This document shows, piece by piece, positions 1 through 64,000 of a stretch of DNA of 64,000 bases (positions within the stretch are counted from its first letter, which is position 1; the number at the start of each line of letters is the position of its first letter). A model generated the notes under the pieces. It had not been told where the DNA came from. It did not search any database and worked only from the letters and a program-made list of their open reading frames with translations. Made by a program: the position numbers and the translations under genes. The DNA comes from an uncultured cyanobacterium (GTDB taxonomy: Bacteria > Cyanobacteriota > Cyanobacteriia > Cyanobacteriales > CAWCAG01), in the NCBI GenBank assembly GCA_963803805.1, contig CAWDOD010000004.1:288001-352000 (forward strand), read 5' to 3'.

Positions 1-527
1 CGGATGCTTCGGCTGCCACAAGAGACTATGTGTTTGATATTCAAGATGTTGCAGGCAAAGCACCAATCTTGTCAATTTTTGGTGGTAAGATTACTACATT
101 CCGCAGACTAGCAGAAGCGGCAATTGACAATTTGTCTACCTATTTTGATCAGCCGAGGAAAACCTGGACAGCAACAGTCCCTCTCCCTGGAGGGAATCTC
201 AAAGGGATGTCTTTTGAAGCTTTTGTTGAGGCAAAACAAAGTCAGTATTCCTGGGCATCTCCGGAAATGATTTATCGGTTGTGTCGAGAATACGGCAGTT
301 GTATCGACTCTTTGTTAGCAGAATGTACTAGTGTATCTGATTTGGGGCAACACTTTGGTCACAACTTCTATGAAGCAGAAGCCCGTTATTTGGCTAGCTA
401 CGAATTTGCCCAAACAGCAGATGATGTTTTGTGGCGACGTTCCAAACTGGGGTTGCATTTAACAGTTCAGGAAAAAGAGCGATTTAAGAGTATGTTTGAC
501 AAGGAGTTGGTGAAAAGTGAACATTAA
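1..527 (+). CDS. glpD: Glycerol-3-phosphate dehydrogenase, C-terminal part (truncated by window start)
   Basis: Frame open from base 3: DASAATRDYVFD...APILSIFGGKITTFRRLAE...PLPGG...DVLWRRSKLGL, typical of the GlpD C-terminus; directly upstream of glpK. Confidence 0.9.
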   Translation, partial: DASAATRDYVFDIQDVAGKAPILSIFGGKITTFRRLAEAAIDNLSTYFDQPRKTWTATVPLPGGNLKGMSFEAFVEAKQSQYSWASPEMIYRLCREYGSCIDSLLAECTSVSDLGQHFGHNFYEAEARYLASYEFAQTADDVLWRRSKLGLHLTVQEKERFKSMFDKELVKSEH

Positions 528-556
528 AAAATATAATGATAAATGGTAAATGAGCA

Positions 557-2065
557 ATGAGCAATGAGCAGTACATTCTTGCCCTTGATTTAGGAACCAC
601 AGGCAACCGAGCAATTTTATTCGATCACCAAGGGGCAGTAGTAGGGCAAGCATATCAAGAATTAACACAATACTATCCTCAACCCGGTTGGTTGGAACAC
701 GATGCAACGGAAATTTGGCAAGACATTCGTCGTTGCATTACTAAAGTAGTTCAAAAAACAAAAATAGCCCCAAAGACTATTGTTGCTGCTGGTTTGACGG
801 TACAAAGAGAAACTTGCTTATTGTGGGATAAAACCACTGGCAAACCTTTGCATAAAGCGATTGTTTGGCAAGATCGTCGTACTGCTGCCCAATGTCATCA
901 GTTAATTGAACAAGGACATTCTGCAACTATTATAGAAAGCACTGGTTTGGTGGTAGATGCTTATTTCTCTGCTACTAAGTTAGCTTGGTTATTAAACTGG
1001 GTTAAGGAGCATAATTCAGAAATTGATCTCAACAACATCCTAGCGGGAACTATTGATACTTGGGTACTTTGGAACCTAACAGGGGGCAAAGTTCATAGCA
1101 CAGATCATAGCAATGCTAGCCGCACTATGTTGATGAACCTAGCTAGCTTAGATTGGGATGATACCTTGTTGGAATTGTTCCATATTCCCCGCCAGTTAAT
1201 GCCAACTATTAAGCCCAGTATGGGGAAATTTGGGACAATCAGCCCGGAAATATTAGGAGTAGAAATTCCCATCACTGCTATCTTCGGTGATCAACAATCC
1301 GCCTTATTTGCCCATGGTTGCGATCGCCCTGGACTATTAAAATGTACCTATGGCACAGGTTCTTTTTTAGTTGCCCAAGCCGGGGAAAAAATTGTGCGAT
1401 CGCGCCAAAAACTTCTTTCTACCGTCGCCTGGACAAAATCTGCCCAAGAAGTGAATTACGCCATCGAAGGTGCAATGTTCACCACCGGGGCTTGCATCCA
1501 ATGGCTTAGGGATGGCTTAAAGCTAATTAAAACCGCCCAGGAAACAGAATCTTTAGCCCAACAAGTCGAAGATACCAACGGTGTTTACTTTGTTCCTGCT
1601 TTAAGTGGCTTAGGCGCGCCTCACTGGGATATGAGCGCCCGTGGAGCCTTTTTTGGTATAACTGGAGGGGTAGGGCGAGAACATTTGGTGAGGGCTGTTT
1701 TAGAGTCCATTGCTTACCAAGTTAAAGAAGTGGTTGAAGCGATTAATCAAGATAGCAACCAAGCTGTTTCCCTACTCAAGGTAGATGGGGGTATGTCGCA
1801 AAATAACTTCCTGATGCAATTCCAAGCAGATGTTTTGGGCATCAAAGTAGAACGTCCTGCTATTATTGATGCTACTGCCCAAGGTGCAGCTTTTGGTGCA
1901 GGTTTAGCCGTAGGATTTTGGGAGGATTACCAAGAATTAATTGCCCAACGCAAAGTAGAACGAGTTTTTCAGCCTGGAGAAGGGGCAAGTCAAGCCCAAG
2001 CTAACTTTGCACCCTGGCAAGAAGCTGTAGAAAGAACAAAAAAATGGCTCATCTCTAAATCATAA
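557..2065 (+). CDS. glpK: Glycerol kinase
   Basis: ILALDLGTTGNR, QRET, WQDRRT, YFSATK, GDQQSALF, KCTYGTG and VDGG motifs of FGGY glycerol kinases. Confidence 0.95.
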   Translation: MSNEQYILALDLGTTGNRAILFDHQGAVVGQAYQELTQYYPQPGWLEHDATEIWQDIRRCITKVVQKTKIAPKTIVAAGLTVQRETCLLWDKTTGKPLHKAIVWQDRRTAAQCHQLIEQGHSATIIESTGLVVDAYFSATKLAWLLNWVKEHNSEIDLNNILAGTIDTWVLWNLTGGKVHSTDHSNASRTMLMNLASLDWDDTLLELFHIPRQLMPTIKPSMGKFGTISPEILGVEIPITAIFGDQQSALFAHGCDRPGLLKCTYGTGSFLVAQAGEKIVRSRQKLLSTVAWTKSAQEVNYAIEGAMFTTGACIQWLRDGLKLIKTAQETESLAQQVEDTNGVYFVPALSGLGAPHWDMSARGAFFGITGGVGREHLVRAVLESIAYQVKEVVEAINQDSNQAVSLLKVDGGMSQNNFLMQFQADVLGIKVERPAIIDATAQGAAFGAGLAVGFWEDYQELIAQRKVERVFQPGEGASQAQANFAPWQEAVERTKKWLISKS

Positions 2066-2163
2066 GTACTTGAGCAAAATTAACTTAACATTTTGTTGGG
2101 GTAGGGAACAGTTAATATAACTGAATAGCAAATATACGAATAATTTTGTACGACTACCTGAAT

Positions 2164-4302
2164 TTAACTTTTGACGATTGGCCCAAAATCTGCTAAGACT
2201 CTGGCGTGGTTGCGTAATAAGCCTAATAAATTGAGACGATTTTCTTTTACTTTTTCATCTTCTGCCATCACCAAAACGCTATCTTCCCCATCAAAAAAGC
2301 TCCTTACTGTGGGAGTAATTTGGGCTAACTCGTCTACTAATAATTGATAATTACGCTGTTGTTGAGAAGCTTGAGTTTTGGGGACTAATTGTACTAAAGC
2401 ATCATAAAAACTTTGCTCAGAATTCTTTTCAAACAAATCTACATTTACTACTTCTGATGGTTGCAACTCTTTGGTGTTTAAGTTCCCTTTAACCGCTAAA
2501 CGAGTAGAGCGGTTAACTGTTTCATAAATTATATCTAAGGTTTTGTTATTGCGAATTTCCTGGAGGAATAAGGCGCGATCTCGAACATCTAATAAATCTG
2601 TTAAAGCCCTATTAGTATATTCTGGATCACTTTCTCCCAACACAGCATTAACCAGATCATAATCAATACTTAAGTCGCTTTGCAATAGGGTTTGAATCCG
2701 TTGAACAAAGAACTCTTCTAGGGACTCTAAAGGAGATTCAGATGCAGAAAAAGTAGCGATAAACTTGTCGGAAAATTGCTGTAATAAAGCTGCTAAATCT
2801 ATACTCAATTCAGCATCCCAAATAATATTAATTATGCTATTAGCTGCCCGCCGTAAAGCAAAGGGATCTGTCGAACCTGTGGGTATCATCCCTAAACCAA
2901 AAATACTAACCAAGCTATCTAAACGATCAGCAATACCAACTACTTGTCCGGTTAAAGATTGTGGTAATTTATCTTCAGCCCCCCGTGGTAAGTAGTGTTC
3001 AGAAATTCCTTTAGCAACAACTTCTTTTTCACCACTAGCTAAAGCATATTTTTCCCCCATAATACCTTCAAGTTCAGGAAACTCATAAACCATTTGCGTC
3101 ATAAGATCCCCTTTCGCTAAAAAGGCAGTACGTTGAATATCTTCAATATCAGTTTGACTAACTTTTAATTGAGTTGCGATCGCCCCAGCAATATCTTGAA
3201 AACGTTCTACCTTTTCTTTTACCGTACCCAACTTTTCTTGAAAAGTCATAGTTTCTAGTTGAGGTACATAATCACCTAAAGGTTTAGCTAAATCTGCTTG
3301 ATAGAAAAACTGGGCATCAGCTAACCTAGCCCGAATTACCCGACCATTTCCTGCCGCAATAATTTTCGCTTTAGTGGGGTCGCCATTAGAAATAGTAATA
3401 AAATTAGGTAATAAATTATTATTACTATCTTGAATGGGAAAATAGCGCTGATGAGTTACCATAACTGTAGTAATCACTTCATCTGGTAATTCTAAAAATT
3501 GTGATTCAAATTCTCCCACCACAGCAGTAGGATATTCTACTAAATTAGTTACTTCTGCTAACAATTCGGGATAAACTATGGCACTACCAGAAATCTCTTT
3601 AGCTGCTTCATTAATATCTTGTTCAATCAAGTTCTTGCGTTCAACTTGATCAACTTGAATAAAAGCGGACTTTAAAGACTCTAAATAACTCTGAGCATTG
3701 ATAATAACTATAGGTTCAGGATGTAAAACTCGATGTCCTAAACAGAGGCGATCGCTGCTTAAAGTTGTCTCCCCATTAACTAATTTAAGGGGTAAAATGT
3801 CCGCATCCAAAAGGGCAACTAACCAGCGAATCGGGCGAGGAAAACGTAAATCCCCATTTCCCCAACGCATAAACCGCTTACCTTCTAAACTATTAATCCA
3901 ATTAGGAATTAAATCTGGTAAAATCTCTGTAGTTAATTTCCCCCTAATCTGCTTTTCAACAAAAACAAATTCTCCTTTCTCTGTAGGGCGAATTGACAAA
4001 CTATCTAAGTCAACTCCTTGCTTCTTAGCAAAACCTGCTGCTGCTTTAGTCGGTTTCCCCTCCTTAAAAGCCACCTTTGCCGGGGGACCTTTAATTTCTT
4101 CTTCTCGGTTTGGTTGCTTGTCAGGTAAGCCTTCAATCACCACCGCAAGACGACGAGGAGTTCCATACACTTTAATACTTTCAGGACTCAAAAAGACATC
4201 TTGCAAACTTTTGGGCAGAGAATCTTCCCACTGCTCAATGGCACTATCAACAAAATCTGCGGGTAATTCTTCTGTACCGACTTCTAAAACAAAGGTTGGC
4301 AT
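2164..4302 (-). CDS. glyS: Glycine--tRNA ligase beta subunit
   Basis: [46 protein letters not shown]. Confidence 0.97.
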
Positions 4303-4650
4303 AATATAGGTCTAATATAAAATCTGTCCACTAGGAAAAGGCCAAGGGTAAGCCGTACTAAATTATCCCCTAGTACCAAAAATAAAGACAAGGGAATCAA
4401 AAAACAAATTTACCAAGATACATTTTGCACCCCAGAATATTTCTTATCTAGGGTTGAGTCATTGATCTACTATTTTCCTTAATATCAGTTCTTCAATAAG
4501 CGATCGCAGATAATTCAGATAAAATCCGGATAATCAACCTCAACTAAGCTAAATAAATGTAGGAGCATCAAGAGGAAGTAGCTTATTTTCATCATCAACG
4601 AACAAACTTTAAGCTACAATTAAAGGCTGTGATTATTTTTCTTGTGACCC

Positions 4651-5013
4651 ATGAAAACCGAAGAAATCATCCGCTCTATAGAAGCAGAACATATCAAAAA
4701 GGACTTACCTGTCATCCATATTGGCGATACCGTCCGAGTTGGAGTACGCATTCGTGAAGGTAATAAAGAAAGGGTACAGCCCTACGAAGGTACAGTCATT
4801 GCTAGACGTAATGGTGGCATCAGCGAAACTATTACCGTCAGAAAAGTTTTCCAAGGAGTAGGAGTAGAAAGAGTCTTTTTGCTTCATTCTCCTCGTATCG
4901 ACAAAATCAAAATTATCCGTCGCGGTAAAGTTCGTCGAGCTAAATTGTATTACTTACGCGATCGCGTCGGTAAAGCAACCCGCATTAAACAGCGTTTCGA
5001 CCGCTCTATCTAA
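4651..5013 (+). CDS. rplS: 50S ribosomal protein L19
   Basis: GDTVRV...GVGVERVF...[13 protein letters not shown]. Confidence 0.98.
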
Positions 5014-5083
5014 ACAACTTGTGCAGCATTGCGTTACAATTAACGAGAGACAGGCTTAACTTTGGCTGAAATTCCAAAGCTCT

Positions 5084-5156
5084 GCGCTCTTAGTTCAGTT
5101 GGTAGAACGCGGGTCTCCAAAACCCGATGTCGGGGGTTCAAGTCCTCCAGGGCGCG
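5084..5156 (+). tRNA. trnW: tRNA-Trp (CCA)
   Basis: GCGCTCT/AGGGCGC acceptor stem, anticodon arm CGGGT-CT CCA AA-ACCCG, T-loop GTTCAAG; conserved position between rplS and secE. Confidence 0.97.
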
Positions 5157-5375
5157 CTCTCAATTCAAGCAGCAAAACAAGTACTTTTATCTTGGCTAGT
5201 CCTTAGTAAAAGCATCCCCTGACCTGTGTTAGACTTCATTAAGAGATAACGCAGCTACTGGGAATATCACAAAAAGTGAGTACAGAACTTTAAAGCTTTT
5301 GGAGTTCTTGAATTTTGTACTTTATCAATTCCCAGCCATAAGCTATTTAGCAATTAACGGGGGAGGGAATGGATA

Positions 5376-5615
5376 GTGGCGAAAAAAGACGTAGCACCAA
5401 AAGAAATGGCAACGGCTCAAGAAAGTAAAAATTCTTCTGGGATAGGTAAATTCATCCAAGAAACCCAAGAAGAACTCAAAAAAATAGTTTGGCCATCTAG
5501 ACAGCAGTTGATTAGCGAATCAGCCGCCGTAATATCGATGGTCATTTTGGTTGCTACACTTATTTATTTTATCGACAAACTCTTCGCTTGGGGAGCAGAG
5601 AAGGTATTCGGATGA
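5376..5615 (+). CDS. secE: Preprotein translocase subunit SecE
   Basis: ELKKIVWPSRQQL plus one TM helix; GTG start after a GGGAGG RBS; ATGA overlap with nusG. Confidence 0.95.
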   Translation: MAKKDVAPKEMATAQESKNSSGIGKFIQETQEELKKIVWPSRQQLISESAAVISMVILVATLIYFIDKLFAWGAEKVFG

Positions 5616-6235
5616 GTTTTGCAGCAGATGATGAGCTAGAAATACCAGAACAAGAGGCTCAAAAGAAACCCAAAAACGGCCGCTGGTATGCCGTACAAGT
5701 CGCTTCCGGTTGTGAGAAGCGAGTTAAAGCTAACTTAGAACAGCGCATCCATACCCTAGATGTCGCTGATAAGGTTTTTCAGGTACAAATTCCCCATACA
5801 CCAACGATAAAAATCCGCAAGGATGGTTCTCGCCAACAAAGTGAGGAGAAAGTTTTCCCTGGCTATGTTTTGGTTAAAATGACCATGGATGATGATGCTT
5901 GGCAAGCAGTGAAAAACACCCCTAATGTCATTAACTTCGTTGGTGCAGAACAAAAGCGCCGTTATGGTAGGGGCAGAGGTCACGTTAAACCGATGCCCCT
6001 AAGTCCAGGGGAAGTAGAACGTATCTTCAAACAAACCCAAGAACAAGAACCAGTTGTCAAAATTGACATGGCTGTGGGAGACAAAATTGCTGTTCTCTCG
6101 GGGCCATTTAAGGAATTTGAAGGAGAAGTAATTGAAGTTAGCCCCGAAAGGAGCAAATTAAAAGCACTTCTCTCTATCTTTGGGCGAGATACACCAGTAG
6201 AATTGGAATTTAATCAGGTTGAGAAACAAAATTAA
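5612..6235 (+). CDS. nusG: Transcription termination/antitermination factor NusG
   Basis: [22 protein letters not shown] motif [19 protein letters not shown]; start placed at ATG 5612 overlapping the secE stop. Confidence 0.97.
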
Positions 6236-6237
6236 AG

Positions 6238-6663
6238 ATGGCAAAAAAAGTTGTTGCGCTGATTAAGCTGGCCTTACCAGCAGGGAAAGCGAACCCAGCC
6301 CCCCCCGTAGGTCCTGCATTAGGTCAACATGGTGTCAACATCATGGCATTCTGTAAAGAATATAACGCCCGCACCGCAGACCAAGTAGGAATGGTGATCC
6401 CAGTAGAAATTTCGGTTTATGAAGACCGGAGTTTCACCTTTGCTCTAAAAACTCCACCAGCTTCAGTTTTAATTCGTAAAGCGGCCGGAGTGGAAAAAGG
6501 AGCCAGCGAACCAAATAAACAAAAGATTGGGACAATTACCCGCGCTCAACTCCAAGAGATAGCCCAAACAAAAATGCCTGACCTCAATGCTAATGATATT
6601 GAGGCAGCCATGAAAATTGTCGAAGGCACTGCTCGTAACATGGGCGTTGGCGTTGAGGGTTAA
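6238..6663 (+). CDS. rplK: 50S ribosomal protein L11
   Basis: [29 protein letters not shown]. Confidence 0.98.
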
Positions 6664-6689
6664 AGGTAAAATTAATTAAGAGCAAACTA

Positions 6690-6718
6690 GGGGAGAAGCC
6701 AAAGCTTCGTTAAGACCC
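6690..6718 (+). promoter_or_regulatory. Probable L1-binding autoregulatory hairpin ahead of rplA
   Basis: GGGGAGAAGC-CAAA-GCTTCGTTAAGACCC: stem with GGAG/TAA internal-loop elements resembling L1 mRNA targets, next to the rplA RBS. Confidence 0.4.
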
Positions 6719-6730
6719 AAGGAGAAATAA

Positions 6731-7447
6731 ATGGCCAAAAAACTATCCCGTCGCATCAAAGCGGCTTTAGCAAAAATTGAAGACCGGGCTTACGAACCCT
6801 TAGAAGCTATCAACCTCATGAAGGAAACAGCCACAGCCAAGTTTGAGGAAACGGCTGAGGTGCATATCCGCTTAGGAATTGATCCTAAATATACAGACCA
6901 ACAGCTACGAACTACCGTTAGCTTACCCAAAGGTACAGGACAAGAAGTACGGGTAGCAGTAATTGCTAGGGGTGAAAAAGTCACCGAAGCCCAAGAAGCT
7001 GGCGCTGATGTGGCGGGTTCAGAAGAATTGATTGAAGAAATCCAAAAAGGTATGATGGATTTTGATACCTTAATTGCCACCCCAGATATGATGCCTAAAG
7101 TGGCTAAACTAGGTCGCTTACTTGGACCTCGCGGCTTGATGCCTTCTCCTAAAGGAGGAACCGTTACCGCAGACTTACAAGGAGCAATTAAAGCCTTTAA
7201 AGCTGGTAAACTAGAATTTCGTGCTGACAGAACAGGCATCGTTCATGTTATGTTTGGTAAGATATCTTTCCCCAGTGAAGACCTTTTGGCTAACCTCAAA
7301 GCACTGCAAGAAACTGTAGAGCGTAACCGTCCAGCAGGAGCAAAAGGCCGTTACTGGCGGAGTATGTATATTTCTGCCACTATGGGACCATCTATAGAGG
7401 TGGATATTTCAGCTCTTCGAGATATAAAAACCCTTGAAGCCGCTTAA
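6731..7447 (+). CDS. rplA: 50S ribosomal protein L1
   Basis: [35 protein letters not shown]. Confidence 0.98.
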
Positions 7448-7504
7448 ACAAAGGAGAATTTGCTCAACTTGAAAAGCATTAACTGAAAACTGAATCGGCT
7501 TATG

Positions 7505-7656
7505 CCAAAGACAGCAGGGGGATAGCTTGCTAACTTAATTATCCTGCCGAGGTTAATGCCTAGAGTTGATGTCACCAAAAACTACATGGTGACATATATC
7601 AAAAAGCTCTGAGCAAATTATCAAACAACCCCGGCACTAAGTCGGGGTTAATTTTT
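7505..7656 (+). promoter_or_regulatory. Ribosomal protein L10 leader
   Basis: CCAAAGACAGCAGG...TAA...CCTGCCGAGG core plus downstream hairpin AACCCCGGC-ACTAA-GTCGGGGTT, upstream of rplJ. Confidence 0.8.
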
Positions 7657-7740
7657 GGAGTCTAGTTATTTTTGAAAAATACCCAGAAGTCTCCAATGTT
7701 TAATGTTCAATGATCAATGAAATAAGGAGGTGAAACGAAT

Positions 7741-8307
7741 ATGGGACGAAGCTTTGCAGATAAGCAAGAAGTTGTTGCCAATCTAATTGAAGAATTGAGT
7801 GACACTCAACTGGCGCTAGTTATAGATTACAAAGGTTTATCCGTTGCTGAAATTAGCGACTTGCGGGATCGCTTGCGTCCGACTGGTACTACTTGCAAAG
7901 TAACTAAAAATACTTTGATGAATATTGCCATCAAAGAGGATGAAAACTGGCAACCGATGCAGGAATTTCTCAAAGATTCCTCAGCATTTTTGTTGGTTAA
8001 AGATGACCTGGGTGGCGCAATTAAAGCTTACCAAGGATTCCAAAAAGAAACCAAAAAAACCGCCTTTCGTGGTGGTGTGATGCAGGGAAGAGCCTTAAGC
8101 GAAGATGATGTTAAGGCGATCGCTGAATTACCATCCAAAGAAGAACTTATGGCCAAAATTGCTGGTGGGCTTAATGCCTTGGCTACTAAGTTAGCTGTGG
8201 GTATCAAAGAAGTACCAACCTCTTTAGGTCGTGGCATCAACGAAGTACCTAGTTCTCTAGGTCGAGTTTTACAAGCTGTTGCTCAACAAAAAGAAGGCGG
8301 CGAGTAA
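7741..8307 (+). CDS. rplJ: 50S ribosomal protein L10
   Basis: DYKGLSVAEISDLR, KVTKNTL, LPSKEEL. Confidence 0.97.
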   Translation: MGRSFADKQEVVANLIEELSDTQLALVIDYKGLSVAEISDLRDRLRPTGTTCKVTKNTLMNIAIKEDENWQPMQEFLKDSSAFLLVKDDLGGAIKAYQGFQKETKKTAFRGGVMQGRALSEDDVKAIAELPSKEELMAKIAGGLNALATKLAVGIKEVPTSLGRGINEVPSSLGRVLQAVAQQKEGGE

Positions 8308-8366
8308 TTTAATTATTATAACTCCCACCTCTAATCACAATCTCAAACCAAACAAGGAGAATATTA

Positions 8367-8762
8367 ATGTCTGCTACAACCGACGAAATCTTAGAAAAAC
8401 TAAAGTCCCTAACCTTATTAGAAGCTTCTGAATTAGTTAGCCAAATTGAAGATACCTTTGGTGTCAGTGCTGCTGCCCCTGTAGGTGGTATGATGGCTAT
8501 GGCTCCTGCTGCTGCTGGTGGCGGTGCTGCCCCTGCTGAGGTAGAAGAGCAGACCGAATTTGATGTTATTTTAGAAGACTTCGGTGCTAACAAAATTGCT
8601 GTGCTGAAGGTAGTACGTTCTATCACTGGTTTAGGTCTTAAAGAGGCTAAAGAAGTCGTAGAATCTGCTCCTAAGCCTGTTAAAGAAGCCGTAAGCAAAG
8701 AAGATGCTGAAGATGTGAAAAAGCAGCTAGAAGAAGCTGGTGCTAAGGCTAGCGTTAAGTAG
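8367..8762 (+). CDS. rplL: 50S ribosomal protein L7/L12
   Basis: LTLLEASEL, Ala-rich hinge, [17 protein letters not shown]. Confidence 0.98.
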
Positions 8763-8770
8763 AAGAAGTT

Positions 8771-8803
8771 TTGTAGAGGCGTTGTTACTTCGCGTCTCTA
8801 CAA
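8771..8803 (+). terminator. Hairpin after rplL (terminator or palindromic repeat)
   Basis: TTGTAGAGGCG...CGTCTCTACAA inverted repeat 8 bp after the stop. Confidence 0.6.
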
Positions 8804-8816
8804 CTTAGCTTTTAAA

Positions 8817-8955
8817 GCGTTGCTGATTCAAGGTATGAAGCTGAAAGTAATACTGTTTTTAGCTTTTAGCTGTTAGCTCTTAGCTAAGGAACTAACTTTT
8901 GCACCTGAGATTATCAAAGTAATCTGCTTTTTTCCTACACATATCCAACAATGCC
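8817..8955. mobile_element. Degenerate MITE-like element
   Basis: Left end GCGTTGCTGATTCAAGGTATGAA matches, in reverse complement with one mismatch, the lone end at 61289-61312; right end TTCCTACACATATCCAACAATGCC is a decayed inverted copy; TTAGC heptamers inside. Confidence 0.5.
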
Positions 8956-9010
8956 GCTTTTAGGTTTTCTTAATCTATAATATCTTGGCAACTCCGTTTG
9001 AAATTGGATT

Positions 9011-9226
9011 ATGTTAGCCCACCGCATTAATGCCATAATTGGACAAGATAAAAAACTGACCCTTGAAAACCTACCTTTTCACTCTGGTGAAATAGTTGAG
9101 GTAATTATTTTATCTAAGTCCCAAAACCCATCTGAACAAAAAAGATATCCACTTCGCGGAACTATTTGTCAGTATATCAATCCTACTGAACCTGTAGCGC
9201 AAGATGAGTGGGAAGTTACAAAATGA
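9011..9226 (+). CDS. Putative antitoxin of a VapBC-type pair
   Basis: 71 aa with LTLENLPF..GEIVEVII and YPLRG..PTEPVAQDEWE; ATGA overlap with a PIN toxin gene. Confidence 0.75.
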   Translation: MLAHRINAIIGQDKKLTLENLPFHSGEIVEVIILSKSQNPSEQKRYPLRGTICQYINPTEPVAQDEWEVTK

Positions 9227-9621
9227 TTGTGCTTGATACTCATATTTGGATCTGGTGGGTGCATGGAGATGACAAGCTTAAGCAAGAATACCAAAATTAC
9301 GTTCAATCCCAAGAGTTGCAAGGTTTAGGAATTAGCACTATTTCTTGCTGGGAAACTGCTAAATTGGTTGAACGCAGTCGGTTGACTTTGCCTTGTCCTG
9401 TCAGCGAGTGGCTTGATCAAGCACTTGCTTATCCTGGTATCTGTCTTTTAGAGTTAACTCCTCAAATCTGTGTGGAGTCTACTCAACTACCTGGTGAATT
9501 TCACTGAGATCCTGCTGATCAGATTATTGTTGCAACAGCAAGGGTTTATGATTGTCCACTAGTAACTATGGATAGTAAAATACAAAGCTATTCTCATGTT
9601 CAGACGAAGCTTATCCCATAG
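9223..9621 (+). pseudogene. vapC: PIN-domain VapC toxin with an internal nonsense codon
   Basis: MIVLDTHIWIWW...; TGA at 9505-9507 sits in H*DPAD (family motif HRDP[AF]D); the same frame continues DPADQIIVATAR...LVTMDSKI to TAG 9619-9621. Confidence 0.88.
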
Positions 9622-9648
9622 GTTTTCTAATTTTTTTAGGGGTAATAA

Positions 9649-10221
9649 GTTGTTGAAAATTAACTGGAAATTTTCTGCGATTTTTGCTTTAGTGATCGCA
9701 CTCTTACCTTTTCCAGTCCTCGCCAATGCAGGAACACCTTTGATGTGGGCGGGAATTTCCCATCTTTTACTCGGCAATGCCATTATTGGTTCAGTAGAAG
9801 CATTCTTACTTACGAAACTATTTCGCACTCGCAAATGGCCATCTGTTTGGCTACTATACGCTGCTAACTACATATCTGCTTGGGTAGGAGCATTACTGAT
9901 TTTGCCTCTCTTGCCGGCGATCGCCCCCAATTTTATGAGGAAGTAACCAAGCTTACTAAAAACAGTGACTGGGAATATCGTACTGTAGTTTGGGCAGCAG
10001 GAGGAATTATTGGTAATAACCAAAAAGAGAATTCAGGATTCCAATTTGCCCTTGAAACACCTTTTGCCGCTTGGCGTGTGAGCAATGCTACTCACCTTGA
10101 AGGGGATGCAGTCGTCTTCCAACTTGGAGACAATCAAGTGTGTATCCTACAGCCTCAAGAAAAAACTATAGCTTTGATTACACGGGGAAGGGAACCCATT
10201 GTGGTGAAACCTAAATCATAA
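9649..10221 (+). pseudogene. Membrane protein remnant, two out-of-frame halves
   Basis: Hydrophobic N-terminal piece (ANAGTPLMWAG...AIIGSVEA) and C-terminal piece (FALETPFAAWRVSNATHL...) overlap in different frames around the HIP1 site at 9917-9924. Confidence 0.55.
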
Positions 10222-10230
10222 ATTGATATT

Positions 10231-11700
10231 ATGCAGTGGCAACCCATCCAAGATTTACCTAATAACTGGCAAGATATTGCTAATACTGAGTTGCCTCCTC
10301 TGGTGATCGTATGGAACGAACAAGCCGAACGTCTCCGCAATTCTGGTGAGTTCAGAACCTTTATAGAAAAGCTACGTCGCGAAATAGCTATTGAAACAGG
10401 TATTATTGAACGTCTCTACGATTTAGATCGTGGCATTACCCGTTTGTTAATAGAGCAAGGGATTAATGAGTCTTTAATTCCTCACGGGGCTACAGATCGC
10501 CCTGTAGGGCAAGTTATTGCCTTAATTCAAGATCAGGAAGCTGCTGTTGAAGGATTGTTTGATTTTGTTGGTAAGCAAAGAAATCTCTCAACCTCTTACA
10601 TCAAGCAATTGCATCAGCTTTTAACTCAAAATCAAGAGACTACAGAGGCGCTAATTCCCTCTACCGGAGAAGTTGTTAGGGTTCCTCTGATTAGCGGTGA
10701 TTGGAAAAAGCGACCAAATAATCCCCTGAGAAAAGGCGGAATTATTCATGAATACTGTCCTCCCGAACAGGTTGCCTCGGAAATGGACAGATTAATCGAG
10801 TTGCATCACCAACATAGAGTAAAACAAGTTTCTCCAGAAGTCGAATCAGCCTGGTTACATCACCGATTTACTCAGATTCATCCTTTTCAAGATGGTAATG
10901 GTAGGGTAGCAAGATGCTTGGCAAGTCTGGTTTTTATTCAAAATGGCTGGTTCCCTCTTGTCCTTACTCGTGATGATAGGGCAGTTTATATTGAAGCCTC
11001 CGAAAAAGCCGATCAAGGTGATTTGTCATCTCTTGTAAATTTGTTCGCTAAAAGTCAAAAACAAGCATTTCTTCGTAGCTTAGGGTTATCAGAACAAATT
11101 TTGTCTGAGGCTAAACGCGCCCAAGTTGTTATTGCTTCGGTTGCAGACAAACTGAAGCAGAATCTTTCCACTTCTATTGAAAAGCGTTGCCAAAAGGCTG
11201 AGACTTATGCCGAACAGTTATTCACGATATCTTTAGAAATGCTGCAAAGTATCTCTGAAGATATCAAAACTTCCTTGCAAAATCTCGTCAGGGAACCTGA
11301 AATTTTCACAGTTGCATCTCCAGTCGATGGCTCTAAATCCTATTATCACCGCTATCAAGTTGTTGAAACAGCTAAGCAATTAGACTACTTTGCAAATCTT
11401 CGTGCTTATTACAAATGGATACAGTTGGTTATTAGTTTGGAATCCTCAACTACAATAATCTTACTCTCTTTTCATGTTCTTGGTCATGAATACAGAGGAC
11501 TTCTGGTATGTTCTGGATGTGCTTATCATCGAGATGAAGCAGAGGAAGGGGAACGCAATACGAATGATATTCAAGCTTTAAGTGATTCTGTTTTTCAATT
11601 TTCCTATGCTGACCAAGAAGATAGGCTTGTCAATCGATTTAAAGAATGGTTAGAAGAGGTAATTGTTAACGGTTTAGAGTACTGGAATGAGAGTTTGTGA
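10231..11700 (+). CDS. Fic/DOC family protein with C-terminal extension
   Basis: Intact Fic motif HPFQDGNGRVAR. Confidence 0.92.
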   Translation: MQWQPIQDLPNNWQDIANTELPPLVIVWNEQAERLRNSGEFRTFIEKLRREIAIETGIIERLYDLDRGITRLLIEQGINESLIPHGATDRPVGQVIALIQDQEAAVEGLFDFVGKQRNLSTSYIKQLHQLLTQNQETTEALIPSTGEVVRVPLISGDWKKRPNNPLRKGGIIHEYCPPEQVASEMDRLIELHHQHRVKQVSPEVESAWLHHRFTQIHPFQDGNGRVARCLASLVFIQNGWFPLVLTRDDRAVYIEASEKADQGDLSSLVNLFAKSQKQAFLRSLGLSEQILSEAKRAQVVIASVADKLKQNLSTSIEKRCQKAETYAEQLFTISLEMLQSISEDIKTSLQNLVREPEIFTVASPVDGSKSYYHRYQVVETAKQLDYFANLRAYYKWIQLVISLESSTTIILLSFHVLGHEYRGLLVCSGCAYHRDEAEEGERNTNDIQALSDSVFQFSYADQEDRLVNRFKEWLEEVIVNGLEYWNESL

Positions 11701-11937
11701 GTTCAGTTCGTTTTTCTACAACCTAAACGTTGCAAAATGTTACAAAAAATCTTTTTTTTGAACTACTTTTTGATTTTGCTCTTGACGTGGTAAAATTATT
11801 TTAGATAATGGAAATATTGGCAATTTTTTGAACAAAAGTATCTATTTCCCATTATAAAATAATATCATTAAAGGGGGAAAGAACCAAGGGGAAGAAATAT
11901 TCTGGCTAACTTTCCTCAATTAAATTAATCCATTCAA

Positions 11938-12813
11938 TTATTCCTCTCGAATAATCTCTAATCCTAACCCTTGGCGACGGATAGCAAGGTTGTAGTAAAT
12001 TATGGTTTTACAGATTTGGAAAAATAAACCAAGGGCTGCTGAAAATAATAAAACTATTAATAAGTAAAATAGTTCCCAAGAAGTTGTTGATACTATTACT
12101 TCTGAAGGGAGTTGAGAAATACCCCAACTAGCTAGATAACTAAATAAGTAAAAAATAGAAATCAAAGGTAGTAATAAGATACTAGCGATTAGAGAGAGCA
12201 TGAACAAACGCCAAAAATAACCTTTTGTTAACTGCCAACTGTGAATCATACTTTTAAAAGGGTTAATTTTACTTTCGATGGCTAAAGATACATCGCTTAA
12301 CCAAAAGCGAGTTAAGAAATAGATACTAGGGCCAAACATTCCTGTCAACATTAAGAGCAATAAGGCAATAAGGACGATAAGAAAAAAGATAAAAATTACA
12401 GAATTACTACTTTCTACAAATGGTTCTATTACCAAGAAAATTTTGTCTAGCCGAATAGTAAACATAATTAAGCCAGTTGTAATCCAAGCAATTATCATAA
12501 TAATTGAGGAAACAACAGTAATAAAAATAGAGATTAATAGAAAACTACCTAGACGAGGGTTAATGTGGGTTTTTGCTTTTTTAATACTTTCTGGTTTGCC
12601 GATTAATTTCTGAAAAGCTAACCGAGAAACTAAGCCATGGGCAGCCAAGAATTTTGCCACTCCTAAAATTGGGATAATTAGCCACAAATAACCAATAAGA
12701 ATTTGTTTGTAATAAATTTTGAAGTTGGTAAGATATAAATAAATACTTAAACTAACAATATCTCCAATACTTAAAGGTTGGTGTTTATATTCGTGCCAAT
12801 TATCATTTATCAT
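11938..12813 (-). CDS. Multi-pass membrane protein (DUF975 / glycerophosphodiesterase membrane-domain-like)
   Basis: PLSIGDIVS N-terminus, several TM segments, SWQLTKGYFWR and YYNLAIRRQGLGL motifs. Confidence 0.7.
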   Translation of the reverse strand: MINDNWHEYKHQPLSIGDIVSLSIYLYLTNFKIYYKQILIGYLWLIIPILGVAKFLAAHGLVSRLAFQKLIGKPESIKKAKTHINPRLGSFLLISIFITVVSSIIMIIAWITTGLIMFTIRLDKIFLVIEPFVESSNSVIFIFFLIVLIALLLLMLTGMFGPSIYFLTRFWLSDVSLAIESKINPFKSMIHSWQLTKGYFWRLFMLSLIASILLLPLISIFYLFSYLASWGISQLPSEVIVSTTSWELFYLLIVLLFSAALGLFFQICKTIIYYNLAIRRQGLGLEIIREE

Positions 12814-12874
12814 TGTTGGCGCTAGCTTTGCCGTAGGCTACTTTAATTCTTTGAACGTCATCATAAAAGCCAGA

Positions 12875-14203
12875 TTATAAAAGATTACGTGCTTTGAGAC
12901 GCAGATATTGTTCAACTAACTGTTCACTAATTTGGTTAGCTGGGGCATCAAGTACAAGGACACCTTTTTGTTTAAGTTGGGCAAAGGCAACCTCTCTTTG
13001 GGATAATAAATCTAAAGCTACTGCCCGACTATAAGCGGTTTCACTTTTATCTTGTTGTTTGTCTTGGAGAGTGTTGGGAGTATGGGCAATTACATCAACT
13101 TGAGGATCTCTTAAGGTGACGCAAAAAGGTAAATAACGGGGGGTTAAACGCATTAAAGAAGCAAGGAGTTCCGCCGAAGCAGTAGTATCGATAATATCAG
13201 TAATTAATACTACCAAAGCACGGCGAGTTTGTTGATTAACTAATTTTGTAACCGCCCCCATATAATCTGGTTCTAGTAATACTGGTTGAATAGGAGTAAG
13301 GCGTTCAATTAATTTGGGGAGGTGGTTTTGTCCTCTTTCTGGGGGTATCCAAGTGGTAACTTCTCGATCAAAAACCCCTACACCTACGCGATCGCCTCTA
13401 CTCAATCCAGCCAGGGCAAGGGAGAGAGTGGCATTTAAGCCCCAATCAAAGCGGGTTAAGCTTTGTACCTGGGCAGTCATTAAACGTCCCCTGTCTAATA
13501 AAACAATTAAGGTTTGCTCTTTTTCTGGTTCCAATACCCTAATTAAAGGGCGAGAACGACGGGCAGTTGCTTTCCAATCAATTAATCTGGTATCATCACC
13601 AATGCTATATTCCCGTAGTTCAGTAAATTCTGTCCCTGTTCCTAAACGCTTCGCTTGACGCATTGAACCAGTATTTTCTAAGGCAAGGCGAATAGAAAGC
13701 GATCGCAAGCCAATTAAGTCCGGATAAACAGCTACTTTTTGTTGTGCTGCTACCTGCCAATCGTACCATCCCAAGCCCCAACCCCCTAGTTGCCTGATGT
13801 GTATGTTTCCCCAGAGAAATTCCCCTCGACTGTTTGGGTACACTGTGTAGGTGAGTTCCAAGGTTGTATTCGGCTCAAGTGTTTGTTGGAGGGTAGATTG
13901 GGAAACAGGGAATTGGCTAGGATAGTTATCTTTAATGAGAATACGGGCAGGAGTTTTTGATGATTTTACTAATAATGTAATAACATTATCTCGACCCACA
14001 GAAAGCCTTTCTGTGTGATGGCGCTTAATTTCTACTCGATTGGCTTTAACTTTAAAAGCATCTATTACAGTTAAAAGTAAGACTACAGCATCATAAGTTA
14101 GGAGAATTACTACCGCTATTTGTAAGTTTTTGAGAATAGCAACCAAAATAGCGATCGCCATTCCTAAACTTAAGAGTATGTAAACTAAGCGAGAAGGAAC
14201 CAT
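12875..14203 (-). CDS. DUF58 (vWA-like, MoxR-associated) protein
   Basis: GTGTEFTELREYSIGDDTRLIDWKATARR signature; N-terminal TM helices. Confidence 0.92.
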   Translation of the reverse strand: MVPSRLVYILLSLGMAIAILVAILKNLQIAVVILLTYDAVVLLLTVIDAFKVKANRVEIKRHHTERLSVGRDNVITLLVKSSKTPARILIKDNYPSQFPVSQSTLQQTLEPNTTLELTYTVYPNSRGEFLWGNIHIRQLGGWGLGWYDWQVAAQQKVAVYPDLIGLRSLSIRLALENTGSMRQAKRLGTGTEFTELREYSIGDDTRLIDWKATARRSRPLIRVLEPEKEQTLIVLLDRGRLMTAQVQSLTRFDWGLNATLSLALAGLSRGDRVGVGVFDREVTTWIPPERGQNHLPKLIERLTPIQPVLLEPDYMGAVTKLVNQQTRRALVVLITDIIDTTASAELLASLMRLTPRYLPFCVTLRDPQVDVIAHTPNTLQDKQQDKSETAYSRAVALDLLSQREVAFAQLKQKGVLVLDAPANQISEQLVEQYLRLKARNLL

Positions 14204-14225
14204 AAATCAAGAAACTGATTAAGAT

Positions 14226-15272
14226 ATGAAGTTATTTCATAATGGACTCAAAGATTTATTATTACTCAATAAATACAGTTCTGGGAAAAAGATTGGCTTT
14301 CTTTCTATTGAAACTGACTTGCCAGAATCATTTATTAAACTAACTAAAGCGTTACCTAGCTACGCTTTAGGTTTGCATATTCGTCGGGAATATCGCCATA
14401 TTATGATGGCTTTACGAGGTTTTCAATATCCAGAAGCAGATGCCCTATTTATATTTGAAATCTATTCCCAACACTTACTATTAACCCTGCCCTTATTAGC
14501 CTTAACCGGAAAAGAAGTTCTACTAAGTTTACATGGCAATCAACAATTTGCGATGAACAGCAAAGTCAAGTATTTGGGCTTGCTTTATCTCAAATTGTTT
14601 TTGAATCTACCTAATTTCAAAGCGTTAACCTTAGAAATAGATGACGATGTAATTCCGGAAAAATATCAATTACCTGACCAATCTAAATTAGTTATTCCCC
14701 ATCCTATCCTTAGCGATATCAAACCTAACTTAAAACCAGGGGAAAGATGGCCAGAAGAACGTCCTCTTAAAATTGGCGTAGTTGGTATGATTAGGGCGGA
14801 TAAGCCTATTGCTAAGCTTATTGAGGAATTGCAAGAATATATTACTCAAACGCCTCATAATTGTGAATTAATTATTGGTACTCCTTTCTGGCAAAAACCA
14901 GATTATTTAGATAAGCTCAATTGCACTCTTGTAGATACAGCAAAAGAAGAAGATTACCTCAAGGTTTTGCAACAAATTGATATTTTAGTTATACATTATG
15001 ACCAAGAACGCTATTATTACCGTACCAGTGGCGTAATTAGTGACGCAGGGAGTTGTGGTTGCTATATTATCGCTTCTGATTATCCAGTGATTAAACATCA
15101 AGTTGATTGGCCTGCTAAAATTGGCTCAACCTTCCAAGAATTTGGCGAAATAGGTTCAATTATTGATGAAGCAATTCCGCAAATTCGCTCTCAAGGACAA
15201 GATAACCATTGGTTATGGCGAGAGGGAAGGAATGCCGAGGCGATCGCCAAAATTATTTTTCAAAACTCTTAA
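14226..15272 (+). CDS. Glycosyltransferase-like protein (GT-B fold)
   Basis: IGVVGMIRADK, IDILVIHY, YRTSGVISDA, IIASDYPVI resemble the GT4 C-terminal domain. Confidence 0.6.
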   Translation: MKLFHNGLKDLLLLNKYSSGKKIGFLSIETDLPESFIKLTKALPSYALGLHIRREYRHIMMALRGFQYPEADALFIFEIYSQHLLLTLPLLALTGKEVLLSLHGNQQFAMNSKVKYLGLLYLKLFLNLPNFKALTLEIDDDVIPEKYQLPDQSKLVIPHPILSDIKPNLKPGERWPEERPLKIGVVGMIRADKPIAKLIEELQEYITQTPHNCELIIGTPFWQKPDYLDKLNCTLVDTAKEEDYLKVLQQIDILVIHYDQERYYYRTSGVISDAGSCGCYIIASDYPVIKHQVDWPAKIGSTFQEFGEIGSIIDEAIPQIRSQGQDNHWLWREGRNAEAIAKIIFQNS

Positions 15273-15342
15273 TTATTACAATTAGCTATTAGCCCAATCG
15301 GAGTACTAAACAGCACATTATTTCAATAAAAACTAAAACAAT

Positions 15343-15603
15343 ATGACTAATTCTTCCATGACTATACTTGTCAAACTATTTGCTGCCTTTCAAGAAGCCT
15401 ATAAATCTCCTGAACTGCAACTTGAATTATCCTCACAAACCACTGTATACCAAGTATTAGAAAGGTTGATTTATGAACATCCAGAATTAGAAAAGTGGCG
15501 AGATTTAACTCGTTTTGGAGTTAACTTACAATTTGTGGAACCTGATACTATTGTTCAGGATGGTGATGAAGTTGTACTGATTCCCCCGGTAAGTGGAGGC
15601 TGA
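15343..15603 (+). CDS. moaD: Molybdopterin synthase sulfur carrier (MoaD/ThiS family)
   Basis: VKLFAAFQE...DGDEVVLIPPVSGG, C-terminal GG. Confidence 0.92.
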   Translation: MTNSSMTILVKLFAAFQEAYKSPELQLELSSQTTVYQVLERLIYEHPELEKWRDLTRFGVNLQFVEPDTIVQDGDEVVLIPPVSGG

Positions 15604-15667
15604 TATCATTTGTCATTAAAAATTTACCAAAAGGAATGCTCTTCCACTCCACAGGTGGCTTAGTATT

Positions 15668-16606
15668 TTAAAATTCAACTAAAATATTAGCTAAACGACG
15701 ATTTCGAGCTACAGTAAGTACCATAGAATCAGGACGAGTATTTAGGTAAGAAACTAACTGTCTTACATCTCGGAGGCGGCGACGATTAACCCCTACTAAC
15801 TGATCCCCTGGTTTTAAACCAATAGAAGCAGCTACAGAACCTCGTTCTACAGATTCGATAATCAAACTTGCCCCGTCAACAGAGATGCCTAAACGAGGTG
15901 CTTCGGAAGGGGCAGCAGCTATTGTTGGTGCAGTTCGGTTACGGTTTTGGGCAATAAATTGTTGTGCTTCTGTGGCACTGGTGGCGAAGCCTATACCAAT
16001 ATTACCTCCTCCCCCAGCACTGAGAATTGCTTTATTAACGCCGATTAATTCTCCACGGGAATTCAATAAAGGGCCACCAGAATTGCCGGGGTTAATAGCA
16101 GCATCGGTTTGCAAATCACCATTTGGGGCAATGCGACTGAGGGTTCCTTGAGTAAAGGTTCCCGATAAACCAAAGGGACTACCGATAGCATAAACTGTTT
16201 GCCCAACTTTAATACTATTAGCACTAGCAATGGGAATAGTGGCAAGGCGATCGCTGGTTTGTAAACGGACTAAAGCCAAATCATTAGGGCTATCAATGGC
16301 AATTACACTACCTTCATATTCTTTACCTTCAGCAGCAATAACCTTAACTACGCCTCGGTTAGCATTTCTGATTACGTGTTCATTGGTTAAAATTAGGCCT
16401 TCGGAACTAATAATACTGCCTGAACCTGCACCTCTACCAACTTGAATTGTCACCACCGCAGGACTGGCTTTGCGGTACACGTCAATACTAACTTGTTCGT
16501 CACCATTATACTGAGCAAGTAATATAGGTTCTGAAGCTTCAGCTACTGTAGGAATTGTGGCTAAGCATAAAGAGAGAGCATATACTGCTAGATTCTTAGG
16601 TTTCAT
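15668..16606 (-). CDS. HtrA/DegP-like trypsin serine protease with one PDZ domain
   Basis: Signal peptide, LTNEHV, DLAL, QTDAAINPGNSGGPL, C-terminal PDZ. Confidence 0.93.
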   Translation of the reverse strand: MKPKNLAVYALSLCLATIPTVAEASEPILLAQYNGDEQVSIDVYRKASPAVVTIQVGRGAGSGSIISSEGLILTNEHVIRNANRGVVKVIAAEGKEYEGSVIAIDSPNDLALVRLQTSDRLATIPIASANSIKVGQTVYAIGSPFGLSGTFTQGTLSRIAPNGDLQTDAAINPGNSGGPLLNSRGELIGVNKAILSAGGGGNIGIGFATSATEAQQFIAQNRNRTAPTIAAAPSEAPRLGISVDGASLIIESVERGSVAASIGLKPGDQLVGVNRRRLRDVRQLVSYLNTRPDSMVLTVARNRRLANILVEF

Positions 16607-16843
16607 AGGTGCAGCAATTTAATATATGTGAGAGGGAGGAATGGTTCAATAATTGTAGACGTAGGACAAAGTAGGCTTGTTCCTTATTATAGTTAATAGG
16701 TTAAGGGTTAAAGAAGCTATTAATTTAAGCAATAAATTAGAATTTAACCGCAATTACCTAGACAAAAGATATAGTTAAATAGTCCGGTATAGGAAAAAAC
16801 AGGTGTGTAGTCTTTAGTAAACTAATCTGCTACTCAGAAACTA

Positions 16844-16975
16844 ATGGCCTTAGACACTTTAAAAGATCGCTATCAAATTATCTGGCCACTGGAAAGTGGC
16901 ACTTTTAATGAAACTTTTCTTGCAGAAGATAAGTTACCAATCATAAAAGTTGAGAGCAAACTTCTTTTATCATAG
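16844..16975 (+). pseudogene. N-terminal remnant of a Ser/Thr protein kinase
   Basis: My translation: MALDTLKDRYQIIWPLESGTFNETFLAEDKLP..., matching kinase subdomain I (RYxIIxxLGxGxFGxTFLAED); stops after 43 codons. Confidence 0.7.
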
Positions 16976-17081
16976 TTTGATTCTTTTTCGGAGATGTCTA
17001 ATACTGGATAAAAATTGGTTTTTATGCAATCGCGCGTTAAGTATTTAACTTGTTTCGTGCGATCGCAAGCTAATCAACTTT

Positions 17082-17726
17082 CTAGGGTTTTTTGTATTTT
17101 ATCCTTAACTTTGCCCCTGCTGATGAGTTTAAACGTCCTAGTTCAAACCGATAGTTACGATGGTCAAGCATAAACTTTCTGACTAGCTTAGACTTTGCTC
17201 CACTTAATCTTCCTGGCTTTAAATAATCTTTGTATCTTTGAAGATATTTTAACTTTCTGGCAATGAAAGTTTTTTTCACTCCGTAGTTCCAGTATTTTAC
17301 TACATCGTACTTGTGTCCCATGTGAATATTACGATCAAAAGGTAGCCAACGCCTTGGCCCATTAGAGCTAGTTTTAACGTATACCTGCGGACCTTTTGTG
17401 GGATGATGCCTTGCTTTTCCTTTTTTAAACCACCGATTCCAGACCAACCTTCCTTGTTTACTATGTTTGCCAGGAGTTCTACCCATAAATGTCAATCGAG
17501 CAGAAGGTTTTTTACTACGGGGACGACCACGAGTTGCACGGCTAACTTGTCTACCTCCTTTAAGCTTCCCTTTGAAGACATTCTTTAAAAGAGGTTTCAA
17601 AAAACTAAACCGTTCCAATTGTACTTTTTCAGATTGTATTTCTTCTAGTTCCTCCGGCAAAAATTGTAAGTTTTCTAGTTCTGCTTCTGAGAACAACTCG
17701 ATTTGTTGTACCATTTTGACTGACAT
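17082..17726 (-). CDS. Acidic-leader protein with a C-terminal HNH/EndoVII-fold (GH-E-like) toxin nuclease domain
   Basis: MGRTPGKHS, HMGH..DVVKYWN, VRKFMLDHRNYRFE...NSSAG resemble polymorphic-toxin HNH nucleases; 10 Glu in the first 38 aa, remainder very basic. Confidence 0.7.
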   Translation of the reverse strand: MSVKMVQQIELFSEAELENLQFLPEELEEIQSEKVQLERFSFLKPLLKNVFKGKLKGGRQVSRATRGRPRSKKPSARLTFMGRTPGKHSKQGRLVWNRWFKKGKARHHPTKGPQVYVKTSSNGPRRWLPFDRNIHMGHKYDVVKYWNYGVKKTFIARKLKYLQRYKDYLKPGRLSGAKSKLVRKFMLDHRNYRFELGRLNSSAGAKLRIKYKKP

Positions 17727-17777
17727 GATTTTCTCCTTTGCTGACGATATTTAAGAAATATAGTTGTTGCAATTTGT

Positions 17778-18155
17778 CTAAGCCTGTTCAAAAACGACCT
17801 TATCTACACTCAGGAGAGGAATTTTTATGATGTGGTGGGGCTGTGTAAAAGCCTCTGTCACCAGAGCATCAGCCTGGGGTTGGCAAGACTTAATTATTGC
17901 AACTAAATGCGAATTTTTAATCTCGACGTTGGTAACTTCAACGGAGTAGCCGCCAGTAGGTTTCTCCCCTGCAAAAACTGCAACTACTTGATACTGGGTA
18001 AAATCTACTTCCGGCACTGGAGGAGGGGGGATGTGATCGCAACTATGCTGTTGCCAAATATCTATCCATGCTGCGGTATTACTAATCACTATCCGGTTAG
18101 CTGTCGGGTAACCACTGTTAATCCCTTTGGCAATAGTGCTAAAGTCAACTCTCAT
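17778..18155 (-). CDS. PrcB C-terminal domain protein (protease complex subunit family)
   Basis: PEVDFTQYQVVAVFAGEKPTGGYSVEV...TEAFTQPHHIIKI; starts 5 bp after the subtilase stop. Confidence 0.85.
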   Translation of the reverse strand: MRVDFSTIAKGINSGYPTANRIVISNTAAWIDIWQQHSCDHIPPPPVPEVDFTQYQVVAVFAGEKPTGGYSVEVTNVEIKNSHLVAIIKSCQPQADALVTEAFTQPHHIIKIPLLSVDKVVFEQA

Positions 18156-18160
18156 TTCAT

Positions 18161-19885
18161 TTACTTTCCTTGAGTTACGACTGAGGGAGGAATATTGGGG
18201 GCTTGGTAAGTTAGTTGATGAGATTGTTTCTTTTTCTCTCCATTAGGGGTACAAAAGCTCACATTCAATGTCAGATGATACTGACTGGAGTGGCTATTGG
18301 GCAAAACCTCAATCTCAAAATTACGGGTCGCATCTTTGCTAATACGCAAATCACCGTAATCTTTTTCCGTACTGGTAACTTTAATGTGGTCATGATTAGA
18401 AATCAAACTTGCTTTGACGGTTTGCATTACTTTTTCACCAGTATTCCTGACAGAAACATTCACCTGTTCAAGTAGCTTCCGCTCTTTTATGGCTGAGGTG
18501 AAGGTAACTGAGCTTTTTTCTCCCTGTTCTGTTGAAGATTTCCCTACCATCTCCAAAGCTTTGACAACATCAACTAATCCCTTACCAGCAATGTTGGGGT
18601 CTTGTTCTGAATCAAGGACTTGAGCTGATTCCCTAAGAATGTTTTTAACTTGCCAAGTTTTTAGTTGCGAATGGCGCTCCAACATTAGAGCCACAATCCC
18701 AGAAATGTGGGGAGCGGCCATGCTTGTACCAGAATTCCTAATATAACCTCCACCAGGCTTTGCGGAGATAATTTGATAACCTGGTGCTAAGATATCTGGC
18801 TTCGGTCGGTTATCGGTAGTAGGACCACGGCTGCTGAAAGGCATTACTTCTGTACCATCACCGTTAGATGCTCCCACAACAATCAGATCACCATTAGCAT
18901 CTGCTGGAGTTGTAATGGTTCCAGGATTAGGACCGCTATTTCCTGCACTCTTAACCAAAACTAAACCTAGTTGAACTGCTCTTTCAGCAATTTTGGTTAC
19001 AATACTCTTACCATCAAGCTTTGCAGCAATTCCCCAGCTACAGTTAACAATCTTCACCCCCTCTTTCATATCTCTCATGACATCCTCAAGGGCCTGAGCG
19101 CCTTTAGAACTACCTTCAAGAGCTTCAGTAGCACCACTGGGAAAGATTTTGTAGCTCCAAATGGTTACTTCCGGAGCCATTCCCCTATATTGGGAGCCAT
19201 TACCCCCAATGATACCGGCTACGTGAGTTCCGTGGGGATGGGGATTGCCCCAATCTTCATCCGTGTAATTTCGCTTGCGGATAACGCGACCCTTGAAGTC
19301 AGGATGTTCAGCATCAACTTCTCCATCTAAAACTGCAACAATTACTCCCCTACCAGTACCAACCAGTTCTTTGCTTCTGGCATCAACTACGCCCACTAAT
19401 GCAGCACTCTTGTCTAGTTCTAACTTTAAGGGTTTATCAACTTCTAGATATTCTACATCCTCTCGTTGGGCTAGGTTTTTAATTTGCAGAGGGGTAAGTT
19501 CAGCAACAACAGCATTACCTAATTTTAAGTTTTCCTCAATTTTCACTTGTTCTTGTTGCAAGTCTTCTAGAAATGACTCAGCACCTTGATCTGCTAAGCG
19601 TTCAAACTCTTCAAACTCAGAACATTCAAATTCTTCATTGCGTTCTTGGTAAGATTCCAGCAGTCCGCTAAATTCTTCATGAAAATCATCAAAGGACTTA
19701 GGGGGTTTGTAATGAATAACTACCCTCTGACGCTGTTGAGATTCAAGCCCCTCAACTTCAGCAGTAATTTGATGCTCTAAAAGGTCTTCGAGCTTTTCAT
19801 CAACTTCAGTTCCCCACTCTTGGCGAACTTGTCCTGAAGCGCTTTCTAGTGCCTCTGGTGTAATACATAAATCATTGTTAATCAT
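18161..19885 (-). CDS. S8 subtilisin-like serine protease with acidic pro-region and Ig-like C-terminal domain
   Basis: Catalytic D (VAVLDG), H (HGTHVAG), oxyanion N (SAGN), S (SGTSMAAP); no signal peptide visible. Confidence 0.95.
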   Translation of the reverse strand: MINNDLCITPEALESASGQVRQEWGTEVDEKLEDLLEHQITAEVEGLESQQRQRVVIHYKPPKSFDDFHEEFSGLLESYQERNEEFECSEFEEFERLADQGAESFLEDLQQEQVKIEENLKLGNAVVAELTPLQIKNLAQREDVEYLEVDKPLKLELDKSAALVGVVDARSKELVGTGRGVIVAVLDGEVDAEHPDFKGRVIRKRNYTDEDWGNPHPHGTHVAGIIGGNGSQYRGMAPEVTIWSYKIFPSGATEALEGSSKGAQALEDVMRDMKEGVKIVNCSWGIAAKLDGKSIVTKIAERAVQLGLVLVKSAGNSGPNPGTITTPADANGDLIVVGASNGDGTEVMPFSSRGPTTDNRPKPDILAPGYQIISAKPGGGYIRNSGTSMAAPHISGIVALMLERHSQLKTWQVKNILRESAQVLDSEQDPNIAGKGLVDVVKALEMVGKSSTEQGEKSSVTFTSAIKERKLLEQVNVSVRNTGEKVMQTVKASLISNHDHIKVTSTEKDYGDLRISKDATRNFEIEVLPNSHSSQYHLTLNVSFCTPNGEKKKQSHQLTYQAPNIPPSVVTQGK

Positions 19886-19980
19886 AGTTTGAGCAGAAAA
19901 ATGTGGATTTTGTGAGTTTCTGAGCCGAGTGCATCTCTTCTTGTAAGGACAGAGTTGATTTGAGAACTAAAATATTTTGC

Positions 19981-20026
19981 AGGGGCGAGTGGTTACTTGC
20001 TAAGTCAGGGAGATGCAAACGCCCCT
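19981..20026 (-). repeat. Short inverted repeat between the precursor gene and the subtilase gene
   Basis: AGGGGCG...CGCCCCT arms, about 20 bp downstream of the 175-aa ORF stop. Confidence 0.4.
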
Positions 20027-20047
20027 AGATAATTGGTTAATCCTTAG

Positions 20048-20575
20048 TTAGAACCAACCTAATTTAGCTCCTAACCAACCAGCAGCACCAGCAGCCCAAT
20101 ACTGCCAAGCTTCAAGTTCTTCTGATTTCAATCCAGCTTCTTTGCTAATAGCAGGGAAAAGTCTAGCAACAATAGGGGGACAAAAAATAGTAGCTAAAAA
20201 TCGTAAATAGCCTGGTAAAGGTTTGGCCACTATGGGGGTGATCAATTTAGCCACACTGTTAGGGCCTTGACGACAGGCTGCTTCTAACTTACTCCGAGTT
20301 TTCGGATTGGTAGTGATTTTTTTGACTGCTTTTTTGACCAAGCAAGTGAATACTTTCGTCAATTGACGTGTCATGTAACTGCTGGAAGCACAACCTTCAG
20401 TGTCTTCTACCATGTAGTACTCTACATCTTCAGCTACATTCTCTAAATCTATGCTTTCTAAGTTTTCTACAAACAAAGACTCAAGCCCTTCTAAGTCCAT
20501 AGATTCCATTTGTAGAGTCTCCATATCTGCTTCGGAAAATTCGAGTTGTTCGGAAGAATTAGTAGTGTAGGTCAT
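20048..20575 (-). CDS. Acidic-leader precursor protein with basic amphipathic core and Trp-rich C-terminal peptide
   Basis: 175-aa ORF with an RBS-like upstream sequence; 19 D/E and no K/R in residues 1-60; ends EELE-AWQYWAAGAAGWLGAKLGWF. Confidence 0.8.
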   Translation of the reverse strand: MTYTTNSSEQLEFSEADMETLQMESMDLEGLESLFVENLESIDLENVAEDVEYYMVEDTEGCASSSYMTRQLTKVFTCLVKKAVKKITTNPKTRSKLEAACRQGPNSVAKLITPIVAKPLPGYLRFLATIFCPPIVARLFPAISKEAGLKSEELEAWQYWAAGAAGWLGAKLGWF

Positions 20576-20993
20576 GATTTTCTCTTTTGGTGAGTTTAGG
20601 GTTTGTCATGAATGCAAAGTTCAGTTTGTTACTAGCCCTTTGCTGATTTCTTGATATTCATCATATCTGCAATAAATTGGCTTGGTAATTAACTACTTTT
20701 AGGTGTTAAGCAAAAAAATAGTAAGTATTTTTAGGTGCTAATTATTCCTATTGATATCAGTTGATTTCTAGTCTATTTTGCAAATCTAAAAATAATTAAC
20801 TTGGTATCTAAATATAGCTAATTGGCAACTCATATTTATTGAAGTTAATCTACGTATAGAGATGATAAGAGAGGAGCAAGTGATAAACTCAAAGCTTACT
20901 GAAGCTTAATATATTGGGTTTTGGCAAGCTATCAAACCTTTATTCAGAAGGTTAATTACAAATTTCAAGAACTAGAAATAGGAGAATTCCAAA

Positions 20994-21836
20994 ATGACTT
21001 CCACTGTTATTAAAGCAACAGCAAACACCTACATCAAATCTGAAATTCAAGAGGCATTACAATTGCCTGAAACTCAAAAGACTGTCATCTCCAAAGATAC
21101 AGTATTAGAACTTACAGATATTGCAGGGCTTGATCGTTCTCACTATCAAATCACTCTCAAAGAGCCTCTTAAAGAATTCGCTCTTTCCACTGGTTTTGTC
21201 TTCGCTCCCCACTGGGGTATTGTCAGTAGTGATGATCCTGACATCTTAAAAGAGTCAGCACCAAAGCACAAAAATCCAGCAGTACAAAGACAAATAGACC
21301 GGATAAGCAAGTATTTGCCAGTTGCTCTGTCCCTAAATCTAGAGACAAAAACTAAGTATTTTAGCCAACGTGACAACTATACAATGCCCCATCGAACCTG
21401 CTGTAGTAGTAGCAATGCTATGTATTTGGACTGGCTGTTGCGGGTGACAGGAAAAGCAGGATTAGATAGTGATAACGGCTATCTTAAAAAAGTTTTGGCT
21501 AACGGCGATACGATCTATCACCATGTACAGAGCGAGACTATTGCTGAGTATGGTTTCAAGACAAAATGGATGACCGATGCTGATTTAGACTTCGTTGAAG
21601 ATTTGGTAGATACCGGTTTTCCTGTAGTGGTGAATATCCTGCACCGTGGTAGTACAGCTAAACCCCGTGGTGGACACATTATTATGTTGATTGCCCGCAA
21701 AAACGGCTACTGGCTTGCCCATGACCCCTATGGCACATTAGAATCGCAATATTCCGTCACTAGGGGTGAGTACAGCCGAATCAGTGAAAGAGAATTTGCT
21801 ATCAGATGGCAAGGTGGTTACAGAATTCTTAAGTAA
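20994..21836 (+). CDS. C39-like (papain-fold) peptidase
   Basis: YFSQRDN...RTCCSSSNAM (catalytic Cys region), GGHII (His), HDPYG (Asp); AGGAG RBS. Confidence 0.8.
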   Translation: MTSTVIKATANTYIKSEIQEALQLPETQKTVISKDTVLELTDIAGLDRSHYQITLKEPLKEFALSTGFVFAPHWGIVSSDDPDILKESAPKHKNPAVQRQIDRISKYLPVALSLNLETKTKYFSQRDNYTMPHRTCCSSSNAMYLDWLLRVTGKAGLDSDNGYLKKVLANGDTIYHHVQSETIAEYGFKTKWMTDADLDFVEDLVDTGFPVVVNILHRGSTAKPRGGHIIMLIARKNGYWLAHDPYGTLESQYSVTRGEYSRISEREFAIRWQGGYRILK

Positions 21837-22010
21837 CAGGACTAGGGAAGCTAGGGATTAAGATTTATGGGCTTTAACTCAGTATCAAATACCCCATAAA
21901 CTAAAATTTGTTGAGAAACCAGCTTCCCTTTAATTGAAGGCAGAACTAGCAATGTTCTGTTTGAATTTAAACCTCTAGTTACTTCATAGTTTTTATTTCT
22001 GGGAATTAAG

Positions 22011-25000
22011 ATGAACCGTAATATCTATGCACTTTTGGTAGGAATTGATGAATATCCTGAGCCTGTCTCTTCTTTAAATGGCTGTGTTAACGATATCCAG
22101 ACCATACAAAACTATTTGCAAGAGCGAGTTGCAAAGGATGGATATCAACTTCATCTATATAAACTCTTGAATCAAAAAGCTACCCGTCAGGGCATTATTG
22201 ATGGGTTCCGAGGACATCTATGTAAGGCTCAGAAAAATGACATTGTTCTTTTTTACTACAGTGGTCATGGTTCTCAAGAACAGGCCCCAGAAGAGTTTTG
22301 GATAGTAGAACCAGATAGACTTAATGAAACTCTAGTTTGTTATGACAGTCGCTCGGGAGGAGGCTGGGATTTAGCTGATAAAGAATTAGCTAAACTTATT
22401 GCTGAAGTATCAACAACACAACCACACATCACAATTATTCTCGATTGCTGTCATTCTGGTGCTGGAACAAAAGACCCTCTGCAAGAAACAAAGGTTCGTC
22501 AGGCTAATACAGACAAGCGCAAACGCCCCATTGATAGCTTTTTGTTTAACTTAGCAGACCTAGAGCAATTATCTGACATTGCTAGTATAGAAGAGCATCC
22601 TACAGGCTGGAGAATTCCTAAAGGTCGTCATATTCTTTTAGGGGCTTGCCAAGCTAGTCAAAAGGCTAAGGAATTTAACGGAGAGGGAGAACAAAGGGGA
22701 GCTTTTTCTTATTTTTTATTAGATACATTGCAGCAAGCAACTGGAAAGTTAACCTATCGGGATCTGTTCAACCGGGCAAAAGCTATCATTAGTGGCCAAG
22801 TTGAGGCTCAACTTCCTCAACTAGAAGTTAATAATGCAGGGGACGAAAATCAGTTTTTCCTAGATGGTGCGATCGCAGAACGGACTCCCTATTTTACAGT
22901 TAGTTATAGCGTGAACTATGGCTGGATTATGGATGGGGGTGCTGTTCACGGTCTTCAAAGTCCTTCTCAGGGCGAAACAATTGTACTGGCCCTGTTTCCC
23001 TTTGATAGCCCTGCTCAAGATTTACGGGAACCTTCAAAATCTATTGGAGAAGCGAAAGTCATTGAAGTTTTGCCCCAGCTAAGTAAAATCGAAATTAGTG
23101 GAGTTGAGAACCTATATTCTGATACAACTAAAACCTTCAAAGCTGTTATCATCAGTATACCTTTGCCCCCCTTAGGAGTTTATTTTGGAGGAGAGCAAGG
23201 GGGAGTTAAGTTAGCTCGTGAGGCAATTAACTCAGCCGGGCTGGACAGTCAACCCTCAGTCTATATTCGAGAAGAACAGGAACTAAGCCAAGCACAATTT
23301 CGTTTACTGTGCCGCAATAACCAATACGTAATTACTCGTCCCGCCAATGGCCGTCCTCTGGTTGCTCAAATTGAGGGATATACCCCCGAAAATGCCCAGA
23401 AAGCCATACGAAGATTAGAACATATTGCCCGGTGGAATGCGATCGCTCAACTCTCCAGTTCGAGAAATGGTGTAATTAAAGTCGGGGATATTGAGATGAA
23501 GGTTATCTTCGATGATCCCGAACTTTCTCAATCAGGACAGATGCGTCTACCATACAAGTACGAGAATGGTAACTGGAAGCCTTCTTATTTTCGGCTCAAA
23601 CTGATAAATCATAGCAGGAAGCCCCTCTACTGTGCTTTAGTCAATTTAACAGAACGTTTCGCTGTTAGCGCTCCTTTTTTTGATACAGGTAGTGTGCGGC
23701 TAGACCCTGGGGAGGAGATTTGGGCTTTCGATGGAGATGAAATTATATTCAAAGTACCTGATGAATTATGGCAACAGGGGGTTACGGAGTACAAAGACAT
23801 TATTAAATTGATTGTTTGTACGGCTGAATTTGATGCTCGGTTAATGGCGCAAAAAGCCCTAGATATTCCTCGTCTTACCCAAAGAGATGTTCCGCCTCCC
23901 CAGCAAAATTCCCTAGACCGTTTGCTGAATCGAGTACAAAGCCGCGATATTGAACGTGGAGGTAAGGGTAGTTATGAAGATTGGTTTGCAGATGCTATCA
24001 CCATTACCACAGTTCGTCCCTTAGACAATATACCAGTGTCAGCAACAAGGGGAATAAACTTAGCCCAGGGAGTTAAATTACAGCCTCACCCTAGCTTAGA
24101 AGCTCATGCCCATTTAACTACAGTTCCCCAAGTTAGTTGGGATTTAGGAGGTGCGATCGCACCTCCCATTTTGCGGGAAGACCCTCAAGTTAGCCAAACT
24201 TTTCAATTCACCGCCAGTCGCGGTACAGATCCTGGTTTAAGTGTACTAGAGTTAACTCAAGTTGAAGACCATACCGTTGTCACTCCCGATACCCCTTTGA
24301 GGTTATGGGTTGATGCTCCATTAGAAGAAAATGAATACCTCTTACCTGTTGCCTACGATGGTGAGTTTTTTCTCCCCCTAGGTCACACTCAAAAAACGAA
24401 AGGAAGCGTAGAAGTAGAGCTAGAGCGACTACCCCAACCCTACAGTCAGGAGCGTAGTGTACAAGGTTCTATAAAAATTATGTTTCATAAGATCAGCGCC
24501 GAAAAGTTCGGTGGGGGATACGAATATCCCCTACTACGTGTGGCCCAAGTCGCATCGGACGAAACCATCACCTATATTACCGATAAAGAGCAAATTAAAG
24601 AATTAGTTAAGAATAGCAAGAAAGTTTTGCTCTATATTCATGGCATTCTTGGGGATACCGACAATATGGTCAAGAGTGTTCAAAGGGCGAAAACAACTTT
24701 AAATGGAGAAGAACATCCCCTCAAAGACAACTATGACTTAGTGCTAACTTTCGACTACGAGAATATCAATACCTCCATCGAAGAGAATGCCCGTCATCTA
24801 AAGAAGCGTCTCGAAGAAGTTGGCTTGAAGCCTAATCGCCACAGAGTATTACATATTGTTGCTCATTCAATGGGAGGGTTAGTATCTCGTTGGTTCATTG
24901 AGCGAGAAGGTGGTCATAAATTCGTGCAACATTTGGTGATGTTGGGTACACCAAATGCAGGCTCCCCTTGGTCAACAGTTCAAGAGTGGGTCACATTTGC

Positions 25001-25490
25001 TTTAGCCCTCGGCATCAATGGTCTTTCGGAGATTTTTTTGCCTGGGAAAATATTGGGGAGCTTAGTTAACGCTATTGAAGATGTGGATGTCTCTCTAGAC
25101 CAAATGAAACCAGGGTCTGAATTCCTCGAATCCTTAGCTGCAAGTCCCAAAGATCCGCGTATTCCCTACTCAGTTATTGCTGGTAATACTTCTTTGAAAG
25201 CTCTGGCTGTAAATGGAGAAGAATTGAGCAAAGTTAAACGGCTCACAGAAAAGTTATTCCGCCGAGTTGTAGAATCTCCCTTCTCCGGTGTAGCGAACGA
25301 TATCGCGGTAACAGTGCAGAGCATTAAGAGTATTCCAGAAAAGAGGAAGATTGCTCCCCAAATACAAGAAATTGCCTGTGATCATCTGACTTATTTTGAT
25401 ACCCCAGAAGGGTTGAACGCTTTAAGTCAGGCTTTAAGTCAGGCTTTAACCCAACAACAAGATAGTACTTTTTTAGGTTTTAGATTTTAG
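22011..25490 (+). CDS. Caspase-family (C14) protease fused to a C-terminal alpha/beta-hydrolase (lipase/PGAP1-like)
   Basis: ALLVGIDEY, YSGHGS, LDCCHSG dyad; C-terminal YIHGILG, IVAHSMGGL, LGTPNAGS, ND..V, H. Confidence 0.9.
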   Translation: MNRNIYALLVGIDEYPEPVSSLNGCVNDIQTIQNYLQERVAKDGYQLHLYKLLNQKATRQGIIDGFRGHLCKAQKNDIVLFYYSGHGSQEQAPEEFWIVEPDRLNETLVCYDSRSGGGWDLADKELAKLIAEVSTTQPHITIILDCCHSGAGTKDPLQETKVRQANTDKRKRPIDSFLFNLADLEQLSDIASIEEHPTGWRIPKGRHILLGACQASQKAKEFNGEGEQRGAFSYFLLDTLQQATGKLTYRDLFNRAKAIISGQVEAQLPQLEVNNAGDENQFFLDGAIAERTPYFTVSYSVNYGWIMDGGAVHGLQSPSQGETIVLALFPFDSPAQDLREPSKSIGEAKVIEVLPQLSKIEISGVENLYSDTTKTFKAVIISIPLPPLGVYFGGEQGGVKLAREAINSAGLDSQPSVYIREEQELSQAQFRLLCRNNQYVITRPANGRPLVAQIEGYTPENAQKAIRRLEHIARWNAIAQLSSSRNGVIKVGDIEMKVIFDDPELSQSGQMRLPYKYENGNWKPSYFRLKLINHSRKPLYCALVNLTERFAVSAPFFDTGSVRLDPGEEIWAFDGDEIIFKVPDELWQQGVTEYKDIIKLIVCTAEFDARLMAQKALDIPRLTQRDVPPPQQNSLDRLLNRVQSRDIERGGKGSYEDWFADAITITTVRPLDNIPVSATRGINLAQGVKLQPHPSLEAHAHLTTVPQVSWDLGGAIAPPILREDPQVSQTFQFTASRGTDPGLSVLELTQVEDHTVVTPDTPLRLWVDAPLEENEYLLPVAYDGEFFLPLGHTQKTKGSVEVELERLPQPYSQERSVQGSIKIMFHKISAEKFGGGYEYPLLRVAQVASDETITYITDKEQIKELVKNSKKVLLYIHGILGDTDNMVKSVQRAKTTLNGEEHPLKDNYDLVLTFDYENINTSIEENARHLKKRLEEVGLKPNRHRVLHIVAHSMGGLVSRWFIEREGGHKFVQHLVMLGTPNAGSPWSTVQEWVTFALALGINGLSEIFLPGKILGSLVNAIEDVDVSLDQMKPGSEFLESLAASPKDPRIPYSVIAGNTSLKALAVNGEELSKVKRLTEKLFRRVVESPFSGVANDIAVTVQSIKSIPEKRKIAPQIQEIACDHLTYFDTPEGLNALSQALSQALTQQQDSTFLGFRF

Positions 25491-25632
25491 ATGGAAAGAT
25501 TAATATCTAGCTTAAACTTATTGCTTATTACTTTTGCTAAGTACTATTTCCGGCTTTGGTAAATACAAGTATGATTTTCTTTCCCATTTCCCACATGAAG
25601 TTTAACTAGCTTTTTCGATGCTAATAGCTAAT

Positions 25633-25691
25633 AGCTATAGGCGTTTCGCGTATGCGTTGCCGCAGGCTAGCCTTGTCGTTAGACTAAGCTA
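25633..25691 (+). repeat. Small dispersed repeat, copy 1
   Basis: AGCTATAGGCGTTTCGCGTATGCGTTGCCGCAGGCTAGCCTTGTCGTTAGACTAAGCTA, nearly identical to 35501-35566. Confidence 0.8.
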
Positions 25692-25781
25692 CGAACAGAA
25701 ACATTTTGTACATCATATGCTCAATTACCAACGCCCTATTCCCAAACATCAGGTACTTTGCATTTCATGAATTTTTGAACC

Positions 25782-28700
25782 ATGTCCAAACATAAGTTTC
25801 AACGTAACTTTGCTTTTATCGTTGGTATCGACAAATATTACAACGGTATTCGTCCCCTAAAAACTGCCGTCAACGATGCCAAAAAGCTTACAGAAACCCT
25901 GCGGATTAAGCACGGCTATAAAGTGTGGATCTGTTTGGATGAACAGGCTACCCTCAAGGAGTTGATGGGATTTATCGAAAAAACTCTACCCCAACAAGTT
26001 AAGGCCGATGACCGTTTGCTGTTTTACTTTGCAGGTCATGGAGTTGCCCTTAATGACGATGATGGCCTCGAAGGTTACTTACTTCCCCAAGATGCTTCCC
26101 GTGATAATCGAGATAGCTATTTACCGATGAAGAAGCTACACGATGCTTTGAGTCAATTGCCCTGTCGTCACTTCTTAGGTATTCTTGATTGTTGTTTTGC
26201 AGGTGCTTTCCGTTCTTCAATTACTAGGGATGTAATTGTTCCTAGCAAAATGTATAGAGAGAGGTATGACCGCTTTATTGCTGACCCCGCTTGGCAAGTT
26301 ATTACTTCTGCTGCCTATAACCAAAAAGCCTTAGATAATTTTAATTTCCCAGAACGGGGTCAAATTGGCAATCATTCTCCCTTTGCCACAGTTCTCTTGG
26401 AAGCCCTAGAGGGGGCAGCAGACGCTTATCCCCCGCCTAGCAATGGTAAGCCCCAAGGAGATGGGGTGATTACAGCAATGGAACTCTGTTCCTATTTGCG
26501 TGACCGAGTGGAAACTCTCACAGAAGCCTTTGCTGTTCGCCAAACTCCCGATCTCCATCCCCTTAAAAAACACGACAATGGACAGTATATTTTCCTCACT
26601 CCAGGACACAAACTCAATTTACCTGCTGCCCCTCCACTCAACGAAGCTCAAAATCCTTACCGAGGTTTAAAGTCTTTTAATGAAAAACACAGCGACTTTT
26701 TCTTTGGGCGTAGTGAACTCACCCAAGGGTTAAAGAGTTTTGTCGAAACTAATTCTCTAACTGTGGTATTGGGTGCTAGTGGTTCAGGAAAATCTAGTTT
26801 AGTTAAAGCAGGCTTAATTCCCCAATTGAAGCAGGAAACTAACCCAAGGTGGCAGATCTTGTCACCCATACGTCCTGGAGAAAGACCATTTCAGGCTCTA
26901 AATCAGGCTCTAGACAACGCTGAACTTGGGGAAGTAGACTGGCAAAGTCCCCAAAAGACTCTGAGTGAAAGTATTACAGTTTGGGCAAAGAAACATTCTG
27001 ATTTCCAGCTATTGATTTTTATCGACCAAAGTGAAGAACTCATTACTATGTGTGCCGATAAAAACGAGCGCACTGCATTTTTCCAGCAGATACTAACAGC
27101 ACTAATAGAACATCGCCATCAATTGAGGATTGTGTTAAGCCTCCGTTCTGACTTTGAACCCCAAGTTAGGGATGCAGGCTTACAATTTGCTTGCGAGGGA
27201 TTAAACATGAGAAATACATTAATCCAGAGACGTTGGCAAAGTGGAAGGTTTATTGTTCCAGCGATGACACGGGCGGAGCTGCGGGAAGTGATCGAGAAGC
27301 CTGCTGAAGCCATGGTGATGTATTTTGAACCCTACGACTTAGTAGATCAATTAATTGAGGAAGTAGCAAATATGCCAGGAGCTTTGCCTCTACTTTCTTT
27401 TGCCTTAAGTGAACTGTATTTGAAATATTTAGAGCGACAACGGGAGGCCCAGTATAGCGGTAAACTAATTGAACGAAGTCTCATTCAAGCAGACTATGAC
27501 AAATTGGGGGGAGTAATTCAATCTCTGACCCAAAGGGCAGATGAGGAATATAATCAGCTAGTTAGAGAAAACTCCGACTACGAACCTGTTATCCGTCATG
27601 TAATGCTGCGGATGGTGGCTCTTGGTGGTGGAGAATTAGCCCGTCGGCGTGTTCCTTTGTCGGAATTAGCCTATCCAGCAGAGAAAAAAGATTTAGCAGA
27701 CGAAGTTATCGAGCGCTTTAGCAAAGCTAGGTTATTAGTTAAAGGGCAAGATGAGGAAAAAAATCCCTATGTGGAGCCGGCCCATGATGCTTTGGTACGG
27801 GGATGGGCAAAACTTTTATCCTGGAAACGAGAAGCTGAAGAGAGTTTACTGCTGCAACGGCGCTTAACTCAAGCAGTCTTTAACTGGAAAAAGCTTGCCA
27901 GGGAAGAACAACAACTATCTGGGTTTCAAGCTACAGCTAAACCTTTCATCGATTGGTTAGATGGCAAACTCAATATCCTCGAAGACTTTGGCAATAAGTT
28001 TAATCCTCGACTTGATGATCATTTTCTCCGGTTATGGTATGGAGTATCAAAGGAACAAGAGGGCTTGGAAGATCAACCAACAAGGCTTCTGTGGCACAAT
28101 GATGCTCATTTGGATAGGTTGGATGAAACTTTGGACTCTGATGATAATTGGTTAAATCAGTTAGAAACTGAGTTTGTCAAGAAAAGCATTGTCCGCAAAC
28201 GCCAGAATCATAATTGGCGGTGGCGAATTGCGATCGCAGTTATGGCAGGATTAAGTCTGTTGACCCTTTGGGCTTCATTTAATCTGAGAAGGGCCCAGAT
28301 GCAAGAAGTTAGTGCCTTGATGGAAGCTTCTGATGGTAATATTGTCTCAGATTTTGGTGGGGGTAAAATAGATGGAATAGTGGCAGCGTTTCGAGCCAAG
28401 GAAAATTTTGACCGTATTTGGTTTGCAGACCGTCATACCCGTACTCAAGTTGAACACAACCTGTCGAATACTGTTCATAATGTAGCTGACCCCAACACTC
28501 TGGGAAGACACGCAAACGCCCTTACCGATGTTAGCTTTAGTCATAAGGATAAGATGTTAGCCTCTGCTAGTTGGGATAACACGATTAAACTCTGGGATGC
28601 TAATACTGGAAAAGAAATTCATACTCTCAAGGGTCATACGAATGCTGTTATGAGTGTTAGCTTTGGTAGTGATGATAAGACATTGGCTTCTGGCAGTTTC

Positions 28701-30278
28701 GACGGCACAGCAAAACTTTGGGATGTTAACACTGGAGAAGAAATTTATACTCTTACCGGCCATAAAAATATTGTCAAAAGTGTCAGCCTTAGTTCTAAGC
28801 GCAAGATGTTGGCTTCTGGCAGTTTCGACAACACAATCATACTCTGGGATACTTCCACTGGAGGAAAAATTCATACCCTTAAAGGCCATGAAGATGTGGT
28901 CGAGGATGTCACTTTTAGTCTTGATGGCAAGATGTTAGCTTCTGCTAGTCGCGACGACACAGTAAAAATTTGGAATACCACTACCGGAGAAGAAATTCAT
29001 ACCTTCACCGGAGATAAAGGACATAAAGAAGATGTTAAAAGCGTTAGCTTCAACACTGATGGAACTCTAGCTTCGGTGAGTGCTGATAATACAGTGAAAT
29101 TATGGGATATCAAAGATAGGAAACTAATTAATACCTTTGAGGGAAATCAGATGGGAGATATTGATGTTGTGGATGTAACCTTCAGTGCTGATAGTGAAAT
29201 TTTAGCCTTTGCAACTACCGATAATCAAGTAATACTAAAATTCAAAAAAAATAACCAAGAATCAAAAGGCAGGGAAGATGTAGTTATTAGAAATGGTGTT
29301 CAAAGTATTAGCTTGAGTCCTGATGGCAAGAGGCTAGCTTCTGCTAGTAATGACTGGACGGTGAAACTTTGGGATACTCAAACAGGCAAGCGAATTAGAA
29401 CCTTTACTGCCCATACAAATGATGTTCAAAGTGTTAGTTTTAGTCATGATAGTAAGATGCTAGCTTCTGCTAGTGAGGATAATACTGTTAAAGTTTGGGA
29501 TACCAACACACGCCAGGAAATTAAAACCTTTACTGAACATGAAAGAAAAGTTTGGGATGTTAGTTTTAGTCCTAATAGAAAGATGCTTGCTTCTGCTAGT
29601 AGCGACAAGACAGTTAAACTTTGGCATATAGATAAATCCGAAGCTGTTCGTACCTTCAAGGGACATGATAGTACTGTTTGGGGTGTTAGTTTTAGCCCTG
29701 ATAGTCAGATGCTTGCTTCTGCTAGTAGCGACAAGACAGTTAAACTTTGGCATAGAGATAAACTCGAAGCTGTTCGTACCTTCAAAGGACATATAAATGC
29801 AGTATATGGAGTAAGCTTTAGCCCAGATGGAAAAATGCTTGCTTCTGCCAGTTTTGACAAAACAGTGAGACTTTGGGACATCAAGACAGGTAAGGAGATT
29901 CAAACCTTTGCTGGCCATGAAGGTGCAGTACGTGGAGTAAGCTTTAGCCCCAATGGAAAAATGCTCGCTTCTGCTGGTGACGATAATACAGTAAAGCTTT
30001 GGGACATCAAGACAGGTAAGGAGATTCAAACCCTTACTGGACATACAGATAATATTCGAGGGGTAAGCTTTAGCCCAGATGGAAAAATGCTTGCTTCTGC
30101 TGGTGATGACAATATGGTCAGGTTGTGGCAGTTGGATGTTGATTATTTAGTTAAGGAAGGGTGTACTTTTATCTCCGAATATTTTAAAAATAATCCTCCT
30201 GAAAACAACAGGGATAAGCAATTATGCAACAATATGGATCACGACGACCAACAAGTAATACGAGATTCTGTTTGGTAG
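25782..30278 (+). CDS. Caspase (C14) - STAND NTPase (nSTAND1-like) - TM - WD40 repeat protein
   Basis: FAGHG/LDCCFAG dyad, NPYRGL, Walker A GASGSGKSS, Walker B LIFIDQSEEL, PGALPLL, hydrophobic helix, more than 10 WD40 repeats. Confidence 0.92.
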   Translation: MSKHKFQRNFAFIVGIDKYYNGIRPLKTAVNDAKKLTETLRIKHGYKVWICLDEQATLKELMGFIEKTLPQQVKADDRLLFYFAGHGVALNDDDGLEGYLLPQDASRDNRDSYLPMKKLHDALSQLPCRHFLGILDCCFAGAFRSSITRDVIVPSKMYRERYDRFIADPAWQVITSAAYNQKALDNFNFPERGQIGNHSPFATVLLEALEGAADAYPPPSNGKPQGDGVITAMELCSYLRDRVETLTEAFAVRQTPDLHPLKKHDNGQYIFLTPGHKLNLPAAPPLNEAQNPYRGLKSFNEKHSDFFFGRSELTQGLKSFVETNSLTVVLGASGSGKSSLVKAGLIPQLKQETNPRWQILSPIRPGERPFQALNQALDNAELGEVDWQSPQKTLSESITVWAKKHSDFQLLIFIDQSEELITMCADKNERTAFFQQILTALIEHRHQLRIVLSLRSDFEPQVRDAGLQFACEGLNMRNTLIQRRWQSGRFIVPAMTRAELREVIEKPAEAMVMYFEPYDLVDQLIEEVANMPGALPLLSFALSELYLKYLERQREAQYSGKLIERSLIQADYDKLGGVIQSLTQRADEEYNQLVRENSDYEPVIRHVMLRMVALGGGELARRRVPLSELAYPAEKKDLADEVIERFSKARLLVKGQDEEKNPYVEPAHDALVRGWAKLLSWKREAEESLLLQRRLTQAVFNWKKLAREEQQLSGFQATAKPFIDWLDGKLNILEDFGNKFNPRLDDHFLRLWYGVSKEQEGLEDQPTRLLWHNDAHLDRLDETLDSDDNWLNQLETEFVKKSIVRKRQNHNWRWRIAIAVMAGLSLLTLWASFNLRRAQMQEVSALMEASDGNIVSDFGGGKIDGIVAAFRAKENFDRIWFADRHTRTQVEHNLSNTVHNVADPNTLGRHANALTDVSFSHKDKMLASASWDNTIKLWDANTGKEIHTLKGHTNAVMSVSFGSDDKTLASGSFDGTAKLWDVNTGEEIYTLTGHKNIVKSVSLSSKRKMLASGSFDNTIILWDTSTGGKIHTLKGHEDVVEDVTFSLDGKMLASASRDDTVKIWNTTTGEEIHTFTGDKGHKEDVKSVSFNTDGTLASVSADNTVKLWDIKDRKLINTFEGNQMGDIDVVDVTFSADSEILAFATTDNQVILKFKKNNQESKGREDVVIRNGVQSISLSPDGKRLASASNDWTVKLWDTQTGKRIRTFTAHTNDVQSVSFSHDSKMLASASEDNTVKVWDTNTRQEIKTFTEHERKVWDVSFSPNRKMLASASSDKTVKLWHIDKSEAVRTFKGHDSTVWGVSFSPDSQMLASASSDKTVKLWHRDKLEAVRTFKGHINAVYGVSFSPDGKMLASASFDKTVRLWDIKTGKEIQTFAGHEGAVRGVSFSPNGKMLASAGDDNTVKLWDIKTGKEIQTLTGHTDNIRGVSFSPDGKMLASAGDDNMVRLWQLDVDYLVKEGCTFISEYFKNNPPENNRDKQLCNNMDHDDQQVIRDSVW

Positions 30279-30338
30279 CGCAGGTTTCCTTGATAGCGGG
30301 TTTTTAAGAACCAGATTTGGCATCATTACAAATAATTC

Positions 30339-33300
30339 TTGAGTAAGAAAATGTTTAAACGCAACCTCGCTTTCGTTATTGGTATCAACAACTATCAAAA
30401 CGGCATTCCCCCCCTCAAGACTGCTGTTAACGATGCTAAAAAGCTTACAGAAACTCTACAGACTAAACATGGCTACCGAGTATGGGTTTACTTAGATGAA
30501 ATAGCTACCCTCCAAAATCTAATAAAATTCCTTGAAGAAACATTACCGGAGCAAGTTAAGGGCGATGACCGTTTGCTATTTTACTTTGCTGGTCATGGGG
30601 TTGCTCTTAATGGGGATGATGGGCCGGCGGGCTATTTAATTCCTCAAGATGCTTCCCTGGGGGATACTAGTACCTATTTTCCCATGGCTAAGTTACACAA
30701 TGCTTTGACCCAGCTCTGTTGTCGTCATTTTTTGGGGGTTCTCGACTGTTGCTTTGCAGGTGCTTTCCGTTGGTCTAGTAACAGAGATGTAGTTATTCCC
30801 ACCAAGGTGATTCACAAAGAAAGGTATGACCGCTTTATTACTGACCCCGCCTGGCAAATTATTACCTCCTCAGCCTCTGACCAAAAAGCCCTAGATAACT
30901 TTAATTTAGATACACAACGGGGTCAACTTGGAGAACACTCGCCTTTTGCAACTGCTTTGTTAGAAGCACTAGAAGGGGCAGCGGATATTTATCCTCCTCC
31001 TCAATCAGGGCAACCCGGTGGAGATGGGGTTATTACTGCAACTGAGCTATATTTGTACTTGCGCGATCGCATCGAAATTTCTACAGAACAAATTAGCCAC
31101 AGGCAAACCCCAGGAATTTGGTGTTTAAATAAACATGACAAAGGGGAATATATCTTTTTGTCTCCAGGACACAAACTCAATTTACCCCCAGCCCCTCCCC
31201 TTGATGAATCCCAGAATCCCTATCGTGGTTTGCGCTCATTTGAAGAAGAACATAGTAATCTATTTTTCGGCAGACAAGCTTTGATAGAACAATTGTCTCA
31301 ACAAGTTTACCAACAACCTCTAACTGTTGTTCTAGGGGTTTCGGGAAGCGGTAAATCTAGCTTAGTTAAAGCAGGATTAGTACCTTATCTTAAAAAGTTT
31401 AATCCCCAGCAATGGCACATTCTTACCCCTCTGCGCCCTGGAGAGTCACCGTTATTAGCTTTAAATCGAACCTTAGCAGCAGATAATCTGGTTGTAGATG
31501 ATGAAGTTGAGATCAAAGACAAGTTGACAAACTGGTTAGAGCAAAATTCTCAAACTAAATTGCTCCTTGTCATCGACCAAACAGAAGAATTATTAACCCT
31601 CTGTCGCGATGAAGAACAAAAAGAAAACTTTCTCAAACTCTTAGCAGAATTACTCCTTAACTACCCAGAAAATTTACGAATTGTCCTCACCTTACGGAGT
31701 GACTTTGAACCCCAATTTGCCAATTCTGTTCTAGAACCCTATTGGTATTCCTCTCGGTTTATCGTACCAGCCATGACACGGCAGGAATTAAGGACTTGCA
31801 TTGAAGAACCAGCCTCGGCAAGGGTTATGTATTTTGAACCCCATAGCTTGGTGGAACAGTTGATTGATGAAGTAATACAAATGCCTGGGGGATTACCTTT
31901 GCTGTCTTTTACCCTAAGTGAACTGTACTTGCAATATTTAAAGAGTGTCAGGAAGAGGTACAAGGAAAGACAGAGCTATTACTCAAGAAGATTACGAAAA
32001 ATTAGGAGGAGTAACCCGCAGTCTCACTCAAAGAGCAGACCAAGAATATGATAACTTAGTTCAAAAAGATACAGCCTATACTTTGACTATCCGCAATGTG
32101 ATGCTACGGATGGTAGCAGTAGGTGGTAGAGAATTAACTCGGAGGCGAGTTCTTCGCTCTGAACTCAAGTATCCTGAATCGGAAAATACCCGGATTCAAA
32201 CAGTAATTCAACGTTATACTGAGGCGCGTCTGTTAGTAGAAGGGCAAAATCACCAAGGAGAACCCTATGTAGAACCAGCCCATGATGCTTTAGTGCAGGG
32301 TTGGCAAAAACTTTTACAGTGGAAACAACAGGAAGAAGAAAGTTTAATTTTACAACGGCGATTAACACCTGCTGCGGTGGAGTGGCAGAGGGTTGTTAGT
32401 CAGAAAAAAACATCTGGTTCAGCTTTACATATTAGCACTGCTGTTGATTGGTTAGATCAACAACTTTCAAGCATTGAAAGTTTATTTACAAAAATCTCCA
32501 CAAACTTGGTTCGAGACTTGGCAGCGAACTCGAAGAGATCCGCGTAGCGATGCGCAAAATCAGCATCAACCTGTCCTAGATAAACCTAATGAGTTTCTTT
32601 GGAATGCTAATCCTTATCTAGATATTTGCCAAGCAAAACTCAATACCCAGCAAAATTGGTTTAACCAGTTAGAGGTTGACTTCCTTAAACGTAGCATTTT
32701 GCAAAAACGTCGTAATGTAAGTTGGCGGTGGCGCATTGCCCTTGGGGTAATCATCAGTTTAAGTGGGTTAACCATTGGAGTTTTGTTTAATCTGAGAAAC
32801 TCACAGATTAGGGAAGCTAAGGCTTTGAGGGAAGCAGCAGAAATCAACTTAGCTAATAATCATTCTCTAGACGGGATGATTGAGATTTTACAAGCTGGAA
32901 ATACCTTAGAAAAGCCACTTTTACAGATTTTTCCTCCCCCTTTGCAGCTACAAAATCAAATAACAGGAACCTTGCAAACAGCAGTTTACACAGTCAGGGA
33001 ACGCGATCGCCTATCAGGTCATCAACGTCCGGTTAGAAGTGTAGTATTTAGCCCCAATGGTCAGCAATTAGCCACCAGTGGAGATGATGGCATCGGTCGT
33101 TTATGGAGTCAGCAGGGTCAGGAATTACAAAAATTGGACAAACAGCAAGGTTCTGTAAGCAGTATTAAGTATAGTCCGGATGGTCAACTAGTTGCTACAG
33201 TAGGTGATGATGGCTCGAATCCGTCTGTGGAATCTTCAGGGGGAGTTAGTCAAACAATGGAATGCTCAACAGGGTCAGTTATGGGGAATTGAATTTAGTC

Positions 33301-34724
33301 CCGATGGTGACTTCATCGCTAGTGAAGGTAACGATGGAACAGTGCGATTATGGGACTTGCAGGGGAACTTCTTAAGAGAATTAAAAGGGCATCAAAAGCC
33401 AGTAAGAAGTATCAGTTTCAGTGCAGATAGCGAACGGATCGCTAGCGGCTCAGATGATGGTACAATCCGTCTGTGGAATCTCCAGGGTCAAGAACTAGTA
33501 AAAATTCCTGCTCATCAAGGAACTGTAAGTAGTCTAAGTTTTAGCCCCGATGGTCAACGACTTGCTAGCACAGGAGAAGACAGCTTAGTGCGAATGTGGA
33601 ATATACAGGGCAAGTTAATCTCGGAATGGGAGGCTCAACAACTTAAACTTTGGGCTGTAGCATTTAGCCCTAATGGGCAAAAATTAGCTACGGCAGGGGG
33701 AGACGGCACTGTTAAAGTTTGGGATTTACAAGGTCAAGAATTAGATAAGTTTGTCGCCCACAAAGGGCCCGTTAGAAGTCTCAGCTTTAGTCCCGATGGT
33801 AAGCAGTTAGCTAGTAGCGGCGATGATACGATGGTTCGTATCTGGGATTTACAAAGCCAAGAATTAAAAGCATTTGTTGCTAAAAATCTAGCTAATGAGA
33901 ATACTTTAAGTACAGATGGGGAGAAAATAGTTAGCGGTGGTAAGGATGGTACTATTCGCTTGTGGGATCTCCAAGGACAACCTTTAGGCAAGACATTTAA
34001 GGCTCATTCTCACCCTGTTGAAAGTGTGGCTTTGAGTACAGATGGGGAGAAAATAGTTAGTGGTGGTAAGGATGGTACTATTCGCTTGTGGGATCTCCAA
34101 GGACAACCTTTAGGCAAGCCATTTACAGGTCATTTAGATGGGGTCAACAGTGTTGCTTTCAGTCGAGATGGTAAGAAAATAGTTAGTGGTGGTGAGGATG
34201 GCACTATTCGCCTGTGGAACTTACAAGGACAACCTTTGAGGGAGGAGCCATTTACAGGTCATTTAGGTGGGGTCAATAGTGTTGCTTTTAGTCGAGATGG
34301 TGAGAAAATAGTTAGTGGTGGTGAGGATGGTACTATTCGCTTGTGGGACTTACAAGGTGAGTGGAAACGAGCCTTTCAACTCTATCAACCTCAAGTAACT
34401 TCCGTAACCTTTAGTGCAGATGCCAAGAGGATTATCAGTAGCGATAACATAGGTCGTATTTTAATCTGGGATTTGCAAGACCCTCAAGGGCAACTACCAA
34501 TGGTAGTATGGCAAACTCAACAGCCTACTCTTAGTAGTATTAGTTTGGATTCAGAGGGTAAATTGCTAACTACTTTAGGAAGCAACGGTAGTGTCAAATT
34601 GTGGTCATTTCAATCATCCGATGAACTAATGCAACAAGCTTGCCGATGGGCAGGTAACTATTTAAAAAACAACCCCGGTATCGAAGAGAGTAATCGCAAT
34701 CTCTGCAATAACATAAAGAACTAA
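30339..34724 (+). pseudogene. Paralogous caspase-STAND-TM-WD40 gene broken by three +1 frameshifts
   Basis: ORFs 30339-32051, 31945-32547, 32474-33292 and 33204-34724 align consecutively to the upstream paralogue; shifts near 31950, 32515 and 33215. Confidence 0.85.
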
Positions 34725-34894
34725 TTTTCCCAAATAATTAATGGTATTCCTTTTTTGAAAAGGTTGCTCTGTCTAGCATAGAGAATATCCACTCAGAAGT
34801 CAGAATCATCACTGAAAATATACCCATAACAAAAATTTGGTTTAAACTAAAAAGTCGGCAAGATTTAGATGAGAAAGTTGCGGAAGCTTCTAAT

Positions 34895-35128
34895 AGTATC
34901 GTCTATGCAGGCTACTACAACTTCACTGTTAATACTACATTCAAACATATAGCTATCTAGCTGACTTTTTCTATTCAATAACCCTAAAGTATTTAAACGT
35001 TTACTTCTTTGACTTGCTCCCGGTTTCTGTTGTCCCGATTTCTTGCCAAGCGTAAGGGACACTTGGTATCAAACAAAAGCCGACCTCATCTACATATCTT
35101 ATGTCTATTTCTCCTCGTTTTTCTCTTT
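34895..35128 (-). mobile_element. IS630-family transposase fragment
   Basis: Minus strand: GEIDIRYVDEVGFCLIPSVPYAWQE, then after a frameshift SKRLNTLGLLN...YMFECSINSEVVVACID (DDE domain). Confidence 0.8.
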
Positions 35129-35175
35129 GAATCAGTATAGTATGGCGATCGCAACCTTAAAAATCTTAGTAATGA

Positions 35176-35367
35176 CTATATATCCCTATCTTTCCCTGGA
35201 GAACGTGAACCTCCAAATTGACCAAATCCTTTTTTAGTTTTGGTATTATCATCATCTGATTCTTTCTTGTCAGAATCCGCGACCGCAGCTTCCTCTGATT
35301 GACTATCTTGACTAGAATCCGATGATACCTGTTCTTCAGGATTTTTTTGAGATTCTGTATTTTCCAT
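35176..35367 (-). CDS. Small acidic/Ser-rich hypothetical protein (63 aa)
   Basis: ATG at 35367: MENTESQKNPEEQ...KKGFGQFGGSRSPGKDRDI; low-complexity, plausibly coding. Confidence 0.45.
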   Translation of the reverse strand: MENTESQKNPEEQVSSDSSQDSQSEEAAVADSDKKESDDDNTKTKKGFGQFGGSRSPGKDRDI

Positions 35368-35500
35368 ACCTAGCTTCTCGCACCTAACCTGCAAACCAAA
35401 TCCTAACTTAAATAAGTAACTTTTTCTATTAGAAGTATCGTTTTGATACAAAAATTATTACCTATTACTTAAGAGTATGCCAAGAAAAAAATGATCCAGA

Positions 35501-35566
35501 AGCTATAGGTGTTTCGCGTTTCGCGTAAGCGTTGCCGCAGGCTAGCCTTGTCGTAAGACTAAGCTA
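35501..35566 (+). repeat. Small dispersed repeat, copy 2, followed by TAGCTAA heptamers
   Basis: Direct-orientation near-copy of 25633-25691 with an extra TTTCGCG unit. Confidence 0.8.
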
Positions 35567-35603
35567 ATAGCTAATAGCTAACAGCTATATTAACTTAAGT
35601 ACT

Positions 35604-38600
35604 CTAATCAACTGCCCCTAAAGCCTTAAGAGTATTTTTCTGAGAAACAGTTAAACCACTAACATTCTTAATATTCATCCCCTCATAGGGGCGATCAACC
35701 CTCATAGTTTTGACACATTCCCCTGTTTCAAGCTGCCAAACCTTCAAAGTTTCATCCTCCCCACCACTAACTAAAACCTCACCATCGGCACTAAAGGCAA
35801 TGGAACGGATCGCTTTATCATGCCCTTGCAAAGTTTTGACAACCTCACCAGTCTCCAGATCCCACAACTTAACCGTCGTATCATCACTACCACTAGCTAA
35901 CACTTTACCATCAGGGCTAAAAGCAATTTTTCTGATGCGATCGCCATGTCCAGATAAGGTTTGTAAATATTTCCCTGTCTCAATATCCCAAAGTTTAATC
36001 TTCCTATCACCGCTGCCACTGGCTAGAATCTTTCCACTAGGACAAAAAGCCACTGATAAGACCCAATCCCTATGACCAGATAAGGTTTGCAAACACTCTC
36101 CTGTACTAACGTCCCATAGCTTGATAGTTGTATCATCACTACCACTAGCTAACACCTTACCATCTGGACTAAAGCCAATAGTCTTAACCTGTTGGCTATG
36201 ACTCTGTAAGGTTTGCAAACATTCCCCCGTCTGCCAATCCCACAGCTTGATAGTTTTGTCACCACTACCACTAGCAAAAATTGTTCCATCTGGGCTAAAG
36301 CTAATACTATGTACCCAATGTTCATGACCCCAAAGTGTCTGCAAACATTCTCCTGTACCGGTATTCCAAAGCTTAATAGTTGTATCATCACTACCACTAG
36401 CTAAAATCAGCTTATCTCCTCGGTTTTCTGGCAGAAAAGCAATTGCTGAAACAAGATTACTATGACCTTGCAATATTCCTAAACATTGCCCCGTCTCAAT
36501 ATTCCACAATCTCACCTGTTGGTCTTCACCGCTACTGGCTATGATTTGATCATCTAGACTAAAAGCAACAGACAAAATCCAATTGCTATAACCTACTACA
36601 GTTCGCAAACACTGCCCTGTAGCAAAGTCCCATAACTTCATAGTTTGGTTTTCGCTAATACTCAATAAGTTTTGACCATCTGGATTCATAGCTACTAACC
36701 AAATGCGGGAAGCAGTTTGATTGCCTTGAGGTGAATTGCTATTCTCATTAAGAGTTTGCAAACATTTTCCCGTAACCACATCCCAAATTTTTACCGTCAT
36801 ATCTTCGCTTCCGGTAATTAAATTTCGCCCATCTGGACTGTAAACAATTGACCACACTTCACTATGATAATCAGGTAATGTCTTGAGACACTCGCCGCTG
36901 TCTAAATCCCAAAATTTCACCGTGGTATGATCGCTTCCTGTCACCAAGGTTTGACCATCTGGACTCAAGGCAATGGCTAAAACCCAATTAATGGGGATTT
37001 CCAATACTTGCAAACAAGAACCTGTATTAACATCCCACACCCTTACAGTTTGGTCTTCACCACCAGTAACTAAAGTTTTGCCATCGGCACTAAAGCAGGT
37101 AAAAAAGACGCGATCGCTATGGCCTAATAAAATGCTAGAACACTTTCCAGTCTTGACATTCCACAACCTCACAGTCTGGTCATTGCTACCACTAGCAAGG
37201 ATATTTCCATCAGAACTAAAAGCTACTGCTTGTACTAAACTAGTATGACCCCGCAGAGTCTTCAAACATTGCCCAGTTTCGACATTCCACAACTTTATAG
37301 TCTGGTCATTGCTACCACTAGCTAATATTTGCCCATCGGGACTAAAAGCTACTGCTTGCACCCAAGCACTATGACCGCTGTAAGTTATCATGTGTTTAAG
37401 GTTAGCAACTTCCCATAACCAAATTTCATGATCAAGACTAGTAGCTAGTTGCTTGCCAGTCGGGCTAAAAGCAGCGGCAAAAACTCCCCCTAAAGTTCGA
37501 GTTACAGTAGAACGACTTAAGTCTGCATTGGCAAAATTGACATGATGCAAATTCATCCCCTGTAGGTAAGCTTGCCAAACAGTTAAATTAGAAAAATCAT
37601 AACCCTTCAAGTCAATGTCCAGTTGCCAAAGGAGATTGAGGAAATTTCCCCCTGCATATCCAGGTTTTCTAGGTTCGGAAGATTTTAAAGTTGCTAAGAT
37701 TTTATCTAAATAGCTTTGTACATTTCCGCGCATCCCTAGAAAGTTAAGTAGCTTATCGGCGATAGGCTTGAGAATAAGTTGAATTTGACTATTTCTGATA
37801 TAATCCTTGGCTTGGGCTTTAATTAAACTCAAACTTCCCAACAATCCTACCTCTCCAGTTTGGATCTCCTGACAAACCTCTTCAATTAAGCGATCAACTA
37901 CATACTCCATAACTACAGGCTGTTGAGTAAACTTACCGGCATTTTTTTCAATCAGCGATCGCAGTTTTAAAGATTCTAAAGCTGCCAACAAATCCTTGAA
38001 AGCGACTGGGGGAATGATATCTTTTTGTAACTCCTTAAACGACACCCACTCTCGATTAATAGTTAACCAGTACATGAGTTGTCTTTCTAAATTGGGTAAG
38101 CGATGAAACTGTTGGGCTAATAAATCAGCAATATCACCAAAAATAATCGTTCCTTCTGCCAAAAACTGAGTAACATCCCCATCGAACAACTCACTAATGG
38201 TTGTACCTACAATCTTCAAAGCTAAAGGATTTCCAGCATAAAAATCCACCAGAGTTTGACAATCTTCCCCAGAGACAGAAAGCCCTTTTTCTGAGAGAAT
38301 TTTTTTTCCATCTTGCTGAGTTAAACCTAATAAACTTAAAGAACGGATTGGTAAGTCTATGCCTTCTTTGATGCTAATTTCTTTAGGTTTCTCCCTCGTC
38401 GTCAACACCAAACAACTTTGATGGTTCGTTTCACCCCAACAGCGAAGTAAATGCCCGTATCCTTCATATCCTTGGCGATAAACCCCTGTCTGTTCATCAC
38501 CTAACAAAATAGACTCGGCGTTATCTAAAACAAGTAGACAACGCTGCGATCGCAGATAGTTAATTAAGCTCGAAATTTTACCATCTAAACTTTCAGGTAA

Positions 38601-39158
38601 ACTTGTTTCTTGCTGCTGGGACAAAAAGTTAATTAGCTCGTTTAAAAGTTCATTAAGGGGTGGCGCATTTCTTAAACTCCGCCAAATCAGAAACTCAAAT
38701 TCTGATTGTAGAAGTTGGGCTATCTTTACAGATAAAGATGTTTTGCCAATACCACCCATACCAACTAAGGCGATAAGTCGGCAATTATCATCAACAATCC
38801 ATCTTTCTAACGTCTCTAATTCCTCACTGCGCCCGTAGAAATTAGAAACATCAACAGCTTCTCCCCAATCTTGATAGCTTTTAAGATTTTCTGGTGTTGT
38901 ACTTCTATCTTCCTCAACAATCTGTGATGGCACAGCAAAATCAAGATCAGCAATATCTCTCCAAGAGAGGGACAATTTCTGAGAAAGTTCTTCAAAAGTA
39001 GCAAAGTCAACGGGTTTCCCGGTAAGGAAATTACTAACAGTGGCTAAAGCTAATCCTACATCCTCTGCCAATGCCCTCTGAGAGCGAAAGCCATTACGTC
39101 TAACTGCCAGCTTCACTTTCTCAACGCACTGAGGATGAACTTTGAGAGATCTAGCCAT
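35604..39158 (-). CDS. XRE-type HTH - NB-ARC/NACHT - pentapeptide - WD40 protein
   Basis: SQRALAEDVGLALATVSNF HTH, QDWGEA, Walker A GMGGIGKTS, LLVLDNAE, GNPLAL, many WD40 repeats, RPYEGMNI C-terminus. Confidence 0.92.
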   Translation of the reverse strand: MARSLKVHPQCVEKVKLAVRRNGFRSQRALAEDVGLALATVSNFLTGKPVDFATFEELSQKLSLSWRDIADLDFAVPSQIVEEDRSTTPENLKSYQDWGEAVDVSNFYGRSEELETLERWIVDDNCRLIALVGMGGIGKTSLSVKIAQLLQSEFEFLIWRSLRNAPPLNELLNELINFLSQQQETSLPESLDGKISSLINYLRSQRCLLVLDNAESILLGDEQTGVYRQGYEGYGHLLRCWGETNHQSCLVLTTREKPKEISIKEGIDLPIRSLSLLGLTQQDGKKILSEKGLSVSGEDCQTLVDFYAGNPLALKIVGTTISELFDGDVTQFLAEGTIIFGDIADLLAQQFHRLPNLERQLMYWLTINREWVSFKELQKDIIPPVAFKDLLAALESLKLRSLIEKNAGKFTQQPVVMEYVVDRLIEEVCQEIQTGEVGLLGSLSLIKAQAKDYIRNSQIQLILKPIADKLLNFLGMRGNVQSYLDKILATLKSSEPRKPGYAGGNFLNLLWQLDIDLKGYDFSNLTVWQAYLQGMNLHHVNFANADLSRSTVTRTLGGVFAAAFSPTGKQLATSLDHEIWLWEVANLKHMITYSGHSAWVQAVAFSPDGQILASGSNDQTIKLWNVETGQCLKTLRGHTSLVQAVAFSSDGNILASGSNDQTVRLWNVKTGKCSSILLGHSDRVFFTCFSADGKTLVTGGEDQTVRVWDVNTGSCLQVLEIPINWVLAIALSPDGQTLVTGSDHTTVKFWDLDSGECLKTLPDYHSEVWSIVYSPDGRNLITGSEDMTVKIWDVVTGKCLQTLNENSNSPQGNQTASRIWLVAMNPDGQNLLSISENQTMKLWDFATGQCLRTVVGYSNWILSVAFSLDDQIIASSGEDQQVRLWNIETGQCLGILQGHSNLVSAIAFLPENRGDKLILASGSDDTTIKLWNTGTGECLQTLWGHEHWVHSISFSPDGTIFASGSGDKTIKLWDWQTGECLQTLQSHSQQVKTIGFSPDGKVLASGSDDTTIKLWDVSTGECLQTLSGHRDWVLSVAFCPSGKILASGSGDRKIKLWDIETGKYLQTLSGHGDRIRKIAFSPDGKVLASGSDDTTVKLWDLETGEVVKTLQGHDKAIRSIAFSADGEVLVSGGEDETLKVWQLETGECVKTMRVDRPYEGMNIKNVSGLTVSQKNTLKALGAVD

Positions 39159-39304
39159 AGCTTATTTCAGAACGACTTTAAAAATTCTATCAGTAGTCCT
39201 CCCTAAATCAGTCAAAACTTAGAAACAAGTCAGGTTTTCCTAGTCCGTAAGTCAGTATACAGCTTGTTTTAGTGGATATAGAAGAGTTAGACAAGATATA
39301 AGCA

Positions 39305-39841
39305 ATGACTAATATTTTAATAAATGATGCTAATCCTGAAACTAAGAACTTATTAATGAAATGCTTGGAAACAGGAGGATTTGATGTTATCACTACAGAA
39401 GATGGACTAGTCCGCGTTCAGTTAGCCCAAAAGCAATCTTATACTAACAACCAATTATCAAAAGCAAATCAATTTGTTTTCCCTTCAATACCTCGACTGC
39501 GTGAAGTATTTGAGTTTATTGAGCTAAACTATCACCACAATATTAAGCTCAAAGAAGTTGCTCAAGCAGTGGATTATTCCTCAGCTTATTTAACCGATTT
39601 AGTACGGAAACTCACAGGGAAAACAGTCAACAATTGGATCATTGAACGCCGCATTGCCCAAGCCTGTAGATTACTTTTAGAAACGAACTATTCTGTTTAT
39701 CAAATTTCTTTAGAAGTAGGTTATCAAAATCTCAATCATTTTTATTGTCAGTTTCGTGATCGCCTTAATACTACTCCAAAGGCTTGGAGAGAAGCTTCCC
39801 TTAACTGTAGTCGAAAGAAAGTTAACATCTCGGCGGAGTAA
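39305..39841 (+). CDS. AraC-family regulator with truncated receiver-like N-terminus
   Basis: VFEFIELNY..IKLKEVAQAVDYSSAYLT...ISLEVGYQNLNHFYCQFR...TPKAWR. Confidence 0.88.
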   Translation: MTNILINDANPETKNLLMKCLETGGFDVITTEDGLVRVQLAQKQSYTNNQLSKANQFVFPSIPRLREVFEFIELNYHHNIKLKEVAQAVDYSSAYLTDLVRKLTGKTVNNWIIERRIAQACRLLLETNYSVYQISLEVGYQNLNHFYCQFRDRLNTTPKAWREASLNCSRKKVNISAE

Positions 39842-40272
39842 ATGGAAGTATTTGGAAGAAAATGGGGTAGTGGTGTCAAGGTAATGACATCGCTACAGCA
39901 TAACCCTCTTATGTCAGACTCCTGTTTTTCCTATTATTTGAACTTTCTGGACAAGAGCTATACTAAAGGATACAGAGTTTACTCATCTGATTTTGGTGAT
40001 TTTGCTGTCCACAAGAATTTTTAGTTAGAAAAAAGCTTGCGATCGCATAATATATATAAGCCCCAGAAATCAGAAATGACTTTTGTTTTCGGAAAGTAAC
40101 AGAAGAAAAAATCAGGAATATTGAAGTAATTAACCAGTACAGTTATCAGTAGAATTTTTTATAGTTAGAAGAGCTTTTTTCACTGTGTAGATAATAACTA
40201 ATAGCTATTTTCCTGCTCTCAATTAATTCGCAGCAAGTTGAACATTCATAAAGCAAAAATATTGTTATTTAT

Positions 40273-40608
40273 TTAACCCACAGCAAACTCGGTCAACTGA
40301 CGCATCTTAGGAGTGTTGAAACCAATCACAATATCTTGCTTTGGCACTCCCATCTCCACTAACTCCTGAGCAACATCAACCTCAGTTGTATTTTGCTCAA
40401 TCCAAATCTTCCCCTCCTTAATACTCAAGTGCATCATACAACCATAAACTCTTCTTTGCTGATTCCAACCAATACTAATAATTTGATAGTGGTCGCGCTC
40501 TAAATCAAAAACCTGTTCCACATCAACCTCACCATAACTAGGTTTGTACTGGGAATAAGTTGTTAGTATCTCCTTAATCTTTTCTCGGTAACTTGCTAAC
40601 TTATCCAT
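40273..40608 (-). CDS. xisI: XisI family protein
   Basis: FDLERDHYQ..GW...HLSIKEGKIWIEQNTTE...GVPKQDIVIGF. Confidence 0.92.
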   Translation of the reverse strand: MDKLASYREKIKEILTTYSQYKPSYGEVDVEQVFDLERDHYQIISIGWNQQRRVYGCMMHLSIKEGKIWIEQNTTEVDVAQELVEMGVPKQDIVIGFNTPKMRQLTEFAVG

Positions 40609-41009
40609 GTAGCAATCTCCTCCTTATCTACATCATAAACAACAATCTTTAGCTCGTTTTCTTGAGCAATAATTTGAGTAAAAGCTAACTTAAAAAAATC
40701 GTCATAAACACTCAAAGGAACTGCTAAATATAAAACCCTCTCTGGTTCTTCTAAACGCAATGCTGTGCGGTAATTAATAAATTGTCCCAGGGCTGTATGA
40801 AACTCAGAAATCTTAGAAGCACTAACAAAGTTTTTTACTTCCACAGCTATTTTTTCTGTCCCTTTCTCGGCAGCTAAAAGCTTCTCAACCCCCAAATCTA
40901 TTTGAATATCAACCCCACCACAGCGAATACTCAAAGGGTCATCGGTAATCACCCACCCATCCTTTTCCAAAGCAGAGCGCACAATATCATGGAATAAATC
41001 CCTTGCCAT
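40596..41009 (-). CDS. xisH: XisH family protein (restriction-endonuclease fold)
   Basis: ARDLFHDIVRSALEKDGWVITDDPL...IAVEVKNF..FHTALGQFINY. Confidence 0.93.
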   Translation of the reverse strand: MARDLFHDIVRSALEKDGWVITDDPLSIRCGGVDIQIDLGVEKLLAAEKGTEKIAVEVKNFVSASKISEFHTALGQFINYRTALRLEEPERVLYLAVPLSVYDDFFKLAFTQIIAQENELKIVVYDVDKEEIATWIS

Positions 41010-41056
41010 AGTTTGATTCTATCCCCACAATCAACCTGATAACCTAACAAATTATC

Positions 41057-42091
41057 TCAAAAAGGTTTAGGCTCAACAATCTTCACCTGCAAAGTACCAA
41101 TCACATATTGCCCCTTCAACGCCGCAATAACCTCCTCAATCTTCGCGTAATTCAACACAACAGAACTACCACTCACCGTAATAGCCTGTAAACTATCCCC
41201 TTCAACAGGAGTATTAATCTCCTCTGGAAAATCCACCGCCACAGAGCCAGAAACAAAAGCCACTCCCTTTAAAGACTGCTGTTGTATCTTCAGCAGCTTC
41301 TCCACCGCCTCCTCATCATTAAAACTCAAAGTCTCCAACCTAGTAGTCGCCTCCTTCCCCACAGAAGTAGTCAACTTCTTCACCACCAACTGCTCACCAG
41401 AATGATAAAGCTTCCCTTCCCTACTCAAAAGAATAAACTCATCATTAGCCAAATCCACCACAAAATAATCACCATCCACAGAAGAGCGATCACCTTTCCT
41501 AAAACCCTGTACCTCCGCCCACACATGATGGTTTGCAGCCTTCTCGTTATACATGGTAATAGCAGAATCCCGCAAACCAAGAGACTGTCCCGCCTTCTGC
41601 ACCACACCCCCTTCTAATACCAGGTGCAAATTAAACAGCAGTATTATAATTGCTCCCACCAACACCCAATACTCCGTCACACTCCCCGTCTCCAACCGCC
41701 GTCGGGGATTAGAACCACACACGCACCACACCGGCTCAGGCCAGAACAACTGTACTCCCTTCTTCGTAAAAGTATCACTAAAACAACTAATCAAATGACC
41801 TAACGGCAGCGCCAACAAAAACAGCACCTTCCCCAAAATTAAACCCACCAACAAACTAGGTAAAGCGATCGCCACCGTAGCCAACAAAGAATGAGTAATC
41901 GTTCTATGGGGATACCTATCCTCAATCCAACTACTGAAAGGGAAACAAATCTGACCAATCAAACTAGTACTAGTATCAATATCAGGTAATTGACTACCAA
42001 TAATCGCCAACCCTAGAGGTAAAGGGTTGAAACTGCCTAGAATGAGTGAGACTCCAGTAGCTGCGATCGCAGCGTGAGTTATCGCCATCAT
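41057..42091 (-). CDS. Membrane-bound metal-dependent hydrolase (YdjM-like)
   Basis: TH, GSQLPDIDT, HRTITHS, GHLISCFSDTFTKKGV. Confidence 0.85.
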   Translation of the reverse strand: MMAITHAAIAATGVSLILGSFNPLPLGLAIIGSQLPDIDTSTSLIGQICFPFSSWIEDRYPHRTITHSLLATVAIALPSLLVGLILGKVLFLLALPLGHLISCFSDTFTKKGVQLFWPEPVWCVCGSNPRRRLETGSVTEYWVLVGAIIILLFNLHLVLEGGVVQKAGQSLGLRDSAITMYNEKAANHHVWAEVQGFRKGDRSSVDGDYFVVDLANDEFILLSREGKLYHSGEQLVVKKLTTSVGKEATTRLETLSFNDEEAVEKLLKIQQQSLKGVAFVSGSVAVDFPEEINTPVEGDSLQAITVSGSSVVLNYAKIEEVIAALKGQYVIGTLQVKIVEPKPF

Positions 42092-42134
42092 AAGCAGTTC
42101 TCGGAAATGTTTTTCTCAATACCACCATGCATTT

Positions 42135-43238
42135 CTATTGCCACTGCTTCAAACCATTGTACTCCTTGAGGGCCCGCTCATTACCAGGCTCAATTGCCAA
42201 AGCATTCTCATAGGAAGTCAATGCCTCAGACAGTCTACCTAACTGCTCTAAAGACAAACCACGGTAATACAAAACATCCGCATTCTTGGGGTCTATCTTG
42301 ATAGCCTTATTATACGAAGCTATAGCTTTAGAGTGTTTTCCTGAAGCAGCCAGTGACATACCACGATAGTACCAAGCTTCAAAATAGTTGGGTTCAAGCT
42401 CTAAAGCCCTTTCATGGGAAGCCACAGACTCAGGGTATCTGCGTAGGTAATACAAAGAAACACCTCGATTTTCCCAAACATAAGGAAGATTAGGGTCAAT
42501 TTCCAAAGCTTTATCGTAAGAAGCCACAGCCTCAAAGTATTTGCCTAAATGTTTCAAAGCAATACCGCGATTGTTCCAAGTATCAGGGTCATTAGGGTCA
42601 ATTTCCAAAGCTTTATCGTAAGAAGCCACAGCCTCAGAATCCTTACCTAATCGCTCCAGTACAATACCGCGACTGTTCAAATTAGAAGTATCATTGGGGT
42701 CAATTGCCAAAGCTTTGTTATAGGAAGTTAATGCTTCAGAGTCCTTACCTAATTGTTCCAATAAAATACCACGACTGTTCCAAATAAAAGTATCATTAGG
42801 AGCAATTTCCAAAGCCTTGTCATAGGAAGCTAGTGCCTCAGAAGACTTACCCAACCGGAACAAAGACCAACCATAATAAGACCATAACTTAGCATTTTCA
42901 GGTTCAATCTTCAACGCCTTACTATATGAAGATGCAGCTTCAGAGTAATTACCACAATTCATCTGTGCGGCTGCACGATGAATTAATGCCTCAGTATAAT
43001 TAGGTTTAATCTCCAAAGCCTGGTCATACTTATCCACAGCCTCCTGGTAACGCCCCTTGATACAAAGCTCAACACCCTCATTCACAAGCTGTCCTGCTTC
43101 TTGTCTATCAGAAACAAATCCTCCACAAACCTCAACAAGATCGGCCAAAGAATAATCTTGCTGAACATCTTCAAAAACACAGCCAGATAAAGGGAAAAGG
43201 AGAACTCCCAAGAAGGTGATCCAGTAACAAGATTTCAT
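42135..43238 (-). CDS. TPR-repeat lipoprotein
   Basis: Start placed at ATG 43238 (MKSCYWITFLGVLLFPLSGC, lipobox LSGC); 34-aa repeats of the type WNNRG..L..LGK..EA.ASYDKALEIDP. Confidence 0.85.
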   Translation of the reverse strand: MKSCYWITFLGVLLFPLSGCVFEDVQQDYSLADLVEVCGGFVSDRQEAGQLVNEGVELCIKGRYQEAVDKYDQALEIKPNYTEALIHRAAAQMNCGNYSEAASSYSKALKIEPENAKLWSYYGWSLFRLGKSSEALASYDKALEIAPNDTFIWNSRGILLEQLGKDSEALTSYNKALAIDPNDTSNLNSRGIVLERLGKDSEAVASYDKALEIDPNDPDTWNNRGIALKHLGKYFEAVASYDKALEIDPNLPYVWENRGVSLYYLRRYPESVASHERALELEPNYFEAWYYRGMSLAASGKHSKAIASYNKAIKIDPKNADVLYYRGLSLEQLGRLSEALTSYENALAIEPGNERALKEYNGLKQWQ

Positions 43239-43375
43239 GACAACCCACAAAATAAATATGAAATCAAACTCTACCAACATCCTAACTGCATCAAAGATAC
43301 TAAACTCTCTGAGTAAGCAAAAATTTATGGAAGAGTGCAAATTGCTGACACTATCTCCTTATCTAGGATGAAAAC

Positions 43376-44131
43376 TCACTGTCCTCTCCTCTTTTTTGCT
43401 CCCCTAATCTGTCCCAATTGCTTAAACATCATCGCCAGGATTAGGCTAACACCGCCGAAAATGTAGAGTGATCTATTCCCAGTTCCCATACCGACAAATC
43501 TGACCACACCGAAAGCCATAAATGAGCTAATAATAATTGGGGAAATATCAAGGTACTGGCTATGTTCAGGCTTCGCCTTCTGGTTCAACCCTAAAGCCTC
43601 ATTTCTAATCACCTTCCTCGCTAACATAGGATTTCTCCCAGCCAAAGGTTGTAAAGCTGCTAGCTTCTCCCTACTCAAATCCAAACCTTGTTTAAAGGCT
43701 TCTTGTTTCATCACCTCCCGAATCTTCTTATCTGTGGGTAGGGATAGTTCAAACTCAATCAAATCCAGAAAAATATCTCGTCCTGGGTTAACCACCGCAA
43801 AACAGCAAATCATCACCCCAGCATCAAGTAAATCTTCTAGCCAGTAACGAACGCCAGTAGTCAAACGTTTCGCCTCTGGGAAAATCAACAGAGTTCCACC
43901 CCCACAGTTAATAGCAATCTCTTCTTTCAACGCATCCATCGTCAAAGACTTGGTTCTGCCGTTATCATCCTCAATTTCTGTAGGAATATCTAACTGTTCT
44001 GCGATCGCCTGAAAGAACTTCTTACCAGAGCCTTTATATACTGCCATCGCACAATCCATTTTCGGCTGGAAATGCTCATAAACAGCCTTAGCCAATTCTC
44101 GTTTACCAGTGCCAGCTTCCCCCAGTATCAA
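43376..44131 (-). CDS. P-loop ATPase with C-terminal TM helices (plasmid-type); start uncertain
   Basis: Walker A GEAGTGKRE immediately after the called start, so the true 5' end is upstream or lost. Confidence 0.7.
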   Translation of the reverse strand: MILGEAGTGKRELAKAVYEHFQPKMDCAMAVYKGSGKKFFQAIAEQLDIPTEIEDDNGRTKSLTMDALKEEIAINCGGGTLLIFPEAKRLTTGVRYWLEDLLDAGVMICCFAVVNPGRDIFLDLIEFELSLPTDKKIREVMKQEAFKQGLDLSREKLAALQPLAGRNPMLARKVIRNEALGLNQKAKPEHSQYLDISPIIISSFMAFGVVRFVGMGTGNRSLYIFGGVSLILAMMFKQLGQIRGAKKRRGQ

Positions 44132-44181
44132 AACAGAATGGCCCGACTCAATTGCTTTGAGAATGTTCTCCTCATCCTCCG

Positions 44182-44769
44182 TTAATTCCCGCCTTGGTTC
44201 CTGTACTGGCTGAGTAAATTCTTGGCTATGGATTTCACCTTGGCGGGGTTGTTCTTTGGGCGGGAAATCTCCCTCGCTAGATTTAACTTCTCCTTCAAAT
44301 CAGGAGGTAAATCCTCCTCACTCATCTCATTCGCGATCGCCCGCTTCACCAAATCAGCCATCGCCAACTCACTAGCCTTCAACTCCGCAGCTTCCCTCAT
44401 CAACTGCTCAAAGTTTGGATTAAAACTTTCCGTCTCTGGCTCCAAAGTTTCCAAATCATCATCTTCATCCGTCGTAATATCATGACCTCCTGACTTCACG
44501 ATTTCATTACTACCTTTATCAAGATTGCTATCACCTTCACCTTGGAAAATACTTTTATCAAAACCTTCCATCTTGCCAGTCTTTTTTATATGCTGGTCTA
44601 ACCCCTCCATCAAATCCACCTGCTCAGAAGATAGAAAGCTTGCTTTATTCTTTCTCTTCGGTTTTATCCCCAAGAAATTAATCCTGTCGTAGTAGGCATT
44701 GTTCCTAATACCAAACTTTTCTAGAATTTCGTTTTTGGTATACATCCTGGTTCCTGTAGTCTGAGTCAT
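44182..44769 (-). CDS. Hypothetical protein with HTH-like N-terminus
   Basis: KNEILEKFGIRNNAYYDRINFLGI; GGAGG RBS upstream. Confidence 0.65.
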   Translation of the reverse strand: MTQTTGTRMYTKNEILEKFGIRNNAYYDRINFLGIKPKRKNKASFLSSEQVDLMEGLDQHIKKTGKMEGFDKSIFQGEGDSNLDKGSNEIVKSGGHDITTDEDDDLETLEPETESFNPNFEQLMREAAELKASELAMADLVKRAIANEMSEEDLPPDLKEKLNLAREISRPKNNPAKVKSIAKNLLSQYRNQGGN

Positions 44770-45161
44770 TTTTTTATTCCTCCTACATTACATATTATGT
44801 ATATAGCAAGAAAAAAAAATCTCGCCATAAATTTGGTGAGACTACCAAAATTTTGTAAAGTTCAGTTACAGCAGAATATTTGAGTTTGAGAAATTGAACC
44901 TTACGAATAGCAACGAAATTAATACTTAAAAGCTTGAGACGGGATTCTAGTAAGAGAAAAATAAATGGTTAATAAATGCTTTTTCTTCTTAATATTACTT
45001 AAGCTATTTTAGGGATTTGGTTTTAAGCTTGAGCTTTTACTTCTTGCTGACAAATTAGGGATAAATACTTTTTTACTAAGTTTTGGAAAGGTGAAAGAAT
45101 TAAGACTTCCCACCGTTGCAGGAAGTCGCTATTTCAGTATCAAGTTATGAACTTATTAGGG

Positions 45162-45455
45162 TTACTCAGATAGTACTCCCCTCAAAGGTTCTGGTATCTC
45201 TTCGTAATGCTCTAGCAAGAAGTTAGCTAGGGCCAGGTGATATTTATCGTTAAAACTGGCAGAGCGATCGCTACGAAGGGAAAACCACTTACTCACTGTT
45301 GAATTTGCTTTCCGACAAATCAAAGCCACATCGTCATAAGTAACAGCCCATCTTGAATAGAACTCCTGGGGAGTCATTATCAAATTGCAGGAACTGTAGA
45401 GCAAAATGATTCTTCGCTCCCTGGAACCCAGAGAGCGCTGCTGTTTTTCTGTCAT
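45162..45455 (-). CDS. Helix-turn-helix domain protein (cyanobacterial type)
   Basis: MTPQEFYSRWAVTYDDVALICRKANSTVSKWF; hairpin GCCCGTGCAG...CTGCACGGGC at 45481-45515 upstream. Confidence 0.7.
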   Translation of the reverse strand: MTEKQQRSLGSRERRIILLYSSCNLIMTPQEFYSRWAVTYDDVALICRKANSTVSKWFSLRSDRSASFNDKYHLALANFLLEHYEEIPEPLRGVLSE

Positions 45456-45654
45456 AATCTTAATTAACCTCAAGTGGGTTGCCCGTGCAGTTTGGTTGTC
45501 AGCCCCTGCACGGGCTTTTTAATGTCTTGAAGATAACATAAATACGCTTTTAAAGAAATACGCTTATTTGCAAGTGCAGAAATACTGTAATCTTTAAATA
45601 AGTTTAATTGTAAACACGATGATTATTGCGGTACAAAATCAAAAGGGATGAGTT

Positions 45655-45873
45655 ATGGGAGGGCTGTTAATGGCCAATGAAAAAGCCGAAGTCGAAGCTA
45701 AATCCACTGCTAAGTCAGATGGAGAAGAAAAAAAGCCCAAGGGAAAGATGAAGCGTTTAACTTTGGATATTCCAGAATCTTTGCACCGGGCTATCAAGAT
45801 GAAGTCGGTGGAGGAGGGAGTTCCTATGACAGATATCCTGCGGGGGTTGTTGCAGGAGCATTTTGCTGATTAG
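45655..45873 (+). CDS. Ribbon-helix-helix (CopG/ParG-like) protein
   Basis: MKRLTLDIPESLHRAIKMKSVEEGVPMTDILRGLL. Confidence 0.8.
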   Translation: MGGLLMANEKAEVEAKSTAKSDGEEKKPKGKMKRLTLDIPESLHRAIKMKSVEEGVPMTDILRGLLQEHFAD

Positions 45874-45890
45874 GTGAGGAACTACAAATT

Positions 45891-46429
45891 ATGGATGTCA
45901 TCAGGGCGAGAAGAAAAACCGTTTCCTTCTTTGAAGGGTTAGAGGTAGATGGTTATCAACTACCTAACGGCGAATTCAGGGTCGGTATCATTGGGGCCAG
46001 CACAGTACTTGGTTATGGTAAAAACTGGCTCTCTCGGGCCATAGAAAGGGTGGTAACACAAAAAAAGCTTTGCTAGGTCTAGGTTTCAGCGAAAATCTCC
46101 AAAAAGTGGTAACTGAAACTCTGCGAGGAGACAGGGAGGCTAGAACCCTGGGTTTAAGGGATTTTAATCGTCTTATTGCCTACGCTGTCTCTGACGGTAA
46201 AAAAGCGGCTCTAGCTTTGCAACTAGCTCTAACAGAGGTGGCCCTCAATGACTTTTTTCGGGATGCTTTTGAGGAGCCACCTTTAAGTGTTGTCCAAAAA
46301 CGCCAACTATTCTACGAAGCCTATGCTGCTAGTATTTCTCCAGAGGATTGGCGAAGAATGGATAGAGAAGAGATTTTAAGGTTAGCTTTGGCTGGGGATG
46401 AGCCGCAGTTAGAGGATTGGAACAAGTAA
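45891..46429 (+). pseudogene. Mobile-element-associated hypothetical protein split by a -1 frameshift
   Basis: ORFs 45891-46076 (VDGYQLPNGEFR) and 46070-46429 join near 46048-46067. Confidence 0.65.
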
Positions 46430-46506
46430 AGCTCCCAAAAAAACTACTTTCTAGAATCGCATTTCTATAGACTAATAAGCGAAGGTGTTAACGAGCTTCG
46501 TTTTAT

Positions 46507-46761
46507 TTAAACATCGCTAAACTTCTTGATCATCGCTTTTGCCCTACGACGATTAGCAATATAGCGCCTATTTTGCAATCGCTGTTGAGCTAAAGTATTA
46601 ACTTTTGCGAGAGCTTCAGGATTGTCCTTGAGATACAAAAGCGCAGCTTCAAACTTTTGACTGCGATCGCCCAAACCATTTATCCCTAAAAGGAACGATA
46701 CCAAGAATTTTTCCCGTAAATGCTCCTAGAGTAGCTAAATTATTAGCTAGTTCTAAAGTAC
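46507..46761 (-). pseudogene. Fused remnants of a ParA-like ATPase and its downstream partner
   Basis: TLELANNLATLGAFTGKILGIVPFRDKWFGRSQ (ParA-like) followed out of frame by FEAALLYL...RRYIANRRRAKAMIKKF; cut upstream by the IS end. Confidence 0.5.
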
Positions 46762-47275
46762 GGGAGCATCTCATATTTGTAAAAATATCATCAAGAAAAG
46801 AAGTTATTGAGATAAGCGCAGCGCAAAGAAAGAATACGAGGAACATTATCAATTCTCCACTGTGAACCTGATATTTTAACTCGCATTCCTATTTGTTTAA
46901 TTCCTGATTCTATTGCTCCTGAACCAATAGAACTTATTTGTTCTGTTTGGTAGTAAGTCATAGTTAATGATTCGCTGACGATGAGTTTCTAAATACTTGC
47001 AAAAGTTAATAGCTTTTTTCTTGGTCAAACTTTTAAATAAATCTCTGGTTTCCGATACTTTTCCTAACCAGAGTAGCTCAGTTGCTTCTTTTAGACGTTT
47101 TAAAGAACCTCCTACTTGATAAAGGTTTTCTTTGAGATGATACCAATCTAATATTTCCCTTCTGTTTTGGATATTCCCCATCTCTTCAAACAAGTTCCAA
47201 ATCCCCGGATGACCATCTCCTGTACAGAAAAAGGGGGTGAGCAATTTTTGGCTATTTACCCAGTCTATTAAAGAT
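46762..47275 (-). mobile_element. ISKra4-family IS remnant (3' part of transposase plus one terminal IR)
   Basis: SLIDWVNSQ..GDGHPGIWN..EILDWYHLKENL..., frameshift, IGSGAIESGIKQI..GSQW..LRCAYLN, stop at 46791; end sequence GGGAGCATCTCATATTTGTAAAAATA at 46762. Confidence 0.85.
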
Positions 47276-47740
47276 TTGTATAGTTTAGGCTTAACAATGG
47301 TGTTTTTGTTAACAGGAAAGATTCCCCAAGAATTAGCAATTGATCCTATAACAGGAAAGTTACTTTGGCACAATCATGTTAAACATATTGATCCCAAGTT
47401 GATAGCTATTATAAATCGGGCTATTGAAACCAACTTCTACCATCGCTACAGTGGCGCTCAAGAAATGTTAAATGCTTTCGGGACTATTACTCAAAATACA
47501 CCTACTATTAACTTTCCTCAACCAAGAGTAGCTGATTCTCTTATTGTAGAAAAGCCATCGTTAGTTGATGAGCAAGAGTATAATTCCACTAATACAATCA
47601 CAAAAAAATGGCATAAAGCTGTAATTGTTGCTAGCATAGTCAGTTCATTTTCAGCCTTTCTTTGGTATTTAAGCTATACTTATTTTCCTTCCCAACAACC
47701 AACTGAAACTCAATCTCTTTTAATACCAGATTCTGTTTAG
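47273..47740 (+). pseudogene. C-terminal remnant of a membrane Ser/Thr protein kinase
   Basis: DLYSLGLTMVFLLTGKIP (subdomain IX)...HRYSGAQEML (subdomain XI), then linker and TM helix; the 5' end abuts the IS remnant. Confidence 0.85.
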
Positions 47741-47825
47741 CAGCACAGGTCATCGGTTAGGATAGTTAGCAGGGAAGAGAAAAGAGTTACAGTTTACCTA
47801 ATTAGCTCAAAAAGCAACTATCATT

Positions 47826-48755
47826 TTATAAAACTTGAGCTTTTAACCAAGCACTAGGCAAGTAAAACAGTTTTTTCTGGGTAGGGACAAATGCTCTTTG
47901 GTTAAAAACATCGTAATCATTTTCTTCGATAACATCAAGAATACCTTGATAAAGCATTAAAGCAGCCCAAACAGGCCATCGGGAATCAGAATTAAGGTAA
48001 CTAATTCCTCTTTCTGCGTCAGCGTAATATTTTCTAGCCCTTTGGATTTGAAAGCGCATCAACTTTCGCCAGCGACTATCCACTACACCATTAAATAAGT
48101 CTTCTTCTGTGTAGTTAAATAGAGCTAATTCATCCAAAGGTAAATAAATGCGCTCTCGTTGAGCATCTTCACCAACATCTCGGAGAATATTGGTAAGTTG
48201 ATTAGCAATGCCAAGGGCGATCGCTTCTTCTTGGGGAATATAAGGTTCTATTAAACGATTCCAAGGAGCCGTATTTTGTCCTTCATCAATGCCTAAAACT
48301 GCACTAGACATTAAACCTACTGTCCCAGCAACCCGATAGCAATATAGTTTTAATTCCTCAAAGTTTTCGTAGCGACTACGATAGAGATCCATACGTTGTC
48401 CAGCAATCATATCTCGGAAAGGCTGAATATCGATGGGGAAGCGCTGTAGAGTATCGACTAAAGCAACATCAGGGTCTTCTAAAGGTTGCCCCGCAAATAC
48501 CGATTCAAGTTGTTGCTCCCAAAGTTCTAAAGTTTCTGGAGTCGTGAAACGAGATTCTGGCCCATCTACTAATTCATCGGTACGTCGACACCAAACGTAT
48601 ATGGCCCAAATAGCTCGGCGTTTTTCCGGAGGCATGAGAAGAGTCCCCAAGTAGAACGTCTTAGAGTATTTTGCCGTAATCTGACGACAATATTCGTAAG
48701 CCTCCGAGCGGGAGACTAGGGATCTCTTTGGTTGAGGTTTAGTCAATTGCAGCAT
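47826..48755 (-). CDS. crtB: Phytoene synthase
   Basis: [38 protein letters not shown]. Confidence 0.97.
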
Positions 48756-48856
48756 TCATCGCAGGCCAAGATTAGAGCAGTTCGGGACATTTCGTTAGTG
48801 ATTAACCATTAGAATTGTCCCATTGGATTAGCAAATCTGGAAACTAAATAAGTCTT

Positions 48857-50302
<1,446 letters not shown>

Positions 50303-50347
50303 CTATAAATACTGTTATTAACTGTTGTGTGTTGATATGTAAAATTA

Positions 50348-50372
50348 ATTATACTTTGCAATCTGTTACATT
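50348..50372 (-). promoter_or_regulatory. Putative pds promoter: -10 TATAAT with adjacent HLR1 (RpaB)-like direct repeat
   Basis: Plus strand ATTATA at 50348-50353 (TATAAT on minus) and TTTGCAAT-CT-GTTACATT at 50355-50372. Confidence 0.45.
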
Positions 50373-50432
50373 TCACAAAAAATAGCCCCAGGGCGACCTA
50401 ATTTAAACTCTAGTTGCTCAAAATATTGGAGA

Positions 50433-50625
50433 AATGTTTACTACGATCCAGATAATACTTTACCTCACAAACCCCCTGACGGTTTTGCGGCGGTGGGAGT
50501 AACTAAATTTTATGACGGTGAAGATTTACTCTTAAGGGTATGTAATACCAAAACCGGTTTAGTTGCACAGGTTATTTGTGGGGGTAGAAAGAATTAATTA
50601 GGTATCGATCCTGATGACTTAAGAT
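50433..50625 (+). pseudogene. Decayed Uma2-family endonuclease remnant
   Basis: NVYYDPDNTLPHKPPDGFAAVGV and a terminal LGIDPDDL, with the middle missing. Confidence 0.4.
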
Positions 50626-50693
50626 CAACGAGAATTATTGGCTTACTTTGTAATTCATCAACTGCGATCACAGCTAACTAGACAAAACCAACT

Positions 50694-52331
50694 ATGAAAC
50701 AAAACTTCTGCCGCTTTTTCCCTATTGCTAAATATCTCAGTCTCTTTTTCCTCTGCTTTTCTTTAATTGTTGCTTGTAATAATCAACCCCAAAATTCTTC
50801 TAGTTCAACTCCTGCTAGTAGTGAAGGTGGCAGAATTACCGTGGGTACAACTTTGAAACCTCGTACCCTTGATCCTGCTGATAGCTACGAACTAGCGGGG
50901 ACGAATGTTATTTATAATTTGAGTGATACTCTTTACGCTTATAAGCCGGAGACGACGGAATTAGAACCTCAGTTAGCTGCCCAGATGCCAGAAATAAGTG
51001 AAGATGGCTTAACTTATATTATTCCGGTGCAAGAAGGGGTTACTTTCCATGATGGTACTCCTTTTAATGCTGAAGCCATGGCTTTTTCCTTACAACGCTT
51101 TTTAGAGAATGGTGGTAAACCATCTTTCCTACTTTCAGATACCGTGGAGTCGGTAGAAGCCACAGGAGACTACGAACTTACTATCAAACTCACAAAACCT
51201 TTTTCTGCTTTCCCCGCTTTGTTAGCCTATCCTGGCACTTGTGCTGTTTCCCCAAAAGCTTATGAAATTGGTGCAGGTAAATTTCAACCCAATAATTTCG
51301 TAGGGACTGGCCCCTATAAATTAGCTGAATTTAGTAGCGATTCGATTCGTTTTGATGTTTTTGAGGATTATTGGGGAGAAAAGCCTGCTAATGAAGGGGC
51401 AGATATGCAGGTTTATGCTAGTAATTCTGCTAACTTGTTTAATAGTTTTCGTACTGGGGAAGTTGATGTTGCCTATCAATCCCTCGATCCTGACCAAATT
51501 AAAAGCTTGCAAGAACAAGGTGAAAAGGGTGATTTCCAAGTTTTTGAAGCATCGGGTACTGCGGTTAGTTATATGGTGTTGAACCTGAAGCAAGAACCCT
51601 TAGATAAGTTGGAAGTACGCCAGGCGATCGCAGCGATGTTAGATCGTTCTATATTTAATCAAAGAATTTTGCAAGGTCAAGGAGAAGCTATTTATAGTTT
51701 AATTCCTACTGCTTTTGATGCCTACAAGCCTACTTTTGAAGAAGCTTATGGTGAGGGAAACTACGATCAAGCTAAAGAGTTATTAGAAAAAGCCGGTTAT
51801 TCTCCTCAAAAACCTGCCACAGTCCAACTCTGGTATCCTTCTGGTTCAAATATCCGTGAAGCAGTGGCTTCGACTTTAAGGGCATTAGCAGAAAGAGAGT
51901 TAGATGGGGCTTTGATTTTTGAAACTAAAAGTGTAGAATCTGCCACTGCTTTTAGTAATTTACCTAAAGGGATTTATCCCAGCTTTTTGGTGGATTGGTA
52001 TCCTGACTTTTTGGATGCTGATAATTATATTCAACCTTTTTTAGACTGTACCAAAGGTTCAGCAAGCAAAGGTTGTGAAGAAGGGGCAGCACAGAATCAA
52101 GGTTCTTTCTTTTATAGTGATCGTGTTAATGAATTAATTGATCAACAACGCCAAGAACAAGATACGACTAAGCGTGAGGCTATCTTTGCAGAAATTCAAG
52201 AAATTTTAGCCCAACAAGTTCCTTATCTTCCTTTATGGCAAAGTAAGGATTATGCTTTTGCCCAAAACGGAGTTGAAGGGGTAACAATGAATCCGAGTCA
52301 GAATTTTCCTCTTTGGACAATTAGTAAGTAA
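50694..52331 (+). CDS. ABC transporter substrate-binding lipoprotein, family 5 (peptide/nickel)
   Basis: Lipobox IVAC, TLDPAD, GVTFHDGTPFNAEA, GTGPYKL. Confidence 0.93.
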   Translation: MKQNFCRFFPIAKYLSLFFLCFSLIVACNNQPQNSSSSTPASSEGGRITVGTTLKPRTLDPADSYELAGTNVIYNLSDTLYAYKPETTELEPQLAAQMPEISEDGLTYIIPVQEGVTFHDGTPFNAEAMAFSLQRFLENGGKPSFLLSDTVESVEATGDYELTIKLTKPFSAFPALLAYPGTCAVSPKAYEIGAGKFQPNNFVGTGPYKLAEFSSDSIRFDVFEDYWGEKPANEGADMQVYASNSANLFNSFRTGEVDVAYQSLDPDQIKSLQEQGEKGDFQVFEASGTAVSYMVLNLKQEPLDKLEVRQAIAAMLDRSIFNQRILQGQGEAIYSLIPTAFDAYKPTFEEAYGEGNYDQAKELLEKAGYSPQKPATVQLWYPSGSNIREAVASTLRALAERELDGALIFETKSVESATAFSNLPKGIYPSFLVDWYPDFLDADNYIQPFLDCTKGSASKGCEEGAAQNQGSFFYSDRVNELIDQQRQEQDTTKREAIFAEIQEILAQQVPYLPLWQSKDYAFAQNGVEGVTMNPSQNFPLWTISK

Positions 52332-52371
52332 ATACAGAATTAATCTTTCCCTATTACTAAAGAAGGGACTA

Positions 52372-52615
52372 GGGCGTGTTTTCAAACTATAACCATAGCA
52401 AAATACAAGCGATAGTAATCATCGCAGCATAATTCTCAGCAAGTTTCTCGTATCGGGTAGCAAAACGTCTCCATTGCTTGAGTTCGAGGTTTTTGGGGTG
52501 GGAGTAGCGGTTTTAACTTATCCCACTGTTCGTTTGTTAGGCCTCCTCTGTTCATCACTTTTCTCTGCTTGCCGTTACCTGTTTTCTAGGATACAACGAG
52601 TTTGAAAACACGCCC
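52372..52615 (-). mobile_element. Internally deleted IS5-family element (mini-IS)
   Basis: Perfect 17-bp TIRs GGGCGTGTTTTCAAACT / AGTTTGAAAACACGCCC flanked by TA; inside, MNRGGLTNEQWDKLKPLLP joined to KQWRRFATRYEKLAENY. Confidence 0.9.
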
Positions 52616-52707
52616 TAGTCCCCCAATTAAACCTAAAACTACCCACAGATGAACTAAAAGAAGGATTGACTAATTGGGCAAAGTAAGAGCTAAAATATCT
52701 GGGAAGA

Positions 52708-53313
52708 TTAGAGCAACTTTTGCAGAGATTCAAACCAAGGAAAATGTAAGTGACCAACTGTCAAGAAATCGATCATAATGTGCATAGCAACTATAGCCAA
52801 AACGGCTTGATATCTCCACAATAACCACATCCAAAACAGAGACATAAAAGGCAGAATAAATACCATAGGAATAAAAGGTTCGTGGTCAGGAAGAACTTGA
52901 AACCAAAACAGAGGATGAATCAATCCAGAATAAATGAAATAGCCAAGATAGCCTAAAATAAAAATGAAAATGGAATGCTTAGGAAATTTTAATTGTGCTA
53001 AATAACAACCTAGCAAAAACCAAAATATGAACATGAATTGTTCCAAAATACCATTAAGCAAAGAAAACGAAATCAACTCCGGTAGTTCATAAGGGCCTGT
53101 TTCTTTTTTGATGGTAAATAAAATATAAATAGCCGAGGCTAAAAGAGTAAATAGCCAGGCGAGAATTAGAGAAATTATATAGTTTTTCTGGTGGTGGGAT
53201 GAATCTGAATCAGGACTAAGTAATCCGTAAGCAAACTTTCTCTTTGAAATAACAATAAAGGCTGCGATCGCACAAAATAGCCAATAAATCCAAAGACTTG
53301 TCTCAATAGCCAT
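52708..53313 (-). CDS. Membrane protein, CPBP/Abi intramembrane protease-like
   Basis: Start ATG 53313 after GGAGG; several TM helices, GILEQFMF, LIH and AMHIMID resembling degenerate CPBP motifs. Confidence 0.55.
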   Translation of the reverse strand: MAIETSLWIYWLFCAIAAFIVISKRKFAYGLLSPDSDSSHHQKNYIISLILAWLFTLLASAIYILFTIKKETGPYELPELISFSLLNGILEQFMFIFWFLLGCYLAQLKFPKHSIFIFILGYLGYFIYSGLIHPLFWFQVLPDHEPFIPMVFILPFMSLFWMWLLWRYQAVLAIVAMHIMIDFLTVGHLHFPWFESLQKLL

Positions 53314-53317
53314 AAAC

Positions 53318-53852
53318 TTAATTAACCTCCCTATCCAGGCATTTTTTACGAAGCTTACGATAAGCAACAGATAAAGCATCACCTGCCACATTTAACTCGG
53401 CTGTTATATCATCAGGAACTATTTGCGGTATTTGACTTTCTACTATCGGCTTATCTTGTTGAATAGTCTGCCTAATTAACTTACGGAATAAACCATTTGC
53501 CCAAGGATGAGTGAGAAAATTGCGAAACTGGATAATTTTAAAAATTGTTGTATGCTCATTGACAGGAACAAAGACAAAGAATTGACGCAATTGAAACTTA
53601 AAATCTATGGCATGGAACGCTAAATTAGGTAAATGAAAACCTAATTTAGTCTGAATTTCTTGAAATTCTTGACTATAAATATATTTCCAGAAAAAACCTT
53701 TTGGTAGAGGTTGTTTAGCAACTAGAGAACTACTTCCACCCCAGTCTTCTAAAATAACCTCATCCTTAGCAAGAAGATAGGGTTCTTTTACCATACCACT
53801 ACCGAATAAATTCTGATGCACAAAGGCTGAATGAACCGAATCTATTAAGTTT
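53318..53852 (-). pseudogene. C-terminal catalytic half of a Rieske non-heme iron oxygenase
   Basis: NLIDSVHSAFVH (iron ligands DxxHxxxxH), VPVNEHTT, QDKPIVESQ, DALSVAYRK; no CxH..CxxH Rieske domain present. Confidence 0.8.
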
Positions 53853-55187
53853 AAATGGACATTGCTTTTGAGATTCTTGAGCAGTAGCCCCATCTAATGG
53901 CACAATTGTACCCTGGTTATCAAGATAGCGTTCGGGATAAAACTGCTCTGGTTGTTCGCCAAAATAGGCGGGATTGTGGTGTAATGGTTTCAAGGTAATA
54001 CCAACTACTTGTTGAGCAGGAATAGACCAGCCTTCCAAAACGTCTTTATCACTACTAATTCTTTGTAATCCAGCCATAGGAGGACGAAAGCGTAGGGATT
54101 CGAGAACAACGCAGTTGAGATAATTAAGTTCTTGTAATCCAGCCTCTGTTAATTTTCCCTGATTCCTCCCCATAATTCCATCTACCTCAGCTTGGGCGCG
54201 ATGTAGCTTTTCAGGATGTTGTGCTAAAAGATATAAGCTCAGGGAGACACTGGCAGCTACAGTTTCATGTCCATTGACAATAATGGCAAGTAAGTTATCC
54301 CGTACCTCTTGATCGCTTAATTGCTGTACCTCAGAATCTGGAAAATTTTCCCCTTGCAGTAATAAATCCAGTACATTAGAGGAGTATGATTGAGACTTTT
54401 CTTTTCTCTGACAAATTAGTTCCTCAAGAAACTCATCAATCCCTATAAAAGCACTATCAAGCTTCTGGTTAGATGATAGGGGAAGATGTTTCCACCAAGT
54501 AGTAAATTGGTGTACAGGTCGAGTACTTTGCTGCACAATATATTTAAGATTATTGAGAAACTCATCAGCCTCTCCTTCTAAAGCAGCAAAATCTTTACCG
54601 ATAGCAACTTTACCCACAAGATCTAAAAACAAAGCTAATAGTTCTGGATAAATGTTAACCTCTACACTTTCTCCAGATTGCTGGATATTTCTCTGCCATT
54701 TATGGACAAGTTGTTGGGAATAGTCAACAAAAATATCGTGAAAACCGACGATCTGCTTTTTAGAGAAAACCTCATTCAGCAATAGGCGATGCCGTTTCCA
54801 ATCCTCACCATTGTTAGTAAGAACACTATTACCATAAAGACGCTGAATTAAAGAATTGGGGGGAAACTTCGAGTAATTCTTCTGATTCTCAACAAGAATA
54901 TGACGAATCATTTGATAGTTAGTAACAGAGATTTGCTGTCGCCACATCCAAAAGATTTGCACAATTTCGCCAAATTGTTCATGAAACCAATGATATGCCG
55001 ACAGACGATTTTTAGCCCGATAAACTTTAAGCATATTACCCACCAGCACATTAGGAGTCTCTCCGGGAATCACTCTCCCATCTAGATGATGAAGTTGTTG
55101 ACGTGATTTATTTACTTGTCGAAAATACCAGGTGCTAACCAAAAACCATACTAAAACCAGACCCAAAGTATGAAATAACGATATCAT
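53799..55187 (-). pseudogene. Cytochrome P450 lacking the C-terminal heme-binding region
   Basis: WKRHR, I-helix NGHETVA, ESLR (ExxR), PERY; no FxxGxRxCxG before the stop. Confidence 0.85.
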
Positions 55188-55479
55188 CGATAATTCTCCC
55201 CTTTTTTTACATCTGAATTTAGAAAATGCTCCAGATACAGCTAAAACCCATTTAAACTAAGTTTTCTCAATTTGACCAAATCTATCTCCCTAACTCTCTT
55301 TCCTATTACTTAAATTAGTCTCTATGCCCAAATCAAGAAATAAAATAACATTAAACTTCAACTTTCTGCTCCAGCATTAATCAGCCATGGCAATTCTTGT
55401 AGACAAGCTAGTTATTTTCTCTAAAAAATGACCACAAGTTAATATTATGGAAGCTTTGCATTTAAAATGCCTAACAGTT

Positions 55480-55660
55480 TATTCTAATATTTAAAACAAA
55501 AGTACCCTCATTTAAAAATCTGGATTAATGATTTAAACCCTGAACTATTTCTATTCTGGAAAACTGCTCAATCTGACTTAGAGAAATTAGAATGTATCTT
55601 GCCAGGAATAAAAATCACTCATCTAGATTATGGTGAGCTATTAAAATCAGTAAACGAAAA
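55480..55660 (+). pseudogene. DNA adenine methylase (Dam-like) remnant
   Basis: YLKQKYPHLKIWINDLNPELFLFWK...LEKLE.ILPGIKITHLDYGELL; internally deleted, no start. Confidence 0.55.
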
Positions 55661-55803
55661 CACTTTACACACTTGACATTTAAGACAACTAAACCGGACT
55701 TGGCAGAATATCGACCTTTAGGGAATACTTGAATTACTGAGACTTTAGTAGATTGAACAAAGAGGTTAAGCTCACTTTTAACTTCATCGAAGCAGTAAGG
55801 GCA

Positions 55804-56223
55804 ATGGTAGATAGTAACGAAAATCAACAAAACTCAGATAACTTTGTAGGTAAGGGATTTTCTTTTCCCTTAGCTATGAATGTGCAAGGAAATTTGACCC
55901 TTAGTGGTTACAATCAAAATATTGAAGAGTCCATAAGGATTATTTTAGGTACAAGATTAGGAGAAAGGGTCTATCGGCCCGATTTTGGTTCTCGTTTATC
56001 AGAACTTGTCTTTGCACCTATGAATACTCAAACTCTTCTGATGGTGCGTTTATATGTTCGAGAAGCCCTAGAAAGATGGGAACCTCGCATCACCATAGAT
56101 GGAGTATATACAGAACCAGACCCCACTGAAGGCCGCCTTGATATTACGATTCAATACCATATTAAAGAAAATTACGATTTGCGGAATATAGTTTTTCCTT
56201 TCTATTTGTTACCACCAAGTTAG
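55804..56223 (+). CDS. GPW/gp25 family baseplate wedge protein (contractile injection system)
   Basis: GKGFSFP, IEESIRIILGTRLGERVYRPDFGS, WEPRI, NIVFPFYL. Confidence 0.92.
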   Translation: MVDSNENQQNSDNFVGKGFSFPLAMNVQGNLTLSGYNQNIEESIRIILGTRLGERVYRPDFGSRLSELVFAPMNTQTLLMVRLYVREALERWEPRITIDGVYTEPDPTEGRLDITIQYHIKENYDLRNIVFPFYLLPPS

Positions 56224-56259
56224 TGATCAATTAAGCTGTTATCAATTATCAATTAAATT

Positions 56260-58464
56260 ATGGAATTTGATTTTTTACCTAAGCTGCCTAAACCCGATTT
56301 AGATGACCGCACATTTCAGGACTTAGTAGAAGAGTGTAAGTTACGGATTCCTCGTTACTGTCCGGAGTGGACAAATTATAACCCCAGTGACCCAGGAATA
56401 ACCCTCATTGAGTTATTCGCTTGGTTAACTGACCAAATGTTGCTACGGTTTAATCAGGTTCCTCGGCGCAACTATGTCACCTTCCTAGAACTCCTTGGGG
56501 TACGCCTGCAACCTCCAACACCAGCTAAAACTGCCCTCACCTTTTATCTTAGTGCTTCATTGGATGATGCTTATAGTATTCCAGTTGGGACAGAAGTGGC
56601 GACAGTACGTACAGAAACTGAAGAAGCAGTGGTTTTTCGGACTGATAAAACCTTGGTAGTTGGCAAACCTACCCTCAAACATCTCCTCACTGCAATGGAA
56701 ACTGAAACCCAACCCCAAATTCTCCGCGATCGCTTTAGTGGTATTTGGCGATTGGGGCCTAATGAAGAGTGGGAGGGGCCAGAGTTAAGTTTGTTTAATG
56801 AACAACCTGAAGAAGGGAACTGTTTTTATTTAGTTTTTAACCCCGATGACCCCATTGCCGGGAATGTTATCTCTGTCACCTTTAAAGGAGAAGCAGCTAC
56901 TTCTACCGGTATTAACCCTGAACAACCGCCGCGCCGTTGGGAAGCTTGGAATGGGGCTTTTTGGGAACCTATTTTACTTAAAGAAGGGGATGATAGTACC
57001 GAAGGATTTAGCTTTGCCCAGTTAACCAGGGAAGGAGGTGATCCTTTTGATGGTACAGATGTTATTTTCCATACTCCCCAAAATTGGCCTGTCACTCAAT
57101 TTGTCACTTATCAAGGGCGGTGGTTGCGTTGTGTCTATGCCAAAAAACATGACCGCCAGCCCGGTTATTCGAGTTCACCTCGCATAGTTGGTTTAAGTAG
57201 TCGTTCCTTGGGAGGAACAGTCGGGGCTACCCAATCTACTTTAGTACGGGATGAAATTTTAGGGGATAGTGATGGACAGCCCGGTCAAACTTTTCAACTC
57301 CAAGAAACCCCAATTTTACCTCGCACAGAAGCTGAATATATTGTGGTAACTCCCCCGGTGGGACTGCCCCAAAATTGGCAAGAAGTATCAGATTTTGCCG
57401 AATCTACTAATGAAGATTTCCACTATACCCTAGACTCCACCACAGGGCTAGTTCAGTTTGGTCCATTGATTCGTGAACCAGCCCAACTACAAACCGTAAC
57501 TCATTGGCGAACTCAACTCCAATCCGCTAGGACTGGCCCAGCCAGCGAAGGTGATCAACCGACAGTTCCCCCAGATATAGCCCAGATGGAACGTCAATAC
57601 GGGGCTGTACCTCCGAGGGGTTCAACTATTCGTATGGTTGCCTATCGTACTGGAGGAGGGCTGAGGGGTAATGTCCAAAGCAAAACCGTCACTGTCATAA
57701 AATCTGCTGTTCCTTATGTAGCTAGTGTTACCAACCACAAACCAGCCCGCCATGGTTCCGATGCAGAATCATTGGAAAATGCTGTGATTAGAGTACCAAA
57801 ACTATTACGTACCCGCGATCGCGCCGTAACCGCAGAAGATTTTGAAACCTTAGCTAAAGCTGCGGGCCTAGGTGCAATCGCCCGGGCCCGTTGCATTCCC
57901 TCTTTAAGTCAAGATGACGCTGGCATCGTCCGCCTCGTCTTAGTCCCTCAAGCTAATTTAGATGGCATTGCTAGGAGGGAAGGTATTCACCCCGACTGGT
58001 TTAATCTTAATCAAAGTATTGTAGACCAAGTAATTGCTTACCTTGATGAACGGCGTTTATTAGGGGTAGAAGTGAAGTGTCATAAAGCTGAATATGTTGG
58101 GGTGGCAGTACAAACTGAGGTAGCCCTAGAACCAGAGTATAATAACCCCCAAGCCCAACAGGAAATTCTCAACCAACTCCAAGTTGCCCTCTATACTTTC
58201 CTTAATCCCCTCATCGGGGGACCAGAAGCAACAGGATGGCCCTTTGGTCGGCAAGTTTATTCTTCAGATATTGTTAACTTGTTCCAAATTATTCCAGGAG
58301 TGCGTTATCTAGGAACAGTACAACTCTTTGAAATTCGTCACGATGGGAGAAATTGGGTTAGGAGACTACCAAAAGAACCCGTTATCGACCCCGGCCCCTT
58401 GGGCTTAATCTGTTCCTGGTACGACCATCAACTACGTTCGGGCCACGTAATCAACCTAATTTAA
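56260..58464 (+). CDS. Baseplate J-like assembly protein (CIS)
   Basis: LDDRTFQDLV..RIPRYCPEWTNYNPSDPGITLIELFAW, YRTGGG..GNV, RAVTAEDFE, GWPFGR. Confidence 0.92.
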   Translation: MEFDFLPKLPKPDLDDRTFQDLVEECKLRIPRYCPEWTNYNPSDPGITLIELFAWLTDQMLLRFNQVPRRNYVTFLELLGVRLQPPTPAKTALTFYLSASLDDAYSIPVGTEVATVRTETEEAVVFRTDKTLVVGKPTLKHLLTAMETETQPQILRDRFSGIWRLGPNEEWEGPELSLFNEQPEEGNCFYLVFNPDDPIAGNVISVTFKGEAATSTGINPEQPPRRWEAWNGAFWEPILLKEGDDSTEGFSFAQLTREGGDPFDGTDVIFHTPQNWPVTQFVTYQGRWLRCVYAKKHDRQPGYSSSPRIVGLSSRSLGGTVGATQSTLVRDEILGDSDGQPGQTFQLQETPILPRTEAEYIVVTPPVGLPQNWQEVSDFAESTNEDFHYTLDSTTGLVQFGPLIREPAQLQTVTHWRTQLQSARTGPASEGDQPTVPPDIAQMERQYGAVPPRGSTIRMVAYRTGGGLRGNVQSKTVTVIKSAVPYVASVTNHKPARHGSDAESLENAVIRVPKLLRTRDRAVTAEDFETLAKAAGLGAIARARCIPSLSQDDAGIVRLVLVPQANLDGIARREGIHPDWFNLNQSIVDQVIAYLDERRLLGVEVKCHKAEYVGVAVQTEVALEPEYNNPQAQQEILNQLQVALYTFLNPLIGGPEATGWPFGRQVYSSDIVNLFQIIPGVRYLGTVQLFEIRHDGRNWVRRLPKEPVIDPGPLGLICSWYDHQLRSGHVINLI

Positions 58465-58510
58465 GACAAGGAGTAAACTAAGAATGAATGGGGAGGTGAT
58501 GGCAGGACAA

Positions 58511-58559
58511 TTAGCTGTTAGCCATTAGCCATTAGCCATTAGCCATTAGCCATTAGCAA
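58511..58559 (+). repeat. Heptamer tandem repeat (TTAGCCA-type, 7 units), STRR-like
   Basis: TTAGCTG (TTAGCCA)x5 TTAGCAA immediately before the tail-protein start. Confidence 0.9.
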
Positions 58560-58563
58560 ACCT

Positions 58564-59649
58564 ATGACCCAAGCCCGCGAAGAACTTTTACCCCTAAGCT
58601 TACAACTGGTATCTATGAAGATATCAGATAGTGAGCCTCAGCCTATTAGCAGGGATAAAATTAATAGTAGCGAGTTTCTATCTTCGAGTGCTTTAGTTAA
58701 TCGCAACCAAGCATCTGAGTTAGCTAAGACAGGTTGTAACTTGGTTATTTATCCAGAAGAACCAAGCGAAATACTGGTTAAAATTGCCAATCAGAGTAAT
58801 CGCTGGATTTACTTAAGTATTGCCGCAGAAGGTGATTTTCCTAGCCCTTGGTGTCGTATTGGTATGGAAGGGCATACCTTGCCTCCAGGGGGAGAAATGG
58901 AAGCCGTACTTTACTTACAAATTCCCCCAGACTTTTTTGAGAATAATCAACAGCCTGCTAATGGCCCAGGCTTAGAATTAGATTATTCAGGCATTGCCTA
59001 CGTTAATTACGGCCCCTATAACCCAGAAACCGCAGAGGTTCCTGAAGAGTTACCTTGCATCGCAACTAAGACTTTTCAACTCTACATTCGCCCCCGCAGT
59101 CTCTACGTCAACTTTTTACCCGATATTTATCAGGAAGTTGATTTTGTTGGTCGCATCCTGAAACTTTTTGAAGAGACTTTTGAGCCTGCTGTCAATGCCC
59201 TAGACAGCCTCTGGGCTTACTTAGACCCCTTAACAGCCCCGGAATCATTATTACCTTTTTTAGCCTATTGGGTAGGCTGGAAACTAACACCCCGCTTAAG
59301 TTTGCAGCGACAACGTTACTTGATTCGCCAAGCGATGGAAGTATATCGTTGGCGCGGAACTAGGCGAGGTTTGCGATTGTATTTACACCTATTTACGGGT
59401 TTACCTTTAGATGAAGAACTGCCGGAGGTGGAGAAACACATCAGCATTTCTGAAGTATTTGGTCAAGGATTTGTCACCGGGGGAACTCATTTAGGACAAG
59501 ATTCTATAGTCGGTGGCGGCAGACCTTACCATTTTCTCGTCCGCCTCAAACCAATACCAGGAGACGAAATAGATATCAAGTTGGTTAAACAAATTATTGA
59601 ACAAGAAAAGCCTGTTTTCTCCACCTACGAATTATCCATTGAACATTAA
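58564..59649 (+). CDS. Phage tail protein I-like baseplate protein (CIS)
   Basis: YVNFLPDIYQ, LDPLTAPESLLPFLAYWVGW, YRWRGTRRGL, IIEQEKP. Confidence 0.88.
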   Translation: MTQAREELLPLSLQLVSMKISDSEPQPISRDKINSSEFLSSSALVNRNQASELAKTGCNLVIYPEEPSEILVKIANQSNRWIYLSIAAEGDFPSPWCRIGMEGHTLPPGGEMEAVLYLQIPPDFFENNQQPANGPGLELDYSGIAYVNYGPYNPETAEVPEELPCIATKTFQLYIRPRSLYVNFLPDIYQEVDFVGRILKLFEETFEPAVNALDSLWAYLDPLTAPESLLPFLAYWVGWKLTPRLSLQRQRYLIRQAMEVYRWRGTRRGLRLYLHLFTGLPLDEELPEVEKHISISEVFGQGFVTGGTHLGQDSIVGGGRPYHFLVRLKPIPGDEIDIKLVKQIIEQEKPVFSTYELSIEH

Positions 59650-59691
59650 ATAATTATCAATTATCAATTACATCCTACTTCTTCCTAAAAA

Positions 59692-61160
59692 ATGAAAAAT
59701 AATCATCTCCCGCCGCCGACAATTAAACCTTTTGAACGTATTTCAATTCGGGATGGTTTATTGATTAATGCTGAACGTTGGCGGTTCGCCCATGATTATC
59801 ATAGTCAGAGGCAAAATGTTCACTTTCAATCCCTTAATCAACCAGGAATTGTTTGCGATTTAGGGGTGCATATTATTCCCCCTCCGGTAGAAGTTAGTGC
59901 AAAATATCGAGATAAGCGTTGGCTACAAATTCAGCCGGGAATTGCTATTGATTTATTTGGCAATTTTATTGTAATTACAGACCCAATGGATTTCCGGATT
60001 TCATCGGAAAATCGTAGTGATTTAGCAATGACTGTATATTTAGCAATTAGTTATGTTGATCCAGAAAAACTGCACCGTAAGCCTCAAAACGAATTAGTAA
60101 AAGAAACCTTTCGCATTATTGAAAAAGCTACTCCCCCTAGTGAAACAGAAGTGGAATTATGCCGTGTGGTTTTGCCCCAGGGGGCAGGGAAAGAAATAAT
60201 GTTTCTGTGGAATTAAGAAATCCTCAAGATGTCTTTTATCCCCAGGAAAATGAACTAGATTTACGCTTTCGTCAGCAAGCTAGATCCCGACCACAATCTA
60301 TCATTAATACGGGAATTATTGAAAATAGTTCTTCTAGGCAAGAAGACAATATTACTAACTTAAGTTATTTATTAAAATCTTTACCTGGGCTATATCCATC
60401 TCTTCAAGGAGAAAATATTATTGCCAAGATTAATTTGTCCCAGGTAAAAGAACAAGAACAAATTCTAGAACAAGATTTAATTTTCTTAAATCATCAACCT
60501 GAAGATGAATTTGGGCAAGTAGAAGTTGAACTTTTACAAGACTATTTACAAAGAGGCGGATTGCTTTTAGTAGAAATTGCTACCCAAGGCACTGATTTAG
60601 GGGCTTTGTTGCAAATACAACAAGAATTACAACAGGCGATCGCAGATGTAGCAGAAGATCAAGCCTTAGCTGGTTATATGCCAGATTTAGAAGCAGAATT
60701 GTTAGCAGTAAAAGAAGATTTAGCACAAAGAATTGGCAGCCGTTCGGGAGTATTTCAAGATTTGGCTGCAAGGTTAAATACCCCTTTAAAGCTATTTGAT
60801 GATTTGCCCCGTGATCATCCTCTACGTACTAAACCTTTCCTCTTCGCAGCGTTACCAAAAATCAAAAGACAAGGGGTTCAAATTTTAACAGGAGGAGGTA
60901 TCGTTGCCATTGTTGGTAATCTATCTTCGGCTTGGGGTTTAGACCCAGAACTTTCTTTATCTAGAGAAACTATACGCACTGCCCAAGAAATGGGTATTAA
61001 TATTTTACTTTATGCTTGGTATAGGAAACAAATGCTTCAACTACAAAGCGCCCACTCAACCCCAACTAAAACTCCTCCTCCTCAACAACAACAAAGCCCT
61101 AAGCAAGAGAAAGCTAAAAAATCAAAACGTAGTAATCAATTATTTGATCAGTTGATGTAA
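59692..61160 (+). pseudogene. CIS-associated protein (DUF4159-like C-terminus) split by a -1 frameshift
   Basis: ORFs 59692-60216 (DGLLINAERW, PGIVCDLGV, IQPGIAID) and 60159-61160 (YLQRGGLLL, HPLRTKPFLF, AQEMGINIL) overlap near 60180-60200. Confidence 0.7.
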
Positions 61161-61288
61161 TTTCTAGTTGCTAGTTGCTCATCGGGAACAGTATTTTACC
61201 TATTACCTATTACTTTTTTCCTAATCGAACCGAAAGGCTTAGCTGAACTCTTAAATCGTAGATATTTCAGATTATTGGATTTTTAATT

Positions 61289-61312
61289 TTCATACCTTGA
61301 TTCAGCAACGCC
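61289..61312. repeat. Lone terminal repeat related to the element at 8817
   Basis: TTCATACCTTGATTCAGCAACGCC. Confidence 0.65.
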
Positions 61313-61319
61313 TGGTTGT

Positions 61320-61496
61320 TCAAATCTTTCGGAGTTGGCTAGAACTAATGATCTCTTCAACAGTTAACTTTAATTCTGGGAAGGTGGCAGAGATAACTTG
61401 GTCTTTGCCCTGGAAAGATTTAACCTTATACTGACCAGCAACCAATTGGTACACAAAAATAGTAGGAACTTTAGGATAGCCAAGATAGTTGCGACC
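61320..61496 (-). pseudogene. Uma2-family endonuclease C-terminal fragment
   Basis: GRNYLGYPKVPTIFVYQLVAGQY....FQGKDQVISATFPELKLTVEEI. Confidence 0.7.
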
Positions 61497-61559
61497 AAAG
61501 ATAAAAGTTACTCGTTCTTCCCCTGAAAATGATTATTCTCCTTCAGAATGGGTCATACT

Positions 61560-61945
61560 TACGAGTTTCCAAGCCCAAGCGCTTTACCTTAGTATTAGCC
61601 TTAATTATTGTTCAGCGTACCGATGAAGTGGGAGAATTAGCTAGGGTATTCCAAGTTACGGCTACGGTAATTGATGCTCGTGAAGCAGTTTAAGAGAGAG
61701 GCAAGAAAAGGCTTATACAAAAGCGATCAGCTAATGGCTAGTCGCTTTTAGCTAGTTGCTAAAATTTTATACTTGGTGAGGATATTTTATTTATTGGAGT
61801 TCTCTTAACAAAACAAATGGGCAAATTACGCTCAGAAATTGACCAAGCTAGAAATACTCGCTATAAAGGTCGTAATATTGATGCTAATTATTTAAAAAGT
61901 TTACAAGCAAGGGCTAAATTACTACAAGATAAACAAGATAATTGA
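61560..61945 (+). pseudogene. HAMP-domain protein remnant
   Basis: RTDEVGELARVFQ...ARE, then after an interruption KLRSEIDQAR...YLKSLQARAK. Confidence 0.55.
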
Positions 61946-61979
61946 TAATGGAAAAAAATCAAGAGGACAGGGTTATCCT

Positions 61980-62144
61980 GGGAGCATCTCAGTTTTGCAG
62001 AAATAGTTTGTCTGTGAAGTTAGCTATTAGCTATTAGCTGTTAGCTGTTAGCTGTTAGCTTTAAGAATACATTTCTTGCTGCTTCAGTGAAGCTAATATC
62101 AAGTTGACGGCTAAAGCCTGTATTTACTAATTTGAGATGCTCCC
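61980..62144. mobile_element. 165-bp MITE with ISKra4-type ends and 8-bp target duplication
   Basis: TIRs GGGAGCATCTCA...TGAGATGCTCCC; GTTATCCT at 61972-61979 and 62145-62152; internal TTAGCT[AG] heptamers. Confidence 0.92.
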
Positions 62145-62277
62145 GTTATCCTTTCAGAGACGCTTCTCCTTCGGAGACGCTTCGCGAACGTGAACGCACT
62201 TATAGTTGCGGTTAGACTACGGGGAATAGTAAATACTTTACTTAATACTTATTACCTATCACTTATTACTTACCCCA

Positions 62278-64000
62278 ATGACTGATAATACAATAACAAC
62301 AAAAGTTAATCCTAAACAACTTAAATTCAAGCCGGGGGAACAGCCAGCTTATTTTGAAGTAGAGGTTATTAATGAAAGCGATCGCTTCGCTAGTTTTCAG
62401 TTAGAAGTAATTGCTGCCGGTGCAGGTAGTAATCAAAACTATGATTGGTACAATGTTTCTCCTGAAGTTAGTACTAAAAAACCCCCAGGAGATATTACTA
62501 GGTTTCATGTTGCTATTAAAGATTCTCCTGTACCAGGTTTTGTGGGGATGATGAACCTGACTGTACGGGCTTTTTCTATTGAGTTGCGAGATGAAGATAG
62601 AGAAATTCTGCGCTTAAATTTGGAACAAGGTAGAGGTTTAATTCCTTTACAATTAACCTTACCTGTTGATAATTTTCAAGAATATCCTGGCGCACAAATT
62701 AATATTCCCGTTAGAGTTTATAATCCTAGCCAATTACCTGCTGAGGCTTTTTTGAACCTTTTAGGATTAGAGCCGCAATGGTTAGTTAATGGGGTAGATC
62801 ATAACTTAGAAATTCCTCCAGGAAAGGAAGTAGAAACCACTTTAACTTGTCAGCTTCCTGAAGGGAAAGAAGCTGTTAGTAAAAACTACACCTTTACCAT
62901 TGATGCCACTCAACGCAATGGCCCTGCTTCACAAATAAGCGGTACATTAGAAGTCTTACCTTCCGGTTTTGTAGACTTTGCTGTTGATCCTCCCCGACAA
63001 GTCATCCCGACTAAAAAGTTTAGCTGGGCTTTTTGGCGTTCTCATCCTGTTAGTTATGAACTACAGTTTAAAAACGAAAGTAATGTTGAACAGGAAGTTG
63101 GCGTAGATATAGAAGTTGAAGATCCGGGTCAAAGTGAGTTTGAAATACTCCCTGAAAATGCGGAAATAAACCCTGGAGAAATAGGAGTTTTGTTACTCCA
63201 AGCTAATAGTAAGCGCCCTTGGTTATTTGCCAACAAAATATTATTACAAATCAACGCCCTTTGGTCAGATCGTCGCTTAGATACCCGCAACGAAACTCAG
63301 AATATCGAACTACTTGTTAAACCGATTGTACCTTTGTGGTTAAGGTTACTAGGACTATTTGGTTTACTTTTCCTTGCTTTCCAATTTTCTCCTTTTAATC
63401 CTAGCAATACTAAACATAAAGAAGCAGTTAACTCTGTACAATTAAATGGTGTCGGAGAACAAATAATTAGTAGTTCTCAAGACCAAAGAATTATTGCTTG
63501 GCGAGTTGATGGTTTTTCTTTTTGGCGACCTTTACTTAATCCTAAAATCGGAGTGGTGGGCAATGCAGAAAAAGAAGTTCGTGTAGCTACCTATCGACCT
63601 GTAAATAATAATTTAGTTGCTGCTGGATTAGAGAATGGCGAGATTCAAATTTGGAATCTTTTAGAAAATCGCCAACGACCTATAGAATCTTTTAGTGCGG
63701 AAAAAGATGACCGAGTTTTAGCTTTGGAATTTACTAATAACTCTCGCTTTTTGATTAGTGGTCATGGTAGCGGCAAGATTATTTTATGGGATTTAAAAAA
63801 GGAAGCAGATGAAGATATAACAACAAGAAACCCTTTACCTTTATATGATTTTAATTCTACTGTAGAATCCCTTAAATTTGCTGGAGAAGATGACAGCAAC
63901 TTGTTAATTGCCGGAAGATATAACAAATTTAGCCGTCTCAACTTAAGCGAAAAAAAAGTAGCAGAAATAAATAACTATCCTCAAGGGGGTAAAGATAATT
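62278..64000 (+). CDS. CIS-associated protein: Ig-like N-terminal domains, TM helix, WD40 repeats (runs off the window; absent from the ORF track)
   Basis: My translation from ATG 62278: MTDNTITTKVNP...VINESDRFASFQLE..., TM PLWLRLLGLFGLLFLAF, then IISSSQDQRIIAW, AAGLENGEIQIW, ISGHGSGKIILWD. Confidence 0.85.
   Translation, partial: MTDNTITTKVNPKQLKFKPGEQPAYFEVEVINESDRFASFQLEVIAAGAGSNQNYDWYNVSPEVSTKKPPGDITRFHVAIKDSPVPGFVGMMNLTVRAFSIELRDEDREILRLNLEQGRGLIPLQLTLPVDNFQEYPGAQINIPVRVYNPSQLPAEAFLNLLGLEPQWLVNGVDHNLEIPPGKEVETTLTCQLPEGKEAVSKNYTFTIDATQRNGPASQISGTLEVLPSGFVDFAVDPPRQVIPTKKFSWAFWRSHPVSYELQFKNESNVEQEVGVDIEVEDPGQSEFEILPENAEINPGEIGVLLLQANSKRPWLFANKILLQINALWSDRRLDTRNETQNIELLVKPIVPLWLRLLGLFGLLFLAFQFSPFNPSNTKHKEAVNSVQLNGVGEQIISSSQDQRIIAWRVDGFSFWRPLLNPKIGVVGNAEKEVRVATYRPVNNNLVAAGLENGEIQIWNLLENRQRPIESFSAEKDDRVLALEFTNNSRFLISGHGSGKIILWDLKKEADEDITTRNPLPLYDFNSTVESLKFAGEDDSNLLIAGRYNKFSRLNLSEKKVAEINNYPQGGKDN

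Follow-up and report, generated by a model that had tools for sequence, protein, structure and literature searches.

The window, by which we mean the whole 64,000-nucleotide stretch of DNA analysed here, contains a four-gene cassette that looks like an undescribed way of storing and switching on toxins or effectors. The genes all lie on the minus strand between positions 17082 and 20575, as the first-pass annotation had described, and encode in order a leader-bearing cargo protein (ORF1), an S8 subtilase, a PrcB_C protein, and a second leader-bearing cargo protein (ORF4) (Table 1). The cassette is distinguished by a conserved gene order, a modular arrangement of leader and cargo, a pattern of acidic leaders and basic cargo, a motif at the junction between the two, and intact catalytic residues in the protease. 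We interpret it, with slightly better than even confidence, as a protease-matured, polymorphic pro-effector cassette of filamentous cyanobacteria. It is a real, rare, and apparently undescribed variant of the protease-processed polymorphic effector systems.

Table 1. Coordinates of the cassette features in the window, with the basis of each assignment
Feature	Position	Strand	Basis
ORF1, pro-protein of the cargo A family, 175 aa	20048..20575	-	ORF call
ORF1 acidic leader, residues 1–62	20390..20575	-	leader profile E 7e-28; alignment; charge
Spacer between ORF1 and the S8 gene, 162 bp	19886..20047	-	gap measurement
S8 subtilase, 574 aa	18161..19885	-	Pfam Peptidase_S8; NCBIfam; structural relatives
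Stand-alone PrcB_C protein, 125 aa	17778..18155	-	PF14343 E 3.9e-16; NF033596 below cut-off; alignment; hydropathy
ORF4, pro-protein, short leader form and very basic cargo, 214 aa	17082..17726	-	ORF call, leader profile
ORF4 leader, residues 1–45	17592..17726	-	leader profile E 1.8e-20, profile positions 1–48
ORF4 junction motif L37-E38-R39, predicted processing site	17610..17618	-	shared junction, motif statistics
ORF4 ribosome-binding site and start region	17724..17744	-	direct repeat with ORF1 region

The S8 and PrcB_C genes are separated by 5 bp and the PrcB_C gene and ORF4 by 51 bp, while the predicted RNA fold of the longer spacer after ORF1 is no better than that of shuffled sequences (z −0.84). 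Around the ribosome-binding site and start codon, ORF4 shares with ORF1 (20573–20593) a direct repeat of 90% identity over 21 nt. A hydrophobic N-terminal stretch is absent from all four cassette proteins according to a hydropathy heuristic, where their maximum values are 0.6–1.5 compared with 2.34 for a neighbouring HtrA-like protein that does carry a signal peptide. The same heuristic detects no signal in 10 S8 and 11 PrcB_C orthologues. The 475 bp downstream of ORF4 hold no same-strand ORF of at least 36 aa, i.e., no candidate for an immunity gene.

The leader is a conserved, Glu/Asp-rich segment of about 60 residues (D+E fraction 0.32) with a mean net charge of −18.3 in the first 133 proteins, and in ORF1 it features repeated hydrophobic-Glu dipeptides (LE, ME, and VE). 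In the AF2 model of ORF1, residues 1–64 form no strands, and residues 1–39 are disordered. The similarity between the ORF1 and ORF4 leaders is modest taken alone (15 of 41 positions identical, pairwise E 8e-4). However, the ORF1-family profile also matches leaders of proteins with unrelated cargo in two other genomes (E 1.6e-11 and 5.5e-11), and together with the shared 21-nt repeat this upholds the earlier proposal that the two leaders are homologous. Among 14,849 frames of at least 60 aa in the window's own genome, only ORF1 and ORF4 match the leader profile at E < 0.01. The profile matches 175 proteins in one library, and among 1.84 billion representatives it matches 102 protein clusters at E ≤ 1e-3 (87 at E ≤ 1e-10), where the leader nearly always occupies residues 1–60. 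Mean leader identity is about 71% between proteins with unrelated cargo (5422 pairs), as compared with 76% within a cargo cluster (143 pairs).

Behind this leader, 196 proteins fall into 64 unrelated cargo clusters. The cargo is 75–240 aa in size, is net positive in 194 of the 196 proteins, and mostly lacks a known family, but folded enzyme domains occur. Matches in Pfam comprise barnase-type Ribonuclease (PF00545, five proteins), Endonuclea_NS_2 (three), F-box (three, plus the cargo at locus L010), CAP (two), and GH-E (one). The cargo cluster of ORF4 has a net charge of about +40. Judging from its sequence, ORF4 probably carries as its cargo a nuclease of the GH-E (HNH/EndoVII) type; the three best clusters in a language-model feature search are GH-E nucleases (scores 0.92–0.93), and 20 of 30 matches belong to the GH-E set of families. 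With a cut-off of 25 bits, the matches to GH-E PF14410 score 16.0 and 18.6 and cover only profile positions 10–29, and QIL1 is a second sub-threshold Pfam match. The one homologue of ORF4, P0014, has HMGHK and RNYRFE...NSSAGA in common with it and gives no GH-E match, and the structure model of ORF4 is of low quality (pLDDT 42.9). The nuclease-like character ascribed to ORF4 in the first-pass annotation is therefore retained in weaker form, based on a sub-threshold match and language-model look-alikes.

The constant cargo, cargo A, is represented by ORF1 and is present in one or two copies upstream of the S8 gene in 10 of the 11 loci compared below. The ORF1 model shows a four-helix bundle at residues 65–147 (pLDDT above 90), followed at residues 155–174 by a hydrophobic C-terminal helix of low confidence. 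A hydrophobic tail is often found in cargo A. The membrane-active peptide that the first-pass annotation saw in ORF1 is likewise kept in weaker form, as a possible activity. ORF1 matches no Pfam family at all. Its only match in PADLOC is a weak one to AbiEii (E 0.0066, 14 bits), which is probably due to chance.

The protease matches Peptidase_S8 (PF00082) at E 3e-50, with 171.6 bits against a cut-off of 21.8. Asp187, His218, and Ser388, and the oxyanion residue Asn316, are invariant in all 10 S8 orthologues, which, together with the low hydropathy, agrees with the earlier description of a subtilase with an intact triad and without a signal peptide. The N-terminus is made up of an acidic extension and an I9-like propeptide (about residues 1–156) that ends with an invariant Leu155-Glu156, and the C-terminus of a β-rich domain (about residues 455–574). 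The entire Leu155-Glu156-Leu157-Asp158 segment is invariant in 10 of 10 orthologues, and in an alignment with the closest solved relative (PDB codes 3afg/9ues, E 1.7e-40) Glu156 falls on the residue that immediately precedes the mature chain.

With the leader/cargo junction defined as −6 to +14 around the end of the leader, 93 of 107 variable-cargo proteins also have a Leu-Glu pair there, versus 21 of 107 in shuffles. The ELERF(G/S)FLK junction of ORF4 recurs in P0159 and P0166, both with other cargo. The presence of Leu-Glu at these junctions, and its invariance where the S8 propeptide ends, lend indirect support to the proposed cleavage beside Glu. The predicted cleavage register could place Glu at either P1 or P3. 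The residues at the positions that we take to be those of the classical S1 pocket, by subtilisin numbering, are Thr/Ser and not basic, and Glu at P1 would thus be unexplained by simple electrostatics. Only 10 of the 88 proteins with cargo A, the most frequent cargo, have the Leu-Glu junction motif, and their processing site, if any, is less clear than in the variable cargo.

The PrcB_C protein scores 59.4 bits with PF14343 (cut-off 24) and 60.9 bits with the PrcB equivalog model NF033596, below its cut-off of 125. By the hydropathy heuristic, it has neither a lipoprotein nor a signal sequence. According to the part of PMC8167434 that deals with Treponema PrcB, this protein binds the S8 protease PrtP, and PrtP protein is undetected without it. 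By analogy, the adjacent PrcB_C protein probably stabilises or controls the cassette S8.

Eleven loci could be compared, i.e., the window, two genomes from the profile search, and eight further loci. In 10 of them, the order is cargo A (one or two copies), S8, PrcB_C, and variable cargo (one or two copies), with 56–61% identity between the S8 proteins. Cargo A served to find the ten other loci, so the information lies in the presence of S8 with PrcB_C and of a further cargo unrelated to the first. Apart from the cargo, only the genes for S8 and PrcB_C are constant. At E ≤ 1e-60, S8 orthologues are present in 2 of the 401 genomes of the order sample, both with leader neighbours. The phylum sample contains 30 PrcB_C loci; leader ORFs are present at all three that also have an S8 orthologue and at none of the remaining 27, and in a control set of 80 loci with distant S8 genes (26–38% identity) a leader ORF was never found. 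Orthologues of S8 and PrcB_C thus retain leader-bearing neighbours while the C-terminal cargo is swapped, as anticipated in the first-pass annotation. The exception, L012, has three leader genes and neither S8 nor PrcB_C, and a search of the rest of the genome gave no S8 orthologue at E ≤ 1e-30; the protease is then dispensable, or else this copy has decayed.

Among 50 flanking ORFs scanned at the 11 loci, no exporter, injection gene, modifying enzyme, second protease, or heterocyclase is conserved, consistent with the reported absence of an exporter or modifying enzyme, and no conserved gene occupies the place of an immunity gene. At the loci with RNase cargo, the contig ends too early for barstar to be seen. 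Secretion or trafficking domains were not detected on the precursors with Pfam and NCBIfam, nor in the flanks. A phage-type lysozyme gene is located downstream at 3 of the 11 loci.

In the mechanism that we favour, each effector would be made as a charge-masked precursor, where the acidic leader is fused to, and presumably masks by its charge, a strongly basic cargo. One position would hold the constant cargo A and the other an interchangeable cargo. S8 would be made as a zymogen with its I9-like propeptide, and would remove (or shred) the leader at Leu-Glu sites, with the ...A-G-L-E-[A/G/R]-R-G-G... junction as the chief cut site, to set the active basic protein free. We infer cleavage of the precursors by the cassette S8, and its Glu specificity, from the shared motif. 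As signal peptides are lacking and neither an exporter nor an immunity gene is conserved, the cassette most likely serves as a stored weapon against other organisms, one that would be released by lysis or cell rupture and not by dedicated secretion. Several of the cargo types suggest that, besides bacteria, eukaryotic grazers or hosts may be among the targets, to which the freed proteins would be toxic.

A bolder version, which we consider quite unlikely, holds that the cassette is a natural "activatable cell-penetrating", secretion-system-independent, and wound-activated protein defence of a bacterium against eukaryotes, i.e., grazers or symbiotic hosts. The polyanionic leader would then neutralise a polycationic entry segment, rich in Arg and Gly, together with the effector that follows it. 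When the cyanobacterial cell is ruptured or ingested, the zymogen, PrcB_C, and the precursors would pass into a new milieu, where the subtilase would cut at Leu-Glu and the unmasked basic proteins could enter the attacker. Cargo A would be the membrane translocator, and the F-box, nuclease, RNase, and proline/SR-rich cargo would act inside the attacker.

The same precursor/protease mechanism could instead be directed against the producer, as an intracellular suicide or abortive-infection module in which a trigger (phage, damage, or a signal from STAND or caspase sensors encoded nearby) frees the cytoplasmic S8 from its propeptide or from PrcB_C, S8 takes off the leaders, and the basic toxins kill the cell. 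We regard this as unlikely, but the lack of signal peptides on the four proteins and of a conserved immunity gene would fit it. Caspase, nSTAND1-WD40, and CHAT-CHASE2 genes adjoin the cassette both in the window and at most of the related loci, and argue for a self-directed role together with the downstream lysozyme gene; however, these genomes abound in STAND, WD40, and CHAT genes, and the adjacency was counted raw. In PADLOC, S8 fits the "subtilase" model (E 2.2e-54) and the adjacent caspase another model (2.6e-40), but the S8 match covers the generic domain only, no PADLOC model matched PrcB_C or ORF4, and the AbiEii match of ORF1 carries little weight. Furthermore, F-box and CAP cargo have no obvious target in a cyanobacterial cell, 64 cargo types represent more diversity than a suicide effector should need, and the cassette was not found on viral contigs.

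It is improbable that the leader serves chiefly to target or package the proteins for some unlinked apparatus (contractile injection, vesicles, or another form of export), or to dock them on PrcB_C or on the C-terminal domain of S8, with S8 having a different task, for instance trimming after delivery, and exerting no gating. The strictly N-terminal position of the leader is compatible with such a role, as is its identity across unrelated cargo, which resembles the trafficking domains of polymorphic toxins as outlined in PMC3482391. A phage-sheath gene (PF04984) is located elsewhere in genome G000 and in G260, but none was found in G302, which is 99% complete and has the full cassette. The flanks of the 11 loci show no conserved exporter or injection gene, S8 and PrcB_C are the sole constant partners of the cargo, and the Leu-Glu common to the junctions and the S8 propeptide end points to processing. 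As for a RiPP or cyanobactin-like pathway where S8 would strip the leader from a short modified peptide, the combination of an S8 protease and leader-bearing precursors in cyanobacteria is suggestive, but the size of the cargo with its folded enzyme domains, flanks without modifying enzymes, and a score of 82.6 bits with the PatA/PatG model TIGR03895 (cut-off 421) bring it close to refuted, and S8 is no nearer to the solved cyanobactin protease 4h6w (E 1.2e-22) than to subtilisin BPN′ in the structural-relative search.

Returning to the protease-matured pro-effector cassette, its parts can be compared with those of several known systems. In bacterial gasdermin systems, as in the mechanism proposed here, a dedicated protease removes an inhibitory segment and thereby arms a membrane-active protein. 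The cassette does not belong to this group, as no gasdermin family was matched by ORF1 or ORF4, and the ORF1 cargo is all-helical with no gasdermin fold. The cyanobactin pathway is likewise found in cyanobacteria and employs a subtilisin-type protease (PatA/PatG) that cuts off a leader at a short recognition sequence, and one cyanobactin cluster can hold several precursor genes, but as summarised in the relevant part of PMC4663559, these clusters always have two proteases with a DUF domain, usually a heterocyclase, and products that are macrocycles of 6–20 residues. The cassette has one protease, no heterocyclase, and nothing of that product type, in line with the earlier statement that it fits no RiPP class. 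The activatable cell-penetrating peptides (ACPPs; PMC3694763), which are man-made, have the same order of polyanion, cleavable linker, and polycation, and are similar by layout only.

The dentilisin complex PrtP-PrcB-PrcA of Treponema denticola also has an S8 gene beside a gene for a PrcB C-terminal domain. Unlike the cassette proteins, which are predicted to be soluble and have no signal or lipobox, the dentilisin proteins are outer-membrane lipoproteins, and the gene order is prcB-prcA-prtP (available text of PMC8167434), whereas in the cassette PrcB_C directly follows S8 with nothing in between. The cassette also differs by its leader-bearing cargo genes, and S8 scores only 53.1 against a cut-off of 300 with the PrtP equivalog of NCBIfam.

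The polymorphic toxins of Zhang et al. 2012, as far as covered in PMC3482391, have a constant N-terminus and variable C-termini that include GH-E, Endonuclease_NS_2-type, and RNase domains, and processing proteases are frequent in these systems. One leader, at 71% identity, joined to 64 recombining cargo clusters matches that architecture. In contrast to these systems, the cassette has no recognised trafficking domain, secretion-system gene, or immunity gene, its precursors are small, and its cargo includes non-toxin, eukaryote-type F-box and CAP domains. PrcB does not occur in the text of PMC3482391 that was available.

The closest described system is the Gram-positive S8-PTS, and the following comparison reflects the available portion of PMC9424270. 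In both, an S8 peptidase with a gene of its own shares the locus with polymorphic toxins, and the toxins consist of an acidic module at the N-terminus, a basic patch after it, and swapped C-terminal nuclease or RNase domains; the S8-PTS peptidase is proposed to release the toxin. However, the peptidase and toxins of S8-PTS carry signal peptides, whereas the hydropathy heuristic finds none in the cassette. The N-terminal module of S8-PTS is BetaH, a domain of about 120 aa with a seven-stranded sheet and a helix, as opposed to a shorter leader with a strandless model. Its peptidase has a single domain, whereas that of the cassette also comprises a propeptide and a C-terminal domain; its toxins each come with an immunity gene, of which none is conserved in the cassette; and its proposed site is dibasic and not Leu-Glu. 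The earlier label of a candidate undescribed system must be tempered, since S8-PTS already has an operon-encoded S8 for polymorphic toxins, but it holds in that most of the defining features differ, and a PrcB_C partner and a constant second cargo set the cassette apart.

The four-part cassette is conserved. At 10 of the 11 loci mapped, one or two copies of cargo A, the constant cargo family encoded upstream of the subtilase S8, are followed by S8, the PrcB_C protein, and one or two genes for variable cargo, and the S8 proteins of the mapped loci are 56–61% identical. The cargoes encoded after PrcB_C are unrelated, which bears out the proposal in the first-pass annotation that relatives retain the leader and exchange the cargo. 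ORF1, the cargo-A pro-protein of the window, is from a rare family, for which the first search gave 12 sequences, and ORF4, the variable-cargo pro-protein, has one homologue. In a phylum-wide sample of 401 genomes, the ORF1-family profile matches 3; the two genomes other than that of the window each have two full-length matches and a third confined to the acidic N-terminal leader (E 1.6e-11 and 5.5e-11), in the order two cargo-A genes, S8, PrcB_C, and the leader fused to a different cargo, which is F-box-like at one of these loci. Eight further loci came from a scan of the cargo-A alignment against 185,579 species genomes. The exception among the 11 loci (L012) has three leader genes without S8 or PrcB_C, and no S8 orthologue at E<=1e-30 was found elsewhere in its genome. 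Its leader genes, two for cargo A and one for variable cargo, have no S8 or PrcB_C gene between them, and the upstream AraC-family gene is retained; just downstream are a pPIWI_RE three-gene island and an HTH+M78 gene.

Because all ten loci outside the window were recovered through cargo A, S8 and PrcB_C were also used as anchors. Each 401-genome sample is part of a larger group, and absence refers to the genomes searched. Of the 401 genomes in an order-wide sample, 2 encode an S8 orthologue (E<=1e-60); a same-genus genome lacks one. The phylum sample has PrcB_C in 33 of its 401 genomes; among 30 PrcB_C loci read, an S8 orthologue and leader ORFs occur together at three, which are the cassette loci only, one has a distant S8 gene, and 26 have no S8 gene inside 1.5 kb. 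Leader-bearing neighbours of the S8 and PrcB_C pair, as first proposed from the window, were thus recovered from both anchors (both S8-anchored genomes, and all three PrcB_C-anchored loci with an S8 orthologue). PrcB_C proteins at loci L105–L133 of the phylum sample are mostly longer (open frames of 200–460 aa), and often encoded in two or three tandem copies with no S8 gene inside 1.5 kb; at L127, a distant S8 gene is directly followed by one for a PrcB_C protein, with no leader ORF. At L010, in genome G302, a second PrcB_C gene follows the F-box-type variable cargo, its product being 53% identical to the PrcB_C of the window. The negative control was a set of 80 metagenome loci whose S8 genes are distant, and these showed no leader ORFs and one PrcB_C. 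They came from a metagenome scan with the S8 alignment that gave, among the matches listed, distant S8 proteins only (26–38% identity) and no orthologue; a genome-contig scan with the S8 protein as single query gave no relative, and no cargo A was found in a viral contig scan. The cassette is sporadic even inside a genus, and this spread, with the absence from viral contigs, is as expected of accessory conflict genes.

In the window, the cassette genes are separated, from ORF1 to ORF4, by 162, 5, and 51 bp. S8 has a weak Pfam match to an I9 propeptide, and judged by its sequence it is catalytically intact, carries a propeptide, and is partnered by PrcB_C. Signal peptides were assessed solely with a hydropathy heuristic, which found a hydrophobic N-terminus in none of the four cassette proteins; a neighbouring HtrA-like protein, the control, does have one. 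A promoter and terminator scan gave no signal above shuffles, and the RNA fold of the ORF1–S8 spacer has a z of -0.84. The 21-nt ribosome-binding-site/start regions of ORF1 and ORF4 are 90% identical. Homologous Glu-rich leaders had been claimed for both of these flanking ORFs, and their acidic N-termini do match in BLASTP (E 8e-4). In the 5.3-Mb genome (14,849 open frames of at least 60 aa), the leader profile reaches E < 0.01 for ORF1 and ORF4 only; because the profile was built with both included, its informative part is that the genome holds no further match.

Features of the cassette, its surroundings, and related loci
Feature	Location	Strand	Remarks
ORF1	window 20048-20575	-	175 aa; without Pfam family
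S8 subtilase	window 18161-19885	-	574 aa; Pfam Peptidase_S8, E 3e-50
PrcB_C protein	window 17778-18155	-	125 aa; Pfam PrcB_C, E 3.9e-16
ORF4	window 17082-17726	-	214 aa; Pfam, sub-threshold GH-E nuclease match only
Peptidase_C39_2-like protein	window 20994-21836	+	280 aa; E 2.4e-7; divergent, 418 bp upstream of ORF1
Conflict island adjoining cassette	window 22011-34724	+	
Caspase + DUF7379/alpha-beta-hydrolase protein	window 22011-25490	+	1159 aa
nSTAND1-WD40 protein	window 25782-30278	+	1498 aa
Caspase-nSTAND1-WD40 gene	window 30339-32051, 31945-32547, 32474-33292, 33204-34724	+	apparently four overlapping ORFs
AraC-family regulator	L011:8908-9591; L012:8326-8859; L013:7057-7626; L014:4418-4939; L016:5579-6106; L018:8303-8830		co-oriented with cassette
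Phage-type lysozyme	L009:12929-14467; L011:16794-18356; L014:10259-10999		
Second PrcB_C gene	L010:4769-5164		
Three leader genes	L012:9165-11204 and flanks		
Distant S8 and PrcB_C genes	L127 (G134:C2:33104-36286)		

Behind a single leader stand about 60 cargo families that are unrelated and uniformly basic. A profile made from eight leaders identified at least 175 leader proteins in a word-indexed library, the named carriers all being filamentous cyanobacteria (Nostoc, Brasilonema, Tolypothrix, Microcoleus, Trichocoleus, Potamolinea, Hassallia, and Scytonema). An exhaustive search of 1.84 billion representatives gave 102 leader clusters at E<=1e-3, of which 87 also pass E<=1e-10; the leader occupies residues 1–60 in nearly all 102, and there is no tail of weak matches. 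Among the weakest are a 2781-aa protein and one with pentapeptide repeats, both apparent false positives. With the leader removed and at least 40 aa of cargo left, 196 proteins form 64 cargo clusters, the largest being cargo A (n = 88) and 46 being singletons; an earlier run with 133 proteins gave 28 clusters. Few cargoes are named by Pfam (8 of 119 proteins in one scan, about 6 real of 66 in another), namely Endonuclea_NS_2, barnase-type Ribonuclease, GH-E, CAP, and F-box. One cargo is hydrophobic and resembles a holin, and RGG, SPRS, or proline motifs are abundant in many others. Six leader proteins (P0041, P0059, P0104, P0128, P0150, and P0170) have variable cargo that is mostly repeats (proline-rich, PPxY-like, SR/SPRS, or Arg-rich) in place of folded domains, and that recalls eukaryotic short linear motifs. 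Mean leader identity is 71% across unrelated cargo (5422 pairs) compared with 76% inside one cargo cluster, a pattern that, at the level of sequence, is the mark of recombination between one constant module and a set of variable ones.

Net charge averages -18 in the leaders, whose residues are 32% Asp and Glu. The cargo is net-positive in 133 of 133 proteins of the first set and in 194 of 196 later; of the two others, one is a fragment and one the probable false positive. The junction motif is conserved in the precursors: Leu-Glu occurs at positions -6 to +14 of the leader end in 93 of 107 variable-cargo proteins compared with 21 of 107 when shuffled, with the consensus E-A-G-L-E-[A/G/R]-R-G-G-R-R. 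The ORF4 leader is a short form (...QLERFSFLK...) also found with other cargo. In cargo A, the motif is present in just 10 of 88 members; other hydrophobic-Glu dipeptides occur there as well, at about 9.6 per leader family-wide. Among the S8 proteins, 10 of 10 orthologues share L155-E156-L157-D158 without change. When S8 is aligned with its nearest relative of solved structure (3afg, E 1.7e-40), E156 falls opposite the residue preceding an insert of five residues. The mature chain as deposited (9ues) starts at that insert, which we take to be the propeptide/mature boundary of that enzyme. The classical S1 positions of S8, presumably Thr and Ser by subtilisin numbering, are not basic. Since Leu-Glu is found both where S8 is predicted to process itself and at the junctions of the precursors, we infer that S8 would cleave there, with Glu as P1 or P3. 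S8 would strip the leader, which would mask the cargo by its charge until then, and the zymogen form and PrcB_C would gate activation.

As for the cargoes of the window, the ORF1 model (75 family sequences, mean pLDDT 70) has disorder over residues 1–39, a weak helix at 44–56, a four-helix bundle at 65–147 (pLDDT >90), and a hydrophobic helix at 155–174 of low confidence. Such a hydrophobic tail is found in 36 of 88 cargo-A proteins, and of adjacent cargo-A pairs, often one copy has it and the other does not. Foldseek gave no match to the model at E<=0.001; the best VIA-align Z of 6.4 is inside the stated noise for helical bundles, and is not proof of a new fold. An Atlas search with ORF1 was uninformative, its top score being 0.81, to clusters without names. 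The ORF4 model is poor (pLDDT 42.9), and in a PDB profile search with the ORF4 alignment the best E was no lower than 1.3. ORF4 is a tentative nuclease candidate from its GH-E score of 18.6 bits (cut-off 25), its closest look-alikes, which are GH-E clusters (score 0.93), and motifs conserved in its single homologue. The alignment of leader protein P0013 with the GH-E-bearing P0107 is confined to the leader.

The absence of an exporter and a modifying enzyme, noted at first for the window, extends to ten other loci, among whose 50 scanned flanking ORFs there was likewise no recurring small downstream gene. In 6 of 11 loci the gene directly upstream encodes a small regulator of the AraC family (HTH_18); the window has none. 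A phage-type lysozyme gene, which may have a lysis or release function, lies downstream in 3 of 11, two being fused to PG_binding_1 and a YkuD L,D-transpeptidase-like domain. STAND NTPase/WD40 or CHAT-CHASE2 genes are near most loci, including the window, an adjacency counted without a chance baseline. In the conflict island of the window, the split caspase-nSTAND1-WD40 gene may be a frameshifted pseudogene. The Peptidase_C39_2-like gene is probably unrelated, because it is not beside the cassette in the other ten loci.

With respect to function, we favour a stored weapon directed outward, because the cargo is diverse and includes eukaryote-type modules. Self-directed cell death comes second; it fits the gene neighbourhood, the lack of secretion signals by the hydropathy heuristic, and the lack of immunity genes. 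A contractile injection system was set aside as a required partner: sheath family PF04984 is present in genomes G000 (on a different contig from the cassette) and G260, and was not found in G302. If the mechanism proposed for leader and subtilase is right, the cassette would be a compact, self-contained means of storing varied toxic or host-manipulating proteins in harmless form, masked by a covalent acidic leader, not an immunity protein, and armed by a dedicated subtilase. It would offer about 60 new small basic effector-domain families to study, and pose the question of how multicellular cyanobacteria deliver proteins, some carrying eukaryote-type modules (F-box, for example), without a recognisable secretion system. 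The trio of leader, Leu-Glu junction, and subtilase could act as a programmable pro-protein switch. The PrcB_C domain is widespread and its function obscure, and the cassette would be a second context for it outside oral spirochaetes.

Scores against the NCBIfam models for mycosin, PatA/PatG, PrtP, and PrcB all fall far under the cut-offs. The cyanobactin pathway was rejected on PatA/PatG and the lack of a modifying enzyme in the flanks, the dentilisin complex on PrtP and PrcB, and a gasdermin system on membership testing. In dentilisin, PrcB binds the S8 partner, and the protease needs PrcB to accumulate (PMC8167434). PADLOC and PHROGs matched the generic S8 domain and, beyond it, listed only AbiEii, weakly, on ORF1 (E 0.0066, 14 bits). 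Full-text searches of openly accessible main articles gave no description of a cassette of S8, PrcB_C, and acidic-leader cargo. The nearest described system is the S8-peptidase polymorphic toxin system (S8-PTS) of Gram-positive bacteria, which likewise combines an operon-encoded S8 with polymorphic toxins behind an acidic N-terminal module (PMC9424270). Unlike the cassette, that system features signal peptides and immunity genes, its peptidase has a single domain, and it includes a BetaH domain (PMC9424270). We place the cassette among protease-processed polymorphic effectors.
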